From the NCBI GenBank assembly GCA_003173895.1, contig PJMG01000006.1, positions 2,820 to 66,819 on the forward strand: a DNA stretch of 64,000 nucleotides. The letters are read 5' to 3'. The first letter of the stretch is position 1; each line of letters begins with the position of its first letter. A program made the translations under genes and the position numbers. The notes beneath the pieces were generated by a model. The model saw nothing but the letters and a program-made list of their open reading frames with translations. It was not told the DNA's origin and ran no database searches. This document shows, one piece after another, positions 1 to 64,000 of this stretch. Source of the stretch: Candidatus Levyibacteriota bacterium. Its GTDB lineage: Bacteria; Patescibacteriota; Microgenomatia; Levybacterales; UBA12049.

Positions 1-9094: not shown

Positions 9095-9781
9095 ATGGTA
9101 GAAAATGCTGCCCAATCAGTTTATATTCAACCAGAAAAAAACACTACTAGTAAAATTAAAATTATTTTACTCATATCCTTCATACTTTTAATGTGCCTAT
9201 CAATTATTGCTATTTTGTTCTTTATCCACCCTAAGCAGAATACACTCAATACAATAACTAACCAATCACCAAATTCATCAAAAGATCCTACCCAGCAAAT
9301 AAACCTATCTATGCATCAATACCTCACTCAGTGGGTAAATGCACCATATATACCATCTGATACACAATCAAATCTAGTCAAAAATAATAACACCTACTCA
9401 CTTATGTGGCGACGAATAAGTGATATTATCTTAGGAAGACTTATTTTTACTCTTTATTCAAATAATACATTTGACGCTCAACTAAGTATACATTCTAGTA
9501 AGAAAATTGATGTGCTCAATGCTCAACTTGCAAATAGTATAAGTAATATTTACTTTAATCTCAAATCTCCTGTATCATGGAATTGTGGAGAAAATACAAC
9601 AATGGAATTATGTACAAGTTTACTAAAAGAGAATAATGTTCCTTATGAACTTACAGTATATAAATTGCAAGCATTGCAAAATGATGAATTAATTGTGTTA
9701 TGTTCTCTTTCCGAACAAAATCCATTATATGGAACAAAATATTTTTGTTTAGAGAATGATGAAAAACAAATACTTAAATAA
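9095..9781 (+). CDS. membrane-anchored hypothetical protein (228 aa)
   Basis: Single N-terminal TM helix (IKIILLISFILLMCLSIIAILFFI); overlaps start of next gene. Confidence 0.5.
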   Translation: MVENAAQSVYIQPEKNTTSKIKIILLISFILLMCLSIIAILFFIHPKQNTLNTITNQSPNSSKDPTQQINLSMHQYLTQWVNAPYIPSDTQSNLVKNNNTYSLMWRRISDIILGRLIFTLYSNNTFDAQLSIHSSKKIDVLNAQLANSISNIYFNLKSPVSWNCGENTTMELCTSLLKENNVPYELTVYKLQALQNDELIVLCSLSEQNPLYGTKYFCLENDEKQILK

Positions 9782-12290
9782 TAAATTGGTTTTTATATTA
9801 GGTGTATGCTTTCTGCTTATATGCATGTTTGTGGCTATACCAAAAAAAGCGCAGGCACAACCTGCATGTAATTATGGGTTAGGTGGAAGCTGTGAGGTCA
9901 CATGTCCGAATGGTACAGGTTCGGCAGGGATTCAAGATTGTCCTCAGATTGGCGGAGGAATCAGCGAACAATGTTGTGTTGCTTTTCAATATGATTGTGA
10001 TAGTGGTACAGGACCAGGGTATTGTAATAGTCCTAATCAACAGTGTATCCTTACAAATGGATATTTCTATTCTTGTCAAACAACTTGTAACGGTACTTGC
10101 TTTTCTGGAAATGGATGTCCAGGAGGATATTCTCAATCAGGTTCTTGTGCTCTACGCACAAGTCAAAATTCACCTTTAATACAACGCACTTGTTGTGTAG
10201 CTAATGGTGGTGGACCAACTCCCCCTCCTACTTGTAATGGGCAAACGGTTTGTGGAGGGTGGGTAAATCCAGGAGCTAATACTACTTGTGCTGGAAATAA
10301 TTCTCATAGAAATTGTACTACCACTTTTACTAACTGTACTCAAAGTAGCTTTACTCAATATCGTACAGTTAATAGCTGTACAGCAGGACATACTTGTTAT
10401 ACCGATGGTACTTGTCATTTAACTAATTGCACTACTGGTGAAGTAAATTGTGGTGCTTGTGGAGGAGGTACTCAACCTGCCAATACATGTAATAATACTA
10501 ATTCTAATCCTGGAGGTAGAACCTGTCATCATAACGGTCCTGCAGGCTGTCTGAATCAAGTAACTTTTCGAGCTACTGACTGTTCATATTCATATAATAC
10601 CTGTAATAACACATATACATGTCCTGCTGGAAGTACAGGTCATACAAACTGTACTACTACTTTAACAGTACGTTTATTTATAGATTATAACCATAACGGA
10701 GTTAAAGATGGTGAAGATCCTTACTACACTGCTGCAAATGTATCAGTTAGATTGGCGTGGAATGGAGGTAGTAATACCTCAGCCTTTGATAATACAGGAA
10801 CTCATACTTTTACAGTCCAGTCCAATAATTACACACTTTCACTAGTAGGAGTCCCAGGAAATTATAGAATTATCAGTAGGAATCCATATCCTATTGGCAT
10901 GGGCCCTGCTGCGACTGTAAATCTGGCTATTACTCCACTATATTCTATTTCAGGAACTGTTTATGATGATACTAATAAAAATAAAATATTTGATCCTAAT
11001 TGTGGAAATCCTAACCCTTCTCTTTGTGATCATGGAGTAAATCAAGGAGGAGTTACTATGGTTTTTAAAGATGATGGATCTAAAACTACGGCTGCTATAA
11101 ATGGAGATGGTACATTTAATTCTGGTACTACACTCGAATCAGGAACTTATACTGTGAATTATACTTTGCCTAATGGTAATGAATGGGAAATGTCTTATCC
11201 TATACCTGCTACATTAATCATAGATGTAGGTAAACCAGGAACTTCTCGCCCCTGTAATGATGGAACCTATAATGATGTAGCTTGTGATGGAACTGGTAAC
11301 ATAACAGGTGCTGACTTTGGTATTACGAATGAATATCCTTCTCATGTAGGAATCTGTACTGATCAGAGAGATGATAATGGTTTTACCGATCCCTTACCTC
11401 AACCTCCTGGTTCTACGGCTGCCTGTGGAAACTATTCTCTAAATGGTACCTCTTATCCACTGGTAATGAGTTATGCAGATATTTGTCCCACTAATGCTGG
11501 TACAGGTATAATTTTTTCAGGCAATCAGGATCCATTTTTTGGTCAAGGAGCAGCCTCTAAAACAAATTGGAGTGTGGGAAATACTACTTATCCTGAAAAT
11601 TATACACCCGCTCAACCTGGAGTGATAACTACATCTTATGATTATTTAGTGGGATTAGCACAATCTTCAGGAATAGATTTTACTAACCCTAGTAATGAGC
11701 TTATAACTTATTGTGATTTAAATAACTGTACTTTACCCTCGAACTTACCAAATGGTGTTTATTTCGCTGATGGAGATGTTAATTTAAATGCATATACTTT
11801 TCCAAGTAATAAAGAATATGTAATTTTAGTGAATGGAAATTTAACTATAAATGGAAATATCTTACTTCCTACAGGATCAGATGCTATTTTTGCAGTTAGC
11901 GGAAATATTATTATTCCACCGACTGTGGGAGAAACTGATCCTACATCATCTGACGCTGATATCGAAGGACTCTACTCTGCTGGGGGATCAGTTCTGATAG
12001 AATCTGCTGCTACTCCCATTCAACCATGTAACAATGACGCTAGTGCTATCGATAAAAGATTAAATATTTATGGTAGTATGAATGCTAATACTAAACAAGT
12101 AGGCGGATCTGTCCAGAATCAGAGAGATCTTTGTGTCTCTGATGTCATTTGTCCTACTTATATGGTTAGTATCGGTGATGGAAATCCTGATGGAAATAGA
12201 GTCGGCGCAGGCACTGGTGTTTCATATATTCTTAATGCTCCCCAATTCATCATGCATAAGAATTATTTCTACCAGGAAGTAAACCCATAA
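9756..12290 (+). CDS. large secreted Cys-rich surface protein (844 aa) with low-complexity Cys/Thr/Asn/Gly region and two SdrD-B-like (DxNxNG..D) repeats
   Basis: Signal peptide; ~270-aa region with >40 Cys; VRLFIDYNHNGVKDGEDPYY and GTVYDDTNKNKIFDPNCG calcium-binding-like motifs. Confidence 0.7.
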   Translation: MMKNKYLNNKLVFILGVCFLLICMFVAIPKKAQAQPACNYGLGGSCEVTCPNGTGSAGIQDCPQIGGGISEQCCVAFQYDCDSGTGPGYCNSPNQQCILTNGYFYSCQTTCNGTCFSGNGCPGGYSQSGSCALRTSQNSPLIQRTCCVANGGGPTPPPTCNGQTVCGGWVNPGANTTCAGNNSHRNCTTTFTNCTQSSFTQYRTVNSCTAGHTCYTDGTCHLTNCTTGEVNCGACGGGTQPANTCNNTNSNPGGRTCHHNGPAGCLNQVTFRATDCSYSYNTCNNTYTCPAGSTGHTNCTTTLTVRLFIDYNHNGVKDGEDPYYTAANVSVRLAWNGGSNTSAFDNTGTHTFTVQSNNYTLSLVGVPGNYRIISRNPYPIGMGPAATVNLAITPLYSISGTVYDDTNKNKIFDPNCGNPNPSLCDHGVNQGGVTMVFKDDGSKTTAAINGDGTFNSGTTLESGTYTVNYTLPNGNEWEMSYPIPATLIIDVGKPGTSRPCNDGTYNDVACDGTGNITGADFGITNEYPSHVGICTDQRDDNGFTDPLPQPPGSTAACGNYSLNGTSYPLVMSYADICPTNAGTGIIFSGNQDPFFGQGAASKTNWSVGNTTYPENYTPAQPGVITTSYDYLVGLAQSSGIDFTNPSNELITYCDLNNCTLPSNLPNGVYFADGDVNLNAYTFPSNKEYVILVNGNLTINGNILLPTGSDAIFAVSGNIIIPPTVGETDPTSSDADIEGLYSAGGSVLIESAATPIQPCNNDASAIDKRLNIYGSMNANTKQVGGSVQNQRDLCVSDVICPTYMVSIGDGNPDGNRVGAGTGVSYILNAPQFIMHKNYFYQEVNP

Positions 12291-12304
12291 AAAAATTAAT
12301 CTCT

Positions 12305-12412
12305 GTCATCCTGAGTGACCCGCTTCGCCGAAGCGATAGCGAGGCGAGAACGAAAAATCTTTATCTTGGAAAGACTTAAGTATATAGATCCTTCGCTGAG
12401 GCTCAGGATGAC
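12305..12412. repeat. full-length family A GC-rich element (108 bp) with 11-bp terminal inverted repeats GTCATCCTGAG / CTCAGGATGAC
   Basis: Sits between convergent genes; internal palindromes cgcttcgccgaagcg and gatccttcgctgagg. Confidence 0.7.
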
Positions 12413-12419
12413 ATATTAT

Positions 12420-12971
12420 TTATTTTTTCATTAAAGTGAAGTTGAGGTTAGAGGGGATTTCGTTTTTATTAGAATCTAACATTTTTAATTCTGTATTATT
12501 TACTTTTAAATAATATTCCGTCTGATTAGAGTTATTCGGATTTAGTTGATAAATCAAAGCATTAGGATTATTTTTCATTCCATTTGTATAAGTCCAATTC
12601 CCCACTTCATCAAAAGGTTTTACATTTCTACCTAAATAAACTAATTCCAAGCTATAAGTCGTGGGTTTTAAGGTATTAGGATTTTGATAAAGAGTTAACG
12701 TAGTTTGAATTCCTTCACAGTCAGCGCAAGGGAATTTACCAGTATAAATTCCTACTATATTCGAATTAGCATTTTTAGTAGGAGCAAAAATAGTTTTATG
12801 TGCTAAGAGGAAGATTAAAAATCCAAAAATAATAACTAGAACCACGATTAAAATCTTAAAATTCTTATTTAATTCTCTTTTTAGAAAATTATTATTATTT
12901 TGTTTAGAAATCACTTTCTTTTTAGCAGAAGAATTTTTAATATTTTTATTTTTTTTAATTTCCTTTTTCAT
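12420..12971 (-). CDS. membrane-anchored NlpE N-terminal-domain-like protein
   Basis: Lys/Asn-rich N-terminus plus TM helix; YTGKFPCADCEGIQTTLTLYQN matches the NlpE_N PCADCxGI motif. Confidence 0.5.
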   Translation of the reverse strand: MKKEIKKNKNIKNSSAKKKVISKQNNNNFLKRELNKNFKILIVVLVIIFGFLIFLLAHKTIFAPTKNANSNIVGIYTGKFPCADCEGIQTTLTLYQNPNTLKPTTYSLELVYLGRNVKPFDEVGNWTYTNGMKNNPNALIYQLNPNNSNQTEYYLKVNNTELKMLDSNKNEIPSNLNFTLMKK

Positions 12972-13163
12972 TTGAACTTTTGCCTGTCCGCCTTAGCTTT
13001 AGCGATGGCGGAATTTTTTCATTTTAATCTCTATATTTATCAAAGTATATTTTTACATAATTTGCAATAGATAATTAGGAAATGAGATTCTTCGTTTCAC
13101 TTAGAATGACAAAAGATAAAGCAAGTAGGAATGTACTTTTAAGTAGCAAAATACATGCTACGA

Positions 13164-13202
13164 GCTGAGTATAAAGATCCTTTCGCTGAAGCTCAGGATG
13201 AC
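13164..13202. repeat. partial family A element (right-end half: gatcctttcgctgaagctcaggatgac)
   Basis: Matches right end of the 12305-12412 element; related fragment tccgcc..ggcgga + T6 at 12987-13019; solo agaatgacaa at 13103-13112. Confidence 0.55.
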
Positions 13203-13227
13203 GAAAATAGTTTATAATGACAAGAAT

Positions 13228-14724
13228 TTATTGGCAGGCGAATTGGACGGGTGGAGATAAGGGAGAAAAATTAGCAGAATTAGCTGAGGTAGAATAAGAA
13301 TATTGCGCATAATAAGTAGCACCAGTGGTAACGATATAGCCAGTAGTTAGAGATTGAGACTGAGTAGGATTAGCAGGATTAAGTGTAGTATTTAAAACCT
13401 GATTTCCTTGACTCGCGTATGTCATCACTAAATTATAGCTTTGAGCGTTTTGTAAATTAGACTGCGTATTATAATTTATAGTCACTTGCCAATTACCATT
13501 TTGCTGACCATTACAGGAAACATTAATAGTCGATCCACTAGGCGCTGATAACTGCTGCTGCGCATTAATAGTAAGTAAATTATTAGCAGATGGCGCTGTG
13601 AGAGTAAGAATATTTGATTGAGAGTAAGGCTGACCATTAGACCATAAATAAGCTTGAACATCATAAGACTGACCTGAATTAGCATTATTCCAAACCCAAC
13701 TTACCCCATCAGTGGCTGAAATATTTCCATTTATTTGATTAAAAGTACCTGTCCCTGTAGGACGAGTCGCTAACGTTATATAAGAATTAGGAGGAATGCT
13801 ACCATTTATATTTATAGTTCCTGAAATACCTGTAATAGCTGGTGCAGGTGGATTAGCTGTGGAACTAATAGCCAAATTAATATTGGATGAAGGCGCTGTT
13901 AAAGTTTGTAAACTACTACTGCTAATCAAAGATCCAGTACTACTTATTAAATTAGCTTGTATTTGATAAGTTTGACCTGAAATAGCACTACTCCACGACC
14001 AATTCACGCCATCTGTAGCAGACAGATTAGTCACTGCATTAATTAAGTTATTCGAATTATTTTGCTCAACCACTATATTAATATAGCTACCTGCAGGGAT
14101 ATAACCATCTAAATGAACATTTCCATTGATGGATGTGTTAGTAGTTTGAGGTGATTTTTGTTCTGAAACCAATGGTAAAACTATAGTATCAGCTGGTGCA
14201 GAGACAGAATTTATAGATGACTGTTCTATTACTTTTCCGCTTACCTTAATAGTGGCTTTAATATCATAGTTAGTACCACTATCAGCATCACTCCAATCCC
14301 AAGGAATATTACCACTTTGCGGCACTAATCCACTCACCACATCACTAAATTCAGCTTTACCACTAGGTCTAGCAGCTATAGCTAAGTACGAACCTGCTGG
14401 TGCATAACCTTCGAAATTTATTACACCAGAAATACTAGCAGGTGGCGCAGGTGTAGGTGTGATTATTTGTGTTTGATTTTTAGTAAAATATGTAAGACCA
14501 TTTTTACTATTAAAAAATATTAACCATACAATTGCGACTATTAAAATTATACTCACTACTCCTAAGAGTATAAGTAGTGGATTTAAAAACTTATTTTCCT
14601 TCTCTTCTTCTGTTTCAGTTGATGTGGAAGGTGGAGTTACTGGTGGAGGTGGTGTTTGTACAGGCTCCGTTGATATAATTGGAGCCGAATTATTTAAATT
14701 ATTATTTCCATCAGAGGGTTGCAT
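13228..14724 (-). CDS. membrane-anchored surface protein (498 aa) with three divergent ~95-aa tandem Ig-like repeats
   Basis: N-terminal Pro/Thr-rich segment then TM helix. The repeated pattern G(Y/S)(A/I)P(A/P)(G/N)SY..(I/L)..R(P)...F......(S/A)(T/D)DG(V/I).W.W..A.SG(Q/T).Y(D/Q)(I/V)(K/Q)A occurs three times. Confidence 0.7.
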   Translation of the reverse strand: MQPSDGNNNLNNSAPIISTEPVQTPPPPVTPPSTSTETEEEKENKFLNPLLILLGVVSIILIVAIVWLIFFNSKNGLTYFTKNQTQIITPTPAPPASISGVINFEGYAPAGSYLAIAARPSGKAEFSDVVSGLVPQSGNIPWDWSDADSGTNYDIKATIKVSGKVIEQSSINSVSAPADTIVLPLVSEQKSPQTTNTSINGNVHLDGYIPAGSYINIVVEQNNSNNLINAVTNLSATDGVNWSWSSAISGQTYQIQANLISSTGSLISSSSLQTLTAPSSNINLAISSTANPPAPAITGISGTININGSIPPNSYITLATRPTGTGTFNQINGNISATDGVSWVWNNANSGQSYDVQAYLWSNGQPYSQSNILTLTAPSANNLLTINAQQQLSAPSGSTINVSCNGQQNGNWQVTINYNTQSNLQNAQSYNLVMTYASQGNQVLNTTLNPANPTQSQSLTTGYIVTTGATYYAQYSYSTSANSANFSPLSPPVQFACQ

Positions 14725-14776
14725 TATTTAATAATGGCTGATTAACAACTGAAGTGTCAAGAGTTAAGAAAATTAC

Positions 14777-14974
14777 TTAAAGTACGTTTATTCTTTTATT
14801 AATTTTATGAGAATGAGATACTGTAGGTTTTATTAATTCTCTTCTTTTACATTCTTCATCATGTTCTAAAAGTAAATCACTCTTTTTAAGAAGTGAACTT
14901 GCGAAGCGTTCAGGTTTACCTGAAAAAACTCTTAGTTGTTTTCCACATTTTTGACAAATAAGTAAAGCTTGCAT
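14777..14974 (-). CDS. small hypothetical protein (65 aa)
   Basis: Short ORF directly upstream (same strand) of the surface-protein gene; no domain. Confidence 0.3.
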   Translation of the reverse strand: MQALLICQKCGKQLRVFSGKPERFASSLLKKSDLLLEHDEECKRRELIKPTVSHSHKINKRINVL

Positions 14975-15140
14975 AAAAGTATAAATAAAATATATCTTAA
15001 TAAGTATTCTATGTCAATAGATTGTCGCCAAAAAAATGACATCATTCAATGTGTGTGTGTTTTTATCTAGACAATAATTCTTTTAACAGTGAGTTATAAC
15101 ATGTACAAACATTTTTAATATAGTTATAATACCCTTATTC

Positions 15141-15926
15141 ATGAGTAAAATTATTGATTATCTAGCCAAACTCGAACTCTCAGATATGGAAGCCCGCTCT
15201 TATTTGAAACTCCTGGAAACTGGTCCTATAACTGTCAGTGAGTTTGCTCGCTTAATGAATATTAGACGAACTACAGCTTATCTTTATACAGATCCATTAG
15301 TAAGTAAGGGTTTAGTCATAAAAATAGTTAAAGGTAGTAAAAAACTTATCGCTCCTACACCTCCTGAAAACATAGAAGGGTTAATTGAACAGAAATTAAA
15401 TACAGCTCAATCTCTAAAAGAGACATTTCCCAAAATATTAGAAGAAATTAAGAATGAATATCAAATATTCCAAGATAATACTAATGTAGAAATTAAATTT
15501 TATAAGGGGATATATCATGCTAGAAATATTTATTTAGAAGCATTAAAAGCAGATGAATTTCGATCATACATGAAAATTGATAAAAGAGAACCTTTATTCC
15601 CTAGTAATGCTAGTGTGTTTAGTGAGGCTTTTAAAGAGAATAATAAACTTAAAATATGGGAGATTATTTATGATCCTGAATCTTCAGCAGTACCGTCTAA
15701 AGAATCTAGATCTCATATAGGTAGATATTTTTATAAATATATGCCAAAAGGTAAAAAATTAAGTTCTGAAGATATTCTTATTTATGATGGAAAAGTCGCT
15801 GTTATTAATTTTAGAGGAGGTAAAACTAGTATAGTTCTACAAAGTAAGGATTTATATAATAATTTTAAAGAAATATTTGAACTTTTATGGGATGTGCTTC
15901 CAGAACCTCCTAATCCAGATCTATAA
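15141..15926 (+). CDS. TrmB-family transcriptional regulator
   Basis: N-terminal wHTH LELSDMEARSYLKLLETGPITVSEFARLMNIRRTTAYLYTDPLVSKGLV matches TrmB N-domain. Confidence 0.7.
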   Translation: MSKIIDYLAKLELSDMEARSYLKLLETGPITVSEFARLMNIRRTTAYLYTDPLVSKGLVIKIVKGSKKLIAPTPPENIEGLIEQKLNTAQSLKETFPKILEEIKNEYQIFQDNTNVEIKFYKGIYHARNIYLEALKADEFRSYMKIDKREPLFPSNASVFSEAFKENNKLKIWEIIYDPESSAVPSKESRSHIGRYFYKYMPKGKKLSSEDILIYDGKVAVINFRGGKTSIVLQSKDLYNNFKEIFELLWDVLPEPPNPDL

Positions 15927-15940
15927 TATAATTTATTCAT

Positions 15941-16714
15941 CTACAAGAGAGGTTTTTGAGAATAGACTAAAGAATAAGTAGTAAAACCGTTACTCTTTCT
16001 TTTGGGATATATTTTAAGAAAGGATTTTACTAATGCGCTTTTTAATTCTTCTTTTTGTTCTTTATTTATATGTGCACTTCTACTAACGTTTAAGACATAA
16101 TTAGCAATAATATCTAAAGGCGCACTTGTCTTTATGGAAATTTCTTTTTTTTGTGGAGATTTTAAATTTGTTTTAGCACTTTTTAAATCTTCTAAGAATT
16201 GTGGGCAAGTCCATAATCCCCACTCTCCTCTATCTATACCATATTTATCAAAAGTTTCTTTAATGACATCTTTTAGAGGGATATCCCATTCATACATTCT
16301 CCAACCAATACATAATACCCCACCGGGTTTGAGAGCTTTAGCACAACGTTTAATAATTTCTTGGGGATTGGAGAATAAATGAAATGATTCAAATGCAATG
16401 ATAAGGTTATATTTATTAACTCCAAAATCAAAATCATCTACAGATTTATGATGCCAAATTACTTGTTTACTTTCATCTTTGGCTTTAGCCATTTCAATCA
16501 TTTTTTTCGATATATCAATTCCCTCAATAGAATGAGTAAATTTAGTTAAGGCTAGAGGTAAATCTCCGGAACCACACCCAAGATCAATAATGGTATCATT
16601 TGATTTAATATTAAAGGTTTTACCTATGAGATTTATATACTTTTCAGGCAATAAAGGAGTAAACGTGTAATATTCTTCAGCAATTGTATCAAACATTTGT
16701 ACTTTCTCTTGCAT
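15941..16714 (-). CDS. class I SAM-dependent methyltransferase
   Basis: Motif I IIDLGCGSGDL, motif post-I GIDISKKMIE, motif II/III LKPGGVLCI. Confidence 0.85.
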   Translation of the reverse strand: MQEKVQMFDTIAEEYYTFTPLLPEKYINLIGKTFNIKSNDTIIDLGCGSGDLPLALTKFTHSIEGIDISKKMIEMAKAKDESKQVIWHHKSVDDFDFGVNKYNLIIAFESFHLFSNPQEIIKRCAKALKPGGVLCIGWRMYEWDIPLKDVIKETFDKYGIDRGEWGLWTCPQFLEDLKSAKTNLKSPQKKEISIKTSAPLDIIANYVLNVSRSAHINKEQKEELKSALVKSFLKIYPKRKSNGFTTYSLVYSQKPLL

Positions 16715-16912
16715 ATATAAAATTATAACTATTTATTTAATAGGATAATATCTGTTACCTATATAAAAATTATTTAAGTTGTTTTTATAGAAACAATAAA
16801 TAGAAATAAATTTTACTATTTGTAAAATAAAAAGTCTACATTTAAGAATTTTATAATCCTCATTTGACAACTTTTAAGTTTTCTATCATAGTGATTTTAG
16901 GGGGTGATTTAA

Positions 16913-17125
16913 TTGATAAAATTATTTTTGAAACTGCGAAAAAAAGTAATTAGTTATTTAAAATTACATGCAGAATTTAATGCTTTCATTCATGCATTGG
17001 GTGGAATTGGAGTTGGAATTTTAATAGCCTCTCCCCTAGCTAATCCACATCCTGTTAGATGGGCATTGGTTTTCTTAGGAATTAGTTTAGCCGGACATTT
17101 ATACGCTTTAGGCGCTAAAAAGTAA
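16913..17125 (+). CDS. small membrane protein (70 aa)
   Basis: Shine-Dalgarno AGGGGGTGA 5 nt before TTG start; one TM helix; stop overlaps next start (TAATG). Confidence 0.4.
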   Translation: MIKLFLKLRKKVISYLKLHAEFNAFIHALGGIGVGILIASPLANPHPVRWALVFLGISLAGHLYALGAKK

Positions 17126-17934
17126 TGAAAAAAATAATTTTAATAATTATTAGTATTTTACTACTAGTAGGAATTTATTTTGTAATATTTAATCAATTTA
17201 TTTTTAAAAATCAAACTGGGAATAATGTTTTATCACCTACCCAACTAACTTCTTTACAGAACATAAACTGGAGTAAAGCGCAAGAAACGTCTCAACAAAC
17301 ATTTTATGGATTAATTTCAGGTAGACTTTATACTTTTAGTATATCTTCAAATGAAGCACAAATACAAACATTCGAAAATAAAGCAGAATTATCTAAATTA
17401 GGTTTTATTTTAGATTCTAATTTAGCAGCCAGCGGACCAGGTTCTAATATATGGGGTTATAAAAAAGTAACAAATGGGAAAACGCAAATTATTCTTTTTT
17501 CCTATCGAACTAGACCTAGTTCTAATAAACCCGATGAGCCATTACAGTTTAACTGTCCATGCGCTGTAGATTTAAATATTTTTATTAGTGATTCTTTTTC
17601 TATGACTACTTCTTTAACTCCAACTTCTTCAACATTACCAAATCCTGCATCTGAAAATTGTATTCAAAAAGGTGGAACTTTAAGAATTTTAAAGCGTGGT
17701 GATGGTGGCGAATATGGCTTATGTGATTTTGGAGATAATATGGCATGTGAAGAATGGGCTTTGCTTCGTGGACAATGTCCAGTAGGAGGTTTAAAAACTA
17801 CTGGCTATGATAATATTCAACAAATGTACTGTGCGTGGTTAGGTGGAAAAACACTAGCAGTACCTAATGCTAAATGTACTCTACCTTCTGGAAAAACCTG
17901 TAGTGTGGATGATGTTTATAATGGCAAATGTTAG
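17125..17934 (+). CDS. secreted protein with two C-terminal DUF333 (putative hemolysin)-like Cys motifs
   Basis: Signal anchor; NPASENCIQKGGTLRILKRGDGGEYGLCDFGDNMACEEWALLRGQCP resembles DUF333. Confidence 0.55.
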   Translation: MKKIILIIISILLLVGIYFVIFNQFIFKNQTGNNVLSPTQLTSLQNINWSKAQETSQQTFYGLISGRLYTFSISSNEAQIQTFENKAELSKLGFILDSNLAASGPGSNIWGYKKVTNGKTQIILFSYRTRPSSNKPDEPLQFNCPCAVDLNIFISDSFSMTTSLTPTSSTLPNPASENCIQKGGTLRILKRGDGGEYGLCDFGDNMACEEWALLRGQCPVGGLKTTGYDNIQQMYCAWLGGKTLAVPNAKCTLPSGKTCSVDDVYNGKC

Positions 17935-18194
17935 AGGTAAATTTCATCTATATAACACCAAGTAAATTCTTCTCCAGGTGAAACTGATTTCATAATAGGA
18001 TGATTAGTCGCTTTAAAATGTTTGGTAGCGTGTTTATTTTTAGATTGATCACAGCAACCCACATGACCACAGGTTAAACATTGTCTTAAATTTACCCAAG
18101 TATCACCAGTTTTTATACACTCTTCACAAAGAGTAGTATCATGGGGTGGAAAATCTTTAATTTGATCTTTATGAGTACAAACTTTATCCGCCAT
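17931..18194 (-). CDS. UBP-type zinc-finger domain protein
   Basis: CTHKD...CEEC...WVNLRQCLTCGHVGCCDQSKNKHATKHFKATNHP matches zf-UBP Cys/His pattern. Confidence 0.55.
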   Translation of the reverse strand: MADKVCTHKDQIKDFPPHDTTLCEECIKTGDTWVNLRQCLTCGHVGCCDQSKNKHATKHFKATNHPIMKSVSPGEEFTWCYIDEIYL

Positions 18195-18249
18195 AAATTT
18201 AATGTAATCCTAAATTATAGAAATTGCAATTATTAAAGTATAAGATATT

Positions 18250-19032
18250 TTATCTATCTCGTCTCGAAGATAATTGTAGAAAAAGATTATTTTGATCTTC
18301 AGTTTTTCTTAAATCTTGATTTCCAAAGTTCTTAAATGTTATTTGTTTACTAAAATCTCTTCCGTACATTATTATAAATTCCTCTAATGCTATGTGCATT
18401 GGTTTAATATAACCTTCTAACGTATATGCTTCTAATTCAAAAGTTCTACTTGAATCTATCCCGGCTCTATTTTCAACTCTTTGTCTACATATTTCCGGTG
18501 GAACCTGAAGATAAACTAACGTAGTATTTAAAAAAGAATTTTCTGTAATTCTTTTAAAATTAAAATCAAACTTATTCCATTGATTTTCCGTTATTCTACC
18601 ATTATTAAAGTGAGATCTAAGATATGTCCAACTACCAACTAGTCCAAAATCTATAAGAGGTGTTTTATTTTCTAGTTTAGCTTTTTCTATTTGTTCTCGT
18701 AATAAATTTACTCTTTTACTAAATAAACTTATTTCAAAATCAAAAATTATTTGTTGATTTTTGGCTAAATCATCAGCATCAGTATATTTTTTAGTATTTA
18801 TTAAATCCAATGATTTTAAATAGTTTATTCTTTGAATTTCTGGTAAAGTTAAAAAGAGTTCATCTGAAGCAATATTATAAAAATCTGATATTTTACTTAA
18901 TGGCTCATCAATTGTACTCTTACCACTTCCTATATTACCTATTAATAATATAGATGCGTTCGGAGAAAGTGGAGATAACTCTTCTAATCGATTAATCTTT
19001 ATTTCAGAGTATTTCTGCGCATCTATAGCCAT
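18250..19032 (-). CDS. deoxynucleoside kinase family protein
   Basis: P-loop LLIGNIGSGKSTI; dNK-like ERVENRAGIDSSRTFELEAY (Arg-rich lid/ERS motif region). Confidence 0.65.
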   Translation of the reverse strand: MAIDAQKYSEIKINRLEELSPLSPNASILLIGNIGSGKSTIDEPLSKISDFYNIASDELFLTLPEIQRINYLKSLDLINTKKYTDADDLAKNQQIIFDFEISLFSKRVNLLREQIEKAKLENKTPLIDFGLVGSWTYLRSHFNNGRITENQWNKFDFNFKRITENSFLNTTLVYLQVPPEICRQRVENRAGIDSSRTFELEAYTLEGYIKPMHIALEEFIIMYGRDFSKQITFKNFGNQDLRKTEDQNNLFLQLSSRRDR

Positions 19033-19072
19033 AAGCGCAAATGTATCATATTATTCTAGGATAAGCAAGGAT

Positions 19073-20590
19073 TTACCTCTTTCTATTATTAATAGTAAAA
19101 AATGATATAACACTGCTTAAAAATGCTAGAGCTGCATTAATTCCCATAGCCCACTTATAACTATTTATAAATGATCTATCAATAATTTCCTTAGCTATCA
19201 TTTTATTTTCCATATTCAAGTTTTTAGGTATATTAATACCTCCTAATTTATTAGCTTGAGATAAAATTATCTGCTTTGTATTTATATTCAAACTTGAATT
19301 TAAGATTTGGGTTTTTAAACTGTTTTCAAAAAGTGATAATGCGATCGCTCCTAATAGTGCTACTGCGAAAAGTCCAGCTATTCTAGCCACAGCATTATTT
19401 ACTCCTGAGGCTGCTCCACTGTATTTTTCATCCACTGCTAGTGCTGATTTAGTTAAAGGCGCGATAACAATCGACATTCCTAAACCAAATAGAATAAGTC
19501 CAGGTAAAATTTGAGTGAAATAATTTACATTTAAACCGACTAGAGTTAATAAAAACATACCAATCGAAACTATAAAAGGCCCTACGATCATAGGAAATCT
19601 TGGGCCTATTTTATCTGCTAAGGTACCACCATATCCTGATAAAAAAGTAATCAATAAAATGCTAGGGAGTGTGGCAAATCCTGCCTCAAGTGGGGTGTAA
19701 CCTTGAATTTGTTGAAGATTTAAAACTAAGAAAAATACTACTCCAGAAAGTGCAAAATATAAAAATAATGTGGCTAAGTTAGCGCCTGTCACAAGTGGTG
19801 ATTTAAAAATACTAAGTGGAACTAATGGTTCTTTTTCTCGAGTTTGCCAGAATATAAAAGTTATAAATAAGATTAAGCCCAATGTTAAACTTACTAATAT
19901 AAATGGATTACTCCATCCTAGATCTGATCCAGAAATAAGCCCATAAGTTAAACCTAAAAGTGAAAGAAAAATTAAAATAGAACCTATTAAATCAATTTTA
20001 GTTGATTCCAGATTTCGACTCTCAGGAATATATTTATAAGCGAGAATCAAGGCAATAATTCCTAATGGAATATTAATATAAAAAATAGATGGCCAATTAA
20101 AATATTGAACTAAGTAGCCTCCTAAAAATGGTCCTAATGCTGCTACTCCACCCGCAAATCCTGACCAGATTCCAATGGCTCTTCCTCTAAAATCTTTTTT
20201 AAATGAAGAATCAATAATACTTAAACTCCCTGGAACCATCATAGCTCCACCAATTCCTTGTAGTGCTCGAAAAAAAGCTAATTCTGTAATGGAAGTGGAA
20301 ATGCTACAAAGAAATGAAGAAAAAATAAAAAGACCAATTCCATACATAAAAATTCTTTTTCTACCAAAACGATCGCCTAAACTACCTGCGATTAAAATAA
20401 GCGAACATAACATTAAAGCATATCCATTAATTACCCACTGGATTTCCGAAAGGCTGGCATTAAGTTTATTTTGCAGTGTAGGAATAGCTATATTAACTAC
20501 AGTCCCATCTAAGAATGCCATTCCAGAAGCTAAAATAGTAGCGATCAATAATAGCTTACCTTCAATATTTTTAGTAGTATATTGTTTCAT
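19073..20590 (-). CDS. MFS transporter, 14-TM DHA2 (EmrB/QacA-like) type
   Basis: 14 predicted TM segments; MFS motif A GDRFGRKRIF. Confidence 0.85.
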   Translation of the reverse strand: MKQYTTKNIEGKLLLIATILASGMAFLDGTVVNIAIPTLQNKLNASLSEIQWVINGYALMLCSLILIAGSLGDRFGRKRIFMYGIGLFIFSSFLCSISTSITELAFFRALQGIGGAMMVPGSLSIIDSSFKKDFRGRAIGIWSGFAGGVAALGPFLGGYLVQYFNWPSIFYINIPLGIIALILAYKYIPESRNLESTKIDLIGSILIFLSLLGLTYGLISGSDLGWSNPFILVSLTLGLILFITFIFWQTREKEPLVPLSIFKSPLVTGANLATLFLYFALSGVVFFLVLNLQQIQGYTPLEAGFATLPSILLITFLSGYGGTLADKIGPRFPMIVGPFIVSIGMFLLTLVGLNVNYFTQILPGLILFGLGMSIVIAPLTKSALAVDEKYSGAASGVNNAVARIAGLFAVALLGAIALSLFENSLKTQILNSSLNINTKQIILSQANKLGGINIPKNLNMENKMIAKEIIDRSFINSYKWAMGINAALAFLSSVISFFTINNRKR

Positions 20591-20591
20591 T

Positions 20592-21866
20592 TTATTTACC
20601 CAAAGTTAAAAACATTCCAATCGCTGCTAAACCCATACCTATAAATGTTATTAATACAAACATATTTGATAACCAACCACTTTTATATTTCCCCATTATT
20701 TTAGAATTGTTACCAATTAGAAAGATTATAAAAATTAGAGGCACTGCCACTACTCCATTTATAACTGCTGTAAAAACTAAAGCTTGAAAGGGATTAATAC
20801 CTATAAAATTAATTAGAAGACCAATTAATGTAGCTATAGTTATAACTCCATAAAATCCATGCGCTCTTTTTAACTTTAGATTTAATCCTTCCCGCCATTT
20901 TACTGCTTCAGAGAATGCGTATGCTCCTGAACCTGCCAAAACTGGCACAGATAATAAACCTAACCCAACAATTCCCACTCCAAAAATCAGTTTAGCCACA
21001 AATCCTGAATTAGGAAAAGTTTTAACTAAGGGTTGAAGAGCTGCTGCCGCATCAGACGCTGTTTTAATATTAGTTACTCCATGACTATTTAAGACAGTTG
21101 CAGCCACTACTATAATAGCCCATGTCGCAATTTCTGAAACGACCATACCTAAAAAGGTATCTATTCTTAAATCTTTTATAAAATGCCAATTAATACGTGG
21201 TTTACCATCCTTTTTTAATAAATGATCTACTCTCTCCTCTTCAGTTTCCTCCGATGCTTGCCAAAAAAACATATAAGGAGAAATCGTAGTTCCCAAAACG
21301 CCAATAATTATAAAGAGAAATTGAAAATTAAACTCAATATGTGGAATAAAAGTAGCTTTTAAAATAGTCATCCATGGTTGTTTAACTATAAAAAGCGTTA
21401 AGGGATAGGCTAAAAGCGAAAGACATAAATACTTTAGAATTTTAGAGTAAACTTTGTAGGAAGTAAAAATCTCTAGAATCAACATGAGTGCAGTAAAAAG
21501 TAGAGTTAAAATTACAAAAGGAACAGGAATGATTAGATTAGTGGCAGCAGCCATAGCACCGATATCCGCACCTATATTAATAGTATTGGCTATAAGTACT
21601 AATAAAACGACTGCGTAAAGAACAGTCTTACTATAATGATCCCTTACTACTGCTGCTATCCCTCGTCCAGTTACTGCACCAATTCTGGCACTGACTTCCT
21701 GAACTGCTGTTTGGAGAGGAAGCATAAATATGGCTGTCCAAAGCTGGCCATAACCAAATTGCGCGCCTGTTTGAGAATATGTAGCAATACCTGATGGATC
21801 ATCATCAGCAGCACCAGTAATAATTCCTGGTCCTAAAATTTTTAATAAATCCTTTAGTTTTTTCAT
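20592..21866 (-). CDS. mntH: Nramp-family divalent metal cation transporter
   Basis: GPGIITGAADDDPSGIATYSQTGAQFGYGQLW matches the Nramp signature region; ~11 TM helices. Confidence 0.7.
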   Translation of the reverse strand: MKKLKDLLKILGPGIITGAADDDPSGIATYSQTGAQFGYGQLWTAIFMLPLQTAVQEVSARIGAVTGRGIAAVVRDHYSKTVLYAVVLLVLIANTINIGADIGAMAAATNLIIPVPFVILTLLFTALMLILEIFTSYKVYSKILKYLCLSLLAYPLTLFIVKQPWMTILKATFIPHIEFNFQFLFIIIGVLGTTISPYMFFWQASEETEEERVDHLLKKDGKPRINWHFIKDLRIDTFLGMVVSEIATWAIIVVAATVLNSHGVTNIKTASDAAAALQPLVKTFPNSGFVAKLIFGVGIVGLGLLSVPVLAGSGAYAFSEAVKWREGLNLKLKRAHGFYGVITIATLIGLLINFIGINPFQALVFTAVINGVVAVPLIFIIFLIGNNSKIMGKYKSGWLSNMFVLITFIGMGLAAIGMFLTLGK

Positions 21867-21963
21867 GGGATTAGTTTAATTGTGGAATACTTAAGAATAA
21901 ATTGCAAGAAAAGGAAAGAGAAAAAAATTGTTTATTAAATTTCTAAAAGACGAGATTCTTCTC

Positions 21964-22008
21964 TCTCGCCTCGATTCGATTCGGCGAAGCGGGTCGTTCA
22001 GAATGACA
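21964..22008. repeat. truncated family A element in reverse orientation (left end only)
   Basis: Reverse complement tgtcattctgaacgacccgcttcgccgaatcgaatcgaggcgaga matches the left 45 bp of the 12305 copy. Confidence 0.65.
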
Positions 22009-22014
22009 AAGAGT

Positions 22015-22605
22015 TTAGGAGGACATGGTGGTTTCTTCTCTAGCTGTTTTTAACATTTTTGCAAACCATATTAATTGTTCTAACATATTTTTAGCCGTAT
22101 CCTCTGCACTTTCAAAAGCACCAGGTTTTAAATTTCCATTCTCATCTACCATAGTCCAAGAAAAAGGAAAATGAACTCCATTTCGGATAGGTACCATTTG
22201 TAATTCTATGACTACTTGTCTTAATTGCTGTACGGCGCGAGTTCCTGCTGCAATTCCTCCATAACTTATAAAAGCTACTGGTTTATTATGCCATTGGGCA
22301 AAAACATAATCGATAGCATTTTTTAAAACCGCACTGTAACCATGATTATATTCAGGAGTTACCATAATATATGCATCACCCTCACCTATTTTTTCCGCCC
22401 ATTTGGCTGCTAAATCTAAAGTGTATTTTCCTTTAGAAGCATTTGGAGACATAGGTTCATTAAAAAAAGGAAGCGGCCAATTTCTTAAATCAATTAACTC
22501 CGCTTCTACTCCCTCCATTTTAGATAATTTCTCAAAAATCCACTTTGCAGGTTTTTCTGAAAATCTATTTGGTCGAGTCGATCCAATGATTACTTGAATT
22601 TTCAT
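22015..22605 (-). CDS. NAD(P)H-dependent FMN reductase (flavodoxin-like fold)
   Basis: MKIQVIIGSTRPNRFS...DLRNWPLPFF...YIMVTPEYNHGYSAVLKNAIDY is the FMN_red pattern. Confidence 0.85.
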   Translation of the reverse strand: MKIQVIIGSTRPNRFSEKPAKWIFEKLSKMEGVEAELIDLRNWPLPFFNEPMSPNASKGKYTLDLAAKWAEKIGEGDAYIMVTPEYNHGYSAVLKNAIDYVFAQWHNKPVAFISYGGIAAGTRAVQQLRQVVIELQMVPIRNGVHFPFSWTMVDENGNLKPGAFESAEDTAKNMLEQLIWFAKMLKTAREETTMSS

Positions 22606-22629
22606 AAGAATATATTTAAAATATCACTA

Positions 22630-22668
22630 ATACTTTATTTTGTAAAGTACTTACAAAAAATAAAGTAT
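22630..22668. promoter_or_regulatory. perfect 12-bp inverted repeat ATACTTTATTTT-N15-AAAATAAAGTAT in the FMN-reductase/HxlR divergent region; candidate HxlR operator
   Basis: Seen directly; HxlR-family regulators commonly bind palindromes in their divergent intergenic region. Confidence 0.4.
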
Positions 22669-22716
22669 CAACATATAACTATATTAAAAATTAGTAGTAA
22701 ATTATAAACATAAAAT

Positions 22717-23028
22717 ATGATTGATAAAAATGTAAGAGATCAATGTGGTGTAGCTAAAACTTTAAAAATTATGGGTGGTAAATGGACATTTTTAATACTA
22801 CATAATTTATTTGAAGGTAAAAAAAGATTTGGAGAATTAGAAAGATCTATGTTAGGAATCAGTCCCAAAACTCTATCAGAAAGATTAACATTATTAGAAA
22901 AAGAAAAAATAATATCTAAGAAAGTTTTTGCTGAAATTCCTCTTCACGTTGAATATTCATTAACAGAAAAAGGAAAATCATTAAAAAATATATTTAAACA
23001 AATGGCTAAATGGGGAGAAAAAAATTAA
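22717..23028 (+). CDS. HxlR-family transcriptional regulator
   Basis: CGVAKTLKIMGGKWTFLILHNLFEGKKRFGELERSMLGISPKTLSERLTLLEKEKIISKKVFAEIPLHVEYSLTEKGKSL matches the HxlR consensus almost position-by-position. Confidence 0.9.
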   Translation: MIDKNVRDQCGVAKTLKIMGGKWTFLILHNLFEGKKRFGELERSMLGISPKTLSERLTLLEKEKIISKKVFAEIPLHVEYSLTEKGKSLKNIFKQMAKWGEKN

Positions 23029-23030
23029 AC

Positions 23031-23064
23031 AAACAGATGGAGTTTGTATACCATCCGTCTGTTT
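23031..23064. terminator. bidirectional intrinsic-terminator-like hairpin between convergent genes
   Basis: AAACAGATGGA / TCCGTCTGTTT 11-bp stem (one G-U), 12-nt loop; A-run upstream, T-run downstream. Confidence 0.5.
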
Positions 23065-23078
23065 AGGGAAACACATTG

Positions 23079-23315
23079 TTACATGCCTCCACTATTGTTT
23101 TGATCTGTATCATTCATCATATCGGAACTCTCACTTTGATCAGTAGAAGTTTCTTCAGATGAATTTTGGCTTCTAGCTTGGCCACCTTTTTTACCTAATG
23201 CACTCATATCTTGTTTAGAAGAACTTGCCTTCCCTCCTTTACTAGCAATATCTCTTTGCTTTTGTGGATCCATAGAGCCAAATCCTTTTTTACTATTATC
23301 TGCCATTTTTTTCAC
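23079..23315 (-). CDS. KGG-repeat general stress protein (YciG-like)
   Basis: Repeated KGG motifs (ASKGGKAS, GKKGGQAR) in a small hydrophilic protein. Confidence 0.55.
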   Translation of the reverse strand: MKKMADNSKKGFGSMDPQKQRDIASKGGKASSSKQDMSALGKKGGQARSQNSSEETSTDQSESSDMMNDTDQNNSGGM

Positions 23316-23398
23316 CCCCTCTCATAACTATAATTTATTAAAAACCAATACGATAAAATATGAATAAAAGTGAGGTAAAGAGTAAGTAAGAAAAGTAG

Positions 23399-23953
23399 TT
23401 ATTTGTAAGGACCTTTTATGATATTTAACTCTCCTCGCCCTATTTCATCAGTATCCATTCCATAACCTTGAACCCAGACATCAGGAATACTAAAACCAAT
23501 ATAATCAGGTATAAATCTAACTTTTCGTCTTTCTGGTTTATCTAAAAGTACAAAAGTTTCAACAGACTTAGGATCTTTTTTAAGAAAAATGTTTTTTACA
23601 AATTCTAAACTTTTTCCAGTATCACAAATATCATCGATTAAAAGTAGATTTCTGTTTTTAATATTAATATCTATATCTAAAATCATTTCTGGCTCTTGAA
23701 TGGCAGTAGTACCGTGCATGTAACTTTTCACTCTTATAAAAGAAAGTTCTATATCTGTTAATCCCATCTTATGAAGTTTAATCAATAGATTAGTAGTTAC
23801 TATAGCAGCACCCTTTAAAATTCCAACGATAATTAATTTTTTATCTTTATATTTTTTAACTAAATCTTTAGCCAATTCATTAATTCTATCTTCAATTTCC
23901 TTCTCAGAAATTATAATTTCACTTATTTTATACTCATCAGGAGTTTTAAACAT
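23399..23953 (-). CDS. hpt: hypoxanthine(-guanine) phosphoribosyltransferase
   Basis: PRPP-binding motif LLIDDICDTGKSL; HPRT-like N-terminus with ISEKEIEDRINELAKDL...IVGILKGA. Confidence 0.85.
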   Translation of the reverse strand: MFKTPDEYKISEIIISEKEIEDRINELAKDLVKKYKDKKLIIVGILKGAAIVTTNLLIKLHKMGLTDIELSFIRVKSYMHGTTAIQEPEMILDIDINIKNRNLLLIDDICDTGKSLEFVKNIFLKKDPKSVETFVLLDKPERRKVRFIPDYIGFSIPDVWVQGYGMDTDEIGRGELNIIKGPYK

Positions 23954-24007
23954 AGCTAGATTATACCAAACTAGCTAAAGAAGTATGAATCAAAATTCTG
24001 TTAAGAG

Positions 24008-24053
24008 AAGGGGTGGCGCGAGTGGAAGGGAACCCGCGACAGGACTCCAGCAG
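24008..24053. repeat. family B GC-rich element (aaggggtggcgcgagtggaagggaacccgcgacaggactcc)
   Basis: Shares blocks with the in-frame insertion at 3577-3699 and with 26405-26430. Confidence 0.55.
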
Positions 24054-24102
24054 AAGTTAAGAAAATTACATTACAAAATAATCCAGGATCACAAAATGAA
24101 GT

Positions 24103-24372
24103 TTATGAAAGATCTTTGTCTAGCTCTTCTATATCATCTTCTAAATCCGGTTCTATTTCTTTAGCTTTCTCTTTCATCTTAGTTTTTAAATCAGTTATAT
24201 AACTTTTAGCTTGAGTTTTAGCAGTTTTTAAAGCAGACTTAAGTTTTTGCTGGTTCTTTTTATCCTTTAAAGCTAAAGTCGTAGCTACTGCTATTCCTGC
24301 CCCCACTACAGCTCCTGTCAAACCTACTCCTATTACCCTTCCTTTGTTATTTTTTTCATTTTTATCTATCAT
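24103..24372 (-). CDS. YtxH-like small membrane-associated protein
   Basis: N-terminal hydrophobic helix then long Lys/Ala-rich amphipathic helix. Confidence 0.4.
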   Translation of the reverse strand: MIDKNEKNNKGRVIGVGLTGAVVGAGIAVATTLALKDKKNQQKLKSALKTAKTQAKSYITDLKTKMKEKAKEIEPDLEDDIEELDKDLS

Positions 24373-24388
24373 ACCTACTCACCCCCTA

Positions 24389-24631
24389 TTATCTATGTAT
24401 TAATCTTCCTAAGAAAATTAAAATTGCAGCACCTATTACTGCTACTATTAAACTATATAAATTAAATCCAGTCACACCAGGCGCACCAAAAGCATTAAAT
24501 ATAAATCCACCAATTAATGCTCCTATTATTCCTAAAATTATATCTTCTATAAGCCCATGACTACTTGCCATTATTATATCTGCTAGCCACCCTGCAGCAG
24601 CTCCAAAAATAATCCACAGTAAAATATTCAT
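24389..24631 (-). CDS. GlsB/YeaQ/YmgE-family stress-response membrane protein
   Basis: MNILLWIIFGAAAGWLADIIM...GIIGALIGGFIFNAFG is the family signature. Confidence 0.75.
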   Translation of the reverse strand: MNILLWIIFGAAAGWLADIIMASSHGLIEDIILGIIGALIGGFIFNAFGAPGVTGFNLYSLIVAVIGAAILIFLGRLIHR

Positions 24632-24706
24632 AAATATATGATATTTGCTTGCTATGAATATTTAATGTTTATTAGGTAATAACTTAGTAAGAGAGTATAT
24701 GAAGTA

Positions 24707-26143
24707 TTAGAATAAATTCCAGAGAGCTTGATTAGTTATCTCGTGATGATAGATGACTTCAGAATTTTTAACTCTAGTTCCTAATTCACGAGGTGAACGA
24801 TCTGCCGCTAGCTGTTTAAAATAGGCATATTTTTCTTTATTATCAGAACCTAAAATTTTTCCTACAAAATCACTTGCTTTGAATAATTTTAAAGCATCAC
24901 TAATAGTTCCAGGTAAAAATCTAAGTCTATCTCGTTTGCTTTCATCCTTTTTTAATTTTTCACCTTCTAAACCTGTTTTAAGTAAAGTATAAAACCATAA
25001 ATATGGATTAGTATCTGGAGCTACTGAGCGAATTTCTATTCTCGCAGTTTTCTGATTTCCTACTGGAATTCTAATCATCGAACCTCGATCAATAGGCGAA
25101 ACTTTTATTTGATTTGGCGCTTCGAAATGTGGATCAAGTCTTCGGTAAGCATTAACACTGGAATTTAAAACTAAACAAATCTCCGGTGCATGATTTAAAA
25201 GTTTTAAAATAAAATCCCAAGCGAGTGGAGATAAACTTTCTTCTCCAGACTTTTCATAAAAAGCATTCCTTCCATTTTTAGACAGGGAAAAATTCGTATG
25301 CATACCACTACCATTAATTCCCATTATGGGTTTGGGTAAAAAAGAAGCAGTCATACCCATTTTATTAGCCACTTGGCGACAAACTAATTTATAAAGTTGA
25401 ATTTGATCAGCAGCACGAACTATATCTGTATAAGAAAAATTCATTTCGAACTGAGATGGTGCTACTTCTGGATGATCTTTTTCATTTTTAAAACCCATGG
25501 CTCTTTGTGCCTCTGCACATGAATCGATAAACTGTCTAAGTTTATCCATAGGAAGTGAATGATAATATCCTCCAGTAGTAATCAGCTTAAACCCAATTTT
25601 TTCATCATACTCTGCCTCAGCATTCATTCCATCCAGTAAAAACCCTTCTATCTCAGCCGAAGCATTTGCAGTAAAACCCTTTTTAGTTTTTAAATCATTG
25701 GCATATTTTTGTAAAAGACCACGAAAATCAGATTCATATTGAGTTTTATCTCTACCTAACACGTTAGCAAACATAATAACTTTCCCAGGGCCAAATAAAT
25801 CAGATGGAAGCCACATAAAACTTCCCCAATCAATAGAAAGTCTCAAGTCAGATTCGCTTTGAGCAGTAAAACCTCGGATAGAAGATCCATCAAAAGTCAA
25901 ATTATCTGAAGAATCGAGTAAAAACTTCTTATCATAATCCAGCATGTGAAATCTACCTTCTATATCGGAAAAACAAAGAGTTATGGCTTTAATTCTTTTC
26001 TCTTTTTTTAAGTATTCTCTATATTCTTCTTCTAATTTTTCTGGAGCAAGAGTAAATCTCTTTTCTTTGGCGGCTAAATTTCTTTCTTCTAACTCATCAT
26101 AAGGAATTTCTAAAAAGTTTTTTAATTTATTTTCCTCAAACAT
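24707..26143 (-). CDS. glnA: glutamine synthetase family protein (type I-like, 478 aa)
   Basis: KPIMGINGSGMHTNFSLS (NGSGMH motif), DTNPYLWFYTLL (NPYL), IEIRSVAPDTNPYL. Confidence 0.75.
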   Translation of the reverse strand: MFEENKLKNFLEIPYDELEERNLAAKEKRFTLAPEKLEEEYREYLKKEKRIKAITLCFSDIEGRFHMLDYDKKFLLDSSDNLTFDGSSIRGFTAQSESDLRLSIDWGSFMWLPSDLFGPGKVIMFANVLGRDKTQYESDFRGLLQKYANDLKTKKGFTANASAEIEGFLLDGMNAEAEYDEKIGFKLITTGGYYHSLPMDKLRQFIDSCAEAQRAMGFKNEKDHPEVAPSQFEMNFSYTDIVRAADQIQLYKLVCRQVANKMGMTASFLPKPIMGINGSGMHTNFSLSKNGRNAFYEKSGEESLSPLAWDFILKLLNHAPEICLVLNSSVNAYRRLDPHFEAPNQIKVSPIDRGSMIRIPVGNQKTARIEIRSVAPDTNPYLWFYTLLKTGLEGEKLKKDESKRDRLRFLPGTISDALKLFKASDFVGKILGSDNKEKYAYFKQLAADRSPRELGTRVKNSEVIYHHEITNQALWNLF

Positions 26144-26259
26144 AAAATTAATTTAACAATATTTATATTAGTTGTCAATAAGTTTATTATAAATAATTTA
26201 TAAATTAATATAAAAATATATAATCATGAGAAGCAAGCAGATGTATATTTTAAACAGCA

Positions 26260-26319
26260 TTGAAAGTTTGCTTTGTATTAATTTTATAATTTAGCTCAAG
26301 TTTGGTAGCAAACTTTCAA
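26260..26319. promoter_or_regulatory. perfect 13-bp inverted repeat TTGAAAGTTTGCT-N34-AGCAAACTTTCAA upstream of glnA and the divergent regulator
   Basis: Seen directly at 26260-26272 and 26307-26319; lies 117-176 nt upstream of the glnA start. Confidence 0.35.
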
Positions 26320-26404
26320 GAGCGAGAATGATAACTAAATATTAATTTCAAATAAATGTTTTCGAGTGTCTTTTAAAATATACTCTGCGAGTTTAAAAGC
26401 TAAA

Positions 26405-26430
26405 GGAAATACTCGACAGGACCCCGTGAT
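26405..26430. repeat. family B fragment (ggaaatactcgacaggaccccgtgat)
   Basis: cgacaggacccc block shared with 3661-3699 and 24038-24050. Confidence 0.5.
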
Positions 26431-26504
26431 AATGTTGAACCACTTATCTAAAAAGAATATAATATATTTGGAAAGAGCTAAAAGATTATTAAATTTAGCT
26501 AATC

Positions 26505-27755
26505 ATGAATATTAATAGATCATTTGTGGGGAAAATTGCGCTGGTATTTCTTGGATTGTTTTTAATCCAGTTGGTAATTGGTATTTTTATACTCTACTCT
26601 ATTTCCATGCGCCAAACCCAAACATATCTGCAAAATACTACCAAGCGTATCGAAGATGATATTTCCTATACTAAAAACGGTTGGGATTTATCCAGATATA
26701 ATGCCGATCCTAATGTTCCAGATACATACCCCATTTATATTTTAGGTACTGACGGATATGTCATAGATCGTTGGAAACCTATCCATGGATTTCTGGATAC
26801 CTCAGATATAAAACACTTACTCATATATAATTCCCCACAAACTATAACTACTAGTAGTCAACAAACTTGGAGAATTTATTCCAAACAAATTTTAAATAAC
26901 GGACATTTTCTGGGAGTTATTACTGTAGCTATATATAACCCACAAAAAGATCAAATTAAAAGTCTAGATGAACGACTTTTTGATGCAGTAAATATAATTA
27001 ATTCCAAATTAATTATAAAAAATAATAGTATTGATGTAAGTCAAATTGATAGTCGCGATATTAGTTATGACATTTCTTTTCAAGTGACAGATCAATATAA
27101 TAAAATCGTAGCTAAAAATAACAATACTAATATTATTGATAGACTACCTAATTATATAGATCTAAGTTATATTGGTAGCATTTTAAATAGTCCTCAAACA
27201 CAACAAATCTCTGACTCTAAAACTCAACAAAGATTTCTATTTCTTACTTCTCCTCTAGTTTATAACAATAATATTATGGGTGTATTAGTGGTAGGCAAAT
27301 CAATTTCTGAGATTAATGATTTGGTTAATAGTTTTATACTAGCAGAAACTATTTTAGGACTGATTATTTATAGTTTAGGCACTTTTATATTAATAAAACT
27401 TTCTAGACCTTATTTTACCACTGAAGCAGAAGTAGAAGAGTTTCATGAAGTGAATAAGATAAGCTTTGATAAGAAAACTGGGACTCTTTTATTTGACGCT
27501 ATGGAAATTACTATTCCCTACGCTACCAATCAATATTATATGTGTGAAGCTCTATTTTCTAATCCTAAGAAACACTGGGAAACTGATGAATTATTAGAGA
27601 AATTCGGTGATTTAGATATGGAACATAGTCGAAAGGTATATGATGCTATGGTCATAATTAATAAAAAAGTTCAATCAATTATTGGTGATAAGTTAATTAT
27701 TCTTCACGATAAAGTTTATCAAATAAATCCATTTTTAGCCTCAAAAATCGCTTGA
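26505..27755 (+). CDS. membrane-anchored one-component regulator: TM - ~235-aa extracytoplasmic domain - TM - C-terminal OmpR/PhoB-type winged-helix DNA-binding domain
   Basis: Two TM helices (aa 10-32, 268-293). The C-terminal stretch ISFDKKTGTLLFDAMEITIPYATNQYYMCEALFSNPKKHWETDELLEKFGDLD...SRKVYDAMVIINKKV...IILHDKVYQIN follows the trans_reg_C pattern. Confidence 0.5.
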   Translation: MNINRSFVGKIALVFLGLFLIQLVIGIFILYSISMRQTQTYLQNTTKRIEDDISYTKNGWDLSRYNADPNVPDTYPIYILGTDGYVIDRWKPIHGFLDTSDIKHLLIYNSPQTITTSSQQTWRIYSKQILNNGHFLGVITVAIYNPQKDQIKSLDERLFDAVNIINSKLIIKNNSIDVSQIDSRDISYDISFQVTDQYNKIVAKNNNTNIIDRLPNYIDLSYIGSILNSPQTQQISDSKTQQRFLFLTSPLVYNNNIMGVLVVGKSISEINDLVNSFILAETILGLIIYSLGTFILIKLSRPYFTTEAEVEEFHEVNKISFDKKTGTLLFDAMEITIPYATNQYYMCEALFSNPKKHWETDELLEKFGDLDMEHSRKVYDAMVIINKKVQSIIGDKLIILHDKVYQINPFLASKIA

Positions 27756-27820
27756 GTCACAGTTGATTCACTTAGAATCTAACATGATTCACCAGACTTG
27801 TTTATATACTGACATCAATT

Positions 27821-28072
27821 ATGAACAAATTGCTGTCACAATCTTATGCCTTTAACGAAAAAGCTGTAATTTTCCTAGTCGTAATTGGAGCTATTTTTAT
27901 AGTACTAAGTAGTATTTTTATTCAAAAAGAAGATTCACAAAATAATATGCACTATTTATTAGGTAAATTTATTGCTCCTTATTCTGTAAATTTTTCTATT
28001 AAGAATTCTACTACTAGTAAAAGTGGCTGCAAACCAACTTTAGTAGGCAGAGTTATAGTAAATAATTGTTAA
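27821..28072 (+). CDS. small membrane protein (83 aa)
   Basis: One TM helix; no domain. Confidence 0.35.
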   Translation: MNKLLSQSYAFNEKAVIFLVVIGAIFIVLSSIFIQKEDSQNNMHYLLGKFIAPYSVNFSIKNSTTSKSGCKPTLVGRVIVNNC

Positions 28073-28076
28073 ATTT

Positions 28077-28538
28077 ATGTTAATTACAGATATTTATAAT
28101 CCAAACATATCACCTATTTTAGACACTATTAGTGTTAAAGAAGCTCTGGAAATTTTAATAGATAAACATTTTAACGGTGTAGTTGTTTTAGATAAAAATG
28201 ATAAATTAGTCGGAATTTTTTCTCTCCAAGATCTAGCTGCTGCTATAGTACCTGAAGATTTTACAGAAAATGCAGTTTTAGCTGAAGCACTTTATAAACC
28301 GAATTTTTTCCATGATTGTTGCCAGGAAATTAAAAATAAAAAGGTTTCTGACATTATGAGAAAAGATTTCATTATCGCTACACCTCAAACACCTGTCATG
28401 GAGATAGCTGCAGATTTCCTAAAAAATGATCTATATATAGTACCTGTTTGCGAAAACGGTAAAGTAATCGGTATAGTAACTCGTTCAGAAATTAAAAAAG
28501 CTCTCGCTTTAGGAATGGGAGTTTCCTCTAAAAAATAA
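28077..28538 (+). CDS. CBS-domain pair protein
   Basis: Two CBS motifs (VVVLDKNDKLVGIFSLQDL; IVPVCENGKVIGIVTRSEI). Confidence 0.8.
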   Translation: MLITDIYNPNISPILDTISVKEALEILIDKHFNGVVVLDKNDKLVGIFSLQDLAAAIVPEDFTENAVLAEALYKPNFFHDCCQEIKNKKVSDIMRKDFIIATPQTPVMEIAADFLKNDLYIVPVCENGKVIGIVTRSEIKKALALGMGVSSKK

Positions 28539-28544
28539 ACTACT

Positions 28545-29873
28545 ATGATTCAAACACACTTAACTATACTTTCTTTTATTTCAATTGCCATCATCTTAAC
28601 AGTTTATGCATTTTTAATTACGGAGAAACTAAATAAAGTTATTGTTTCTATCTTAGGCGCTACACTTTTAATCATTCTACAAGTTTTTAAAACAGCTTCT
28701 GATACTTCCCAAAATGGAGGTTTTGCATTCATAGGTAAAAATTTAGATGTTTTATTTTTCGTCATTGGCATGATGATTTTAGTAGGAATAGTTAAAGAAT
28801 CAGGTTTTTTCGAAAGTATAGCTATTTGGCTGGCTAAAAAAGTTAAAGGTAATCCTACTCTTCTTTTAGTGGCTATTTCTTATTTAACTTTCTTCATGAC
28901 TGTATTTTTATCTAATATCCCAACTATTTTAATCATGTTACCAGTACTTTTAATCCTAATTAAAGAGTTAAAACTGCCTGCACTCCCCTATTTAATCTCA
29001 GTTATTACTATGGGTAATATCGCTGGCGCAGCTACACCATTTTCAGATCCTACTACATATTATCAATCTAAAACCGTAGGCTTATCTTTCATAGAAGTTA
29101 TTAGTAATTCTGGTTTTATAGCTTTAGTTCTCTCTGTAGCTTCTGTAAGCTATATAAGTTTTGTTTTTAGAAAACAATTAGCAGCGGTTAAAGTGAATCC
29201 AAAAGATGTAGCTTTATTTGATCCTAAAGCAGCTATAAAAGATAAAAAAATCTTAAAATTTGGTCTTCCTTTATTAGCTATTTCTATACTTCTTATGATT
29301 ATGAAAGATACTATAGCTTCTTTAACCGGAATAACTTTAGATAATGCTACAGTTGTTTTAACTGCGGCTTTCGTAGCAATGCTTATTTTCAACAAATCAC
29401 CTAAAGATATTTTTACCAATATAGTTGATTTTGAGATTATTTTCTTCTTTATGGGACTTTTTATCGTCGTTGGTTCATTACAACAAACAGGAGTTGTTCA
29501 AGCTTTGGCTGCAGGATTAGTCGCTCTTTCCCATCGTAACGATGTGATCCTGCAGCTATTAATAACTTCTGGATCTGGCGTTTTATCTATGTTTATAGAT
29601 AACGTACCTTATAACATTACTATGGTTAGCGCTATCCAAGCTATGGGAAAAATTGGAATTACCATTTATCCTCTCTGGTGGGCACTTAATCTCGGAACAT
29701 CTTTAGGTGGAGCTGGATCTCCTATAGGTGCAGCATGTAATGTAGTAGCTTTAGGTCTAGCTGATAAAGAAAAAATTCATATCAAATTTGGAAAATACTT
29801 ATTAGTTGGCTTCCCCTTAGTTCTTATCAATAGTTTAATTACATTTTTAATTATCTGGCTTCGCTATCACTAA
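28545..29873 (+). CDS. ArsB/NhaD/CitMHS-superfamily ion permease
   Basis: ~12 TM helices with internal repeat symmetry; general match to the ArsB/NhaD permease fold. Confidence 0.6.
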   Translation: MIQTHLTILSFISIAIILTVYAFLITEKLNKVIVSILGATLLIILQVFKTASDTSQNGGFAFIGKNLDVLFFVIGMMILVGIVKESGFFESIAIWLAKKVKGNPTLLLVAISYLTFFMTVFLSNIPTILIMLPVLLILIKELKLPALPYLISVITMGNIAGAATPFSDPTTYYQSKTVGLSFIEVISNSGFIALVLSVASVSYISFVFRKQLAAVKVNPKDVALFDPKAAIKDKKILKFGLPLLAISILLMIMKDTIASLTGITLDNATVVLTAAFVAMLIFNKSPKDIFTNIVDFEIIFFFMGLFIVVGSLQQTGVVQALAAGLVALSHRNDVILQLLITSGSGVLSMFIDNVPYNITMVSAIQAMGKIGITIYPLWWALNLGTSLGGAGSPIGAACNVVALGLADKEKIHIKFGKYLLVGFPLVLINSLITFLIIWLRYH

Positions 29874-29874
29874 T

Positions 29875-31476
29875 ATGGCAAATAAAATTTTTAAAAACTT
29901 TTTTGATATTTTATCTCATTTTTCAGCAACTCAATTGTCAGTTATTTCATTTTTACTTATGTCTTTAATTGGTGGACTTTTAATTTGGTCTACTGAAAGA
30001 AATCGCATAGTTACAGAAGAAGTACCTGCTGCTCAAAAAGTTATCGTTTATCAAAAAGTAAATAATAATTTAGTTACTAATCCACAGGAACAAATTTATA
30101 CTTTTACTAAACCTCAAAAACAAAAAGGGGAAAATTTCATTGATACACTTTTTACAGCTGTTTCTGCTCTTTGCGTTACTGGGCTTAATTCAACTGATTT
30201 TTCTAGATTTACCATCTATGGACAGATTATAACTATGATTTTAATTCAAATGGGAGGTCTGGGAATCATTCTTTTTACCTCTATTTTCGCTATGAGCGTG
30301 GCTAGGGGTTTATCAGAACATGCTAATTTTAGGAAACTCATGTCAGGAATCTTAGATACCAATGAAAATTCTGTTCGAGATATGATTAAGCATGTAGTCA
30401 TTTATACATTTTTATTTGAAGGGCTGGCTACTCTGATAATGGGGTTACATTTACAATTTTCTAACGCTGGCAAACTATTAAATGGTATAAATCCCTGGTG
30501 GTGGTCACTATTTCACTCAGTCTCTGCTTTTAATAACGCCGGATTTGGTTTATTAAATAATAATTTATCTAGCTTTGTAACAGATCCTGTTATTAACTTA
30601 ACTATAGCTGGTCTTATCATTTTAGGAGGACTTGGTTATCCTGTTTTAATAGGTATTCATGTTTTTATGCGCGGCAAACTTATTCGTAAAAAAGATCGCG
30701 AACAAAAGAAATTAATCGCTGATATGCAGTCCGTTTCTGCTTCATCTGTTCAAATTCGGGTAGCACTTGTGGGAACGGTTTTGTTATTAGCTCTAGGTAC
30801 TATATTCCCACTTTTGGAAGAATCACATAAAGCATTACTTAGTCACTATACTCTCTCTCAACAGATCTTAATTACTTTTTTCCAAAGCGTTTCTACTCGT
30901 ACAGCTGGATTTAATACTATTGATATAGGATTATTAGGTATTGCTACTCTCTTTTTATACATACTTTTAATGTACATTGGTACTAATCCTGCCGGTACAG
31001 GTGGAGGTATAAAAATACCAACTGTAGCTGTGCTGTATGGATATTTAAAAGATTGGTTCTCTAAACCTGGTCAACCTATAAAATTACTCGGGAAAAATGT
31101 TAGTAAATTCGCAGTTTCTCACGCGATTAGATTATTCTTCTTAAGTATCATAACTATTTCTATAATTACGTTTACAATTTGTTTTATCGAAGGCAAATGG
31201 CTTATTACACCAGATCCACTTTTCAGTTTTATGAAAATATTATTTGAAGTAGTTTCTGCTTTTGGTACAGTAGGTCTTTCTATGGGCTTCCCTGGAGGAG
31301 TAGCCAGTTTTTCAGCGATTTTAAGCCCTGTTTCTAAACTTTTAATTATTATTACTATGCTTATAGGTCGACTAGGACCACTTACTATTTTAGCTTCACT
31401 TCCTTGGAAAAAAGAGCCAAGTGAAAAAGAATTAAGTCCAGATTTCCCCGACGCTCAGAGGATACAGATTGGATAA
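29875..31476 (+). CDS. TrkH/KtrB-family potassium uptake protein
   Basis: Selectivity-filter glycine motifs incl. YIGTNPAGTGGGIKIPTVAV; ~10 TM. Confidence 0.85.
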   Translation: MANKIFKNFFDILSHFSATQLSVISFLLMSLIGGLLIWSTERNRIVTEEVPAAQKVIVYQKVNNNLVTNPQEQIYTFTKPQKQKGENFIDTLFTAVSALCVTGLNSTDFSRFTIYGQIITMILIQMGGLGIILFTSIFAMSVARGLSEHANFRKLMSGILDTNENSVRDMIKHVVIYTFLFEGLATLIMGLHLQFSNAGKLLNGINPWWWSLFHSVSAFNNAGFGLLNNNLSSFVTDPVINLTIAGLIILGGLGYPVLIGIHVFMRGKLIRKKDREQKKLIADMQSVSASSVQIRVALVGTVLLLALGTIFPLLEESHKALLSHYTLSQQILITFFQSVSTRTAGFNTIDIGLLGIATLFLYILLMYIGTNPAGTGGGIKIPTVAVLYGYLKDWFSKPGQPIKLLGKNVSKFAVSHAIRLFFLSIITISIITFTICFIEGKWLITPDPLFSFMKILFEVVSAFGTVGLSMGFPGGVASFSAILSPVSKLLIIITMLIGRLGPLTILASLPWKKEPSEKELSPDFPDAQRIQIG

Positions 31477-31480
31477 ATAA

Positions 31481-31999
31481 TTATTCTGTAAGTGCAAAAA
31501 ATTCTATATTATAGGGAAAACCCTCAAAATCTGCTTGTTGTTCAAGATCTTTATTATATGTAATTATAAGTTTTTGCGTTTGTATTTTCCCACTTTTAAG
31601 AAATTTTACAATAGGGATTTCTTCTAGATTATTCTCTCTTTCTATAATCACTTGACCTTTTTTCTTAGCAATACTAAAATATCTTTTTTTTAAAAACCTA
31701 ACTGTATCATCATGATCAATTTCTCCCACTACAGGCTGATTACTTCCTACTTTTTCTACAAATGCTTCTAATAAACTTTTCCCAAGATTTTTTCTTCTTA
31801 AGTTTGAATCTACTATTACATGATCTAAACGCCAATGATCTTCTTCCCACAAATAGTTAAGTTCACCTAGAGATTTCTCTCCTTTAAGAACTCTCAATGT
31901 ATCATAATCTCTTATTTCACTTCCAAGCATTTCTTGTGTACCTGGAATATAATCAATTTTTATATCTGGTGACATATTCACACATTGTATCAAAAACAC
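31481..31999 (-). CDS. GNAT-family N-acetyltransferase (tentative)
   Basis: Motif A-like HVIVDSNLRRKNLGKSLLEAF. Confidence 0.45.
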   Translation of the reverse strand: MFLIQCVNMSPDIKIDYIPGTQEMLGSEIRDYDTLRVLKGEKSLGELNYLWEEDHWRLDHVIVDSNLRRKNLGKSLLEAFVEKVGSNQPVVGEIDHDDTVRFLKKRYFSIAKKKGQVIIERENNLEEIPIVKFLKSGKIQTQKLIITYNKDLEQQADFEGFPYNIEFFALTE

Positions 32000-32047
32000 A
32001 CAATCTTTTTCTCGACTGTGTGTTTTTAAAAGATTTCTAACTATTAA

Positions 32048-32308
32048 TTACATCGCTGGTTGTTCCATAACTTCCTGAACATTTGCCTCCAGCATTTGAC
32101 TCATTTCTTCTTCAGATGGAACTGGTTGACCAGGATGCTTTTCTGTAAAATGTTTAGTTCCCATATCACCTTTCATCATATCCTTAAATTTCATGATGGC
32201 TTCTTCACGAGTGGCTGCGTCCATAGTCATTTTATCTCCACAAGTACATGTAAATTCAAATTTCTTCATTTTTAGTCCGTTAGATAATTTCATATCTAAT
32301 GGATTCAA
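32048..32308 (-). CDS. small hypothetical protein; annotated start is TTG, probable ATG start 5 codons in
   Basis: GAGAGGAGGTGA Shine-Dalgarno upstream; Met/Glu-rich acidic protein. Confidence 0.45.
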   Translation of the reverse strand: MNPLDMKLSNGLKMKKFEFTCTCGDKMTMDAATREEAIMKFKDMMKGDMGTKHFTEKHPGQPVPSEEEMSQMLEANVQEVMEQPAM

Positions 32309-32489
32309 TCACCTCCTCTCTTCTTACATTAAGCATTAAAAAATGTACTAAGTCAAGTAATAAATAGGTAATTATTCGTCGTCGCGAGCGACTATAAGGA
32401 GCGTGGCCATCTTAATAGGATTATATGAGATTGCTTTGTAATTTTATGATCTCGCAATGAAGAAGATAAAATTTCGTATTTTACACTAT

Positions 32490-33347
32490 TTATTTTGGTA
32501 AAGATGGGTAGTTAATTTTGATATCATTTGCGGTAAAAAATAAACATTGCCTAGCTAGTGCATTAGCGAAAACTCCTGCTTTTTTAAACGATTTAGTTTT
32601 ATAAAAAGAGTAAGCAAAACCTGCTGAAAAAATATCTCCAGAACCCACAGAATCGATTATATCTTTTTCTAACACAATCTCTGTAGGAATATTTAATATT
32701 TTTTTATTATCCAAGATTGTTACTCCTTTTTCTCCTTTAGTAATCGCAGTAATTATGTTATATTTCTTCGACCAATCTTTAGATAAATTTTCAATATTTG
32801 GGTAATCTGCTTCGGATAAAATCATTAAATCAAATAAAGGTAATATTTCATTTGCTTCTTTAAACATTCTTTTTTCGACCATGTTTTTTTTATTAATAGT
32901 TCTAAAATATCCTTGTGGTAATAGAACTTTTAGAGCATTTTTAGGAATTTTTTTTATTAAACTTTCAATATAGTTCGTTGAGAAGTTAGGTAAGATTGGA
33001 GAGATAAAAAGTATCTCAGTTTCTCCTAAAATTTCTTCAATTTGTGAATTTATCTCAACTGGATAGGCATAAATTTCATTGAACACTTTTTGTGTTCGCA
33101 TATTATTTTTCGTAATGTTTTCATAAACTAAAGTCTTAGACATTTTTTGACTTAAATTATATAAGGACTCAGTTTTATAAACTCTTAAAAAATCTTCGCC
33201 ATAAGAGGCTATTATTTTTACTTTACAATCCAGCAATTGTTTAAAGATTTTATCCATGAAGATCGCAGGACTGCCAGCTGCGATATACGAAGAATTTTCA
33301 GATTCATTTTTATCTATATCCACATGTCCTACTATAGTTATGTTCAT
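32490..33347 (-). CDS. PfkB-family carbohydrate/nucleoside kinase
   Basis: C-terminal DSVGSGDIFSAGFAYSF (PfkB DTxGAGD motif). Confidence 0.75.
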   Translation of the reverse strand: MNITIVGHVDIDKNESENSSYIAAGSPAIFMDKIFKQLLDCKVKIIASYGEDFLRVYKTESLYNLSQKMSKTLVYENITKNNMRTQKVFNEIYAYPVEINSQIEEILGETEILFISPILPNFSTNYIESLIKKIPKNALKVLLPQGYFRTINKKNMVEKRMFKEANEILPLFDLMILSEADYPNIENLSKDWSKKYNIITAITKGEKGVTILDNKKILNIPTEIVLEKDIIDSVGSGDIFSAGFAYSFYKTKSFKKAGVFANALARQCLFFTANDIKINYPSLPK

Positions 33348-33419
33348 TTAAATAATATTATAGAATTATGAATTACGAATCAAGAAGTATAACTTTTGTT
33401 AAGGAGCAATTTGTCTTTT

Positions 33420-33557
33420 CAATTTTTGGTGAATTGGAATTTTCTCTTTAAATAAATTTAGAAGTTAAATTAAGTCTAGTGAGAAAATTCCACTAGTGAA
33501 GTCCGAAGATTTATTTAAAAATCTAAATCAACTTTCCCTGAACGCCACCAAAAATTG
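33420..33557. repeat. nested inverted repeats: outer CAATTTTTGGTG/CACCAAAAATTG (12 bp), inner TGGAATTTTCTC/GAGAAAATTCCA (12 bp), core CTAGTG..CACTAG
   Basis: Seen directly at 33420-33431 / 33546-33557 and 33435-33446 / 33481-33492. Confidence 0.45.
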
Positions 33558-33589
33558 CGAAAGCAAACTGCTATAACTTAATAAATAAA

Positions 33590-33631
33590 GATCCTTCGTT
33601 CCACTCAGGCCATAGCTCTTGAGCCCCAGAC
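33590..33631. repeat. family A-like fragment (gatccttcgttccactcagg...) abutting the histidine kinase stop codon
   Basis: GATCCTTCG..CTCAGG block as in the right ends of the 12388 and 42043 copies. Confidence 0.45.
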
Positions 33632-35086
33632 TCATAGAGATGATGAAACTGGGAGAGAAAAATAGAATGTAGAACCCTTACCTTCTGAACTTTCCACCCA
33701 CAGCTTACCTTTATGCAGTTTAATTATTTGACTAGAAATATATAAACCCAAACCTAATCCTGGATAAGTCTCATGACCTCGTACTTGATAAAATCGATCA
33801 AATATTTTCTTGTGAGCAATCTTAGGTATACCTATTCCAAAATCTTTCACATAAATTTCGATAGTATTTTTTTTAGGACGAGAACCGATAATAATATCTT
33901 TATCTGCTTTAGAATATTTAATAGCATTCGTAACTAAATTCGTAAGTACTTGTCTTATTCTTTCTTTATCAGCATACACATATAGTTTAGTATGCCAGTC
34001 TAATTTAAGCTTATGGAATGTGGTAGGTTGTAAGTCTTCTACTATTTCTTTCGCTAATTCTTTAACTAAGAACTTTTCCTTTTCTACTTTTAAACCACCT
34101 TTATAAAGTCTAGTAACGTCTAATAATTCTTTAACTAGATCTGTTAATTTATTTAGTTGAAGGTCAATTTTTTTAATTACTTTCTCTGATTCGGAATCCT
34201 GAGATTTTTGAAATCTCTTTTTCAAAATTTGCGCGAAAACAGTAGCAGATGTTAGAGGTGTTTTTAATTCATGAGAAGCCATATTAATAAAATCATCTTT
34301 TTTCTCCTCTAATTCTCTTTGAATAGTAATATCATTTATAATTTCTGCAGCAGCAATTATTTTTCCTTTCTTGTTAAGAATAGGAGCAGCACTAACTTGT
34401 AAAAATGTTTTTTTTCCATCTTTTTTTTGAATAGTTATGTTTTCGTTTTTTAATTTTTTCCCTTTTAATGCTGTTAATATAGGAGCTTGAGAAGCATTTA
34501 ATGGTTTATTATTAATTTCCGCATTTAAAAGTAATTCTTCACCATATATAAATTCTGTAGGAATTTTCATATCAATTATATTTTCCAGTTGTTTATTTTG
34601 GTGAATAACTTTACCAGTAGCATCGGAAATAATTATTCCTACTGGTAGTTGTTCTACAATAGTTTCCAACTGCTTTCTGCCATCTGCTTCTTTTTCGATT
34701 AAACTATCTACTGTTTGTTTTAATCCTCCAATTATCGCAGAAAGGCCAAAATATATTAACCCCAAATAAATGGTTGTTTCAACCCCAGCTATAAATTTTC
34801 CATTAGTATAACTTCTAGTTTCAATAATATATAAATAATATAAAATGGTTAAAGTACTAGTCGTAAAACCTCCTATTACTCCATTTCTAAGTGAGAAATA
34901 AATAATTAAGATTACATTAACAAAAATGATATAAGTTCCAACTATGTTAGGATCTTTTAAGATTTTATAAGATAAAAATTCCGATAAAATAAAAACAATA
35001 ATATTAAAGATAAGTGGAAAAAGAAAAGAATAATTTTTTTTACCCAGTTGCTTAATTGGATTTAAATAATCCAATATTTTTATCAT
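33632..35086 (-). CDS. sensor histidine kinase (TM + PAS-like + HisKA + HATPase_c)
   Basis: H-box MASHELKTPLTS; G2 box GLGLGLYISSQIIKLHKGKLWVESSEGKGSTFYFSLP; N-terminal TM helices. Confidence 0.85.
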   Translation of the reverse strand: MIKILDYLNPIKQLGKKNYSFLFPLIFNIIVFILSEFLSYKILKDPNIVGTYIIFVNVILIIYFSLRNGVIGGFTTSTLTILYYLYIIETRSYTNGKFIAGVETTIYLGLIYFGLSAIIGGLKQTVDSLIEKEADGRKQLETIVEQLPVGIIISDATGKVIHQNKQLENIIDMKIPTEFIYGEELLLNAEINNKPLNASQAPILTALKGKKLKNENITIQKKDGKKTFLQVSAAPILNKKGKIIAAAEIINDITIQRELEEKKDDFINMASHELKTPLTSATVFAQILKKRFQKSQDSESEKVIKKIDLQLNKLTDLVKELLDVTRLYKGGLKVEKEKFLVKELAKEIVEDLQPTTFHKLKLDWHTKLYVYADKERIRQVLTNLVTNAIKYSKADKDIIIGSRPKKNTIEIYVKDFGIGIPKIAHKKIFDRFYQVRGHETYPGLGLGLYISSQIIKLHKGKLWVESSEGKGSTFYFSLPVSSSL

Positions 35087-35136
35087 AAAATGTATTTTAC
35101 ACTTATATATATAAAAAATGTGTAAGATTAGTATTT

Positions 35137-36150
35137 CTAATTAACTACTTGACCTAAACTCCAATCGCTATCAAAGTCAGAATTTAAACTTTGTAAAATA
35201 TCTGCTTGTGAAATAATAATTCCCATTTCCCTATTTTGATCCATACTTTGAGTAGTTAAATTTACTGAGCCAATATAAGCTTTAGTGTTATCAATATCTA
35301 TCAATTTCGCATGAATGTAAGGTGATGAAACAGTTTCTACTTCAATTCCGGCATTTTTTAACTGATCCGCTGCATATTTATTAGTGCTAACTTTAGAAAA
35401 ACCAGCTAGAATTACTTTTATCTGAGTACTTTTAGCTTTTTGAGTTAATAAATTTATTATTTGTTTATCATCAATAACTTCTGTTTCTATATCTATAGTT
35501 TTAGCCGCAGAATTTAAAAGTGTAACTAACTTATCTCTAGAATTATCAGGGCTAACTACTAAATTAGAATCTGCGATATTTAAACTTTGACGTTGTGCAT
35601 CTGCATTAAAAATCTGATCAATGGTTTGTGCGTCTGTAGGATTATCATCCATAATGTCATACTCACGATTGGATTTAAAAGATGCTGCAGTTAAATTCTG
35701 ATTCATTATCCAAACTTCATTATTATCAATAACAATTGCCTTTTCATGAGTTAAAGCAAAACTGGGGTTTGTCCAATTTACTGGTATACCATCAGCAGTT
35801 AATTCTGACTTAGCTTTTTCATTTATATTTCCAGCACCAAAAGGATGCTGTTCTAATAAAACATGAACGATTATTCCCCGATCATGAGCAGCCTCAAGCG
35901 CAGAAATTATTTCTTTATCAGATAATAAATACATTTCTAAATCTATTTCTTTTTGCGCATTATTTATGGAATCAATAATAGGAGATCGTCCATCCATGGG
36001 TTGCTCAAAAAGTGTGAGATTATTTTCTGTACCTAAAACTTGAACTGAATGATTATTAAGATTTTGGTGATTAAAAACAAAATAGAGAGAATAAATAAAA
36101 AAACAGAGAACTAAAATTCCTAAATTCTTTTTAAGAAAAGAGCGCATCAA
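35137..36150 (-). CDS. phospholipase D / cardiolipin-synthase-like protein with two HKD motifs
   Basis: HEKAIVIDNNEVWIMNQNLT and HAKLIDIDNTKAYIGSVNLT (HxKx4D...N); N-terminal signal anchor. Confidence 0.85.
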   Translation of the reverse strand: MMRSFLKKNLGILVLCFFIYSLYFVFNHQNLNNHSVQVLGTENNLTLFEQPMDGRSPIIDSINNAQKEIDLEMYLLSDKEIISALEAAHDRGIIVHVLLEQHPFGAGNINEKAKSELTADGIPVNWTNPSFALTHEKAIVIDNNEVWIMNQNLTAASFKSNREYDIMDDNPTDAQTIDQIFNADAQRQSLNIADSNLVVSPDNSRDKLVTLLNSAAKTIDIETEVIDDKQIINLLTQKAKSTQIKVILAGFSKVSTNKYAADQLKNAGIEVETVSSPYIHAKLIDIDNTKAYIGSVNLTTQSMDQNREMGIIISQADILQSLNSDFDSDWSLGQVVN

Positions 36151-36263
36151 ATCAGTTTACTATGTTACCGACTTTAGTAACAAGTATTAAGAATTAACTC
36201 GGCACTTATCCCATAACCTCATGTAATGTGATATAATTAGGTTGTCCTGCCTGACTAAATCGC

Positions 36264-37136
36264 ATGAATGAATTTAATTTCGGGCAGTTTTTAAAAAAAT
36301 ACGGTAGTGAGAAAAAATGTTTGGATTACCTCATAAAACTTAAGTGTCCTGATGGTATTTACTGCAAACAATGTGAGAGGGTAAAAAAGTTTACAAAGAT
36401 TAGAACAAGAACTGTCTATCAATGCTCTTGTGGATATCAAGTAAGTCCACTAGTTGGAACAATCTTTGAAAAAAGTAGTACACCTTTAACTTACTGGTTT
36501 TACGCAATCTTCTTGATGTCTAATACCAGATCAGGCATATCAGCAAAACAGTTACAAAGAGAGCTTGGAGTAACTTACAAAACAGCCTGGAGGATGTTTA
36601 AACAAATAAGAATCTTGATGCAATACACGACAGATAAACTTAAAGGAACGATTGAAGTAGATGAAACTTATGTAGGAGGTAAAGGGTGGAATAGAAGATA
36701 TATTCCTAATTTTAATGAGAAACCGAAAGAAGTAGTTTTCGGGATGGTAGAAAGAAATGGGAATGCGAAGCTACTTCATTTACCAGGTAATGGTAGAAGA
36801 CAATTAGTCGAAGAAATTCAAAAAAACATAGATAAAGGCTCCTATATTATCAGTGATCAATATGCAGCATACAATTACGTAACAAAGATTGGTTATACCC
36901 ATGATTTTGTAACTCATCGAAAAGAGTATGTTAGTAAAAAAGATCCGAATGTTTACACACAAAATATCGAGAGCATCTGGTCTCACTTAAAGAGAGGAAT
37001 CTTTGGAGTTTATCGAAAGACTTCCAAGAAATACTTACAGAGTTACGTTAACGAATTTGCTTTTAGATATAACTATAGAAATCAAAATATGTTTGATATA
37101 TTGATTAAACAGTCAATTAATTCTAAAATTAAATAA
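36264..37136 (+). CDS. IS1595-family (ISXO2-like) transposase; element ends not resolved
   Basis: N-terminal Zn-ribbon CPDGIYCKQCERVKKF...CSCGYQVS, then ISXO2-like core GISAKQLQRELGVTYKTAWRMFKQIR and DDE region. Confidence 0.7.
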   Translation: MNEFNFGQFLKKYGSEKKCLDYLIKLKCPDGIYCKQCERVKKFTKIRTRTVYQCSCGYQVSPLVGTIFEKSSTPLTYWFYAIFLMSNTRSGISAKQLQRELGVTYKTAWRMFKQIRILMQYTTDKLKGTIEVDETYVGGKGWNRRYIPNFNEKPKEVVFGMVERNGNAKLLHLPGNGRRQLVEEIQKNIDKGSYIISDQYAAYNYVTKIGYTHDFVTHRKEYVSKKDPNVYTQNIESIWSHLKRGIFGVYRKTSKKYLQSYVNEFAFRYNYRNQNMFDILIKQSINSKIK

Positions 37137-37190
37137 ATATTCTTACTAATATATTATTTGATTATAAAAAATCAATTATAATATAAGTAT

Positions 37191-37442
37191 ATGATAACCA
37201 AAAAAGAAGATTCTGCAACAAATATTGATTTATCCATAACTAATGGTGATTTAGCTGCATTAAAAGAAGTTAAAAATAAATGGAAATTTAAAAATATTGA
37301 AGATATTTTACGTTTTGCTCTAGCAGTAATGAAAAAGTCTGAAAAGAATAAAATTTATGTAGATGAAAATGGAACTCAGGTAGGATACGTTCCTGCTGAC
37401 AGCATGATAGAAAAAGAAGAAAAACCTTCTCAATCTACTTAA
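37191..37442 (+). CDS. small hypothetical protein (83 aa)
   Basis: ORF only; in the same frame as the next ORF, separated by a TAA and 12 nt. Confidence 0.35.
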   Translation: MITKKEDSATNIDLSITNGDLAALKEVKNKWKFKNIEDILRFALAVMKKSEKNKIYVDENGTQVGYVPADSMIEKEEKPSQST

Positions 37443-37454
37443 TATTATTCTAAT

Positions 37455-37823
37455 ATGACAAAAAACAAAAATGACGAGACATTTCCAACGGATGATTATC
37501 TTAAAAAGGATCAATATACTAAAGAATTTGAAGATTTAAATAAAAGAACAAAGTCACTAGAAGAAAGATTAGGAACTAATGAAAATCTTGCAAAAAGTTT
37601 TTGTGAAGCTGTTGATAGTCAATCTAAAATGAAAGACAGTATAACTGATCACATAGTAGAATTACTCGAAGAAAACCCAAAAGTCCAAGAAGCTCTCCAA
37701 AAACAAGTTAATAAAATAGATAGAAATGCTGTTATGAGTTTAATTAAAAAAATAGGCTTTGCTGGTTGGACTTTAATTATTGCTCTTCTAAGTGGTGGAT
37801 TAGTTTTTATAATTAAAAAATAA
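37455..37823 (+). CDS. small hypothetical protein with C-terminal TM anchor (122 aa)
   Basis: Coiled-coil-like N-terminus; C-terminal GFAGWTLIIALLSGGLVFII. Confidence 0.4.
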   Translation: MTKNKNDETFPTDDYLKKDQYTKEFEDLNKRTKSLEERLGTNENLAKSFCEAVDSQSKMKDSITDHIVELLEENPKVQEALQKQVNKIDRNAVMSLIKKIGFAGWTLIIALLSGGLVFIIKK

Positions 37824-38056
37824 ATTACTTTTTTTTATCAAATGGAGAATGTTTAATAGCCTCTTTAAGTATTAATTCAAATAAATTTTTATCAGCTTTT
37901 CTAGTAGTTTTCTTAAGCTTTTTCTTTTTTTTATTAGGCATACTAAAACTGTAGCACACCTTAACTTTTAGAACAATCTGTGGTTACATGAAGCTTGGGG
38001 ATAAGTGCCATTAACTCCGCTTGACAAAAGATAAATTTTAGGTCCATACTAATTTT

Positions 38057-38605
38057 ATGCCAGAGGAAACCATTTCTACTTCAGAACAAAAAACTTATGG
38101 TTATGGAAAAAGACCTCTTTGGCAATGGATTCTTCTTTATGTGGTTATAGGAGCTATTATTTATGGAATTATTTATTATTTTGTTTTCTATAAAAAAGGT
38201 GGTTATAACTATACTTCTGGAAATTCTTATCAATACCCTACTACAGCAGCTCAGCAAGTTACTACGACTCAAACACCAACTGTTTCCATCAGTCCAAGTA
38301 CATCCACTGCTCCCAGTGGAACTATGATAGCCGAAAAAATTACAGTAACAGGAACTGAATTTGCATTTAATCCTTCTACTATAAATGCTAAAGTAAATGA
38401 ACCTATCACAGTTACATTTAAAAATGATGGAACTTATCCACATAATTTCACTATTAGTGAATTAAATGTAAAGACTAAAACTATTCAACCAGGCGAAGAA
38501 GATACCATCACTTTTACACCTACTAAAACTGGTTCATTCATTTATCTCTGCACAGTTCCCGGACATGCTGATCGTGGCATGAAAGGAACATTAATCGTTC
38601 AATAA
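38057..38605 (+). CDS. membrane-anchored cupredoxin (plastocyanin/azurin-like blue copper protein)
   Basis: Type-1 copper ligands H..(HNF), C-x2-PGH-x4-M (YLCTVPGHADRGMKGTLIV); N-terminal TM helix and Thr/Ser linker. Confidence 0.8.
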   Translation: MPEETISTSEQKTYGYGKRPLWQWILLYVVIGAIIYGIIYYFVFYKKGGYNYTSGNSYQYPTTAAQQVTTTQTPTVSISPSTSTAPSGTMIAEKITVTGTEFAFNPSTINAKVNEPITVTFKNDGTYPHNFTISELNVKTKTIQPGEEDTITFTPTKTGSFIYLCTVPGHADRGMKGTLIVQ

Positions 38606-38612
38606 GTCTTCT

Positions 38613-38966
38613 ATGCAAAATGCTAGAATAGTTAATATTTTTCTTCGCTTAAGTATTAGTAGTGTATTTTTTTATGCAGCTATCGCAGCGACTCTTCAAC
38701 CATATAATTGGGTTGGATATATTCCTACTCCATTAAGTACAATTGCGCCGACAAATATTTTACTTTTAGGATTTTCTTTATATCAATTAATTCTAGCTAT
38801 TTGGATTTTAAGTGGATGGAAAACTTTTTATTCTGCTCTATTTTCCAGTCTAACTTTAATAGCAATTATCGTAGCTAATTTTTCAGACATAGATATTTTA
38901 TTTCGTGACTTTGCTATCTTCTTTTCCTCAGTAGCTTTAGCTATCGGGTCATATAAGAAAAAATAA
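38613..38966 (+). CDS. small polytopic membrane protein (DoxX-like?)
   Basis: 3-4 TM helices; 8 nt after the cupredoxin gene. Confidence 0.45.
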   Translation: MQNARIVNIFLRLSISSVFFYAAIAATLQPYNWVGYIPTPLSTIAPTNILLLGFSLYQLILAIWILSGWKTFYSALFSSLTLIAIIVANFSDIDILFRDFAIFFSSVALAIGSYKKK

Positions 38967-38974
38967 AGTAACTT

Positions 38975-40000
38975 TTAATTATTCCTTTTAGGTTTACGTC
39001 TACCACCCCATTCATCATTTAAATCTTTACTAAAAGTATTTCTTTTTGGTAATAATTTCTTAGACAGAATATTTTCTCTATCTGGAATATAATCACTATT
39101 AATACTTAAACTTTTTAAAAAATTCCAATAGTCATTAGTTAATTCCTCAGGTTGAAGTTTTAAAGTAGAGTTGAAATATTCTTCGCTATTAGGGTCTGAT
39201 TTTTTTTTAAGTCTTATTAGAAAAGCTGGATATTCTTTTTCTTCTAGAACATATTCCACTTCTAAATTTTGTTTAACTCGATCATTTATCGTAATTAATT
39301 CTCTTAAGAAATCTAGTCTTTTTTTAATTTGCCTAAAAGATACCTCTGAATCATTATCTTTAAGCTTCATTGTTAAAAGCACCAATTCATCTATAAAACA
39401 AGCACTCCAAATTAAAGGATTTTCTGTCATTGCTTCATAATTTTCTATTAATTTTAGAATATAATTTAGATTTTGGGTGTCTAAAAATAAATCTGATATA
39501 TGAGTTCCTATGTGAAGAGTACCCCATATGCCTTCTTGAACTTTAAGTTCTATTATTATCCTATTGTGAGAATAATTATCTATAAAACCCTTATAAGGCT
39601 CTCTAAATGACGTCCTTATTCCTGGCAGAGAAGGTGGATTATTCTCCTGCCTTTCATTAAGTATCTCCAAAGCTAACAATCTCTTCCATAGATTTCTTTG
39701 ACGATCTCCTTTTAATCCAACGTTAGATAAAAGATCTATGGCCCTCGCTTGCACTATCCATCCTAATCTTCTGGTTCTTTCTAATTCTGTTTCTTCATCT
39801 ATTTTTATTGTTAAATCATCTACTTGTTCACTAAAATTTAGTAGTTTTTTTAATAGCTCTTTTTGGATATCTGGGTTTAATTCATTAGTGATTTCTTTTG
39901 TTTGTTCATATGTATGATACGTTATATATTGTAGATATGCTGGTCTGTTATCGCGAGAAACATTAATGTTGTTTAATTTTGGAAATGTATCTTCTATCAT
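38975..40000 (-). CDS. hypothetical protein (341 aa)
   Basis: Intact ORF; no recognisable domain. Confidence 0.5.
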   Translation of the reverse strand: MIEDTFPKLNNINVSRDNRPAYLQYITYHTYEQTKEITNELNPDIQKELLKKLLNFSEQVDDLTIKIDEETELERTRRLGWIVQARAIDLLSNVGLKGDRQRNLWKRLLALEILNERQENNPPSLPGIRTSFREPYKGFIDNYSHNRIIIELKVQEGIWGTLHIGTHISDLFLDTQNLNYILKLIENYEAMTENPLIWSACFIDELVLLTMKLKDNDSEVSFRQIKKRLDFLRELITINDRVKQNLEVEYVLEEKEYPAFLIRLKKKSDPNSEEYFNSTLKLQPEELTNDYWNFLKSLSINSDYIPDRENILSKKLLPKRNTFSKDLNDEWGGRRKPKRNN

Positions 40001-40115
40001 AGTTCCGTATTTTACTAAAACTTAAGTTCAATTACAATTTAACTTTTATATTAATTCTCTGTTAAAAAAAAGCCGAGTTTCCTCGACTTTTTTATTTTGA
40101 ATTTTGAAGAAATAT

Positions 40116-40670
40116 TTATTTTCCTTCAACCACTTTAGCCATTTTATCTAGAGATGTAGCCCAACCTTCTCTCATTCCACTCTTTATCATTCCTTCATAC
40201 ATCTGATCATTTTCTGCTGTGTAAATGATAGAAAGTTTAGTCTTTACTTGCCCTTTCGAAGCCATAGGCGAAGTAGGGCCATCTTCCTCAAAATCCTCAA
40301 ACTTTACTAGAACAGTCATTTCTTTTGGCATATCAGGACCTTGTCCTTCTTCTGTAGGATCTATCATGTTACCTTCAGAATCTGAGAAATAATCAGTCAC
40401 GACTAATTTTTCATTTGGAACTATTTCCTTATATATACCAGCACTATACATGTCTTTATCCCACTCTGATCCAGCAGGTCCATGCATAGCGTAAATGTAT
40501 TTACCACCGACTCTAAAATCAACTTTTACAGATGGTGCGTAAAATCCTTCTGGTCCCCACCACTCTTTTACCATTTCAGGATCTGTCCATGCTTTCCAAA
40601 CCATTTCTCTTGGTGCGTTAAAAATGCGTTCAATTATTATTTGTTTTTTCTCATCCATTTTATCTCTCAC
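40116..40670 (-). CDS. SRPBCC (AHSA1/Aha1-like) domain protein
   Basis: IIIERIFNAPREMVWKAWTDPEMVKEWWGPEGF...VDFRVGGKY matches the AHSA1 pattern; GGGGGTGA SD. Confidence 0.75.
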   Translation of the reverse strand: MRDKMDEKKQIIIERIFNAPREMVWKAWTDPEMVKEWWGPEGFYAPSVKVDFRVGGKYIYAMHGPAGSEWDKDMYSAGIYKEIVPNEKLVVTDYFSDSEGNMIDPTEEGQGPDMPKEMTVLVKFEDFEEDGPTSPMASKGQVKTKLSIIYTAENDQMYEGMIKSGMREGWATSLDKMAKVVEGK

Positions 40671-40682
40671 CCCCTCTCAAAC

Positions 40683-40727
40683 GTCATCCTGAGTTTCAAC
40701 GAAGGATCTATATTTTCAGAATGACAA
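40683..40727. repeat. compact family A element between the ArsR stop and the SRPBCC start: GTCATCCTGAG-tttcaac-GAAGGATC followed by solo end CAGAATGACAA
   Basis: Seen directly; operon-internal spacer. Confidence 0.65.
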
Positions 40728-41087
40728 TTATTTATCTCGTTTGGTTTTTTCTAACATTTTTTCTAATCTCTCTAATCTATCTTCCCAAAGGTTTCTATAT
40801 TTCTCAAGCCAAGCATCCAAATCTTTAAAAACTTTAGGTGAAAGATTATAAATTCTTTTATTTTTTATAGGTTTTACTTCTACTATTCCTGCATCTGCGA
40901 GAATTTTTAGATGTTTAGAAGTCTGTGGTTGGTTAAGTTTTAATTTTTCTGCTATTTGATTTACTGTGTATGGATTTTTACTAAGAAGTTCAACTATGTT
41001 TAATCTATTCGGCTCCCCAAGTGTATTAAATATAGCAGGATTAATGGTCATAATTAATATATACCATATTAGGAATATTCCTGTCAA
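40728..41087 (-). CDS. ArsR/SmtB-family transcriptional regulator (true start probably the internal Met 12 codons in)
   Basis: NRLNIVELLSKNPYTVNQIAEKLKLNQPQTSKHLKILADAGIVEV is the ArsR HTH. Confidence 0.8.
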   Translation of the reverse strand: MTGIFLIWYILIMTINPAIFNTLGEPNRLNIVELLSKNPYTVNQIAEKLKLNQPQTSKHLKILADAGIVEVKPIKNKRIYNLSPKVFKDLDAWLEKYRNLWEDRLERLEKMLEKTKRDK

Positions 41088-41093
41088 GGAATA

Positions 41094-41957
41094 TTATCGT
41101 TTGTTTTGAGATTTTTGTAGTATTAAACGAAGAATTAATCCTGAAATATATAAAAAAGCTTCTGTGTCTTCAATGCTTGGAATAAAATTATCGTTATTAC
41201 CAGCATGCCTTCCAAATTCTTTACTAAGTTCTTTATATGAGTTAAATATTTTTTTCCACTCTTTATCTAAACCTAAAGTATCTACTAATTGATTAAAATT
41301 ATTGTCAAAAGATCCCTTAAAAGAATTTAAGTATTCCTGAGTAAGCTTCTCTACTGATTGAAAAGCATTACTAATAGTATCCTTTCTTTTAATTGCGTTT
41401 TGTAGAGACTGAGAATAGTTATCTAAAGCATTCTTATATAGAATTTGAATTTTTTTATTATTCTCTAACCATTTTAAAACATCTTCAATTAATTTTTCAT
41501 CAAATTCTTCTACTCCCTCTGGATAGAATTTCCCATTTCTCCATGTCACACCTAATGATAGTGGTTGATTTAAAGCTAATTGAATAACAGATTCAATATT
41601 TTGAAGCCAACTACCTTTTTCATATTCATTTGAATTATAGAAATAATCGTAAATAACTTCAATTAAAAGTAATGTGTTTTCAAAATTACCTTCTGTAAAA
41701 ATAGCATATGAAGGCATATAAATCTCAAAATTATAAGAACCCCTATTTTTATTTCTAATAATTTCAGTTGGATTATAGTTAAATTCTATAGCAATAAAAT
41801 CAAACATGTTTTTACTATACTCTGTATAATATGGACCATCTTTTTTATCTAAAGGTTCTATTAAGTAATGTTGTACAATATTTATAAAATTAATTTTAAG
41901 TTCTTTTATATTAATTTCTTGACCAAATCTTTTTTTAAAATCAAAAATTTTTCTCAT
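41094..41957 (-). CDS. hypothetical protein (287 aa)
   Basis: Intact ORF; no domain recognised. Confidence 0.5.
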   Translation of the reverse strand: MRKIFDFKKRFGQEINIKELKINFINIVQHYLIEPLDKKDGPYYTEYSKNMFDFIAIEFNYNPTEIIRNKNRGSYNFEIYMPSYAIFTEGNFENTLLLIEVIYDYFYNSNEYEKGSWLQNIESVIQLALNQPLSLGVTWRNGKFYPEGVEEFDEKLIEDVLKWLENNKKIQILYKNALDNYSQSLQNAIKRKDTISNAFQSVEKLTQEYLNSFKGSFDNNFNQLVDTLGLDKEWKKIFNSYKELSKEFGRHAGNNDNFIPSIEDTEAFLYISGLILRLILQKSQNKR

Positions 41958-42042
41958 AGCAAAAGTATTATAATCTTAAATTAAGATATTATCATTATTA
42001 AAAAACTGCCAGCAAAGCCAGCAGTTTTAATATTAAGAACGA

Positions 42043-42117
42043 GATCCTTCGACTCCTTAGGTTTCACTCAGGATAAGTTCGCTCGGGATGACAATTTTGA
42101 ACAAGACAGAATGACAA
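42043..42117. repeat. family A-derived composite (gatccttcg..ctcaggat, cgctcgggatgacaa, cagaatgacaa) between two same-strand genes
   Basis: Three blocks matching family A ends, seen directly. Confidence 0.6.
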
Positions 42118-42118
42118 T

Positions 42119-42463
42119 TTATTGTTTAATCATTCCATTCATATCCCACATTTCATGAACATCGATTTCTCCACCTGGTCTATCTAAATGTGGATTATCT
42201 TTTAAGAGATTAACTGCAGTATCAATATCTTCTGCTTGGACGATATCATAGGCCACTAGTGATGCATCTCCTGGCATAACATCACTTTTAGTTAATTTCA
42301 TCGCGTGTGTCACAGGACTTCCTTTATCCACTACAGCATCCCCTACCTTAGCGAACCAATCCATCCATGGCTTCATACCAGCTTGCATTTGTTCTGGTGT
42401 AGCACTTTGCATTTTTTCTCGCTCTTCAGCTGTGGCAAAAAATAAAACTAAAAATTTTTTCAT
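42119..42463 (-). CDS. small conserved-looking protein, possibly dimeric alpha/beta-barrel (YciI/Dabb-like); tentative
   Basis: Size and hydrophobicity pattern only. Confidence 0.4.
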   Translation of the reverse strand: MKKFLVLFFATAEEREKMQSATPEQMQAGMKPWMDWFAKVGDAVVDKGSPVTHAMKLTKSDVMPGDASLVAYDIVQAEDIDTAVNLLKDNPHLDRPGGEIDVHEMWDMNGMIKQ

Positions 42464-42545
42464 ATATAATCACCTCGAATTCCTAGATTAAAATCTATAA
42501 ATAATGAGATGCCGAATATTTTTTAGAATATTAGGCGCCTTCACT

Positions 42546-42956
42546 TTACCCTTGAGGTTTATCTGCTTGGAAACCCCAATTAAATCCATATTTATCAGTT
42601 ACCCCACCATAGAAACCAAAAAAAGTTTCTTGAAAAGGTTGAGTTATCTTTCCACCTTCGGATAATTTATTAAAGAATCCTTCTATCTCTTCTTTGGTTC
42701 CGCCACTTAAAGTAAGGGTTACATTAGTTCCCATTTGAACACTATCACCCATCATGATATCTGATGCCATAAGAACTAATCCGTTAGCTTTAAGCTCTGA
42801 GTGCATAACCCAATTTTCTTTGCCTGGCATTTGAGCCGCCATAGGAGAATCACCGACTAAAGAAATATTTAATTCTCCACCTAAGGCGGATTTATAAAAT
42901 TCCATCGCTTCTTTACAATTTCCATTAAATGAAAGATATGGAGTAAGTATCGTCAT
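42546..42956 (-). CDS. VOC/glyoxalase-family protein, PhnB-like
   Basis: MTILTPYLSFNGNCKEAMEFYKSALGGEL matches the PhnB/3-demethylubiquinone-9 3-methyltransferase-like N-terminus. Confidence 0.75.
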   Translation of the reverse strand: MTILTPYLSFNGNCKEAMEFYKSALGGELNISLVGDSPMAAQMPGKENWVMHSELKANGLVLMASDIMMGDSVQMGTNVTLTLSGGTKEEIEGFFNKLSEGGKITQPFQETFFGFYGGVTDKYGFNWGFQADKPQG

Positions 42957-43003
42957 AATTATTCACCTCCCTTCAAAAAAAGATTAAAAATAAATTCTAA
43001 TAA

Positions 43004-43366
43004 TTATTTCTCGCCTTCCCATGGAGTCATAAGTTGGAAATAGTTTCCGTCTGGATCTGCAAAAGTAGCTATCCACATTTTTTCTAGTTCATAAGGCTCT
43101 TTAATGACTGTAGCACCAATATTTTTTATTCTTTCAAATTCCTCCTTAACTTCTTTAGTTTCAAAATTAAATATTAAACGCTGAGGTTCTTTAGCTTTAT
43201 CTTTCACTTCTGAATGAGCACCAACGCTAAAAAAAACACTTCCTACTGACCAACCATGCCAGTCACCTTCTGCCATGTCTGCTGGCTTACCAAAAACTTT
43301 TTCATAAAAATCAGCTAAGACTTGTGGTTGAGAAGATCCAACCATGATGGAATTTAAATTTAACAT
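43004..43366 (-). CDS. VOC/glyoxalase-family protein
   Basis: Two beta-alpha-beta-beta-beta half-sites; FADPDGNYFQL C-terminal motif. Confidence 0.6.
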   Translation of the reverse strand: MLNLNSIMVGSSQPQVLADFYEKVFGKPADMAEGDWHGWSVGSVFFSVGAHSEVKDKAKEPQRLIFNFETKEVKEEFERIKNIGATVIKEPYELEKMWIATFADPDGNYFQLMTPWEGEK

Positions 43367-43379
43367 AACTAAAACTACT

Positions 43380-43802
43380 TTATAATAAACTAAAAACTAT
43401 CCCCATTACAAGAAGTAAAATTAGGTAATATCCAGCATTTATTAACCAGAGTCTAAAAGATTTATTACCGGCTAAAACTTCATTTAATGTAACTGGTGCT
43501 ATAAATCCTAACCAATTTACAAATCCCACCATAAGTCCCGCTGAGATACCATAAATTTTTAAATATACTGAAGCAAAAATAAGAGCATGATCTAAAATAA
43601 ATGCCATCAAGAGTGCTCCTATAAACATAAGAGTATACATTCTAGCCATCACAGATCCTGAAGCTTTAGAATTATCTGATTTTAGACTAGATAATTTAAT
43701 CCATTTTTTTCCAAAAAGAGGTCCATACCAGAGGAAACCTAAAACCATACTTAAAATAGCATTTATAAGAACTCCTAAATAATCTACAGGGACCATTACC
43801 AT
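43380..43802 (-). CDS. small integral membrane protein (4 TM)
   Basis: Hydrophobicity only. Confidence 0.5.
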   Translation of the reverse strand: MVMVPVDYLGVLINAILSMVLGFLWYGPLFGKKWIKLSSLKSDNSKASGSVMARMYTLMFIGALLMAFILDHALIFASVYLKIYGISAGLMVGFVNWLGFIAPVTLNEVLAGNKSFRLWLINAGYYLILLLVMGIVFSLL

Positions 43803-43823
43803 AATTTAAATGTATAAATATTT

Positions 43824-44414
43824 TTAGACCTTGTCAATATTTGATTTGTAGTATAAAAGTATATTTCCATTTTTAAACTCGCGAGTTTTAGTAAGTTTTA
43901 AATTTAATTTTTCCTCTAATCCTTCAAATAATTTCGCTCCTTTATTAATAACTACCGGATTTATCATAATTCTAAATTCATCGATTAAGCCTAGTTTAGT
44001 TAAGGAAACTAATAATTTATTACTCCCTAAAATTGCTATGGATTTACCTTCTGTATTTTTTAGTTTTTTAATTTCTTCTTTTACATTTTCAGAAATTAGT
44101 TTCACATTTTTCCAATTTTCTGTTTCCGTTACATGACCTAGTGTACTTGAAACTACTACTTTAGGAAAAGTATTCATTAAGTGTGCAACTATGGCATCAT
44201 TAGGATCTGCAGACTCATTAGGTTGATAAGTAGGCCAAAAAGATTCCATCAGCTGATACGTGATCTTACCAAATAAAATAGTGTCTGCTTCCTTCATTTG
44301 GTCCGCAGCAAATTCGTTAAATTCAGCGTCCACATTATGCCAAGATAAATCATGATCCACTCCTTCAAAAAATCCATCTAAAGAGATCATCATGAATAAA
44401 AATATTTTCCTCAT
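43824..44414 (-). CDS. dihydrofolate-reductase-like (RibD C-terminal domain) family protein; the ORF extends to 44492 but likely starts at MRKIFLFMM
   Basis: IFLFMMISLDGFFEGVDHDLSWH matches the RibD_C N-terminus. Confidence 0.7.
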   Translation of the reverse strand: MRKIFLFMMISLDGFFEGVDHDLSWHNVDAEFNEFAADQMKEADTILFGKITYQLMESFWPTYQPNESADPNDAIVAHLMNTFPKVVVSSTLGHVTETENWKNVKLISENVKEEIKKLKNTEGKSIAILGSNKLLVSLTKLGLIDEFRIMINPVVINKGAKLFEGLEEKLNLKLTKTREFKNGNILLYYKSNIDKV

Positions 44415-44577
44415 AAAACTAATATAGCAAAATATAAATGTCTTTGCGAACAAGTTTCTAAACTGGTGAAGCAATCTTATCGAGATCGCCACGTCGTAAA
44501 CTCCTCGCGAAGACGTAATAAATCTTTCAATTTTTAACTATTGCTACTTGAATACTTTAGGCCTATAATCGCTTATT

Positions 44578-44796
44578 ATGGATCCAGAAACCTTTGCTCA
44601 AATTCTGACAACAATTACAGAAGTTGATGAACCTCCATTCGCAGAGACTAATGTACGAAGAGCGTTACGAATATTACAAATTAGAACTGCTTGGTTAGAA
44701 TTTATGGCTAATATTTTTAATAGATTTGATAGTTTTAATCAAATTCAAACTCCTAATCTTTTTATGCAACTCCCTCCTCCCGAAGAACCAAAGTAA
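44578..44796 (+). CDS. small hypothetical protein (72 aa)
   Basis: ORF only; composition unlike the AT-biased local proteins. Confidence 0.3.
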   Translation: MDPETFAQILTTITEVDEPPFAETNVRRALRILQIRTAWLEFMANIFNRFDSFNQIQTPNLFMQLPPPEEPK

Positions 44797-44837
44797 ATTA
44801 ACTTGACTCTAATTTTATCGATTGTTATATTTAAACT

Positions 44838-45263
44838 ATGGCAGAAGAAGAATATTTAAGCTCCCCTCATCCCCTAGCGGATTTTATGGCTTCAAATATC
44901 ATGAATAAAATGAGACAAAGAGTCTCTACTCCAGAGGGGCAATCTTACACTCTAAATTATGCAGTTTACGATGCTTTAGATCATGCCGTTTGGGCAACTG
45001 ATTCTAAACGTTTTGCTGGAGATCTTATAGAAGAATTAAAGTTAACACCAGATCAAATAACTCAGGGTGGACTTACTTTAAGACTAGAGGATTTTAAGAG
45101 TTGGAAAGATTATTATAGAGAAATGAGTTTTATTATTTTATCTCATCATATAATAACAAATGCTAATCCAGCTGATAAAGCTCTTATTGAAGAAAGATTT
45201 AAGAAAGAATGGGAAATAATGCGCGGTAATTTTCCACTAGACCCTAGAAGAACTTCTAAATAA
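44838..45263 (+). CDS. hypothetical protein (141 aa)
   Basis: Intact ORF; no domain. Confidence 0.45.
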   Translation: MAEEEYLSSPHPLADFMASNIMNKMRQRVSTPEGQSYTLNYAVYDALDHAVWATDSKRFAGDLIEELKLTPDQITQGGLTLRLEDFKSWKDYYREMSFIILSHHIITNANPADKALIEERFKKEWEIMRGNFPLDPRRTSK

Positions 45264-45282
45264 ATATTTATTAATTTGGATC

Positions 45283-45873
45283 TTATTTTAGTATTAATAA
45301 AACAAGGGCTAATACTGCCATACCAAAATCTTCCATTAAAGTAACATAAGTTAGTGGAACTTTTAAAAATGTACCTAAACATGCACATGTAAATTTTTCA
45401 TGTTTTAGAAGTTTTATTAAAACCCCTACTCCGCTAAATATCATGATAATTATTTCCAAAAATAATATTAATTTAATTTGAAAGTTTAATATCATAGTTA
45501 GTGCGAAAAATAATTCGATAAAAGGATATATATAACCATAAGAGTAGATTTTTTGAGCTAAGAGATCATAGGTAGAATAACCTTCAGCAAAACCTGCTAG
45601 ATCTATAAGTTTAAACCCTGAGAAAACTAAGAAAAACCCTATCATAAATGTAGAAATAAAATATTTTAAAGAAAATCCCGCAGCATAAGAAATAGTTAAA
45701 GAAGTCAAAGTAATTAAAGAAATAATTATAATTAAAGGCTTATAATTTTTATTTTTATTTTGTTTTTTACTAGATAAGGACTCTTTCAAAACTAACTTCA
45801 TACCACATTTAGGACACTTACCCGGATTTTTGCTTTCAATTTCCGGATGCATAGGGCATGTATAAATAGGCAT
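45283..45873 (-). CDS. heavy-metal-binding domain (YTCPMHPE...CPKCGM) fused to a DoxX/MauE-like membrane domain
   Basis: N-terminal MPIYTCPMHPEIESKNPGKCPKCGMKL as found at CopA-type ATPase N-termini; 4 TM helices follow. Confidence 0.55.
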   Translation of the reverse strand: MPIYTCPMHPEIESKNPGKCPKCGMKLVLKESLSSKKQNKNKNYKPLIIIISLITLTSLTISYAAGFSLKYFISTFMIGFFLVFSGFKLIDLAGFAEGYSTYDLLAQKIYSYGYIYPFIELFFALTMILNFQIKLILFLEIIIMIFSGVGVLIKLLKHEKFTCACLGTFLKVPLTYVTLMEDFGMAVLALVLLILK

Positions 45874-45942
45874 AATATTATCATAACATATGAGTCAAAC
45901 TAGATATTTACAATCTATAAAATTTTCTGCGATACTAATTCT

Positions 45943-46536
45943 ATGCACAGAAGAAAATTAAATACTTCTTCAAACACTTTTCTAAAACCTTTTTGGATTA
46001 CTTTAGGCGTTATTATTCTTTTAATTATTTTTTTTATCTTAGGATATCATTTTAGTCGGAAACCATCTTCTACTTCATCTCAAATGTTTGCTGCGCCAAC
46101 TAACACTTATTTATTTGATATAGGAAATAAAAAAATTACGCTAAATAACCATTTATTAGCTTTTAAAAATAGTTCATATAAAGCCAGTCATGGATCTGAA
46201 GTAGCTACTATAACTAACTTAACTATTAATCCCTCAGGAACTAGAGCTACAGCTATATTAATAGATAGCCCTGGAGGAACAGGAACATTTTATTATCTAA
46301 TAGGTGGAGTGTTAAAAAATGGTCAGGAAATATATTCTAAGCCTGTGCTTTTAGGAGATAGAATTAAAATAAAATCACTAAGTGTATATGAACCACAGGC
46401 TCATGATAATGGAATAATTACTGTTCAATATTTAGACAGACCAGCGAGTGCACCTATGCTAACTATGCCTACAATACAAATATTAAAACAATTTGCCTTT
46501 GAGGACAATGGAAATTTAATAGAAGTACTTCATTAA
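45943..46536 (+). CDS. membrane-anchored hypothetical protein (197 aa)
   Basis: N-terminal TM helix; directly precedes the efflux operon. Confidence 0.45.
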   Translation: MHRRKLNTSSNTFLKPFWITLGVIILLIIFFILGYHFSRKPSSTSSQMFAAPTNTYLFDIGNKKITLNNHLLAFKNSSYKASHGSEVATITNLTINPSGTRATAILIDSPGGTGTFYYLIGGVLKNGQEIYSKPVLLGDRIKIKSLSVYEPQAHDNGIITVQYLDRPASAPMLTMPTIQILKQFAFEDNGNLIEVLH

Positions 46537-46541
46537 ATACT

Positions 46542-47711
46542 ATGATGGGTGAAATTATAGAAAGAATCAAAAAGTATAAAATAATTATAATCGTTCTTAT
46601 CATTTTAGTATTAGTAATTATCTTTAATTTACTTCTAAATTCGTCTTCTACCAATACTATTTACACAGTTAAGCGAGAAAATTTAGTAAATACAGTACTC
46701 ATAAATGGCACTTACACTATAGCTTCTCAAACTTCTGTAAACTCTCCCACTAATGGCGTTATTACTAAATTATATGTTAAAAATGGAACTGAAGTTAAAA
46801 AAGGCGATCCACTTTTTTATGTAAATAGCAGCGCCACTGCGGATCAAATAAAAACAGCCTATGCTAACTATTTAGCAGCAAATAGTCAACTACAAGCAGA
46901 TAATGCTATGTTATATTCTTTACAATCTACTATGTATTCTGCATGGCAGGCCTACATTAATCAAGCTACTAATGCTACTTATCAGAACAATGATGGTAGT
47001 CCTAATAGTACTAACAGGATACAGACTACTTTTACTGTTCCACAGTCTGCATGGTTAGCTGCTGAGGCGAACTACAAAAACCAACAGGTTGTGATTAATA
47101 AAGATCAAGCTGCTCTTTCAAGTGCTTTACAAGCATATAACGAAACTCAAAGTGTAACTGTTACTGCTCCTGCTGCAGGCCAAATAGTTAATTTATCAGC
47201 TGCTCTTAATGATCAAGTATCTGCAGTTTCTTCACAAACTTCTCCTTCAAACAATACTACAATTTCCCCAGTTTTAATAATTGCTGATTTTAGTAATCCA
47301 GTTATAATTTCCTCTGTCGATCAAGTTAATATTCCGCGTCTTAAAATAGGTCAAAAAGCTAGCATAGTTTTTGATGCTTTACCTAATCAAACTTTTACAG
47401 GATCAGTTTCAAGTATTGATACTGCTGGTACTAAAGTACAAGGAACTGTAGATTTTAATGTAAATATTACAGTTAATAATGTCACTTCAATGATTCGACC
47501 TAATATGACTACCTCGGTGACTATAGAGACCGGTCGAGCTGATAATGTTTTAACTATTCCTAATGATGCTATTATTTCTAAAAATGGGAAAACTTATGTG
47601 GAGCTAGAAAATAAAAATCTTTCAGAAGTTACACTCGGGCTTAAAGGACTTACTAAAACAGAAGTTATTAATGGATTATCATCAGGAGATAGAATCATTG
47701 AACAACAATAA
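46542..47711 (+). CDS. HlyD/MacA-type periplasmic adaptor subunit
   Basis: Signal anchor, biotinyl/lipoyl-like hairpin (VKKGDPLFYV ... APAAGQIV), coiled-coil middle, beta-barrel C-terminus. Confidence 0.75.
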   Translation: MMGEIIERIKKYKIIIIVLIILVLVIIFNLLLNSSSTNTIYTVKRENLVNTVLINGTYTIASQTSVNSPTNGVITKLYVKNGTEVKKGDPLFYVNSSATADQIKTAYANYLAANSQLQADNAMLYSLQSTMYSAWQAYINQATNATYQNNDGSPNSTNRIQTTFTVPQSAWLAAEANYKNQQVVINKDQAALSSALQAYNETQSVTVTAPAAGQIVNLSAALNDQVSAVSSQTSPSNNTTISPVLIIADFSNPVIISSVDQVNIPRLKIGQKASIVFDALPNQTFTGSVSSIDTAGTKVQGTVDFNVNITVNNVTSMIRPNMTTSVTIETGRADNVLTIPNDAIISKNGKTYVELENKNLSEVTLGLKGLTKTEVINGLSSGDRIIEQQ

Positions 47712-47792
47712 GATTAGTTAACAGTGATTTCTGAAATGAATAAAAAAACACATTCTGCGAACTTAAAAAGAGAAATATAAAATTAATAATTT

Positions 47793-49010
47793 ATGCATGA
47801 TCTAAGAACAGCTGCTTTTATCGCTTATAAATCGATTCTAAAAGGAAATAAATCTACATTTATACTTTTAATTTTTATCCTTTCACTATCTTTCTTAAAT
47901 ATGATGTTTATCTCAGGAATTCTAAATGGTTTAGAAAATTTATTTTATCGAACCATTATTAATACTTACGCTTCAGACGTTGCTGTAAATCCGCAGGAAA
48001 AACCTGAATTAAAACAATTTATTTTAAATCAAAATGAAGTTCAAGCCGAAATCCAAAGTATTCCTGGAGTTATAGCTACTACTCGTCGTTATTCTCTAGC
48101 TGGATCCATTTCATTTGATAAAGATAAAAATGGACAGTTTAAAAATGTTTCTGGTGCGATTATAGGTATAGATCCTACTCAAGAGCAGAAAGTTTTAACC
48201 TTAAATAATTTAATAATTTCTGGACATTATTTATCTGATACTGATTCTGATCAAATTTTACTTAGCTCAGCATTAGCAGGAGGATATGGAATTCCAGCTC
48301 CGAGTGATTTAGGTGGAGCTAGAGTCGGAGATAAAGTGCAGATTACCTATTCTAATGGTGTAATGAAAACATATACTATTAAAGGAATTTATAATGATGC
48401 TATAGGTATATTTGAGACATTTATTACCGCTCGAGAAGCAGAATCAGTTCTAAATGTTTATAACAGTGCCTCACAAATTTTGGTAAAAACAGATATAGAT
48501 CATACCCCTATTACTACATATCAAAAGAGAATCCAGCAGCTTCAATCTAATTTAAAAATTCAAACTTATTTAGATTTACTTGGTTCATTTAAATCATTTT
48601 TAGATGCACTTAATTTAATTTCAGTCATCGTTAGTGCTATTAGTGTGTTAGTCGCTGCGATTACTATTTTCGTCATTATTTACGTAAATGCGATTAATAA
48701 ACGTAAACAAATCGGAATTTTAAAAGCTATTGGCATCAGACAAACTATCATCATTTGGTCATATATTTTCCAATCACTTTTTTATGCGCTTTTTGGTGTG
48801 ATTATAGGTTCCTTTATCGTTTTTCTTATAATAACTCCACTTCTGAATAAATATCCTATTAATGTAGAATTTGGCTATCTTTATTTAGTTCATAATCCAA
48901 TAACCATTATAGGTGGTATTATTAGTATGTTTTTAGCCGGATTACTAGCAGGATATTTACCAGCTAGAATTGTCGCTCGCCAAAATATAATTAAAGCTAT
49001 TTGGGGCTAA
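47793..49010 (+). CDS. ABC transporter permease, FtsX/MacB-like
   Basis: N-terminal TM, large periplasmic domain, three C-terminal TM helices (FtsX fold). Confidence 0.75.
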   Translation: MHDLRTAAFIAYKSILKGNKSTFILLIFILSLSFLNMMFISGILNGLENLFYRTIINTYASDVAVNPQEKPELKQFILNQNEVQAEIQSIPGVIATTRRYSLAGSISFDKDKNGQFKNVSGAIIGIDPTQEQKVLTLNNLIISGHYLSDTDSDQILLSSALAGGYGIPAPSDLGGARVGDKVQITYSNGVMKTYTIKGIYNDAIGIFETFITAREAESVLNVYNSASQILVKTDIDHTPITTYQKRIQQLQSNLKIQTYLDLLGSFKSFLDALNLISVIVSAISVLVAAITIFVIIYVNAINKRKQIGILKAIGIRQTIIIWSYIFQSLFYALFGVIIGSFIVFLIITPLLNKYPINVEFGYLYLVHNPITIIGGIISMFLAGLLAGYLPARIVARQNIIKAIWG

Positions 49011-49011
49011 A

Positions 49012-49035
49012 GTCCTGAGCGCAGTCGAAGGAATC
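49012..49035. repeat. compact family A-like hairpin GTCCTGAGCGCAGTCGAAGGAATC between the permease stop and the ATPase start
   Basis: CTGAG..GAAGGA core as in 40683-40708. Confidence 0.5.
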
Positions 49036-49037
49036 TT

Positions 49038-49709
49038 ATGATTACTGTTAAAAATCTAAAAAAAACATATCCTGGGAAAGTTCCTACTCCTGCTTTAAAA
49101 GGACTTAGTTTTATCGTCCAGAGTGGAGAGTTTATTGCTTTAACCGGACGAAGTGGATCAGGCAAATCTACTCTACTTCATCAATTAGGCTTACTAGATA
49201 ATCCTACAGAAGGCAACATAATGATTGATCAAACTGACGTATTAGCACTTTCTGATACTAAAAAAACTTTTTATAGACTTACATCTTTAGGTTATGTTTT
49301 CCAGGAATATGCGTTAGTTGCTGAATTTACGGCGTTAGAAAATGTTTTACTGCCTGCTATGGCTTTAGGAAATCATAATGACCAAAAAGAAAGAGCTAAA
49401 GAACTTTTATCTCTAGTGGGCTTGGAAGAAAGATTAAATTATTATCCTAATGAACTTTCAGGTGGTCAACAGCAGCGTGTGGCTATAGCACGAGCGTTAA
49501 TCAATCATCCTAAAATTCTTTTTGCTGATGAACCAACTGCTAATTTAGATACAGCCTCTTCTAAAACAGTTCTGGACATTTTCTTAAAATTAAATAAAGA
49601 AGAAAAACTCACTATTATTATGGTCACTCATGAACCAGACTATGCTAAATTAGCTCAACGAAATATAGAGCTTCTAGATGGACTGATTATTAAGGATAAA
49701 AAGCAATAA
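49038..49709 (+). CDS. ABC transporter ATP-binding protein (MacB/LolD-like)
   Basis: Walker A GRSGSGKST, signature LSGGQQQRVAIARAL, Walker B ILFADEPT. Confidence 0.9.
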   Translation: MITVKNLKKTYPGKVPTPALKGLSFIVQSGEFIALTGRSGSGKSTLLHQLGLLDNPTEGNIMIDQTDVLALSDTKKTFYRLTSLGYVFQEYALVAEFTALENVLLPAMALGNHNDQKERAKELLSLVGLEERLNYYPNELSGGQQQRVAIARALINHPKILFADEPTANLDTASSKTVLDIFLKLNKEEKLTIIMVTHEPDYAKLAQRNIELLDGLIIKDKKQ

Positions 49710-49764
49710 ATTACCTCCTTTAAAATCTTGTAAACACCACTGTTGTCTGATATTATTCAACTTA

Positions 49765-50490
49765 ATGAATAAAACAGAAGCCTTAAGTTATCAATTGTAT
49801 CTGGAACTACCCTATGATCCTACCGGAGAAAGCTATAGATTAGATCAACCTCAAACTGATGGGAGCGAAAATTTAGAGGTAAGAGATCAAGCAGTAGAAT
49901 TCGCCATGATGGAAAAACTTTTAGAACAAACTGCTGATGAAAATGTGAATTGGAAAAATATACTAGCTTCTTTAGATAATGAAAATAGGACTAATCAGCC
50001 TAGTTTATTTAGTCCGGATATACTTACTGCTACACTTAATTTATCTACTTTTAACAAAGTTCAATTTTCTGAAAGTTTCGGCTATCAAGGAAAAAAGCAT
50101 AATTATTCTCGATATGGAAATATGAATACTATCCCAGCTGGAAAGCAAATTCTTAACATGTCACTTCAGCCTTTTTCTGAAGATGTAATTTTACTTCACA
50201 CTATAGTAGGTTTACCAGAAACTAAAGAAAAGAATACTACTTTTAGAAATATCGAATTTACTTATATTCGCTCGAAAAGTACTAACCAACCACTCTATGT
50301 TTCATTGAAAGAACGAAGATCACAAAAACCAGCAGCTTCGATAGAAGATGAACCAACTTTTAATTTCACATTTATATTTCATCCTGAAGAGAATCCTAAA
50401 AATACTTTTCTGGAAATGTCTATAAGTGGAACTCAGAGACCCACACCTTTTCATGGATCATTTTACAACACGAGAAAAAGACTTTCATAA
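49765..50490 (+). CDS. hypothetical protein (island)
   Basis: Intact ORF; no domain. Confidence 0.45.
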   Translation: MNKTEALSYQLYLELPYDPTGESYRLDQPQTDGSENLEVRDQAVEFAMMEKLLEQTADENVNWKNILASLDNENRTNQPSLFSPDILTATLNLSTFNKVQFSESFGYQGKKHNYSRYGNMNTIPAGKQILNMSLQPFSEDVILLHTIVGLPETKEKNTTFRNIEFTYIRSKSTNQPLYVSLKERRSQKPAASIEDEPTFNFTFIFHPEENPKNTFLEMSISGTQRPTPFHGSFYNTRKRLS

Positions 50491-50531
50491 TTGACAATTT
50501 TAAAATAGATGATTATCATGTTAATGATAAT

Positions 50532-51203
50532 ATGCCACGCAGCGAACTTATATGGCAAGAAGTTAAAGATCGTTTAAATCCTCGTATTATTCATACTAAA
50601 AATCCTGAACAATTTGCTCAAAAAATTGCTAAACATAGTTCTCGTAGAGAATTCATTCCCGAGCTAATAATTATAGAATCTAGTGTAAATCCTTTAACTG
50701 AAGGATTTCAAATGGAAACATATAGAGGCAATAAAACTATTCGCTACAGAGAAAATCCTCCACGTAGAAAAAAAGCTGAAGTAATTCCTCATAATTTATG
50801 TGAACCAACTAGACAAGCTAGTCAAGCTGCGAGAAGAGCTAGAGAAGAGAATTTATTACCGTCTATTTATCAAATAGCCACTTCTGCTAATGCTATAGCC
50901 AGTTTTTTAGATGAGACGGCGGGAGTAAGTAGTAATCTTGGATCTTGGGTAAGTGAAAATAGAATTGCTATTTTAAAAGCATTAAATACAGCTGTTAAAA
51001 GAGAAGATTCTGTTAGAGCAGCTATTAAAAATGAGTTTATTAAAAAAGGTGATCCTGAACCAGGAATTATGGTTCATTATTCACCAGGTTTTGGAGATTT
51101 AATAACACGCCGTATACATGGAGACAGAGAACAAGTATTACAAGTGCTTAATAAAAGCAACAATCCAGCAGCTATAGCTCCCTGGCCATCTAGTGGTAAA
51201 TAG
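50532..51203 (+). CDS. hypothetical protein (island)
   Basis: Intact ORF; no domain. Confidence 0.45.
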   Translation: MPRSELIWQEVKDRLNPRIIHTKNPEQFAQKIAKHSSRREFIPELIIIESSVNPLTEGFQMETYRGNKTIRYRENPPRRKKAEVIPHNLCEPTRQASQAARRAREENLLPSIYQIATSANAIASFLDETAGVSSNLGSWVSENRIAILKALNTAVKREDSVRAAIKNEFIKKGDPEPGIMVHYSPGFGDLITRRIHGDREQVLQVLNKSNNPAAIAPWPSSGK

Positions 51204-51211
51204 TAAGAAAA

Positions 51212-51964
51212 TTAAATAGGATCTTTACTCAATGCTTGTACTGCTAACGGATATAATTGTTTATAGATTTTGGCTCCCGCTTTTGCACCTTTTGCTATAA
51301 AAGGCCCTATGTGATATGACATAATCGTAGGAAGTATATCACCTTCAGCCAACCCATCTAGAGAAGCTAAAATAGTTTCTAAAGAGATTTGGAGTAATTG
51401 GTCTCCGGTAGGATCTTGAAGAAGTGAACTTCTGGCTAATTTTCTCTCGTTAAGTAATGTAGTTTTATTTGCCGCATCTTCTAGTAATCCTAATCGTGTT
51501 CGCCTGCGAAAACTTTCGGGAGATTTGGCTGTTTTTAGTTTTGCTTGTTCACTACCTAATAAAATACCATGAAGGACATTTTCTAAACCATATGAAAAGT
51601 CATACCAAAAAATAAAACCTATCTGAGAATTATCTTTATTAAATTGATTGGATATAGATTCCATGGGTAAGGAGATATTTTCTAGTATTGCCTCAGCAGT
51701 CAATTGAGGGGCTGTAGGTAGTATAGTCTTATACAATAAGCTTTTTTCTTTAAAATAACGTATTATTTTATTCTTATTTCTATAAATAGAATGAGTTATC
51801 TCTTGTATTAATGGCTCTCCCATTTCCTGTGTAAAATCCTGTATAGTAGATAAATTAGGATCTATTAATTGCCCTAAAGATGAACGTTCAGCAACTATGT
51901 CGCTTCTTTCACTCGTTGTAAGAGGAGACCAGAGATCTCCTAGACCGAATAGTTTTTCTGCCAT
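51212..51964 (-). CDS. hypothetical protein (island)
   Basis: Intact ORF; no domain. Confidence 0.45.
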   Translation of the reverse strand: MAEKLFGLGDLWSPLTTSERSDIVAERSSLGQLIDPNLSTIQDFTQEMGEPLIQEITHSIYRNKNKIIRYFKEKSLLYKTILPTAPQLTAEAILENISLPMESISNQFNKDNSQIGFIFWYDFSYGLENVLHGILLGSEQAKLKTAKSPESFRRRTRLGLLEDAANKTTLLNERKLARSSLLQDPTGDQLLQISLETILASLDGLAEGDILPTIMSYHIGPFIAKGAKAGAKIYKQLYPLAVQALSKDPI

Positions 51965-52032
51965 AACCTGAGATCACTTTAGCATATATTCTAGAATTGT
52001 CAATCTTAATTGGAGCTTACAGCCAGGCAAAT

Positions 52033-53664
52033 CTAATCTTTTGGAGGATCTAATCTTCTAGTAATATCATTAATTAGTCTTTCTACTACATATTCAGGAA
52101 CTCTGTCTTCTTCTGCTAAAGTTTGACAGTGACCCCATACTGTTAAATCAACTCCATCTATAAGTCCAGATAAATGTTCATTCTCATGGAAAGCTGTTGG
52201 TTGATTTACATTGTAATCATATTCTTCTCTTAATCTTTTAGCTAATTCTTGAACTTGCTTACTACTTAGATTAACTCCAATACTTGCTGCTCTTAATAAA
52301 GATACAAATTGTTGTACTTCTTTAGAATATCTTTGATCAGTTAAAAAAACTTTTAATCTTTGTGTATTTTGTGCTGAATAAGCAGTATTTTCACCTTTAT
52401 TATTAAGACCATCTAATCTAGCTGGTTGAATATTTAAATTCATACCATCAATATAGTTTAAAGCTACTAAATATACTTTTTCTCGTATTCCGTGCCACCC
52501 TACTCTAAATCTCTCAGTTGAAGCTACAAAAACTCCTTTTTCAGGATCAATAGAATAATTTCCTGTTATTCCTCTAGATACCATTTCTCTAGCTGTACTC
52601 TGCAATTTTGTTTTAGTGTCTATATCCAATTGATCAAAAAGAGTCATATTACCATCGATTATCACAGGAATTCCTCTTTTTAAATGAGCAGCTGTAGTGG
52701 CTTTTCCGATATTTGCTATTTGAGAATCATCAAATGTACAAGTAGCATAGTCATCGATTCTTAAACGACCCTCAGTAATCATAGTATAAATATCAGCTGC
52801 AAGCATTGTATCTGTAACCGCTGGTGCCATAGGTGTATTAAGATTAACTACTCTATACACATCTGTTAAATTTTCAGGTACAGAAGGTGGAATTTTAGTC
52901 AGCTCTAGATATTGTTTACTTGTTCCAACTGATACAATTCGAGCTTTAAAAGGTAAACCTAAAGCATTAACCATTTTTACATAATCATTGTACATTCTAA
53001 TAAAATATTTTAGTCTATCTGAAGTACTTACTCCTCGTCCAGGATCTTCAAAAATAAGAATTTGTCCCCCTTCAGGCAAAACATTAGACATAGCATGGAA
53101 AGCTCTACTATATAAATCTAAAAATGTGGTTCCTGAGGAAACTAAAATAGGATCTGAACTATCCCTTTTATCCATATGTCTTAATATATTACGCAAAAGA
53201 AGTATATCAGGAGTTCCAGCACCTCTTTGTTCAGCTTCATGTCTTATGATATCACTATCTAGCATTTCTACTACACCTACTGTAGCTCGTGAAGAATGAT
53301 TATTAGGTTCTAGATAAGGATTGATTCCAAAAAATGTATCTCTATTAAAGAATGGCATACTTGCCAGCTTATCTAAATGAGCTCCTGTTCTACCACAACC
53401 TATATCCCAAACTGTTAAGTGTATATCAGTAGCACCTAATACATGTTTAAGATCAAAATCTTCAATATAATTCTCTGCAGTAGGAACAAATAATCTTTCT
53501 ATTGGACCACCAATTACACTAATTTCTATATCAGTAAGCCTGGTTAATAAACTTTGATAAGCCTCACTATCACTAAATGCAGCTAGTATCCTTTGTTGAG
53601 GAGTAGGTGTATTTTCGCCTGGATTAACAGGCATTTGGTTTGGATTATTTAGTAATTCTCCCAT
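52033..53664 (-). CDS. hypothetical protein with N-terminal class I SAM-methyltransferase-like motif (island)
   Basis: VWDIGCGRTGAHL resembles MTase motif I (DxGCGxG); the rest is not recognisable. Confidence 0.5.
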   Translation of the reverse strand: MGELLNNPNQMPVNPGENTPTPQQRILAAFSDSEAYQSLLTRLTDIEISVIGGPIERLFVPTAENYIEDFDLKHVLGATDIHLTVWDIGCGRTGAHLDKLASMPFFNRDTFFGINPYLEPNNHSSRATVGVVEMLDSDIIRHEAEQRGAGTPDILLLRNILRHMDKRDSSDPILVSSGTTFLDLYSRAFHAMSNVLPEGGQILIFEDPGRGVSTSDRLKYFIRMYNDYVKMVNALGLPFKARIVSVGTSKQYLELTKIPPSVPENLTDVYRVVNLNTPMAPAVTDTMLAADIYTMITEGRLRIDDYATCTFDDSQIANIGKATTAAHLKRGIPVIIDGNMTLFDQLDIDTKTKLQSTAREMVSRGITGNYSIDPEKGVFVASTERFRVGWHGIREKVYLVALNYIDGMNLNIQPARLDGLNNKGENTAYSAQNTQRLKVFLTDQRYSKEVQQFVSLLRAASIGVNLSSKQVQELAKRLREEYDYNVNQPTAFHENEHLSGLIDGVDLTVWGHCQTLAEEDRVPEYVVERLINDITRRLDPPKD

Positions 53665-53914
53665 AATATTTTGCCTTAAAGCCGTATGCGAATATTATCC
53701 TATATTACGACTAAATTAACCCATATTATATAATAATGTCTAAAAAATGTCAACACTATGCGACAGCTCTCTTATTCTAGAAAAGAGTGAATTTTCTAAT
53801 TTTTACAGTACAATATAGCACTGGTGGAAAGAAGTTTTTTACTTTAAAATTTGAGATTTTTATTTTTTTTAAACGGGTTGCGAAGTGGAAACTAATCTTA
53901 AAATATGTCCTATA

Positions 53915-54301
53915 TTATTGACCGGGCTCCTTTTCTAACGCCTCTACTATGAGTTGTCTTAACTCTTCTTTATCCAAAGTTCTTGAATAGTCCCCTATTT
54001 CAACTTTCCATGTAGTTTCATCTACTCTAGTTACACCTGTAGGTTCTGTAGGTAAATAACTCCATCCAGGATTTTCAGTAAATTCAGTAAATAATTTAGC
54101 TATTTCTGGATTAATGGCTAAACTTATAACTGTACTACCCACTTTAGCATCAAGTGCTTGCATTAAAAGACTTAAACTAATATTTTTACCCTCTCCAACT
54201 GGAATTAAAACAGGTCTTTGTGAATCTATTGAAATATCATTTAGCCAATCTGGTAACTTACCTGCCCTAATTAATGGGTGTTCATTTTCATTAGCTGACA
54301 T
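53915..54301 (-). CDS. hypothetical protein (island)
   Basis: ORF only. Confidence 0.4.
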   Translation of the reverse strand: MSANENEHPLIRAGKLPDWLNDISIDSQRPVLIPVGEGKNISLSLLMQALDAKVGSTVISLAINPEIAKLFTEFTENPGWSYLPTEPTGVTRVDETTWKVEIGDYSRTLDKEELRQLIVEALEKEPGQ

Positions 54302-54373
54302 ATGGATATTTTAGCAAAATTAAATTTTGTTTTCTATTAAAGTATATATTCTCAGTTAATTTTATTACTCGCG

Positions 54374-54898
54374 CTAAGATTCTAATTCAATAAGTCCTTT
54401 GTCGCTATCAATTTTAACCATATTTAAGAGAGTTGTTGCGTCTTCAAGTCTTTGTCTTGCTTTTTCTAATTCTGTTTCTGCTGATGTAACTCCTGTTTTA
54501 GCAGAATCCATTTCGTATTCAGCTTCTTTTACGACTGCTACAATATTTTCTCTTGCAAGACGCTTAAACAATTTATCGGCGTAGGGAAATTTTAATTCTA
54601 ATAATCTAGTGAGGAATAAAGTTTCTTCAACTGTTGCACGTCTATTTATTAATGGAGATAAATCAAACGAATTTCCTCCTTGAGCTTCTGATTGAATCAG
54701 AAAAACTCCTTTAATTTCGCCGTCTCCATATCTAGGAGACGCAAAAAGATTTAGATTCACTGGTTGTGATAAGTATGAAATACCTGGAATTTGATACGTA
54801 ACGTTAAATTGTTCAGCTCCAGGAGTTCCTAAAATGCGCAATTTTTCCGCTTCTGTTTGGAAATCTTGATTTGGTAGTGAATATTTTTCTATTGACAT
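54374..54898 (-). CDS. hypothetical protein (island)
   Basis: ORF only. Confidence 0.45.
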   Translation of the reverse strand: MSIEKYSLPNQDFQTEAEKLRILGTPGAEQFNVTYQIPGISYLSQPVNLNLFASPRYGDGEIKGVFLIQSEAQGGNSFDLSPLINRRATVEETLFLTRLLELKFPYADKLFKRLARENIVAVVKEAEYEMDSAKTGVTSAETELEKARQRLEDATTLLNMVKIDSDKGLIELES

Positions 54899-54995
54899 AA
54901 CTTATTGACTATACTATATCTTGTAATTGTATTCAAGTTCCTAGACATATTAATTAGTGTAACCATTAATAACTTCATTTCAATGATTTACTGAA

Positions 54996-55583
54996 TTACG
55001 AACCTTTGCTTAAAGCTAGGAGTACCAATGGCCCTGATGGCTCTTTGGTATTATCACTAGTTTCCCCTTTTGCGAACGTGCTATATACTTGACCTACCAT
55101 AGGTTGAGTATCTCCAGATGCTTGAATTAAACTTGGATCTTTAGAAATCATTTGTCCTACTACATTCATACCCCACCAACTATCATTTAAAGCCTCTTGT
55201 CCAGGCATTAATACTTGTTTTTGCACATCATATATTAAAGCATTAGAATTCCCATTTAGTGAATAAACGTTTACTATTAAATCTCTCTCATCTCTACCTG
55301 ACTGACGAGAGGTAATAGGATAATTTCTAGCTACTCTAATTTTTATACCCTGATTAACTAATTTCAGATTATGTAAATCAACCTCTTCTATTCTACCTAC
55401 TTCACCAGCCAGATTTTCTGGTGTGGGAATAAAATGACTATGATTTGCTTCTGAACAAGCTGTAAGCAGCATATCTGCTAACATGGGTAGTCCTAGAGTT
55501 ACTGCAGTACCCCATTTTAAAAATCCTCTTCTATCCATGGTTCTTTTAGGTGTAATTTGCTTTTCTGCTTCTGAATTTAACAT
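54996..55583 (-). CDS. predicted Tat-exported lipoprotein (island)
   Basis: TMDRRGFLKWGTAVTLGLPMLADMLLTAC carries the twin-arginine consensus RRxFLK, a hydrophobic core and an L-T-A-C lipobox. Confidence 0.55.
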   Translation of the reverse strand: MLNSEAEKQITPKRTMDRRGFLKWGTAVTLGLPMLADMLLTACSEANHSHFIPTPENLAGEVGRIEEVDLHNLKLVNQGIKIRVARNYPITSRQSGRDERDLIVNVYSLNGNSNALIYDVQKQVLMPGQEALNDSWWGMNVVGQMISKDPSLIQASGDTQPMVGQVYSTFAKGETSDNTKEPSGPLVLLALSKGS

Positions 55584-55586
55584 GCT

Positions 55587-56219
55587 TTATATTTCTCCTC
55601 TCTCTGCTCTTAATTGAGCCTGATCTCTATTAGCTATAACGTGATGTGTTATTATTTCTGGTTGATCAACATATCCTAATATTCCTCTATCTGCTACCAA
55701 ATCATATTTCTCTTTCACAGTGGAAAGTTTTGATAAGGCTACAGCTGCTGTTCTGGCAGAATCAATAATTATTTTTGCTACTGTTTCACCAGTACACCAT
55801 ACTTCATATTGTCTTTCTTTTCCTATTTTCTCTGGATGACTTGCTCCAAATCTAGTATGACGAATAAGATCATTATTGTTATAAGTGTGAACATTTTCTG
55901 TATTAAGATCCCCGTAGATGGCGTTAATAAGGAATTTAACAGAACTATTTATAGCTAATCCTATACCATCTTCTCCTGCAATAGTGAAGATTGCTACCAT
56001 TGCTGGTGTCCAAGTTGGATAATATTCTCCAAAGTCGTTAAAAAGATCATCAACTGCAGCTAATATTGCCTCACCATAATGTACTTCTCCTCCTTGAGAT
56101 AATAATTCTAAAAAGTGTTTTTCAATTCGTTGGTTTAGTGCAGTTACAGGTTTTTTTATAGTACCAAGCTCACTTTGATAGCTAACTTCCCCTTTAGCTA
56201 AATCAGCTAAATATCCCAT
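55587..56219 (-). CDS. hypothetical protein; probably the C-terminal part of a gene split by an in-frame TGA (island)
   Basis: Same frame as 56253..56531; the 33 nt between read through as NPEQAEYAEVA. Confidence 0.45.
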   Translation of the reverse strand: MGYLADLAKGEVSYQSELGTIKKPVTALNQRIEKHFLELLSQGGEVHYGEAILAAVDDLFNDFGEYYPTWTPAMVAIFTIAGEDGIGLAINSSVKFLINAIYGDLNTENVHTYNNNDLIRHTRFGASHPEKIGKERQYEVWCTGETVAKIIIDSARTAAVALSKLSTVKEKYDLVADRGILGYVDQPEIITHHVIANRDQAQLRAERGEI

Positions 56220-56252
56220 AGCTACTTCTGCATATTCAGCCTGCTCTGGATT

Positions 56253-56531
56253 TCAGGTCATTTCTACATGATAGTGAGGTGAATATTTTATAGGTAAATT
56301 TAGTTGATCAGTTTGAGCGGTAAGTTGAGGATGCATATCTCGGTAATACCCTCCTCTATATTCTGTACCATCTATTTTATTAAATATACTTACATCTTTA
56401 AAAATATCATTTACTTGAGAAAAGGTAGGATTACCTAATTTACCACGGAGAATTTCTTTTCGTCCACGAGGTCCCTGATTTGGTTCTACTGACATGCGCA
56501 ATATAATAACACCTATTATTTCAAAATGCAA
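56253..56531 (-). CDS. hypothetical protein; probably the N-terminal part of the split gene (island)
   Basis: Ends at TGA 56253-56255, in frame with the next ORF. Confidence 0.4.
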   Translation of the reverse strand: MHFEIIGVIILRMSVEPNQGPRGRKEILRGKLGNPTFSQVNDIFKDVSIFNKIDGTEYRGGYYRDMHPQLTAQTDQLNLPIKYSPHYHVEMT

Positions 56532-56642
56532 ATTATAGGATTAGGTTTATTTCACAGGATAAGTTTTAGCAAAGTTATACACCATTTTTTGTGAATGTTT
56601 ATCCCAATCTCCAGAAAAGGATGAGTGATTATGTTTAATTCG

Positions 56643-57515
56643 CTATTTTCTGATTGATCTAACCAGAGGATATCTTTCAGCGACTTGTGGAAGACTATAG
56701 GTTTTTGCTCGTAATGCTCTTATAAATTCTGGACCCCAAGGTGTTAATTCTCCAAGCCTAGTATCTTCATTATTTAAAACATTCTCTGAAAGAAATTTAG
56801 TTAAAAAAATAGTTACAATATATATAACTAAAGGATTACTAACTACATCAGGTAGAGAAACATCTAAGGGGCTTATGGGATGAAAGTCGAAAGGTAAACC
56901 TGTGACACGAGATACTGCGAGAGCTGTAAAAAGTAAAACTCCAGCTAAATCTCCTTTATTAATAGTTGTTAGATGTTTTATTCCAAGATCAGTTATTCCC
57001 TCAATTAAAGCCTGATTTATAACAGAAGCTCTGACAGCAGTATTTCTAAGAGTCTCATCTTTTTTATGAGTTTCATCATTTATTCTCTGTTGAACCAAAG
57101 TTATTACACCATTACCCCAACGAGCTCCATGAGGAATTCTTCTCTCATTCATTGCTTCTAACTCTGCTCTACTTATAGGTTTCTCACCTGTAGCAACTGC
57201 TTCACCTGTACCAGCATTTCCTGCTAATCCACTAATTTGTATGCCAAAATTATTTCTCTGTACATTTGTATCAACACCTATTGTAATTTTCCCTAAACCA
57301 AAAGATCGACAAGCAGTTGCCATACGATCAAAATCAATTACTATTTCCTCTGACATTTCTTTTGGAGCAATATTCGTTAACCCTTCAATTTCAAATGTAA
57401 TGGTTTTTTTACCTGGATCTGAAATTGTAATATTTCCTGCTTCAGTTAGTTCTCTTAATGTAAGGGTTCTTTGTTCTCTTAATGGGCCATTTTGTTCAGG
57501 TGAGGAATTAGACAT
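56643..57515 (-). CDS. hypothetical protein (island)
   Basis: Intact ORF; no domain. Confidence 0.45.
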   Translation of the reverse strand: MSNSSPEQNGPLREQRTLTLRELTEAGNITISDPGKKTITFEIEGLTNIAPKEMSEEIVIDFDRMATACRSFGLGKITIGVDTNVQRNNFGIQISGLAGNAGTGEAVATGEKPISRAELEAMNERRIPHGARWGNGVITLVQQRINDETHKKDETLRNTAVRASVINQALIEGITDLGIKHLTTINKGDLAGVLLFTALAVSRVTGLPFDFHPISPLDVSLPDVVSNPLVIYIVTIFLTKFLSENVLNNEDTRLGELTPWGPEFIRALRAKTYSLPQVAERYPLVRSIRK

Positions 57516-57706
57516 AGAGGAACTTTACCAAAAAATTTTGGACATGTCAATTATAGGACAGTTTCTCTAAAACATATAAGTGTTTTTTTAAATAAAACTC
57601 AGATAATTGCTCCAGGCCAAACGAGTCAGAAATATAACCTAAGTTACATAGTATTTATAATGCTGTAAAACAAGGTGATTTTAGTACTGCTTTAAAAGAA
57701 ATAATT

Positions 57707-64000: not shown

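Follow-up and report, generated by a model that had tools for sequence, protein, structure and literature searches.

Thirteen short hairpin units (U1 to U13; about one per 5 kb) are dispersed through the window, by which we mean the whole 64-kb stretch of DNA analysed, from a Patescibacteria MAG (32% GC). The basic unit is an oriented hairpin of ~27-30 nt: a (T/C)GTC tag that stays unpaired, a stem that begins with an A-T and then a T-A pair, and a C directly after the stem. Two of the 13 (U1 and U2) are Neisseria NTS-like, with eight Watson-Crick pairs and a loop of 4-5 nt, and lie in frame within an O-antigen-ligase gene; the other 11 belong to a CTGAG...CGAAG subtype, of which two have long loops, two are solo tags and two are degenerate. 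Tag-outward (HH) dimers account for three pairs (4643-4706, 12303-12414 and 40681-40727), and there are no TT dimers. The sequence GTCATCCTGAG occurs six times with one mismatch or fewer, compared with 0.48 expected, a number reached in 0/100 shuffles. Units are 49% GC against 31.7% for the window, bearing out the strong GC-richness in an AT-rich genome that had been claimed in an earlier note on this DNA.

A covariance model (R1), built only from units of other genomes and then run on the window, gave strong matches at 12386-12413 (-), 13085-13111 (-), 40682-40709 (+) and 13175-13203 (-), and weaker ones (E 0.05-0.7) at 33593 (-), 42042 (-), 4644 (+), 4678 (-), 49013 (+) and 21977 (-). Of the sites that the earlier note had listed as related, 4643-4706, 12305-12412, 13164-13202, 21964-22008, 33590-33631, 40683-40727, 42043-42117 and 49012-49035 belong to the family. 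The remaining one, 12987-13012, was rejected as a family fragment, as it has no model match and its alignment to the long units reached 18, against a shuffled maximum of 20.

The first dimer (4643-4706) is translated in frame within ORF 3202-5613, the O-antigen-ligase gene, whose closest homologues lack ~17-20 residues exactly at this point. U1 (TTGTCATTCCCGCGAAGGCGGGAATCTAT; 4643-4671, +) is NTS-type, with an 8-bp stem and 4-nt loop (R1 15.7 bits; DNA fold -8.9 kcal/mol, z -4.1), and differs from the Neisseria NTS consensus (CGTCATTCCCGCGMAVGCGGGAATCYRG) at the first and last positions alone. Its HH partner U2 (TTTGTCATCCCCGACCTGATCGGGGATCCC; 4677-4706, -) is NTS-like, with an 8-bp stem and 5-nt loop (DNA fold -8.4 kcal/mol, z -3.8). 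Both match the published SRM regex (two matches versus 0.05 expected in the window), while neither this pattern nor the NTS consensus matches any of the other 11 units or the CTGAG-subtype consensus. The intragenic position given in the earlier note is right, with the qualification that the pair is a dimer of another subtype.

At the second dimer, U3 (12303-12361, +) lies 14 nt past the stop codon of ORF 9756-12290 and consists of GTCATCCTGAG, a GC-rich insert of ~35 nt and GAAAAATC, forming a long-loop CTGAG-type unit. It faces U4, a short CTGAG-type unit (ATGTCATCCTGAGCCTCAGCGAAGGATCTA; 12385-12414, -; R1 37.2 bits, E 2.2e-7) 7 nt past the stop of ORF 12420-12971 (-), and the pair (12300-12416) folds at -22.7 kcal/mol (z -3.9). 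What had been described here as a 108-bp element with 11-bp terminal inverted repeats is really U3 and U4 face to face, each 'repeat' being the tag plus first stem half of one unit. Likewise, the copies elsewhere are not truncations of such an element: one ~30-nt hairpin makes up the unit, with dimers accounting for the larger structures.

Two short units follow on the minus strand. U5 (TTGTCATTCTAAGTGAAACGAAGAATCTC, TGAAA loop; 13084-13112; R1 36.4 bits, E 3.6e-7) is one base off units adjoining Ssn-like genes in Saccharibacteria (locus L009) and Planktothrix (L345), and U6 (TCGTCATCCTGAGCTTCAGCGAAAGGATCTT, with a 1-nt bulge; 13174-13204; R1 25.9 bits, E 1.8e-4) lies 25 nt past the stop of ORF 13228-14724. 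U7 (21952-22010, -) is a long-loop unit of the same insert subtype as U3 (~82% identity over 61 nt), found 7 nt past the stop of an FMN-reductase gene (22015-22605) and upstream of an Nramp gene, and scores 12.1 bits with R1 despite its long insert. U13 (33589-33631, -) is partial, with GTC, a 19-nt insert and the 3' part CCTGAGTGGAACGAAGGATCT (R1 16.3 bits, E 0.056, model positions 7-23), and abuts the stop of a histidine-kinase gene (33632-35086).

The third dimer is located between an ArsR-family gene (40728-41087) and an AHSA1/SRPBCC gene (40116-40670). Here the short unit U8 (ACGTCATCCTGAGTTTCAACGAAGGATCTA; 40681-40710, +; R1 32.8 bits, E 3.1e-6) is faced by a truncated HH partner, the solo tag U9 (TTGTCATTCTGAAAAT; 40712-40727, -), 2 nt past the ArsR stop and not significant alone (R1 9.6 bits, E 3.1); tandem solo tags likewise adjoin the Planktothrix Ssn-like gene. 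U10 (42041-42094, -; R1 16.0 bits, E 0.067) is a compound of tag plus truncated first arm, ATCCTGAGTGAAAC, a 9-nt insert and CGAAGGATCTC, with a second solo tag, U11 (TTGTCATTCTGTCTT; 42103-42117, -), 23 nt upstream of its own tag and 3 nt past the stop of ORF 42119-42463. Of the three solo ends in the earlier note, those at 40717 and 42107 are thus genuine, and that at 13103 is the tag of the complete unit U5. U12 (AGTCCTGAGCGCAGTCGAAGGAATCT; 49011-49036, +; R1 13.9 bits, E 0.23) is degenerate, missing the AT of the tag-stem junction, and fills the 27-nt gap between an FtsX-type permease gene and an ABC ATPase gene.

Each of the seven intergenic sites starts 0-26 nt past the preceding gene's stop codon; the flanking genes are on the same strand at six, convergent at one and divergent at none, in agreement with the positions 3' of stops or between same-strand genes noted earlier. 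The single units in the window are all in sense orientation (7/7).

Structure and covariation of the units

The CTGAG subtype follows the pattern GTCATYCTGAG-loop-CGAAGRATC, its stem consisting of five Watson-Crick pairs, tandem G.A/A.G and then G-C (1-2 pairs). Loops range from 3 to ~35 nt, reaching ~70 nt in Chloroflexi. Among the 11 tagged window units the tag is TGTC in nine and CGTC in two, and the base preceding GTC is T in 74% of 158 units from other genomes. GTC and the C after the stem are kept in all nine full window units (those with tag, stem and tail; U1-U8 and U10); in units from other genomes both were imposed by the pattern used to find them, and those units lend no independent support on this point.

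The stem position left free by the pattern (Y..R) covaries. In the 158 units (120 loci) from other genomes it is C-G in 90, T-A in 66, C-A in two and T-G in none, G.T thus being absent from this position. When reduced to 52 distinct sequences, the counts are CG 28, UA 22 and other 2, with CG 41 and UA 3 at the loop-closing pair, and 97.5% of cells overall are paired compared with 20-52% when partners are slid. The covarying pair is kept in 8/9 window units.

The cross-phylum consensus of the subtype (TGTCATCCTGAGCGCAGCGAAGGATCT) closes on the GCGNAGC DNA mini-hairpin, a core that is found in 90/158 units from other genomes and is absent from the short units of the window, which have CCTCAG, TGAAA, CTTCAG and TTTCAA loops. 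By nearest-neighbour calculation these short units form only weak folds (-1 to -3.5 kcal/mol, z ~0 to -1), and they may be decaying relics; for RNA the predicted clamp is the same, at -3 to -9 kcal/mol. As DNA, the GCGNAGC core melts at 76.5 C, and the RNA form of a related octamer (GCGAAAGC), the sole RNA value in the review, melts at 39 C (PMC13037366). Rfam has no family that matches the CTGAG units, whether at gathering thresholds or at E<=1. A hammerhead-like or k-turn RNA was considered for CUGAG...CGAAG and dropped, the core CUGANGA...GAAA being absent and no Rfam model matching.

Units and a GIY-YIG gene in other genomes

The CTGAG subtype was found in >20 phyla, with the sequence itself conserved and not the fold alone. 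The motif is found outside the window too and clearly favours positions just downstream of genes, and the proposal of a dispersed family made in the earlier note survives on both counts. In Saccharibacteria, Gracilibacteria, Cyclobacteriaceae and a locus of one more, GC-rich genome (L122), single-domain GIY-YIG genes (PF01541) directly adjoin CTGAG-type units; the loci with this association are L009, L040, L022, L122 and, from Planktothrix, L345. Among 80 metagenomic loci carrying this partner clade, reaching 1500 nt on either side of the gene, a unit lies within 300 nt of the gene in 42 (strict definition) or 62 (loose), and 93 of 102 strict units fall within that distance. Units upstream of the gene are mostly in gene orientation and those immediately downstream mostly inverted. 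No NTS-type units were found in these 80 loci, and the published SRM pattern gave 0 matches there compared with eight in the gonococcal control. To our knowledge, the RefSeq reference genomes, the basis of the Chenal study, include few Patescibacteria genomes.

The partner gene product is 93-95 aa long with a single GIY-YIG domain, and has 46% identity (E 9e-26) to the product of the NTS-flanked gonococcal GIY-YIG gene, which we take to be the ssnA orthologue. NCBIfam and PDB searches with the partner protein returned only weak generic GIY-YIG or UPF0213 matches. The clade conserves Y7, Y17 and E64; the catalytic residues of SsnA are Y6, Y17 and E64 (PMC11893778). Across Saccharibacteria, Chloroflexota, Nitrospirae and Deltaproteobacteria the partner proteins are 67-75% identical and the hairpin sequence is nearly invariant. 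In two samples with an identical nuclease gene, the same locus differs by ~420 nt of extra units.

The motif is also present in at least 120 viral contigs, none of which carries an Ssn-like gene, and there was no sign of phages carrying the whole cassette. No GIY-YIG gene was identified in the 64-kb window by regex or HMM searches. In ~40 kb from two related Patescibacteria (L001 and L003) no units were found, and comparison of the orthologous spacer, using Nramp homologues with 77-80% identity, revealed neither synteny nor units in L001 or L003.

Many contigs carrying an Ssn gene end within a few hundred bases of it, and units therefore probably break assemblies. They also affect annotation: small ORFs that arise from them are spurious, and peptides (VIPAKAGI..., ...SSLRSE) are inserted in frame.

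Interpretation and alternatives

The palindromic mini-elements of the window are best explained as CGTC-tagged REPs, or Ssn-related motifs (SRM/NTS), of the Neisseria NTS/dRS3 class. The CTGAG...CGAAG subtype is apparently undescribed in the literature, a search for its literal sequence having returned no relevant paper. We read the window units as probable orphan Ssn-related ssDNA hairpin sites, the counterpart of REPs in the REP/RAYT system (probability roughly 0.7). Direct results are the existence of the family, the covariation behind its structure, how it is distributed and, in other genomes, the linkage to the gene. We infer a cognate nuclease in the host genome, cleavage of the window copies and their mode of spread from other genomes and the literature, on which the following scheme is also drawn. 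The tagged strand would fold when single-stranded, e.g. during replication, repair or DNA uptake, and an Ssn-family nuclease, small and with GIY-YIG as its single domain, would bind the fold and nick a few bases 5' of the tag. Elsewhere the nuclease gene is bracketed by such units with tags outward; those in the window would be orphan copies (singlets, tag-outward dimers and solo tags), related to it as REPs and REPINs are to RAYT. Survival of copies would depend on insertion being tolerated, which, the genome being compact, means the stretch just past a stop codon or, in one case, an in-frame position within a variable membrane-protein loop. Several observations speak against this reading: the lack of a GIY-YIG gene in the window, the weak folds of its short units and their missing GCGNAGC core, the sense orientation of its single units just past stop codons, which an RNA-level role would equally predict, and the absence of units from the ~40 kb of related Patescibacteria. 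Since SsnA is sequence-specific, Ssn activity on the CTGAG subtype cannot be assumed.

An alternative that we consider unlikely is that the units are RNA elements, with a 3'-end hairpin blocking 3'-5' exonucleases or terminating transcription and the GIY-YIG link secondary; this and the ssDNA explanation are not mutually exclusive. The location of all intergenic sites just after stop codons and the sense orientation of every single unit speak for such a role, as does the clamp structure predicted for RNA, and an NTS-type dimer is part of a Northern-verified 115-nt Francisella sRNA, FtrB. An RNA role was argued from the same positional bias by Di Nocera 2013 (PMC3733652). However, none of the four terminator-like sites at 12000-23000 overlaps a unit, the number of such sites is not above shuffled expectation, and no consistent T-run was found after units. 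In other genomes, orientation between same-strand flanking genes is unbiased (41 sense versus 33 antisense). Retention of primary sequence over so many phyla, the lack of G.U at the covarying position, the far greater stability of the consensus core as DNA than as RNA and the translation of two units inside a gene all argue in the same direction, and SsnA, the only enzyme shown to recognise the class, binds ssDNA and not the RNA form (PMC11893778). The evidence favours RNA roles (terminator, stabiliser, translational coupling) less than the ssDNA role.

It is very improbable that the units are MITEs, i.e. elements of ~45-108 bp bounded by the 11-bp terminal inverted repeat GTCATCCTGAG and moved by a classical transposase, with the shorter copies truncated. 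The three loci with tag-outward inverted pairs, the folding of the 108-nt region as one long hairpin (with the energy given above for U3 and U4) and an IS1595-family DDE transposase gene at 36264-37136 are compatible with this. However, the unit is complete alone at 13084-13112, 13174-13204 and 21952-22010, as well as at hundreds of loci in other genomes; the halves of each pair are distinct units that differ in their interiors, and no interior is common to two 'full-length' copies. From case to case (3/3) the supposed terminal repeats enclose different content at a different spacing, and the dimers lack both target-site duplications and flanking direct repeats. In the 80 metagenomic and 120 other foreign loci the recurrent neighbour of units is the GIY-YIG gene, and none has a transposase linked to them.

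Species-specific uptake or recognition sequences marking self DNA for transformation, like the Neisseria DUS, are hardly credible: the units are short, oriented and frequent, related Neisseria NTS repeats modulate transformation and one Saccharibacteria-like Ssn gene adjoins type IV pilus genes, but an identical motif in >20 phyla cannot mark species identity and largely contradicts lineage-specific enrichment, NTS in Neisseria serves as a nuclease site once DNA has been taken up and does not signal uptake, and no uptake machinery adjoins units in the window.

Reading the units as orphan ssDNA sites links a conspicuous repeat of a CPR genome to the Ssn nuclease/hairpin-site system, whose characterisation dates only from 2025 and concerns mainly Proteobacteria, and extends that system to a hairpin subtype missed by the published search pattern. 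One widespread Ssn clade apparently has the CTGAG subtype as its most frequent partner. The subtype also offers sequences that may be substrates of Ssn enzymes not yet characterised, which are of interest as tools for cutting ssDNA at specific sites. The earlier suggestion of non-autonomous mobile elements is plausible, and now comes with a candidate partner gene. More tentatively, the CTGAG...CGAAG hairpin and its ~94-aa GIY-YIG partner could form one selfish element, built on a DNA mini-hairpin and moving horizontally across >20 phyla, including CPR, an idea that we rate as possible but doubtful. The 67-75% identity of the partner proteins between distant groups and the near-invariant hairpin point that way; if true, the window copies would be its non-autonomous progeny, and the whole would resemble REPIN-RAYT with an ssDNA nuclease in the place of the transposase.

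Comparison with known systems

The resemblance to REP/BIME and Rickettsia RPE elements proposed in the earlier note holds in kind; nothing was found in support of the likeness to mitochondrial GC clusters. The d(GCGNAGC) mini-hairpin (Hirao group; PMC13037366) has been described at phage and plasmid ssDNA origins and at promoters, not as the core of dispersed repeats, and the window copies mostly lack the exact heptamer; the units from other genomes share with it GCGNAGC at the hairpin tip (90/158) and adjacent tandem sheared-type G.A. The FtrB sRNA (Rfam RF02748; PMC3091763) has a consensus that holds GUCAUUCCCGCGUAGGCGGGAAUCUC followed by a second, inverted hairpin, equivalent to an NTS-type dimer. 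Against the whole FtrB model the U1+U2 dimer (4633-4722) scores 36.4 bits, far below the gathering score of 66, and the dimer at 4643-4706 is therefore not a member, the similarity being limited to the embedded NTS-type dimer. Furthermore, the window copy is intracoding, unlike FtrB, a transcribed intergenic sRNA reported only from Francisella.

GTAG REPs and REPINs, with their RAYT, are similar in being short tagged hairpins dispersed in intergenic DNA, with inverted doublets common, a single-copy gene bracketed by the same hairpins and presumed ssDNA recognition. They differ in the tag, which is GTC(AT) here and not GTAG, and in the partner, a GIY-YIG nuclease for which no strand-transfer chemistry is known in place of an HUH/Y1 transposase; no Y1/RAYT domain was detected among 60 window ORFs scanned against Pfam.

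Closer are the CGTC-tagged REPs, which include Neisseria dRS3 and Rickettsia RPE-4 and RPE-6 and for which Di Nocera 2013 (PMC3733652) concluded that there is no dedicated enzyme. Shared features are the CGTC, often TGTC, tag, the A-T/T-A stem start, the unpaired tail starting with C, the predominance of HH dimers, sites shortly past the 3' ends of same-strand or convergent genes, and dimers within genes that encode ~20 residues in frame. The four described families, mainly from Alphaproteobacteria, have uninterrupted stems of 8-9 bp and loops of 4-5 nt, a rule that U1 and U2 fit, whereas the CTGAG subtype has a 5-bp stem, a 2x2 G.A internal loop and then 1-2 pairs, and its tail is CT compared with CCA.

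The NTS/SRM-SsnA system (PMC11893778) differs from the window in that 11/13 units here are CTGAG...CGAAG, a subtype whose stem holds tandem G.A mismatches and whose loop varies or is very long, and in that the ssn gene is absent from the 64 kb of this Patescibacteria MAG. In common are the GTC tag, the AT-first hairpin and the C that follows, and the palindrome's three 5'-flanking bases and the C that directly follows it are the positions found critical for cleavage and binding (Chenal 2025, PMC11893778). The partner clade, 46% identical to the NTS-flanked gonococcal protein, keeps the catalytic Tyr, Tyr and Glu, and in other genomes the units bracket its ~94-aa GIY-YIG gene in the same SRM-ssn-SRM arrangement.

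Hairpin units and their setting in the window

When both strands are considered, the claimed sites reduce to a single oriented unit, [T/C]GTC - AT-stem - loop - stem-AT - C, present 13 times (U1-U13) in a window of 31.7% GC. U1 (4643-4671, + strand) has a perfect 8-bp stem with a 4-nt loop and U2 (4677-4706, - strand) a perfect 8-bp stem with a 5-nt loop. U4, U5, U6 and U8 follow the pattern GTCATYCTGAG-(5-7 nt)-CGAAGRATC, while U3 and U7 (~82% identity over 61 nt) have the same ends enclosing a GC-rich insert of ~35 nt. The others are a compound unit (U10), two solo tags (U9, U11) and two degenerate copies (U12, U13). GTCATCCTGAG (≤1 mismatch) occurs six times, compared with 0.48 expected, and the exact GCGNAGC core is mostly lost from the window copies. 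A covariance model built solely from foreign units recovered four copies at E 2e-7 to 2e-4 and six further matches (E 0.05-0.7) exactly at the other sites of the earlier note. The 108-bp element with terminal inverted repeats proposed at 12305-12412 is in reality U3 plus U4, two units with tags outward, an arrangement also seen in U1/U2 and U8/U9, and the supposed solo end at 13103 is part of the complete unit U5. The segment 12987-13012, listed as a copy, is ruled out as a family member, being an unrelated hairpin by model search and alignment. This hairpin (12987-13025, +; GC-rich TCCGCC...GGCGGA, then ATTTTTTC on the + strand) lies between two minus-strand genes and may act as a terminator, either antisense or bidirectional.

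The placement originally described, just 3' of stop codons and between same-strand genes, was borne out: all intergenic unit sites start 0-26 nt past the upstream gene's stop codon. The flanking genes share a strand at six sites and converge at one, and no site has divergent neighbours; all single units (7/7) are in sense orientation. U1 and U2 lie within a Wzy_C/TPR gene (3202-5613) and are translated in frame as VIPAKAGIYAEGSPIRSGMT. In an alignment with 11 homologues this stretch is a length-variable loop, and the protein's two nearest homologues (59-62% identity) are ~17-20 residues shorter exactly here, a pattern consistent with an insertion. The Nramp and O-antigen-ligase proteins have their best named homologues in Patescibacteria, Levybacteria and Microgenomates MAGs.

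No GIY-YIG ORF was found in the 64-kb window, and no tyrosine-transposase domain among 60 ORFs scanned against Pfam. The only transposase domain among these belongs to an IS1595-family (ISXO2-like) DDE transposase ORF (36264-37136, +; PF12762, E 1.5e-35), unassociated with hairpin units. Elsewhere, the Rfam DUF3800-IX RNA motif matches over its full length at 5737-5806 (+; 61.1 bits, E 7e-11), abutting the 3' end of an opposite-strand DUF3800-domain gene (5809-6426, -), a 748-aa sigma-70 protein (907-3153) has a ~480-residue N-terminal extension without domain matches, and ~10 ORFs of 128-565 aa in 51212-59404 and 60995-62418 lack a Pfam match at E≤1e-5.

The CTGAG...CGAAG subtype across bacteria

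Eleven of the 13 units are of a CTGAG...CGAAG subtype, U1 and U2 resembling the Neisseria-type tagged hairpin repeat (NTS). A search of single genomes, one per species, with the pattern GTCATYCTGAGN{5,9}CGAAGRATC, in which Y and R were free to vary independently, matched at least 120 loci; the motif is found outside the window too. Hosts among the matches listed include Nitrospirae, Paceibacterota, Saccharibacteria, Gracilibacteria, Komeilibacteria, Chloroflexota, Acidobacteriota, Bacteroidota, Firmicutes, Helicobacter, Planctomycetes, Verrucomicrobiota, Melainabacteria and others. Among 158 units in these listed matches, Y..R combinations were C..G (90), T..A (66), C..A (2) and T..G (0). Across 52 distinct sequences 97.5% of cells are paired, a share that drops to 20-52% once the partners are slid; CG makes up 28 of the covarying pairs, UA 22 and other combinations 2, and the loop-closing pair is CG in 41 and UA in 3. 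The commonest loops (CGCAG, CGAAG, CGTAG, CGGAG) place the heptamer GCGNAGC at the hairpin tip. As DNA this is the ‘mini-hairpin’, melting at 76.5 C; for RNA the review gives one melting value only, 39 C for the related octamer GCGAAAGC (PMC13037366). Predicted energies of subtype units are modest because nearest-neighbour models miss mini-hairpin stability. The subtype is real, structured and pan-bacterial. Viral or proviral contigs (IMG/VR), at least 120 of them, carry CTGAG-type motifs as well; no Ssn-like GIY-YIG protein was found in 1.13 Mb of these motif contigs, among the matches listed.

A nuclease gene beside the units in other genomes

A full-text literature search with the literal unit sequences led to Chenal et al. 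2025 (PMC11893778), describing SsnA, a 94-aa GIY-YIG nuclease (catalytic residues Y6, Y17, E64) whose gene typically has repeats on both flanks. The enzyme binds the tagged strand only when it is ssDNA, cutting a few bases upstream; cleavage depends critically on the three bases 5' of the palindrome, and binding on the C directly 3' of it. The same paper defines a degenerate pattern, the ‘Ssn-related motif’ (SRM).

A small single-domain GIY-YIG ORF (PF01541) is present in 4 of the 120 genome loci listed, from Saccharibacteria, Gracilibacteria, Cyclobacteriaceae and a GC-rich genome (L009, L040, L022 and L122, respectively), directly beside units in all four. The Saccharibacteria protein has homologues at 67-75% identity in Deltaproteobacteria, Chloroflexota and Nitrospirae, among others, and Y5, Y7, Y17, G19, R27, H31 and E64 are invariant in an alignment of 25 clade members. 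In 80 metagenomic loci encoding this clade, taken with 1.5 kb flanks, a strict short unit lies ≤300 nt from the gene in 42, a loosely defined one in 62 and an NTS-type unit in none; 93 of the 102 strict units fall within this distance. Upstream units are mainly in gene orientation and immediately downstream ones mainly inverted, so that the tags face outward as they would in an insertion sequence. No match to the published SRM pattern occurs in the 80 loci, compared with eight in a control locus (an N. gonorrhoeae chromosome filed in a plasmid collection), where a GIY-YIG gene, taken to be the ssnA orthologue, lies amid seven NTS copies. The encoded protein and the one from Saccharibacteria share 46% identity (E 9e-26), which ties the clade to this NTS-flanked gene. 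Several Ssn-like proteins (25-member alignment; L040, 6272-6601) have C-terminal ...SSLRSE or ...PSLRSG, a translated inverted unit, their genes extending into the flanking hairpin with a TGA stop from the tag complement GAATGAC.

The unit-gene cassette is also carried by a cultured cyanobacterium, Planktothrix agardhii, on plasmid p1 (L345, NZ_LR882964.1 17647-20313), with one unit differing from U5 by a single base and tandem solo tags resembling U9 and U11. Both here and at 42092-42117 of the window, exactly 23 nt separate a unit's tag from a solo tag (GTCATTCTG... without the remaining hairpin) upstream of it, and at ~1560-1640 of L345 such solo tags are repeated in tandem every 23 nt. The Planktothrix gene lies in a defence island, with an MmeI-type restriction-modification gene on one side and DISARM drmA on the other; on a Saccharibacteria-like contig (L135-L143) the Ssn-like gene adjoins prepilin peptidase, pilin and PilC genes.

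The same Chloroflexi locus, with an identical GIY-YIG protein, was recovered from two samples (L125, 2288-2558; L126, 2111-2801), the latter having, downstream of the gene, ~420 nt of extra long-loop units; the repeats are polymorphic in copy number here. Many gene-bearing contigs stop within a few hundred bases of the GIY-YIG gene, which is what an assembly-breaking repeat would produce.

Proposed mechanism and relation to known repeats

By analogy, the mechanism is most likely that demonstrated for NTS and SsnA: the hairpin would fold on the tagged strand once the DNA is single-stranded, an Ssn-type nuclease would then recognise and nick it, and dispersed units would derive, as orphans, from a unit-gene-unit cassette. 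On this reading the genome of the window would encode an Ssn-type enzyme, its somewhat decayed copies may still be nuclease substrates, and copies would have spread. Action at the RNA level keeps some weight, given units directly past stop codons, the uniform sense orientation of single window units and an NTS-type dimer within the Francisella sRNA FtrB. However, the units lack terminator features, unit orientation in other genomes is unbiased (41 vs 33), no G.U occurs at the covarying position, the hairpin core is DNA-specific and RNA is not bound by SsnA. The FtrB consensus itself (Rfam RF02748, Francisella sRNA B; sub-threshold alignment at window 4633-4722) contains an NTS-type unit plus a second, inverted hairpin, and the published Northern probe includes GTCATTCCCGCGTAGGCGGGAATCTC (PMC3091763); on both counts FtrB may be a transcribed CGTC-REP dimer, not a dedicated sRNA gene.

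The feature matters mainly for stretching the recently discovered Ssn/hairpin system to hosts of the candidate phyla radiation and to a hairpin subtype that is very widespread and of which the literature searched gave no description. Neisseria NTS, CGTCATTCCCGCGMAVGCGGGAATCYRG, an extension of the dRS3 repeat (PMC11893778), is identical to U1 save at the two end positions of U1, and within the window the SRM pattern matches U1 and U2 only (2 vs 0.05 expected). The class was earlier named ‘CGTC-tagged REPs’ by Di Nocera et al. 2013 (PMC3733652) and takes in dRS3 and Rickettsia RPE-4 and RPE-6. Its members have a CGTC or TGTC tag and AT at the stem start, form mainly HH dimers (tags outside) and lie near 3' ends of same-strand or convergent genes, with in-frame intragenic dimers known. 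Every one of these characteristics is also found in the window. The feature described in the note is real, and was rightly sensed as REP/RPE-like and wrongly modelled as a terminal-inverted-repeat element. The window family is a member of the CGTC-REP/SRM class, most of its copies belonging to a subtype beyond the published definitions.

Follow-up and report, generated by a model that had tools for sequence, protein, structure and literature searches.

An In-frame TGA Interrupts a Conserved 302-Codon Gene in a Standard-Code Levybacterales Genome, Probably Marking a Young Pseudogene

Organization of the Locus

The window—that is, the whole 64,000-nucleotide stretch of Candidatus Levyibacteriota contig PJMG01000006.1 that was analyzed—carries on its minus strand four consecutive ORFs, 56643..57515, 56253..56531, 55587..56219, and 54996..55583, all lying in one reading frame (start coordinates all 2 mod 3), as had been noticed in an earlier, sequence-only reading. 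That reading regarded the shared frame as significant at 1/27; however, 15 of the 43 neighboring same-strand gene pairs in the window share a frame, near the expected one-third, and runs of three same-frame genes were found four times. Since the two middle ORFs are fragments of one gene, as described below, the pattern shrinks to a run of three same-frame genes, and it is due to chance. Unlike this coincidence, the junction at the TGA lies, by homology, far beyond chance.

The first of the four ORFs (56643..57515, minus strand) encodes 290 aa, has its own leaderless-type promoter (TTGACA-17-TAAAGT at 57522-57550), and ends with a TAG at 56643. The 111 nt separating it from ORF 56253..56531 contain two in-frame stops, and it thus lies outside the fusion; it is an independent gene that has the frame in common by chance only.

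The last ORF (54996..55583, minus strand; 195 aa) begins with an ATG at 55581-55583, three nt (AGC) past the TAA that ends the broken gene, and is preceded by the Shine-Dalgarno-like sequence AGAGAGGAG (55595..55603, minus strand), whose GGAG lies 11 nt before ATG 55583 and which is among the few Shine-Dalgarno-type starts in the window. Its product contains a twin-arginine motif (DRRGFLKW) and an LTAC lipobox, and is thus a predicted Tat-exported lipoprotein, with the Pfam TAT_signal model matching at E=0.0037 and 17.6 bits, under the cut-off of 22.7 bits. The RRGFLK motif, the lipobox, and a GGAG of its own make plausible the earlier suggestion of an independent, closely coupled gene, which would be separate from the broken one. 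A single-sequence AF2 model of the product reached a pLDDT of 30.7, too low to be of use. Neither this gene nor any other of the window's neighboring proteins was found beside members of the broken gene's family at 11 other loci.

Apart from the sub-threshold Tat signal, no Pfam or NCBIfam family was found for any of the four ORFs. The composition is uniform, the region and the remainder of the window having equal GC content (31-34% GC for the genome). A tblastn search with a homologue against phages and plasmids gave no match, and no PHROGs matches were obtained for ten proteins of the region; together with the uniform composition, these results give no evidence of a mobile or foreign island.

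One Ancestral Gene in Two Pieces

The two middle ORFs are separate entries, of 92 and 210 aa, in the protein collection (source NCBI). Comparison with homologues strongly supports the reading that they derive from a single ancestral gene (55587..56495, minus strand), as its N- and C-terminal portions, this gene comprising 302 codons and a TAA, running from ATG 56495 to TAA 55587, and interrupted at codon 81. The N-terminal fragment (56256..56495, minus strand) has 80 codons (MSVEPNQ...HYHVEMT) and is followed by the in-frame TGA (56253..56255, minus strand), whereas the C-terminal fragment, the 210-aa protein P0001 (55587..56219, minus strand), extends from the ATG at 56217-56219 to the TAA at 55587-55589. 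The 33-nt "spacer" between the TGA and this ATG (56220..56252, minus strand), previously described as reading through smoothly, is indeed stop-free and consists of 11 codons, NPEQAEYAEVA, which match positions 73-83 of the family profile (tpeQrpYvaat). It remains coding sequence of the ancestral gene, carrying the nearly invariant Gln of the motif (Q85). The practical use of this result lies in annotation, where the entries of 92 and 210 aa should give way to a single interrupted gene of 302 codons with its start at ATG 56495.

For the family, 107 representatives were found, nearly all of them (about 105) contiguous, junction-spanning proteins of 260-340 aa, and none is split at the TGA site; the comparison with homologues that the sequence-only reading had proposed thus turned up contiguous proteins rather than two separate genes. 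The closest homologue, P0002 (292 aa), is contiguous, with 50% identity at 96% coverage of length (49% identity for the N-terminal fragment), and reads HVEMTWTPDQ where the window reads HVEMT-stop-NPEQ. The family profile matches the N-terminal piece over positions 7-71, ending at the last residue of the fragment, and the C-terminal piece over positions 73-286, starting from the first residue after the TGA, with no indel. The TGA therefore stands at profile position 72, in place of a conserved aromatic codon. Among 34 aligned homologues, those most closely related have Trp at this position and all others have Phe, within the conserved motif YHVE(M/S)(T/S)(W/F)TxEQ. At the codon level, TGG is present at two homologous loci (L001 and L002), TTY at four others, and TGA in the window, with TGA and TGG being one G>A transition apart. 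The gene thus appears as two ORFs because a conserved TGG (Trp) reads TGA in this genome. The proposal of a gene of about 300 aa broken by one stop is therefore borne out by the contiguous homologues, by Trp or Phe at the stop site, and by conservation across the junction.

In the 35-sequence alignment, the window copy matches all invariant columns and, where a column is nearly invariant, has the residue that is conserved there. No rate acceleration of the window copy relative to P0002 was detected with five outgroups. As the nearest homologue is just 50% identical, purifying selection since the mutation is not measurable.

Start Signals

A TG-extended promoter-like site, TTTGCA-18 nt-TATTAT (56503..56532, minus strand), precedes the proposed start, with its -10 element ending 7 nt before ATG 56495; the database TTG start at 56531 falls within its -35 hexamer. 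The homologue at L001 has an upstream region of the same layout, with TTGACA-17-TACATT, then 6 nt, then ATG. Leaderless-type promoters were found for 30 of 59 genes in the window, compared with 10% of internal ATGs, and the site at 56503..56532 is of this leaderless type, as is usual for starts in this genome. That about half of the window's genes have such promoters is perhaps more interesting than the stop itself.

Upstream of ATG 56219, neither a promoter-like site nor a Shine-Dalgarno sequence is present, and in the homologue an internal Phe occupies the position of this ATG. A plausible Shine-Dalgarno/ATG combination after the TGA with no conservation across the junction, which had been named as telling against a single broken gene, is thus not what is found. 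Furthermore, distances of ~20 nt almost abolish translational coupling (PMC10666635), and reinitiation 33 nt downstream of the TGA should be inefficient.

Genetic Code and Recoding Signals

The window contains 191 TGG codons and one in-frame TGA in 18,065 codons, and its 62 genes end in TAA (51), TAG (8), or TGA (3). One of the TGA-ended genes encodes a histidine kinase, the last domain of which finishes 4 residues before the stop. When TGA was read as sense (code 4), the broken-gene locus was the only real ORF pair to be merged. The low-GC Patescibacteria (CPR) genome of the window uses the standard code, and a table 4 UGA-to-Trp code was rejected as a candidate on these counts. As to the use of TGA as a stop elsewhere, for which a check had been advised, TGA ends three of the 62 window genes. 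The idea of a locally different code in foreign DNA fails likewise, given one in-frame TGA, three genes ended by TGA, and a uniform composition.

A search for a SECIS-like hairpin 3' of the TGA found none: the minimum free energy was -14.5 kcal/mol, and shuffled sequences averaged -14.2 (z = -0.13). Rfam gave no relevant match, the single match at E<=1 being a chance sub-threshold lncRNA at 57074-57173. Neither Cys nor Sec occurs at the stop site in any aligned homologue, all having Trp or Phe; with no SECIS-like fold either, the suggestion of selenocysteine is not upheld. A stop codon at the homologous site is absent from all homologues, though the sequence downstream is conserved, and programmed read-through of a conserved stop was rejected as a candidate since no homologue has a stop there. 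No tRNA genes were found within the window or on L001.

The Protein Family

The family of the broken gene is uncharacterized and has a length of ~285 aa. An AF2 model of a homologue (pLDDT 92.8) forms one compact domain in which the Trp of the stop site sits between a strand (58-66) and a helix (70-87); the 210-aa piece would thus be predicted to begin mid-helix. The sole invariant residue of the family is a Cys in the motif W-C-x-G-x-x-x-A, located just before a long helix, an arrangement resembling the Cys-ligand loop and L helix of cytochrome P450. P450 was also the best local hhalign match of the family, but at a probability of 0.4%, and cytochrome P450 has ~400 aa compared with ~285 aa here. 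No match to Pfam p450 (PF00067) was obtained for 85 family members even at E<=10, no sequence match for the family was found in the PDB, and Foldseek against the PDB returned nothing. There is a slim chance that the family could represent a miniature P450-like heme-thiolate protein. The family is rare, and its predicted fold—confidently modeled, essentially new, and with a P450-like Cys motif—is perhaps of more interest than the stop.

Origin of the Stop Codon

The stop is an ordinary nonsense interruption and not a recoding signal. Its best explanation is probably a recent TGG>TGA transition that left a young pseudogene in a standard-code genome. In such a scheme, a single G>A transition would have turned the conserved Trp codon TGG into TGA at codon 81 of 302, with GC>AT transitions being the expected mutational bias in a genome of 31-34% GC. 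Translation of the leaderless mRNA from ATG 56495 would then end after 80 residues because of the TGA at codon 81, and the 210-aa database "gene" would be the rest of the frame from the first fortuitous ATG. Since this piece lacks a promoter and ribosome-binding site, would start mid-helix, and is missing conserved residues of the N-terminus, a young pseudogene is the most likely state of the gene, which at the very best would be severely impaired. The frame shows no other decay, suggesting that the mutation is recent; a single lesion in the gene points either to a very young pseudogene or to a lesion that is not genuine. We infer that the cells do carry the stop and have lost the protein; however, an otherwise intact frame would be expected just as much from a consensus error or from a tolerated leaky stop as from a very recent mutation.

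The most serious competing explanation, though an unlikely one, is that the organism carries TGG and an intact 302-aa gene, with the TGA having entered the MAG consensus through an error in base calling or consensus building, or as a rare variant that became fixed there. The intact remainder of the frame, with conserved residues at all invariant and nearly invariant positions, and the lack of rate acceleration would be expected of such an artefact or minor allele, and the assembly is of metagenome type (a 76.7-kb contig). In addition, the Logan assembly of SRR490139 breaks up in this region; its contig L004, the only independent one of the same organism, is identical to 54360-55592 and ends before the TGA. 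On the other hand, the TGA does not lie in a homopolymer (its context is ACCTGAAAT), consensus sequences rarely contain substitution errors, and stop-creating consensus errors are probably far rarer than genuine nonsense pseudogenes. Furthermore, a near-identical, TGG-bearing full-length protein is absent from a collection of 5.8 billion clusters. The 210-aa product was not on record when public assemblies were checked for exact matches, scans of genome contigs and metagenome contigs revealed no relatives of this fragment, and a word-indexed protein search with the family profile gave 3 matches only.

It is improbable that the TGA is real but leaky—that is, that tRNA-Trp, either as a near-cognate or in a variant form whose anticodon stem has 4 bp, decodes it at a useful frequency, restoring the ancestral residue and yielding some full-length functional protein from a gene under selection. 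Natural UGA suppression inserts Trp, which is exactly the residue of the ancestral protein, and the gene shows no further decay. However, basal read-through normally amounts to a few per cent only, the single in-frame TGA stands against 191 TGG codons in a genome where TGA serves as a true stop, no homologue has a stop at the site, and neither a stimulatory RNA structure (z = -0.13) nor a relevant Rfam family was detected. Precedents exist, with UGA-to-Trp decoding having evolved in another Patescibacteriota family, JAKLIH01, and with a 4-bp-stem tRNA-Trp(CCA), which enables UGA read-through, being the sole tRNA-Trp(CCA) in ~6.5% of standard-code bacterial genomes (PMC13092985). If the TGA were read through as Trp, the locus would be informative about the first steps of UGA reassignment in CPR bacteria with reduced genomes.

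Still less probable is a genuine split, in which N- and C-terminal proteins of 80 and 210 aa, the latter made via reinitiation at ATG 56219, work separately or as a complex. Such a split would agree with the in-frame ATG 33 nt past the stop and with the separate database entries. It is opposed by the missing promoter and Shine-Dalgarno sequence at ATG 56219, the alignment of this ATG with an internal Phe, the failure of coupling at ~20 nt (PMC10666635), and the absence of any split among about 105 homologues; moreover, 11 conserved codons, including that for the nearly invariant Gln, would be lost, and the C-terminal piece is predicted to begin mid-helix. Selenocysteine, or foreign DNA with a local or alternative genetic code (table 4 or 25), is effectively refuted: in its favor stands just the occurrence of an in-frame TGA in a CPR genome of low GC, and some CPR lineages do reassign UGA (PMC13092985), but homologues have W or F and never C, the downstream fold is no better than shuffles and has no relevant Rfam match, TGA terminates three genes (e.g., the histidine kinase), code 4 rejoins no other gene, and the region has the GC content of the rest of the window and no phage families.

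Comparison with Known Systems

Bacterial selenoprotein genes likewise have an in-frame UGA inside a conserved coding region; however, theirs is directly followed by a SECIS hairpin, which the window lacks, and the homologues here have Trp or Phe instead of Cys. With natural UGA suppression and UGA-to-Trp reassignment, as in Mycoplasmatales and JAKLIH01 (PMC13092985), the locus shares a UGA at a Trp position of homologues and a low-GC genome, and with JAKLIH01 also the Patescibacteria phylum. Genomes with reassigned UGA contain many in-frame UGAs and none where coding sequences end, whereas here there is one in-frame UGA and three genes end in TGA. The locus resembles nonsense-mutation pseudogenes mis-annotated as two ORFs, and in this respect has nothing distinctive: the downstream piece begins at the first fortuitous ATG, two neighboring ORFs in the same frame correspond to successive portions of a single family, and a single substitution (TGG>TGA) separates the stop from the sense codon aligned with it.

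Homology across the TGA codon

Four ORFs on the minus strand lie in a single frame, as the sequence-only reading had described: one of 290 aa (56643..57515), one of 92 aa called from a TTG (56253..56531, ending at the TGA at 56253-56255), one of 210 aa (55587..56219, ending at the TAA at 55587-55589), and one of 195 aa (54996..55583, with its ATG at 55583 lying 3 nt past that TAA). On sequence comparison, the two middle ORFs are one gene, and the earlier proposal of a gene of about 300 aa interrupted by a single stop is borne out by its homologues. A search with the read-through translation identified a contiguous 292-aa homologue (P0002) with 50% identity across 96% of the query, the alignment crossing the junction unbroken (P0002, HVEMTWTPDQLEYVEVAFGYLADLAKG; window, HVEMT*NPEQAEYAEVAMGYLADLAKG). 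Searched exhaustively with HMMER, 1.84 billion representatives yielded 107 family proteins (65 with E<=1e-10), of which almost all have lengths of 260-340 aa and cover both halves, and none is split at the TGA site.

Against a family profile built from 85 members, the N-terminal fragment matches positions 7-71, the last match being its final residue, and the stop-to-stop C-terminal fragment matches positions 73-286, starting at its very first residue; the TGA thus occupies exactly position 72, without an indel. The 33 nt between the TGA and the ATG at 56219 do read through, with 56220-56252 being stop-free and encoding NPEQAEYAEVA, and these 11 "spacer" codons align with conserved family residues, including a nearly invariant Gln. 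In a 35-sequence alignment, the TGA sits in the most conserved N-terminal motif of the family, YHVE(S/M)(S/T)(F/W)TxEQxxY, at a position where the four closest relatives have W and the others F. The corresponding codon is TGG in the loci of the closest homologues (L001 and L002), TTC or TTT in four other loci, and TGA in the window, with TGG to TGA requiring one G>A transition. No paralogue was found in the window with the family profile.

Two in-frame stops separate the 290-aa ORF from the 92-aa ORF, and the former therefore lies outside any fusion. The shared frame itself, previously regarded as a coincidence of about 1/27, is without significance: 15 of the 43 same-strand neighbour gene pairs in the window share a frame, runs of three same-frame genes occur four times, and the locus is such a run of three once both fragments are merged.

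No Pfam or NCBIfam model and no PDB sequence relative was found for this family of about 285 aa, and Foldseek returned no solved structure resembling its model. The AF2 model of P0002, computed with the family alignment (pLDDT 92.8, pTM 0.91), is a single compact domain, in which the Trp at the stop position is placed between the strand at 58-66 and the helix at 70-87. On the short metagenomic contigs that carry them, family genes stand alone, and their surroundings vary. The sole invariant residue is the Cys in YEVWCxGxxxA, just ahead of a long helix. The best hhalign local match pairs this Cys segment with the Cys-ligand loop of P450cam, at a non-significant probability of 0.4% and with three P450 sequences that are approximate; a P450-like heme-thiolate function is a doubtful prospect, to be taken as a lead only.

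Initiation signals

At 30 of 59 window genes, versus 10% of internal ATGs, there is a sigma-70-like promoter with its -10 element ending 4-11 nt upstream of the ATG, and SD motifs are rare and mostly at internal cistrons; leaderless mRNAs thus appear to be a common initiation mode in this genome. Starts with such near-ATG TTGACA/TATAAT-like promoters include 61792, 63825, 43802, that of 24707-26143, 57515, 56495, and 54301.

At the interrupted gene, a leaderless-type promoter (TTTGCA-18-TATTAT, 56532-56503, minus strand) precedes the ATG at 56495, whose product (MSVEPNQ...) aligns with Met-1 of P0002, and the TTG of the 92-aa database protein (56529-56531) falls within the -35 hexamer of this promoter. 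The database start at 56531 is probably wrong, and the ATG at 56495 is almost certainly the true start. The L001 homologue shows TTGACA-17-TACATT, then 6 nt, then ATG. Both genes on this 2.2-kb contig, which carries the closest intact homologue, have this promoter near the ATG in the leaderless style of the window; its ends (1-30 and 2125-2157) resemble partial tRNA ends by eye, and ARAGORN detected no tRNA in it.

Genomic context

A leaderless-type promoter of its own (57550-57522, minus strand) precedes the 290-aa ORF, for which Pfam, NCBIfam, and PHROG searches gave no homology. The 195-aa ORF encodes DRRGFLKW, a hydrophobic stretch, and a lipobox (LTAC), and scores below threshold against Pfam TAT_signal. 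It is among the few window genes with an SD (GGAG, 11 nt upstream, within the end of the interrupted gene), which fits an internal cistron of a putative two-gene transcript and agrees with its earlier reading as an independent, coupled gene; it is absent beside family members in the other loci examined.

The surrounding minus-strand genes (52033-59404 and 59935-60327; 543, 128, 174, 195, 302 [rejoined], 290, 565, and 130 aa) have no Pfam, NCBIfam, or PHROG matches, and most have their own promoter-like site. Since their GC content matches that of the remaining window, the run is lineage-specific ORFan content, not a compositionally foreign island. Elsewhere, the window carries ordinary bacterial genes (sigma-70, GlnA, Nramp, TrkH, ABC transporter, histidine kinase), with GlnA 80% identical to a Candidatus Paceibacterota MAG and 74-77% to Levy-/Daviesbacteria MAGs. 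This places the source among the Patescibacteria (CPR), and by exact look-up the window's proteins belong to a single NCBI contig of 76,714 nt. The sigma-70 homologue (907-3153; 748 aa, regions 1.2-4 at residues 487-736) is extended at its N terminus by about 480 residues without a Pfam match, and in an 803-aa protein (3202-5613) an O-antigen-ligase-like (Wzy_C) membrane domain is followed by TPR repeats at the C terminus.

Origin of the stop codon

The frame is otherwise intact, the window copy keeps the conserved residue at every invariant and nearly invariant position, similarity to P0002 is equal in the N-terminal (49%) and C-terminal (52%) parts, and relative-rate tests with five outgroups showed no acceleration (all chi-square < 3.84). 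The lesion is thus young, not real, or tolerated. A real, recent nonsense mutation, which would make this a young pseudogene, is the probable cause. A consensus error or a minor allele is a less likely source; the sole independent contig from this organism (Logan, SRR490139), which matches window 54360-55592 exactly, ends short of the TGA.

Partial suppression of a real stop by tRNA-Trp is improbable but conceivable in view of UGA-to-Trp reassignment and of tRNA-Trp(CCA) variants with 4-bp anticodon stems that enable UGA read-through (PMC13092985); no tRNA gene lies within the 64-kb window. A functional split into two genes is very unlikely, as no other family member is split and the ATG at 56219, which aligns with a Phe inside the homologue, has no promoter-like site or SD before it. 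Furthermore, termination-reinitiation was shown experimentally to be almost abolished by a distance of about 20 nt (PMC10666635), and the product would, according to the model, start mid-helix without the conserved N-terminal third.

Selenocysteine and a locally different code in foreign DNA, both raised from the sequence alone, are together of negligible probability: the 69-nt stretch beginning at the TGA folds like shuffles (z = -0.13) rather than as a SECIS-like hairpin, the only Rfam match is a chance sub-threshold lncRNA elsewhere in the region, homologues carry W or F rather than C, the 62 gene models (18,065 codons) hold 191 TGG versus this one in-frame TGA and stop at TAA (51), TAG (8), and TGA (3, including a histidine kinase whose last domain ends 4 residues before it), reading TGA as sense rejoins two real ORFs only here, and GC is 28-37% throughout, with no compositional break and no PHROG, phage, or plasmid matches at the locus. 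The genome uses the standard code. Overall, this is an ordinary nonsense-interrupted gene that the database lists as two proteins, and the CPR genome carrying it uses the standard code; the recently reported UGA-to-Trp reassignment belongs to a different Patescibacteriota family (PMC13092985).
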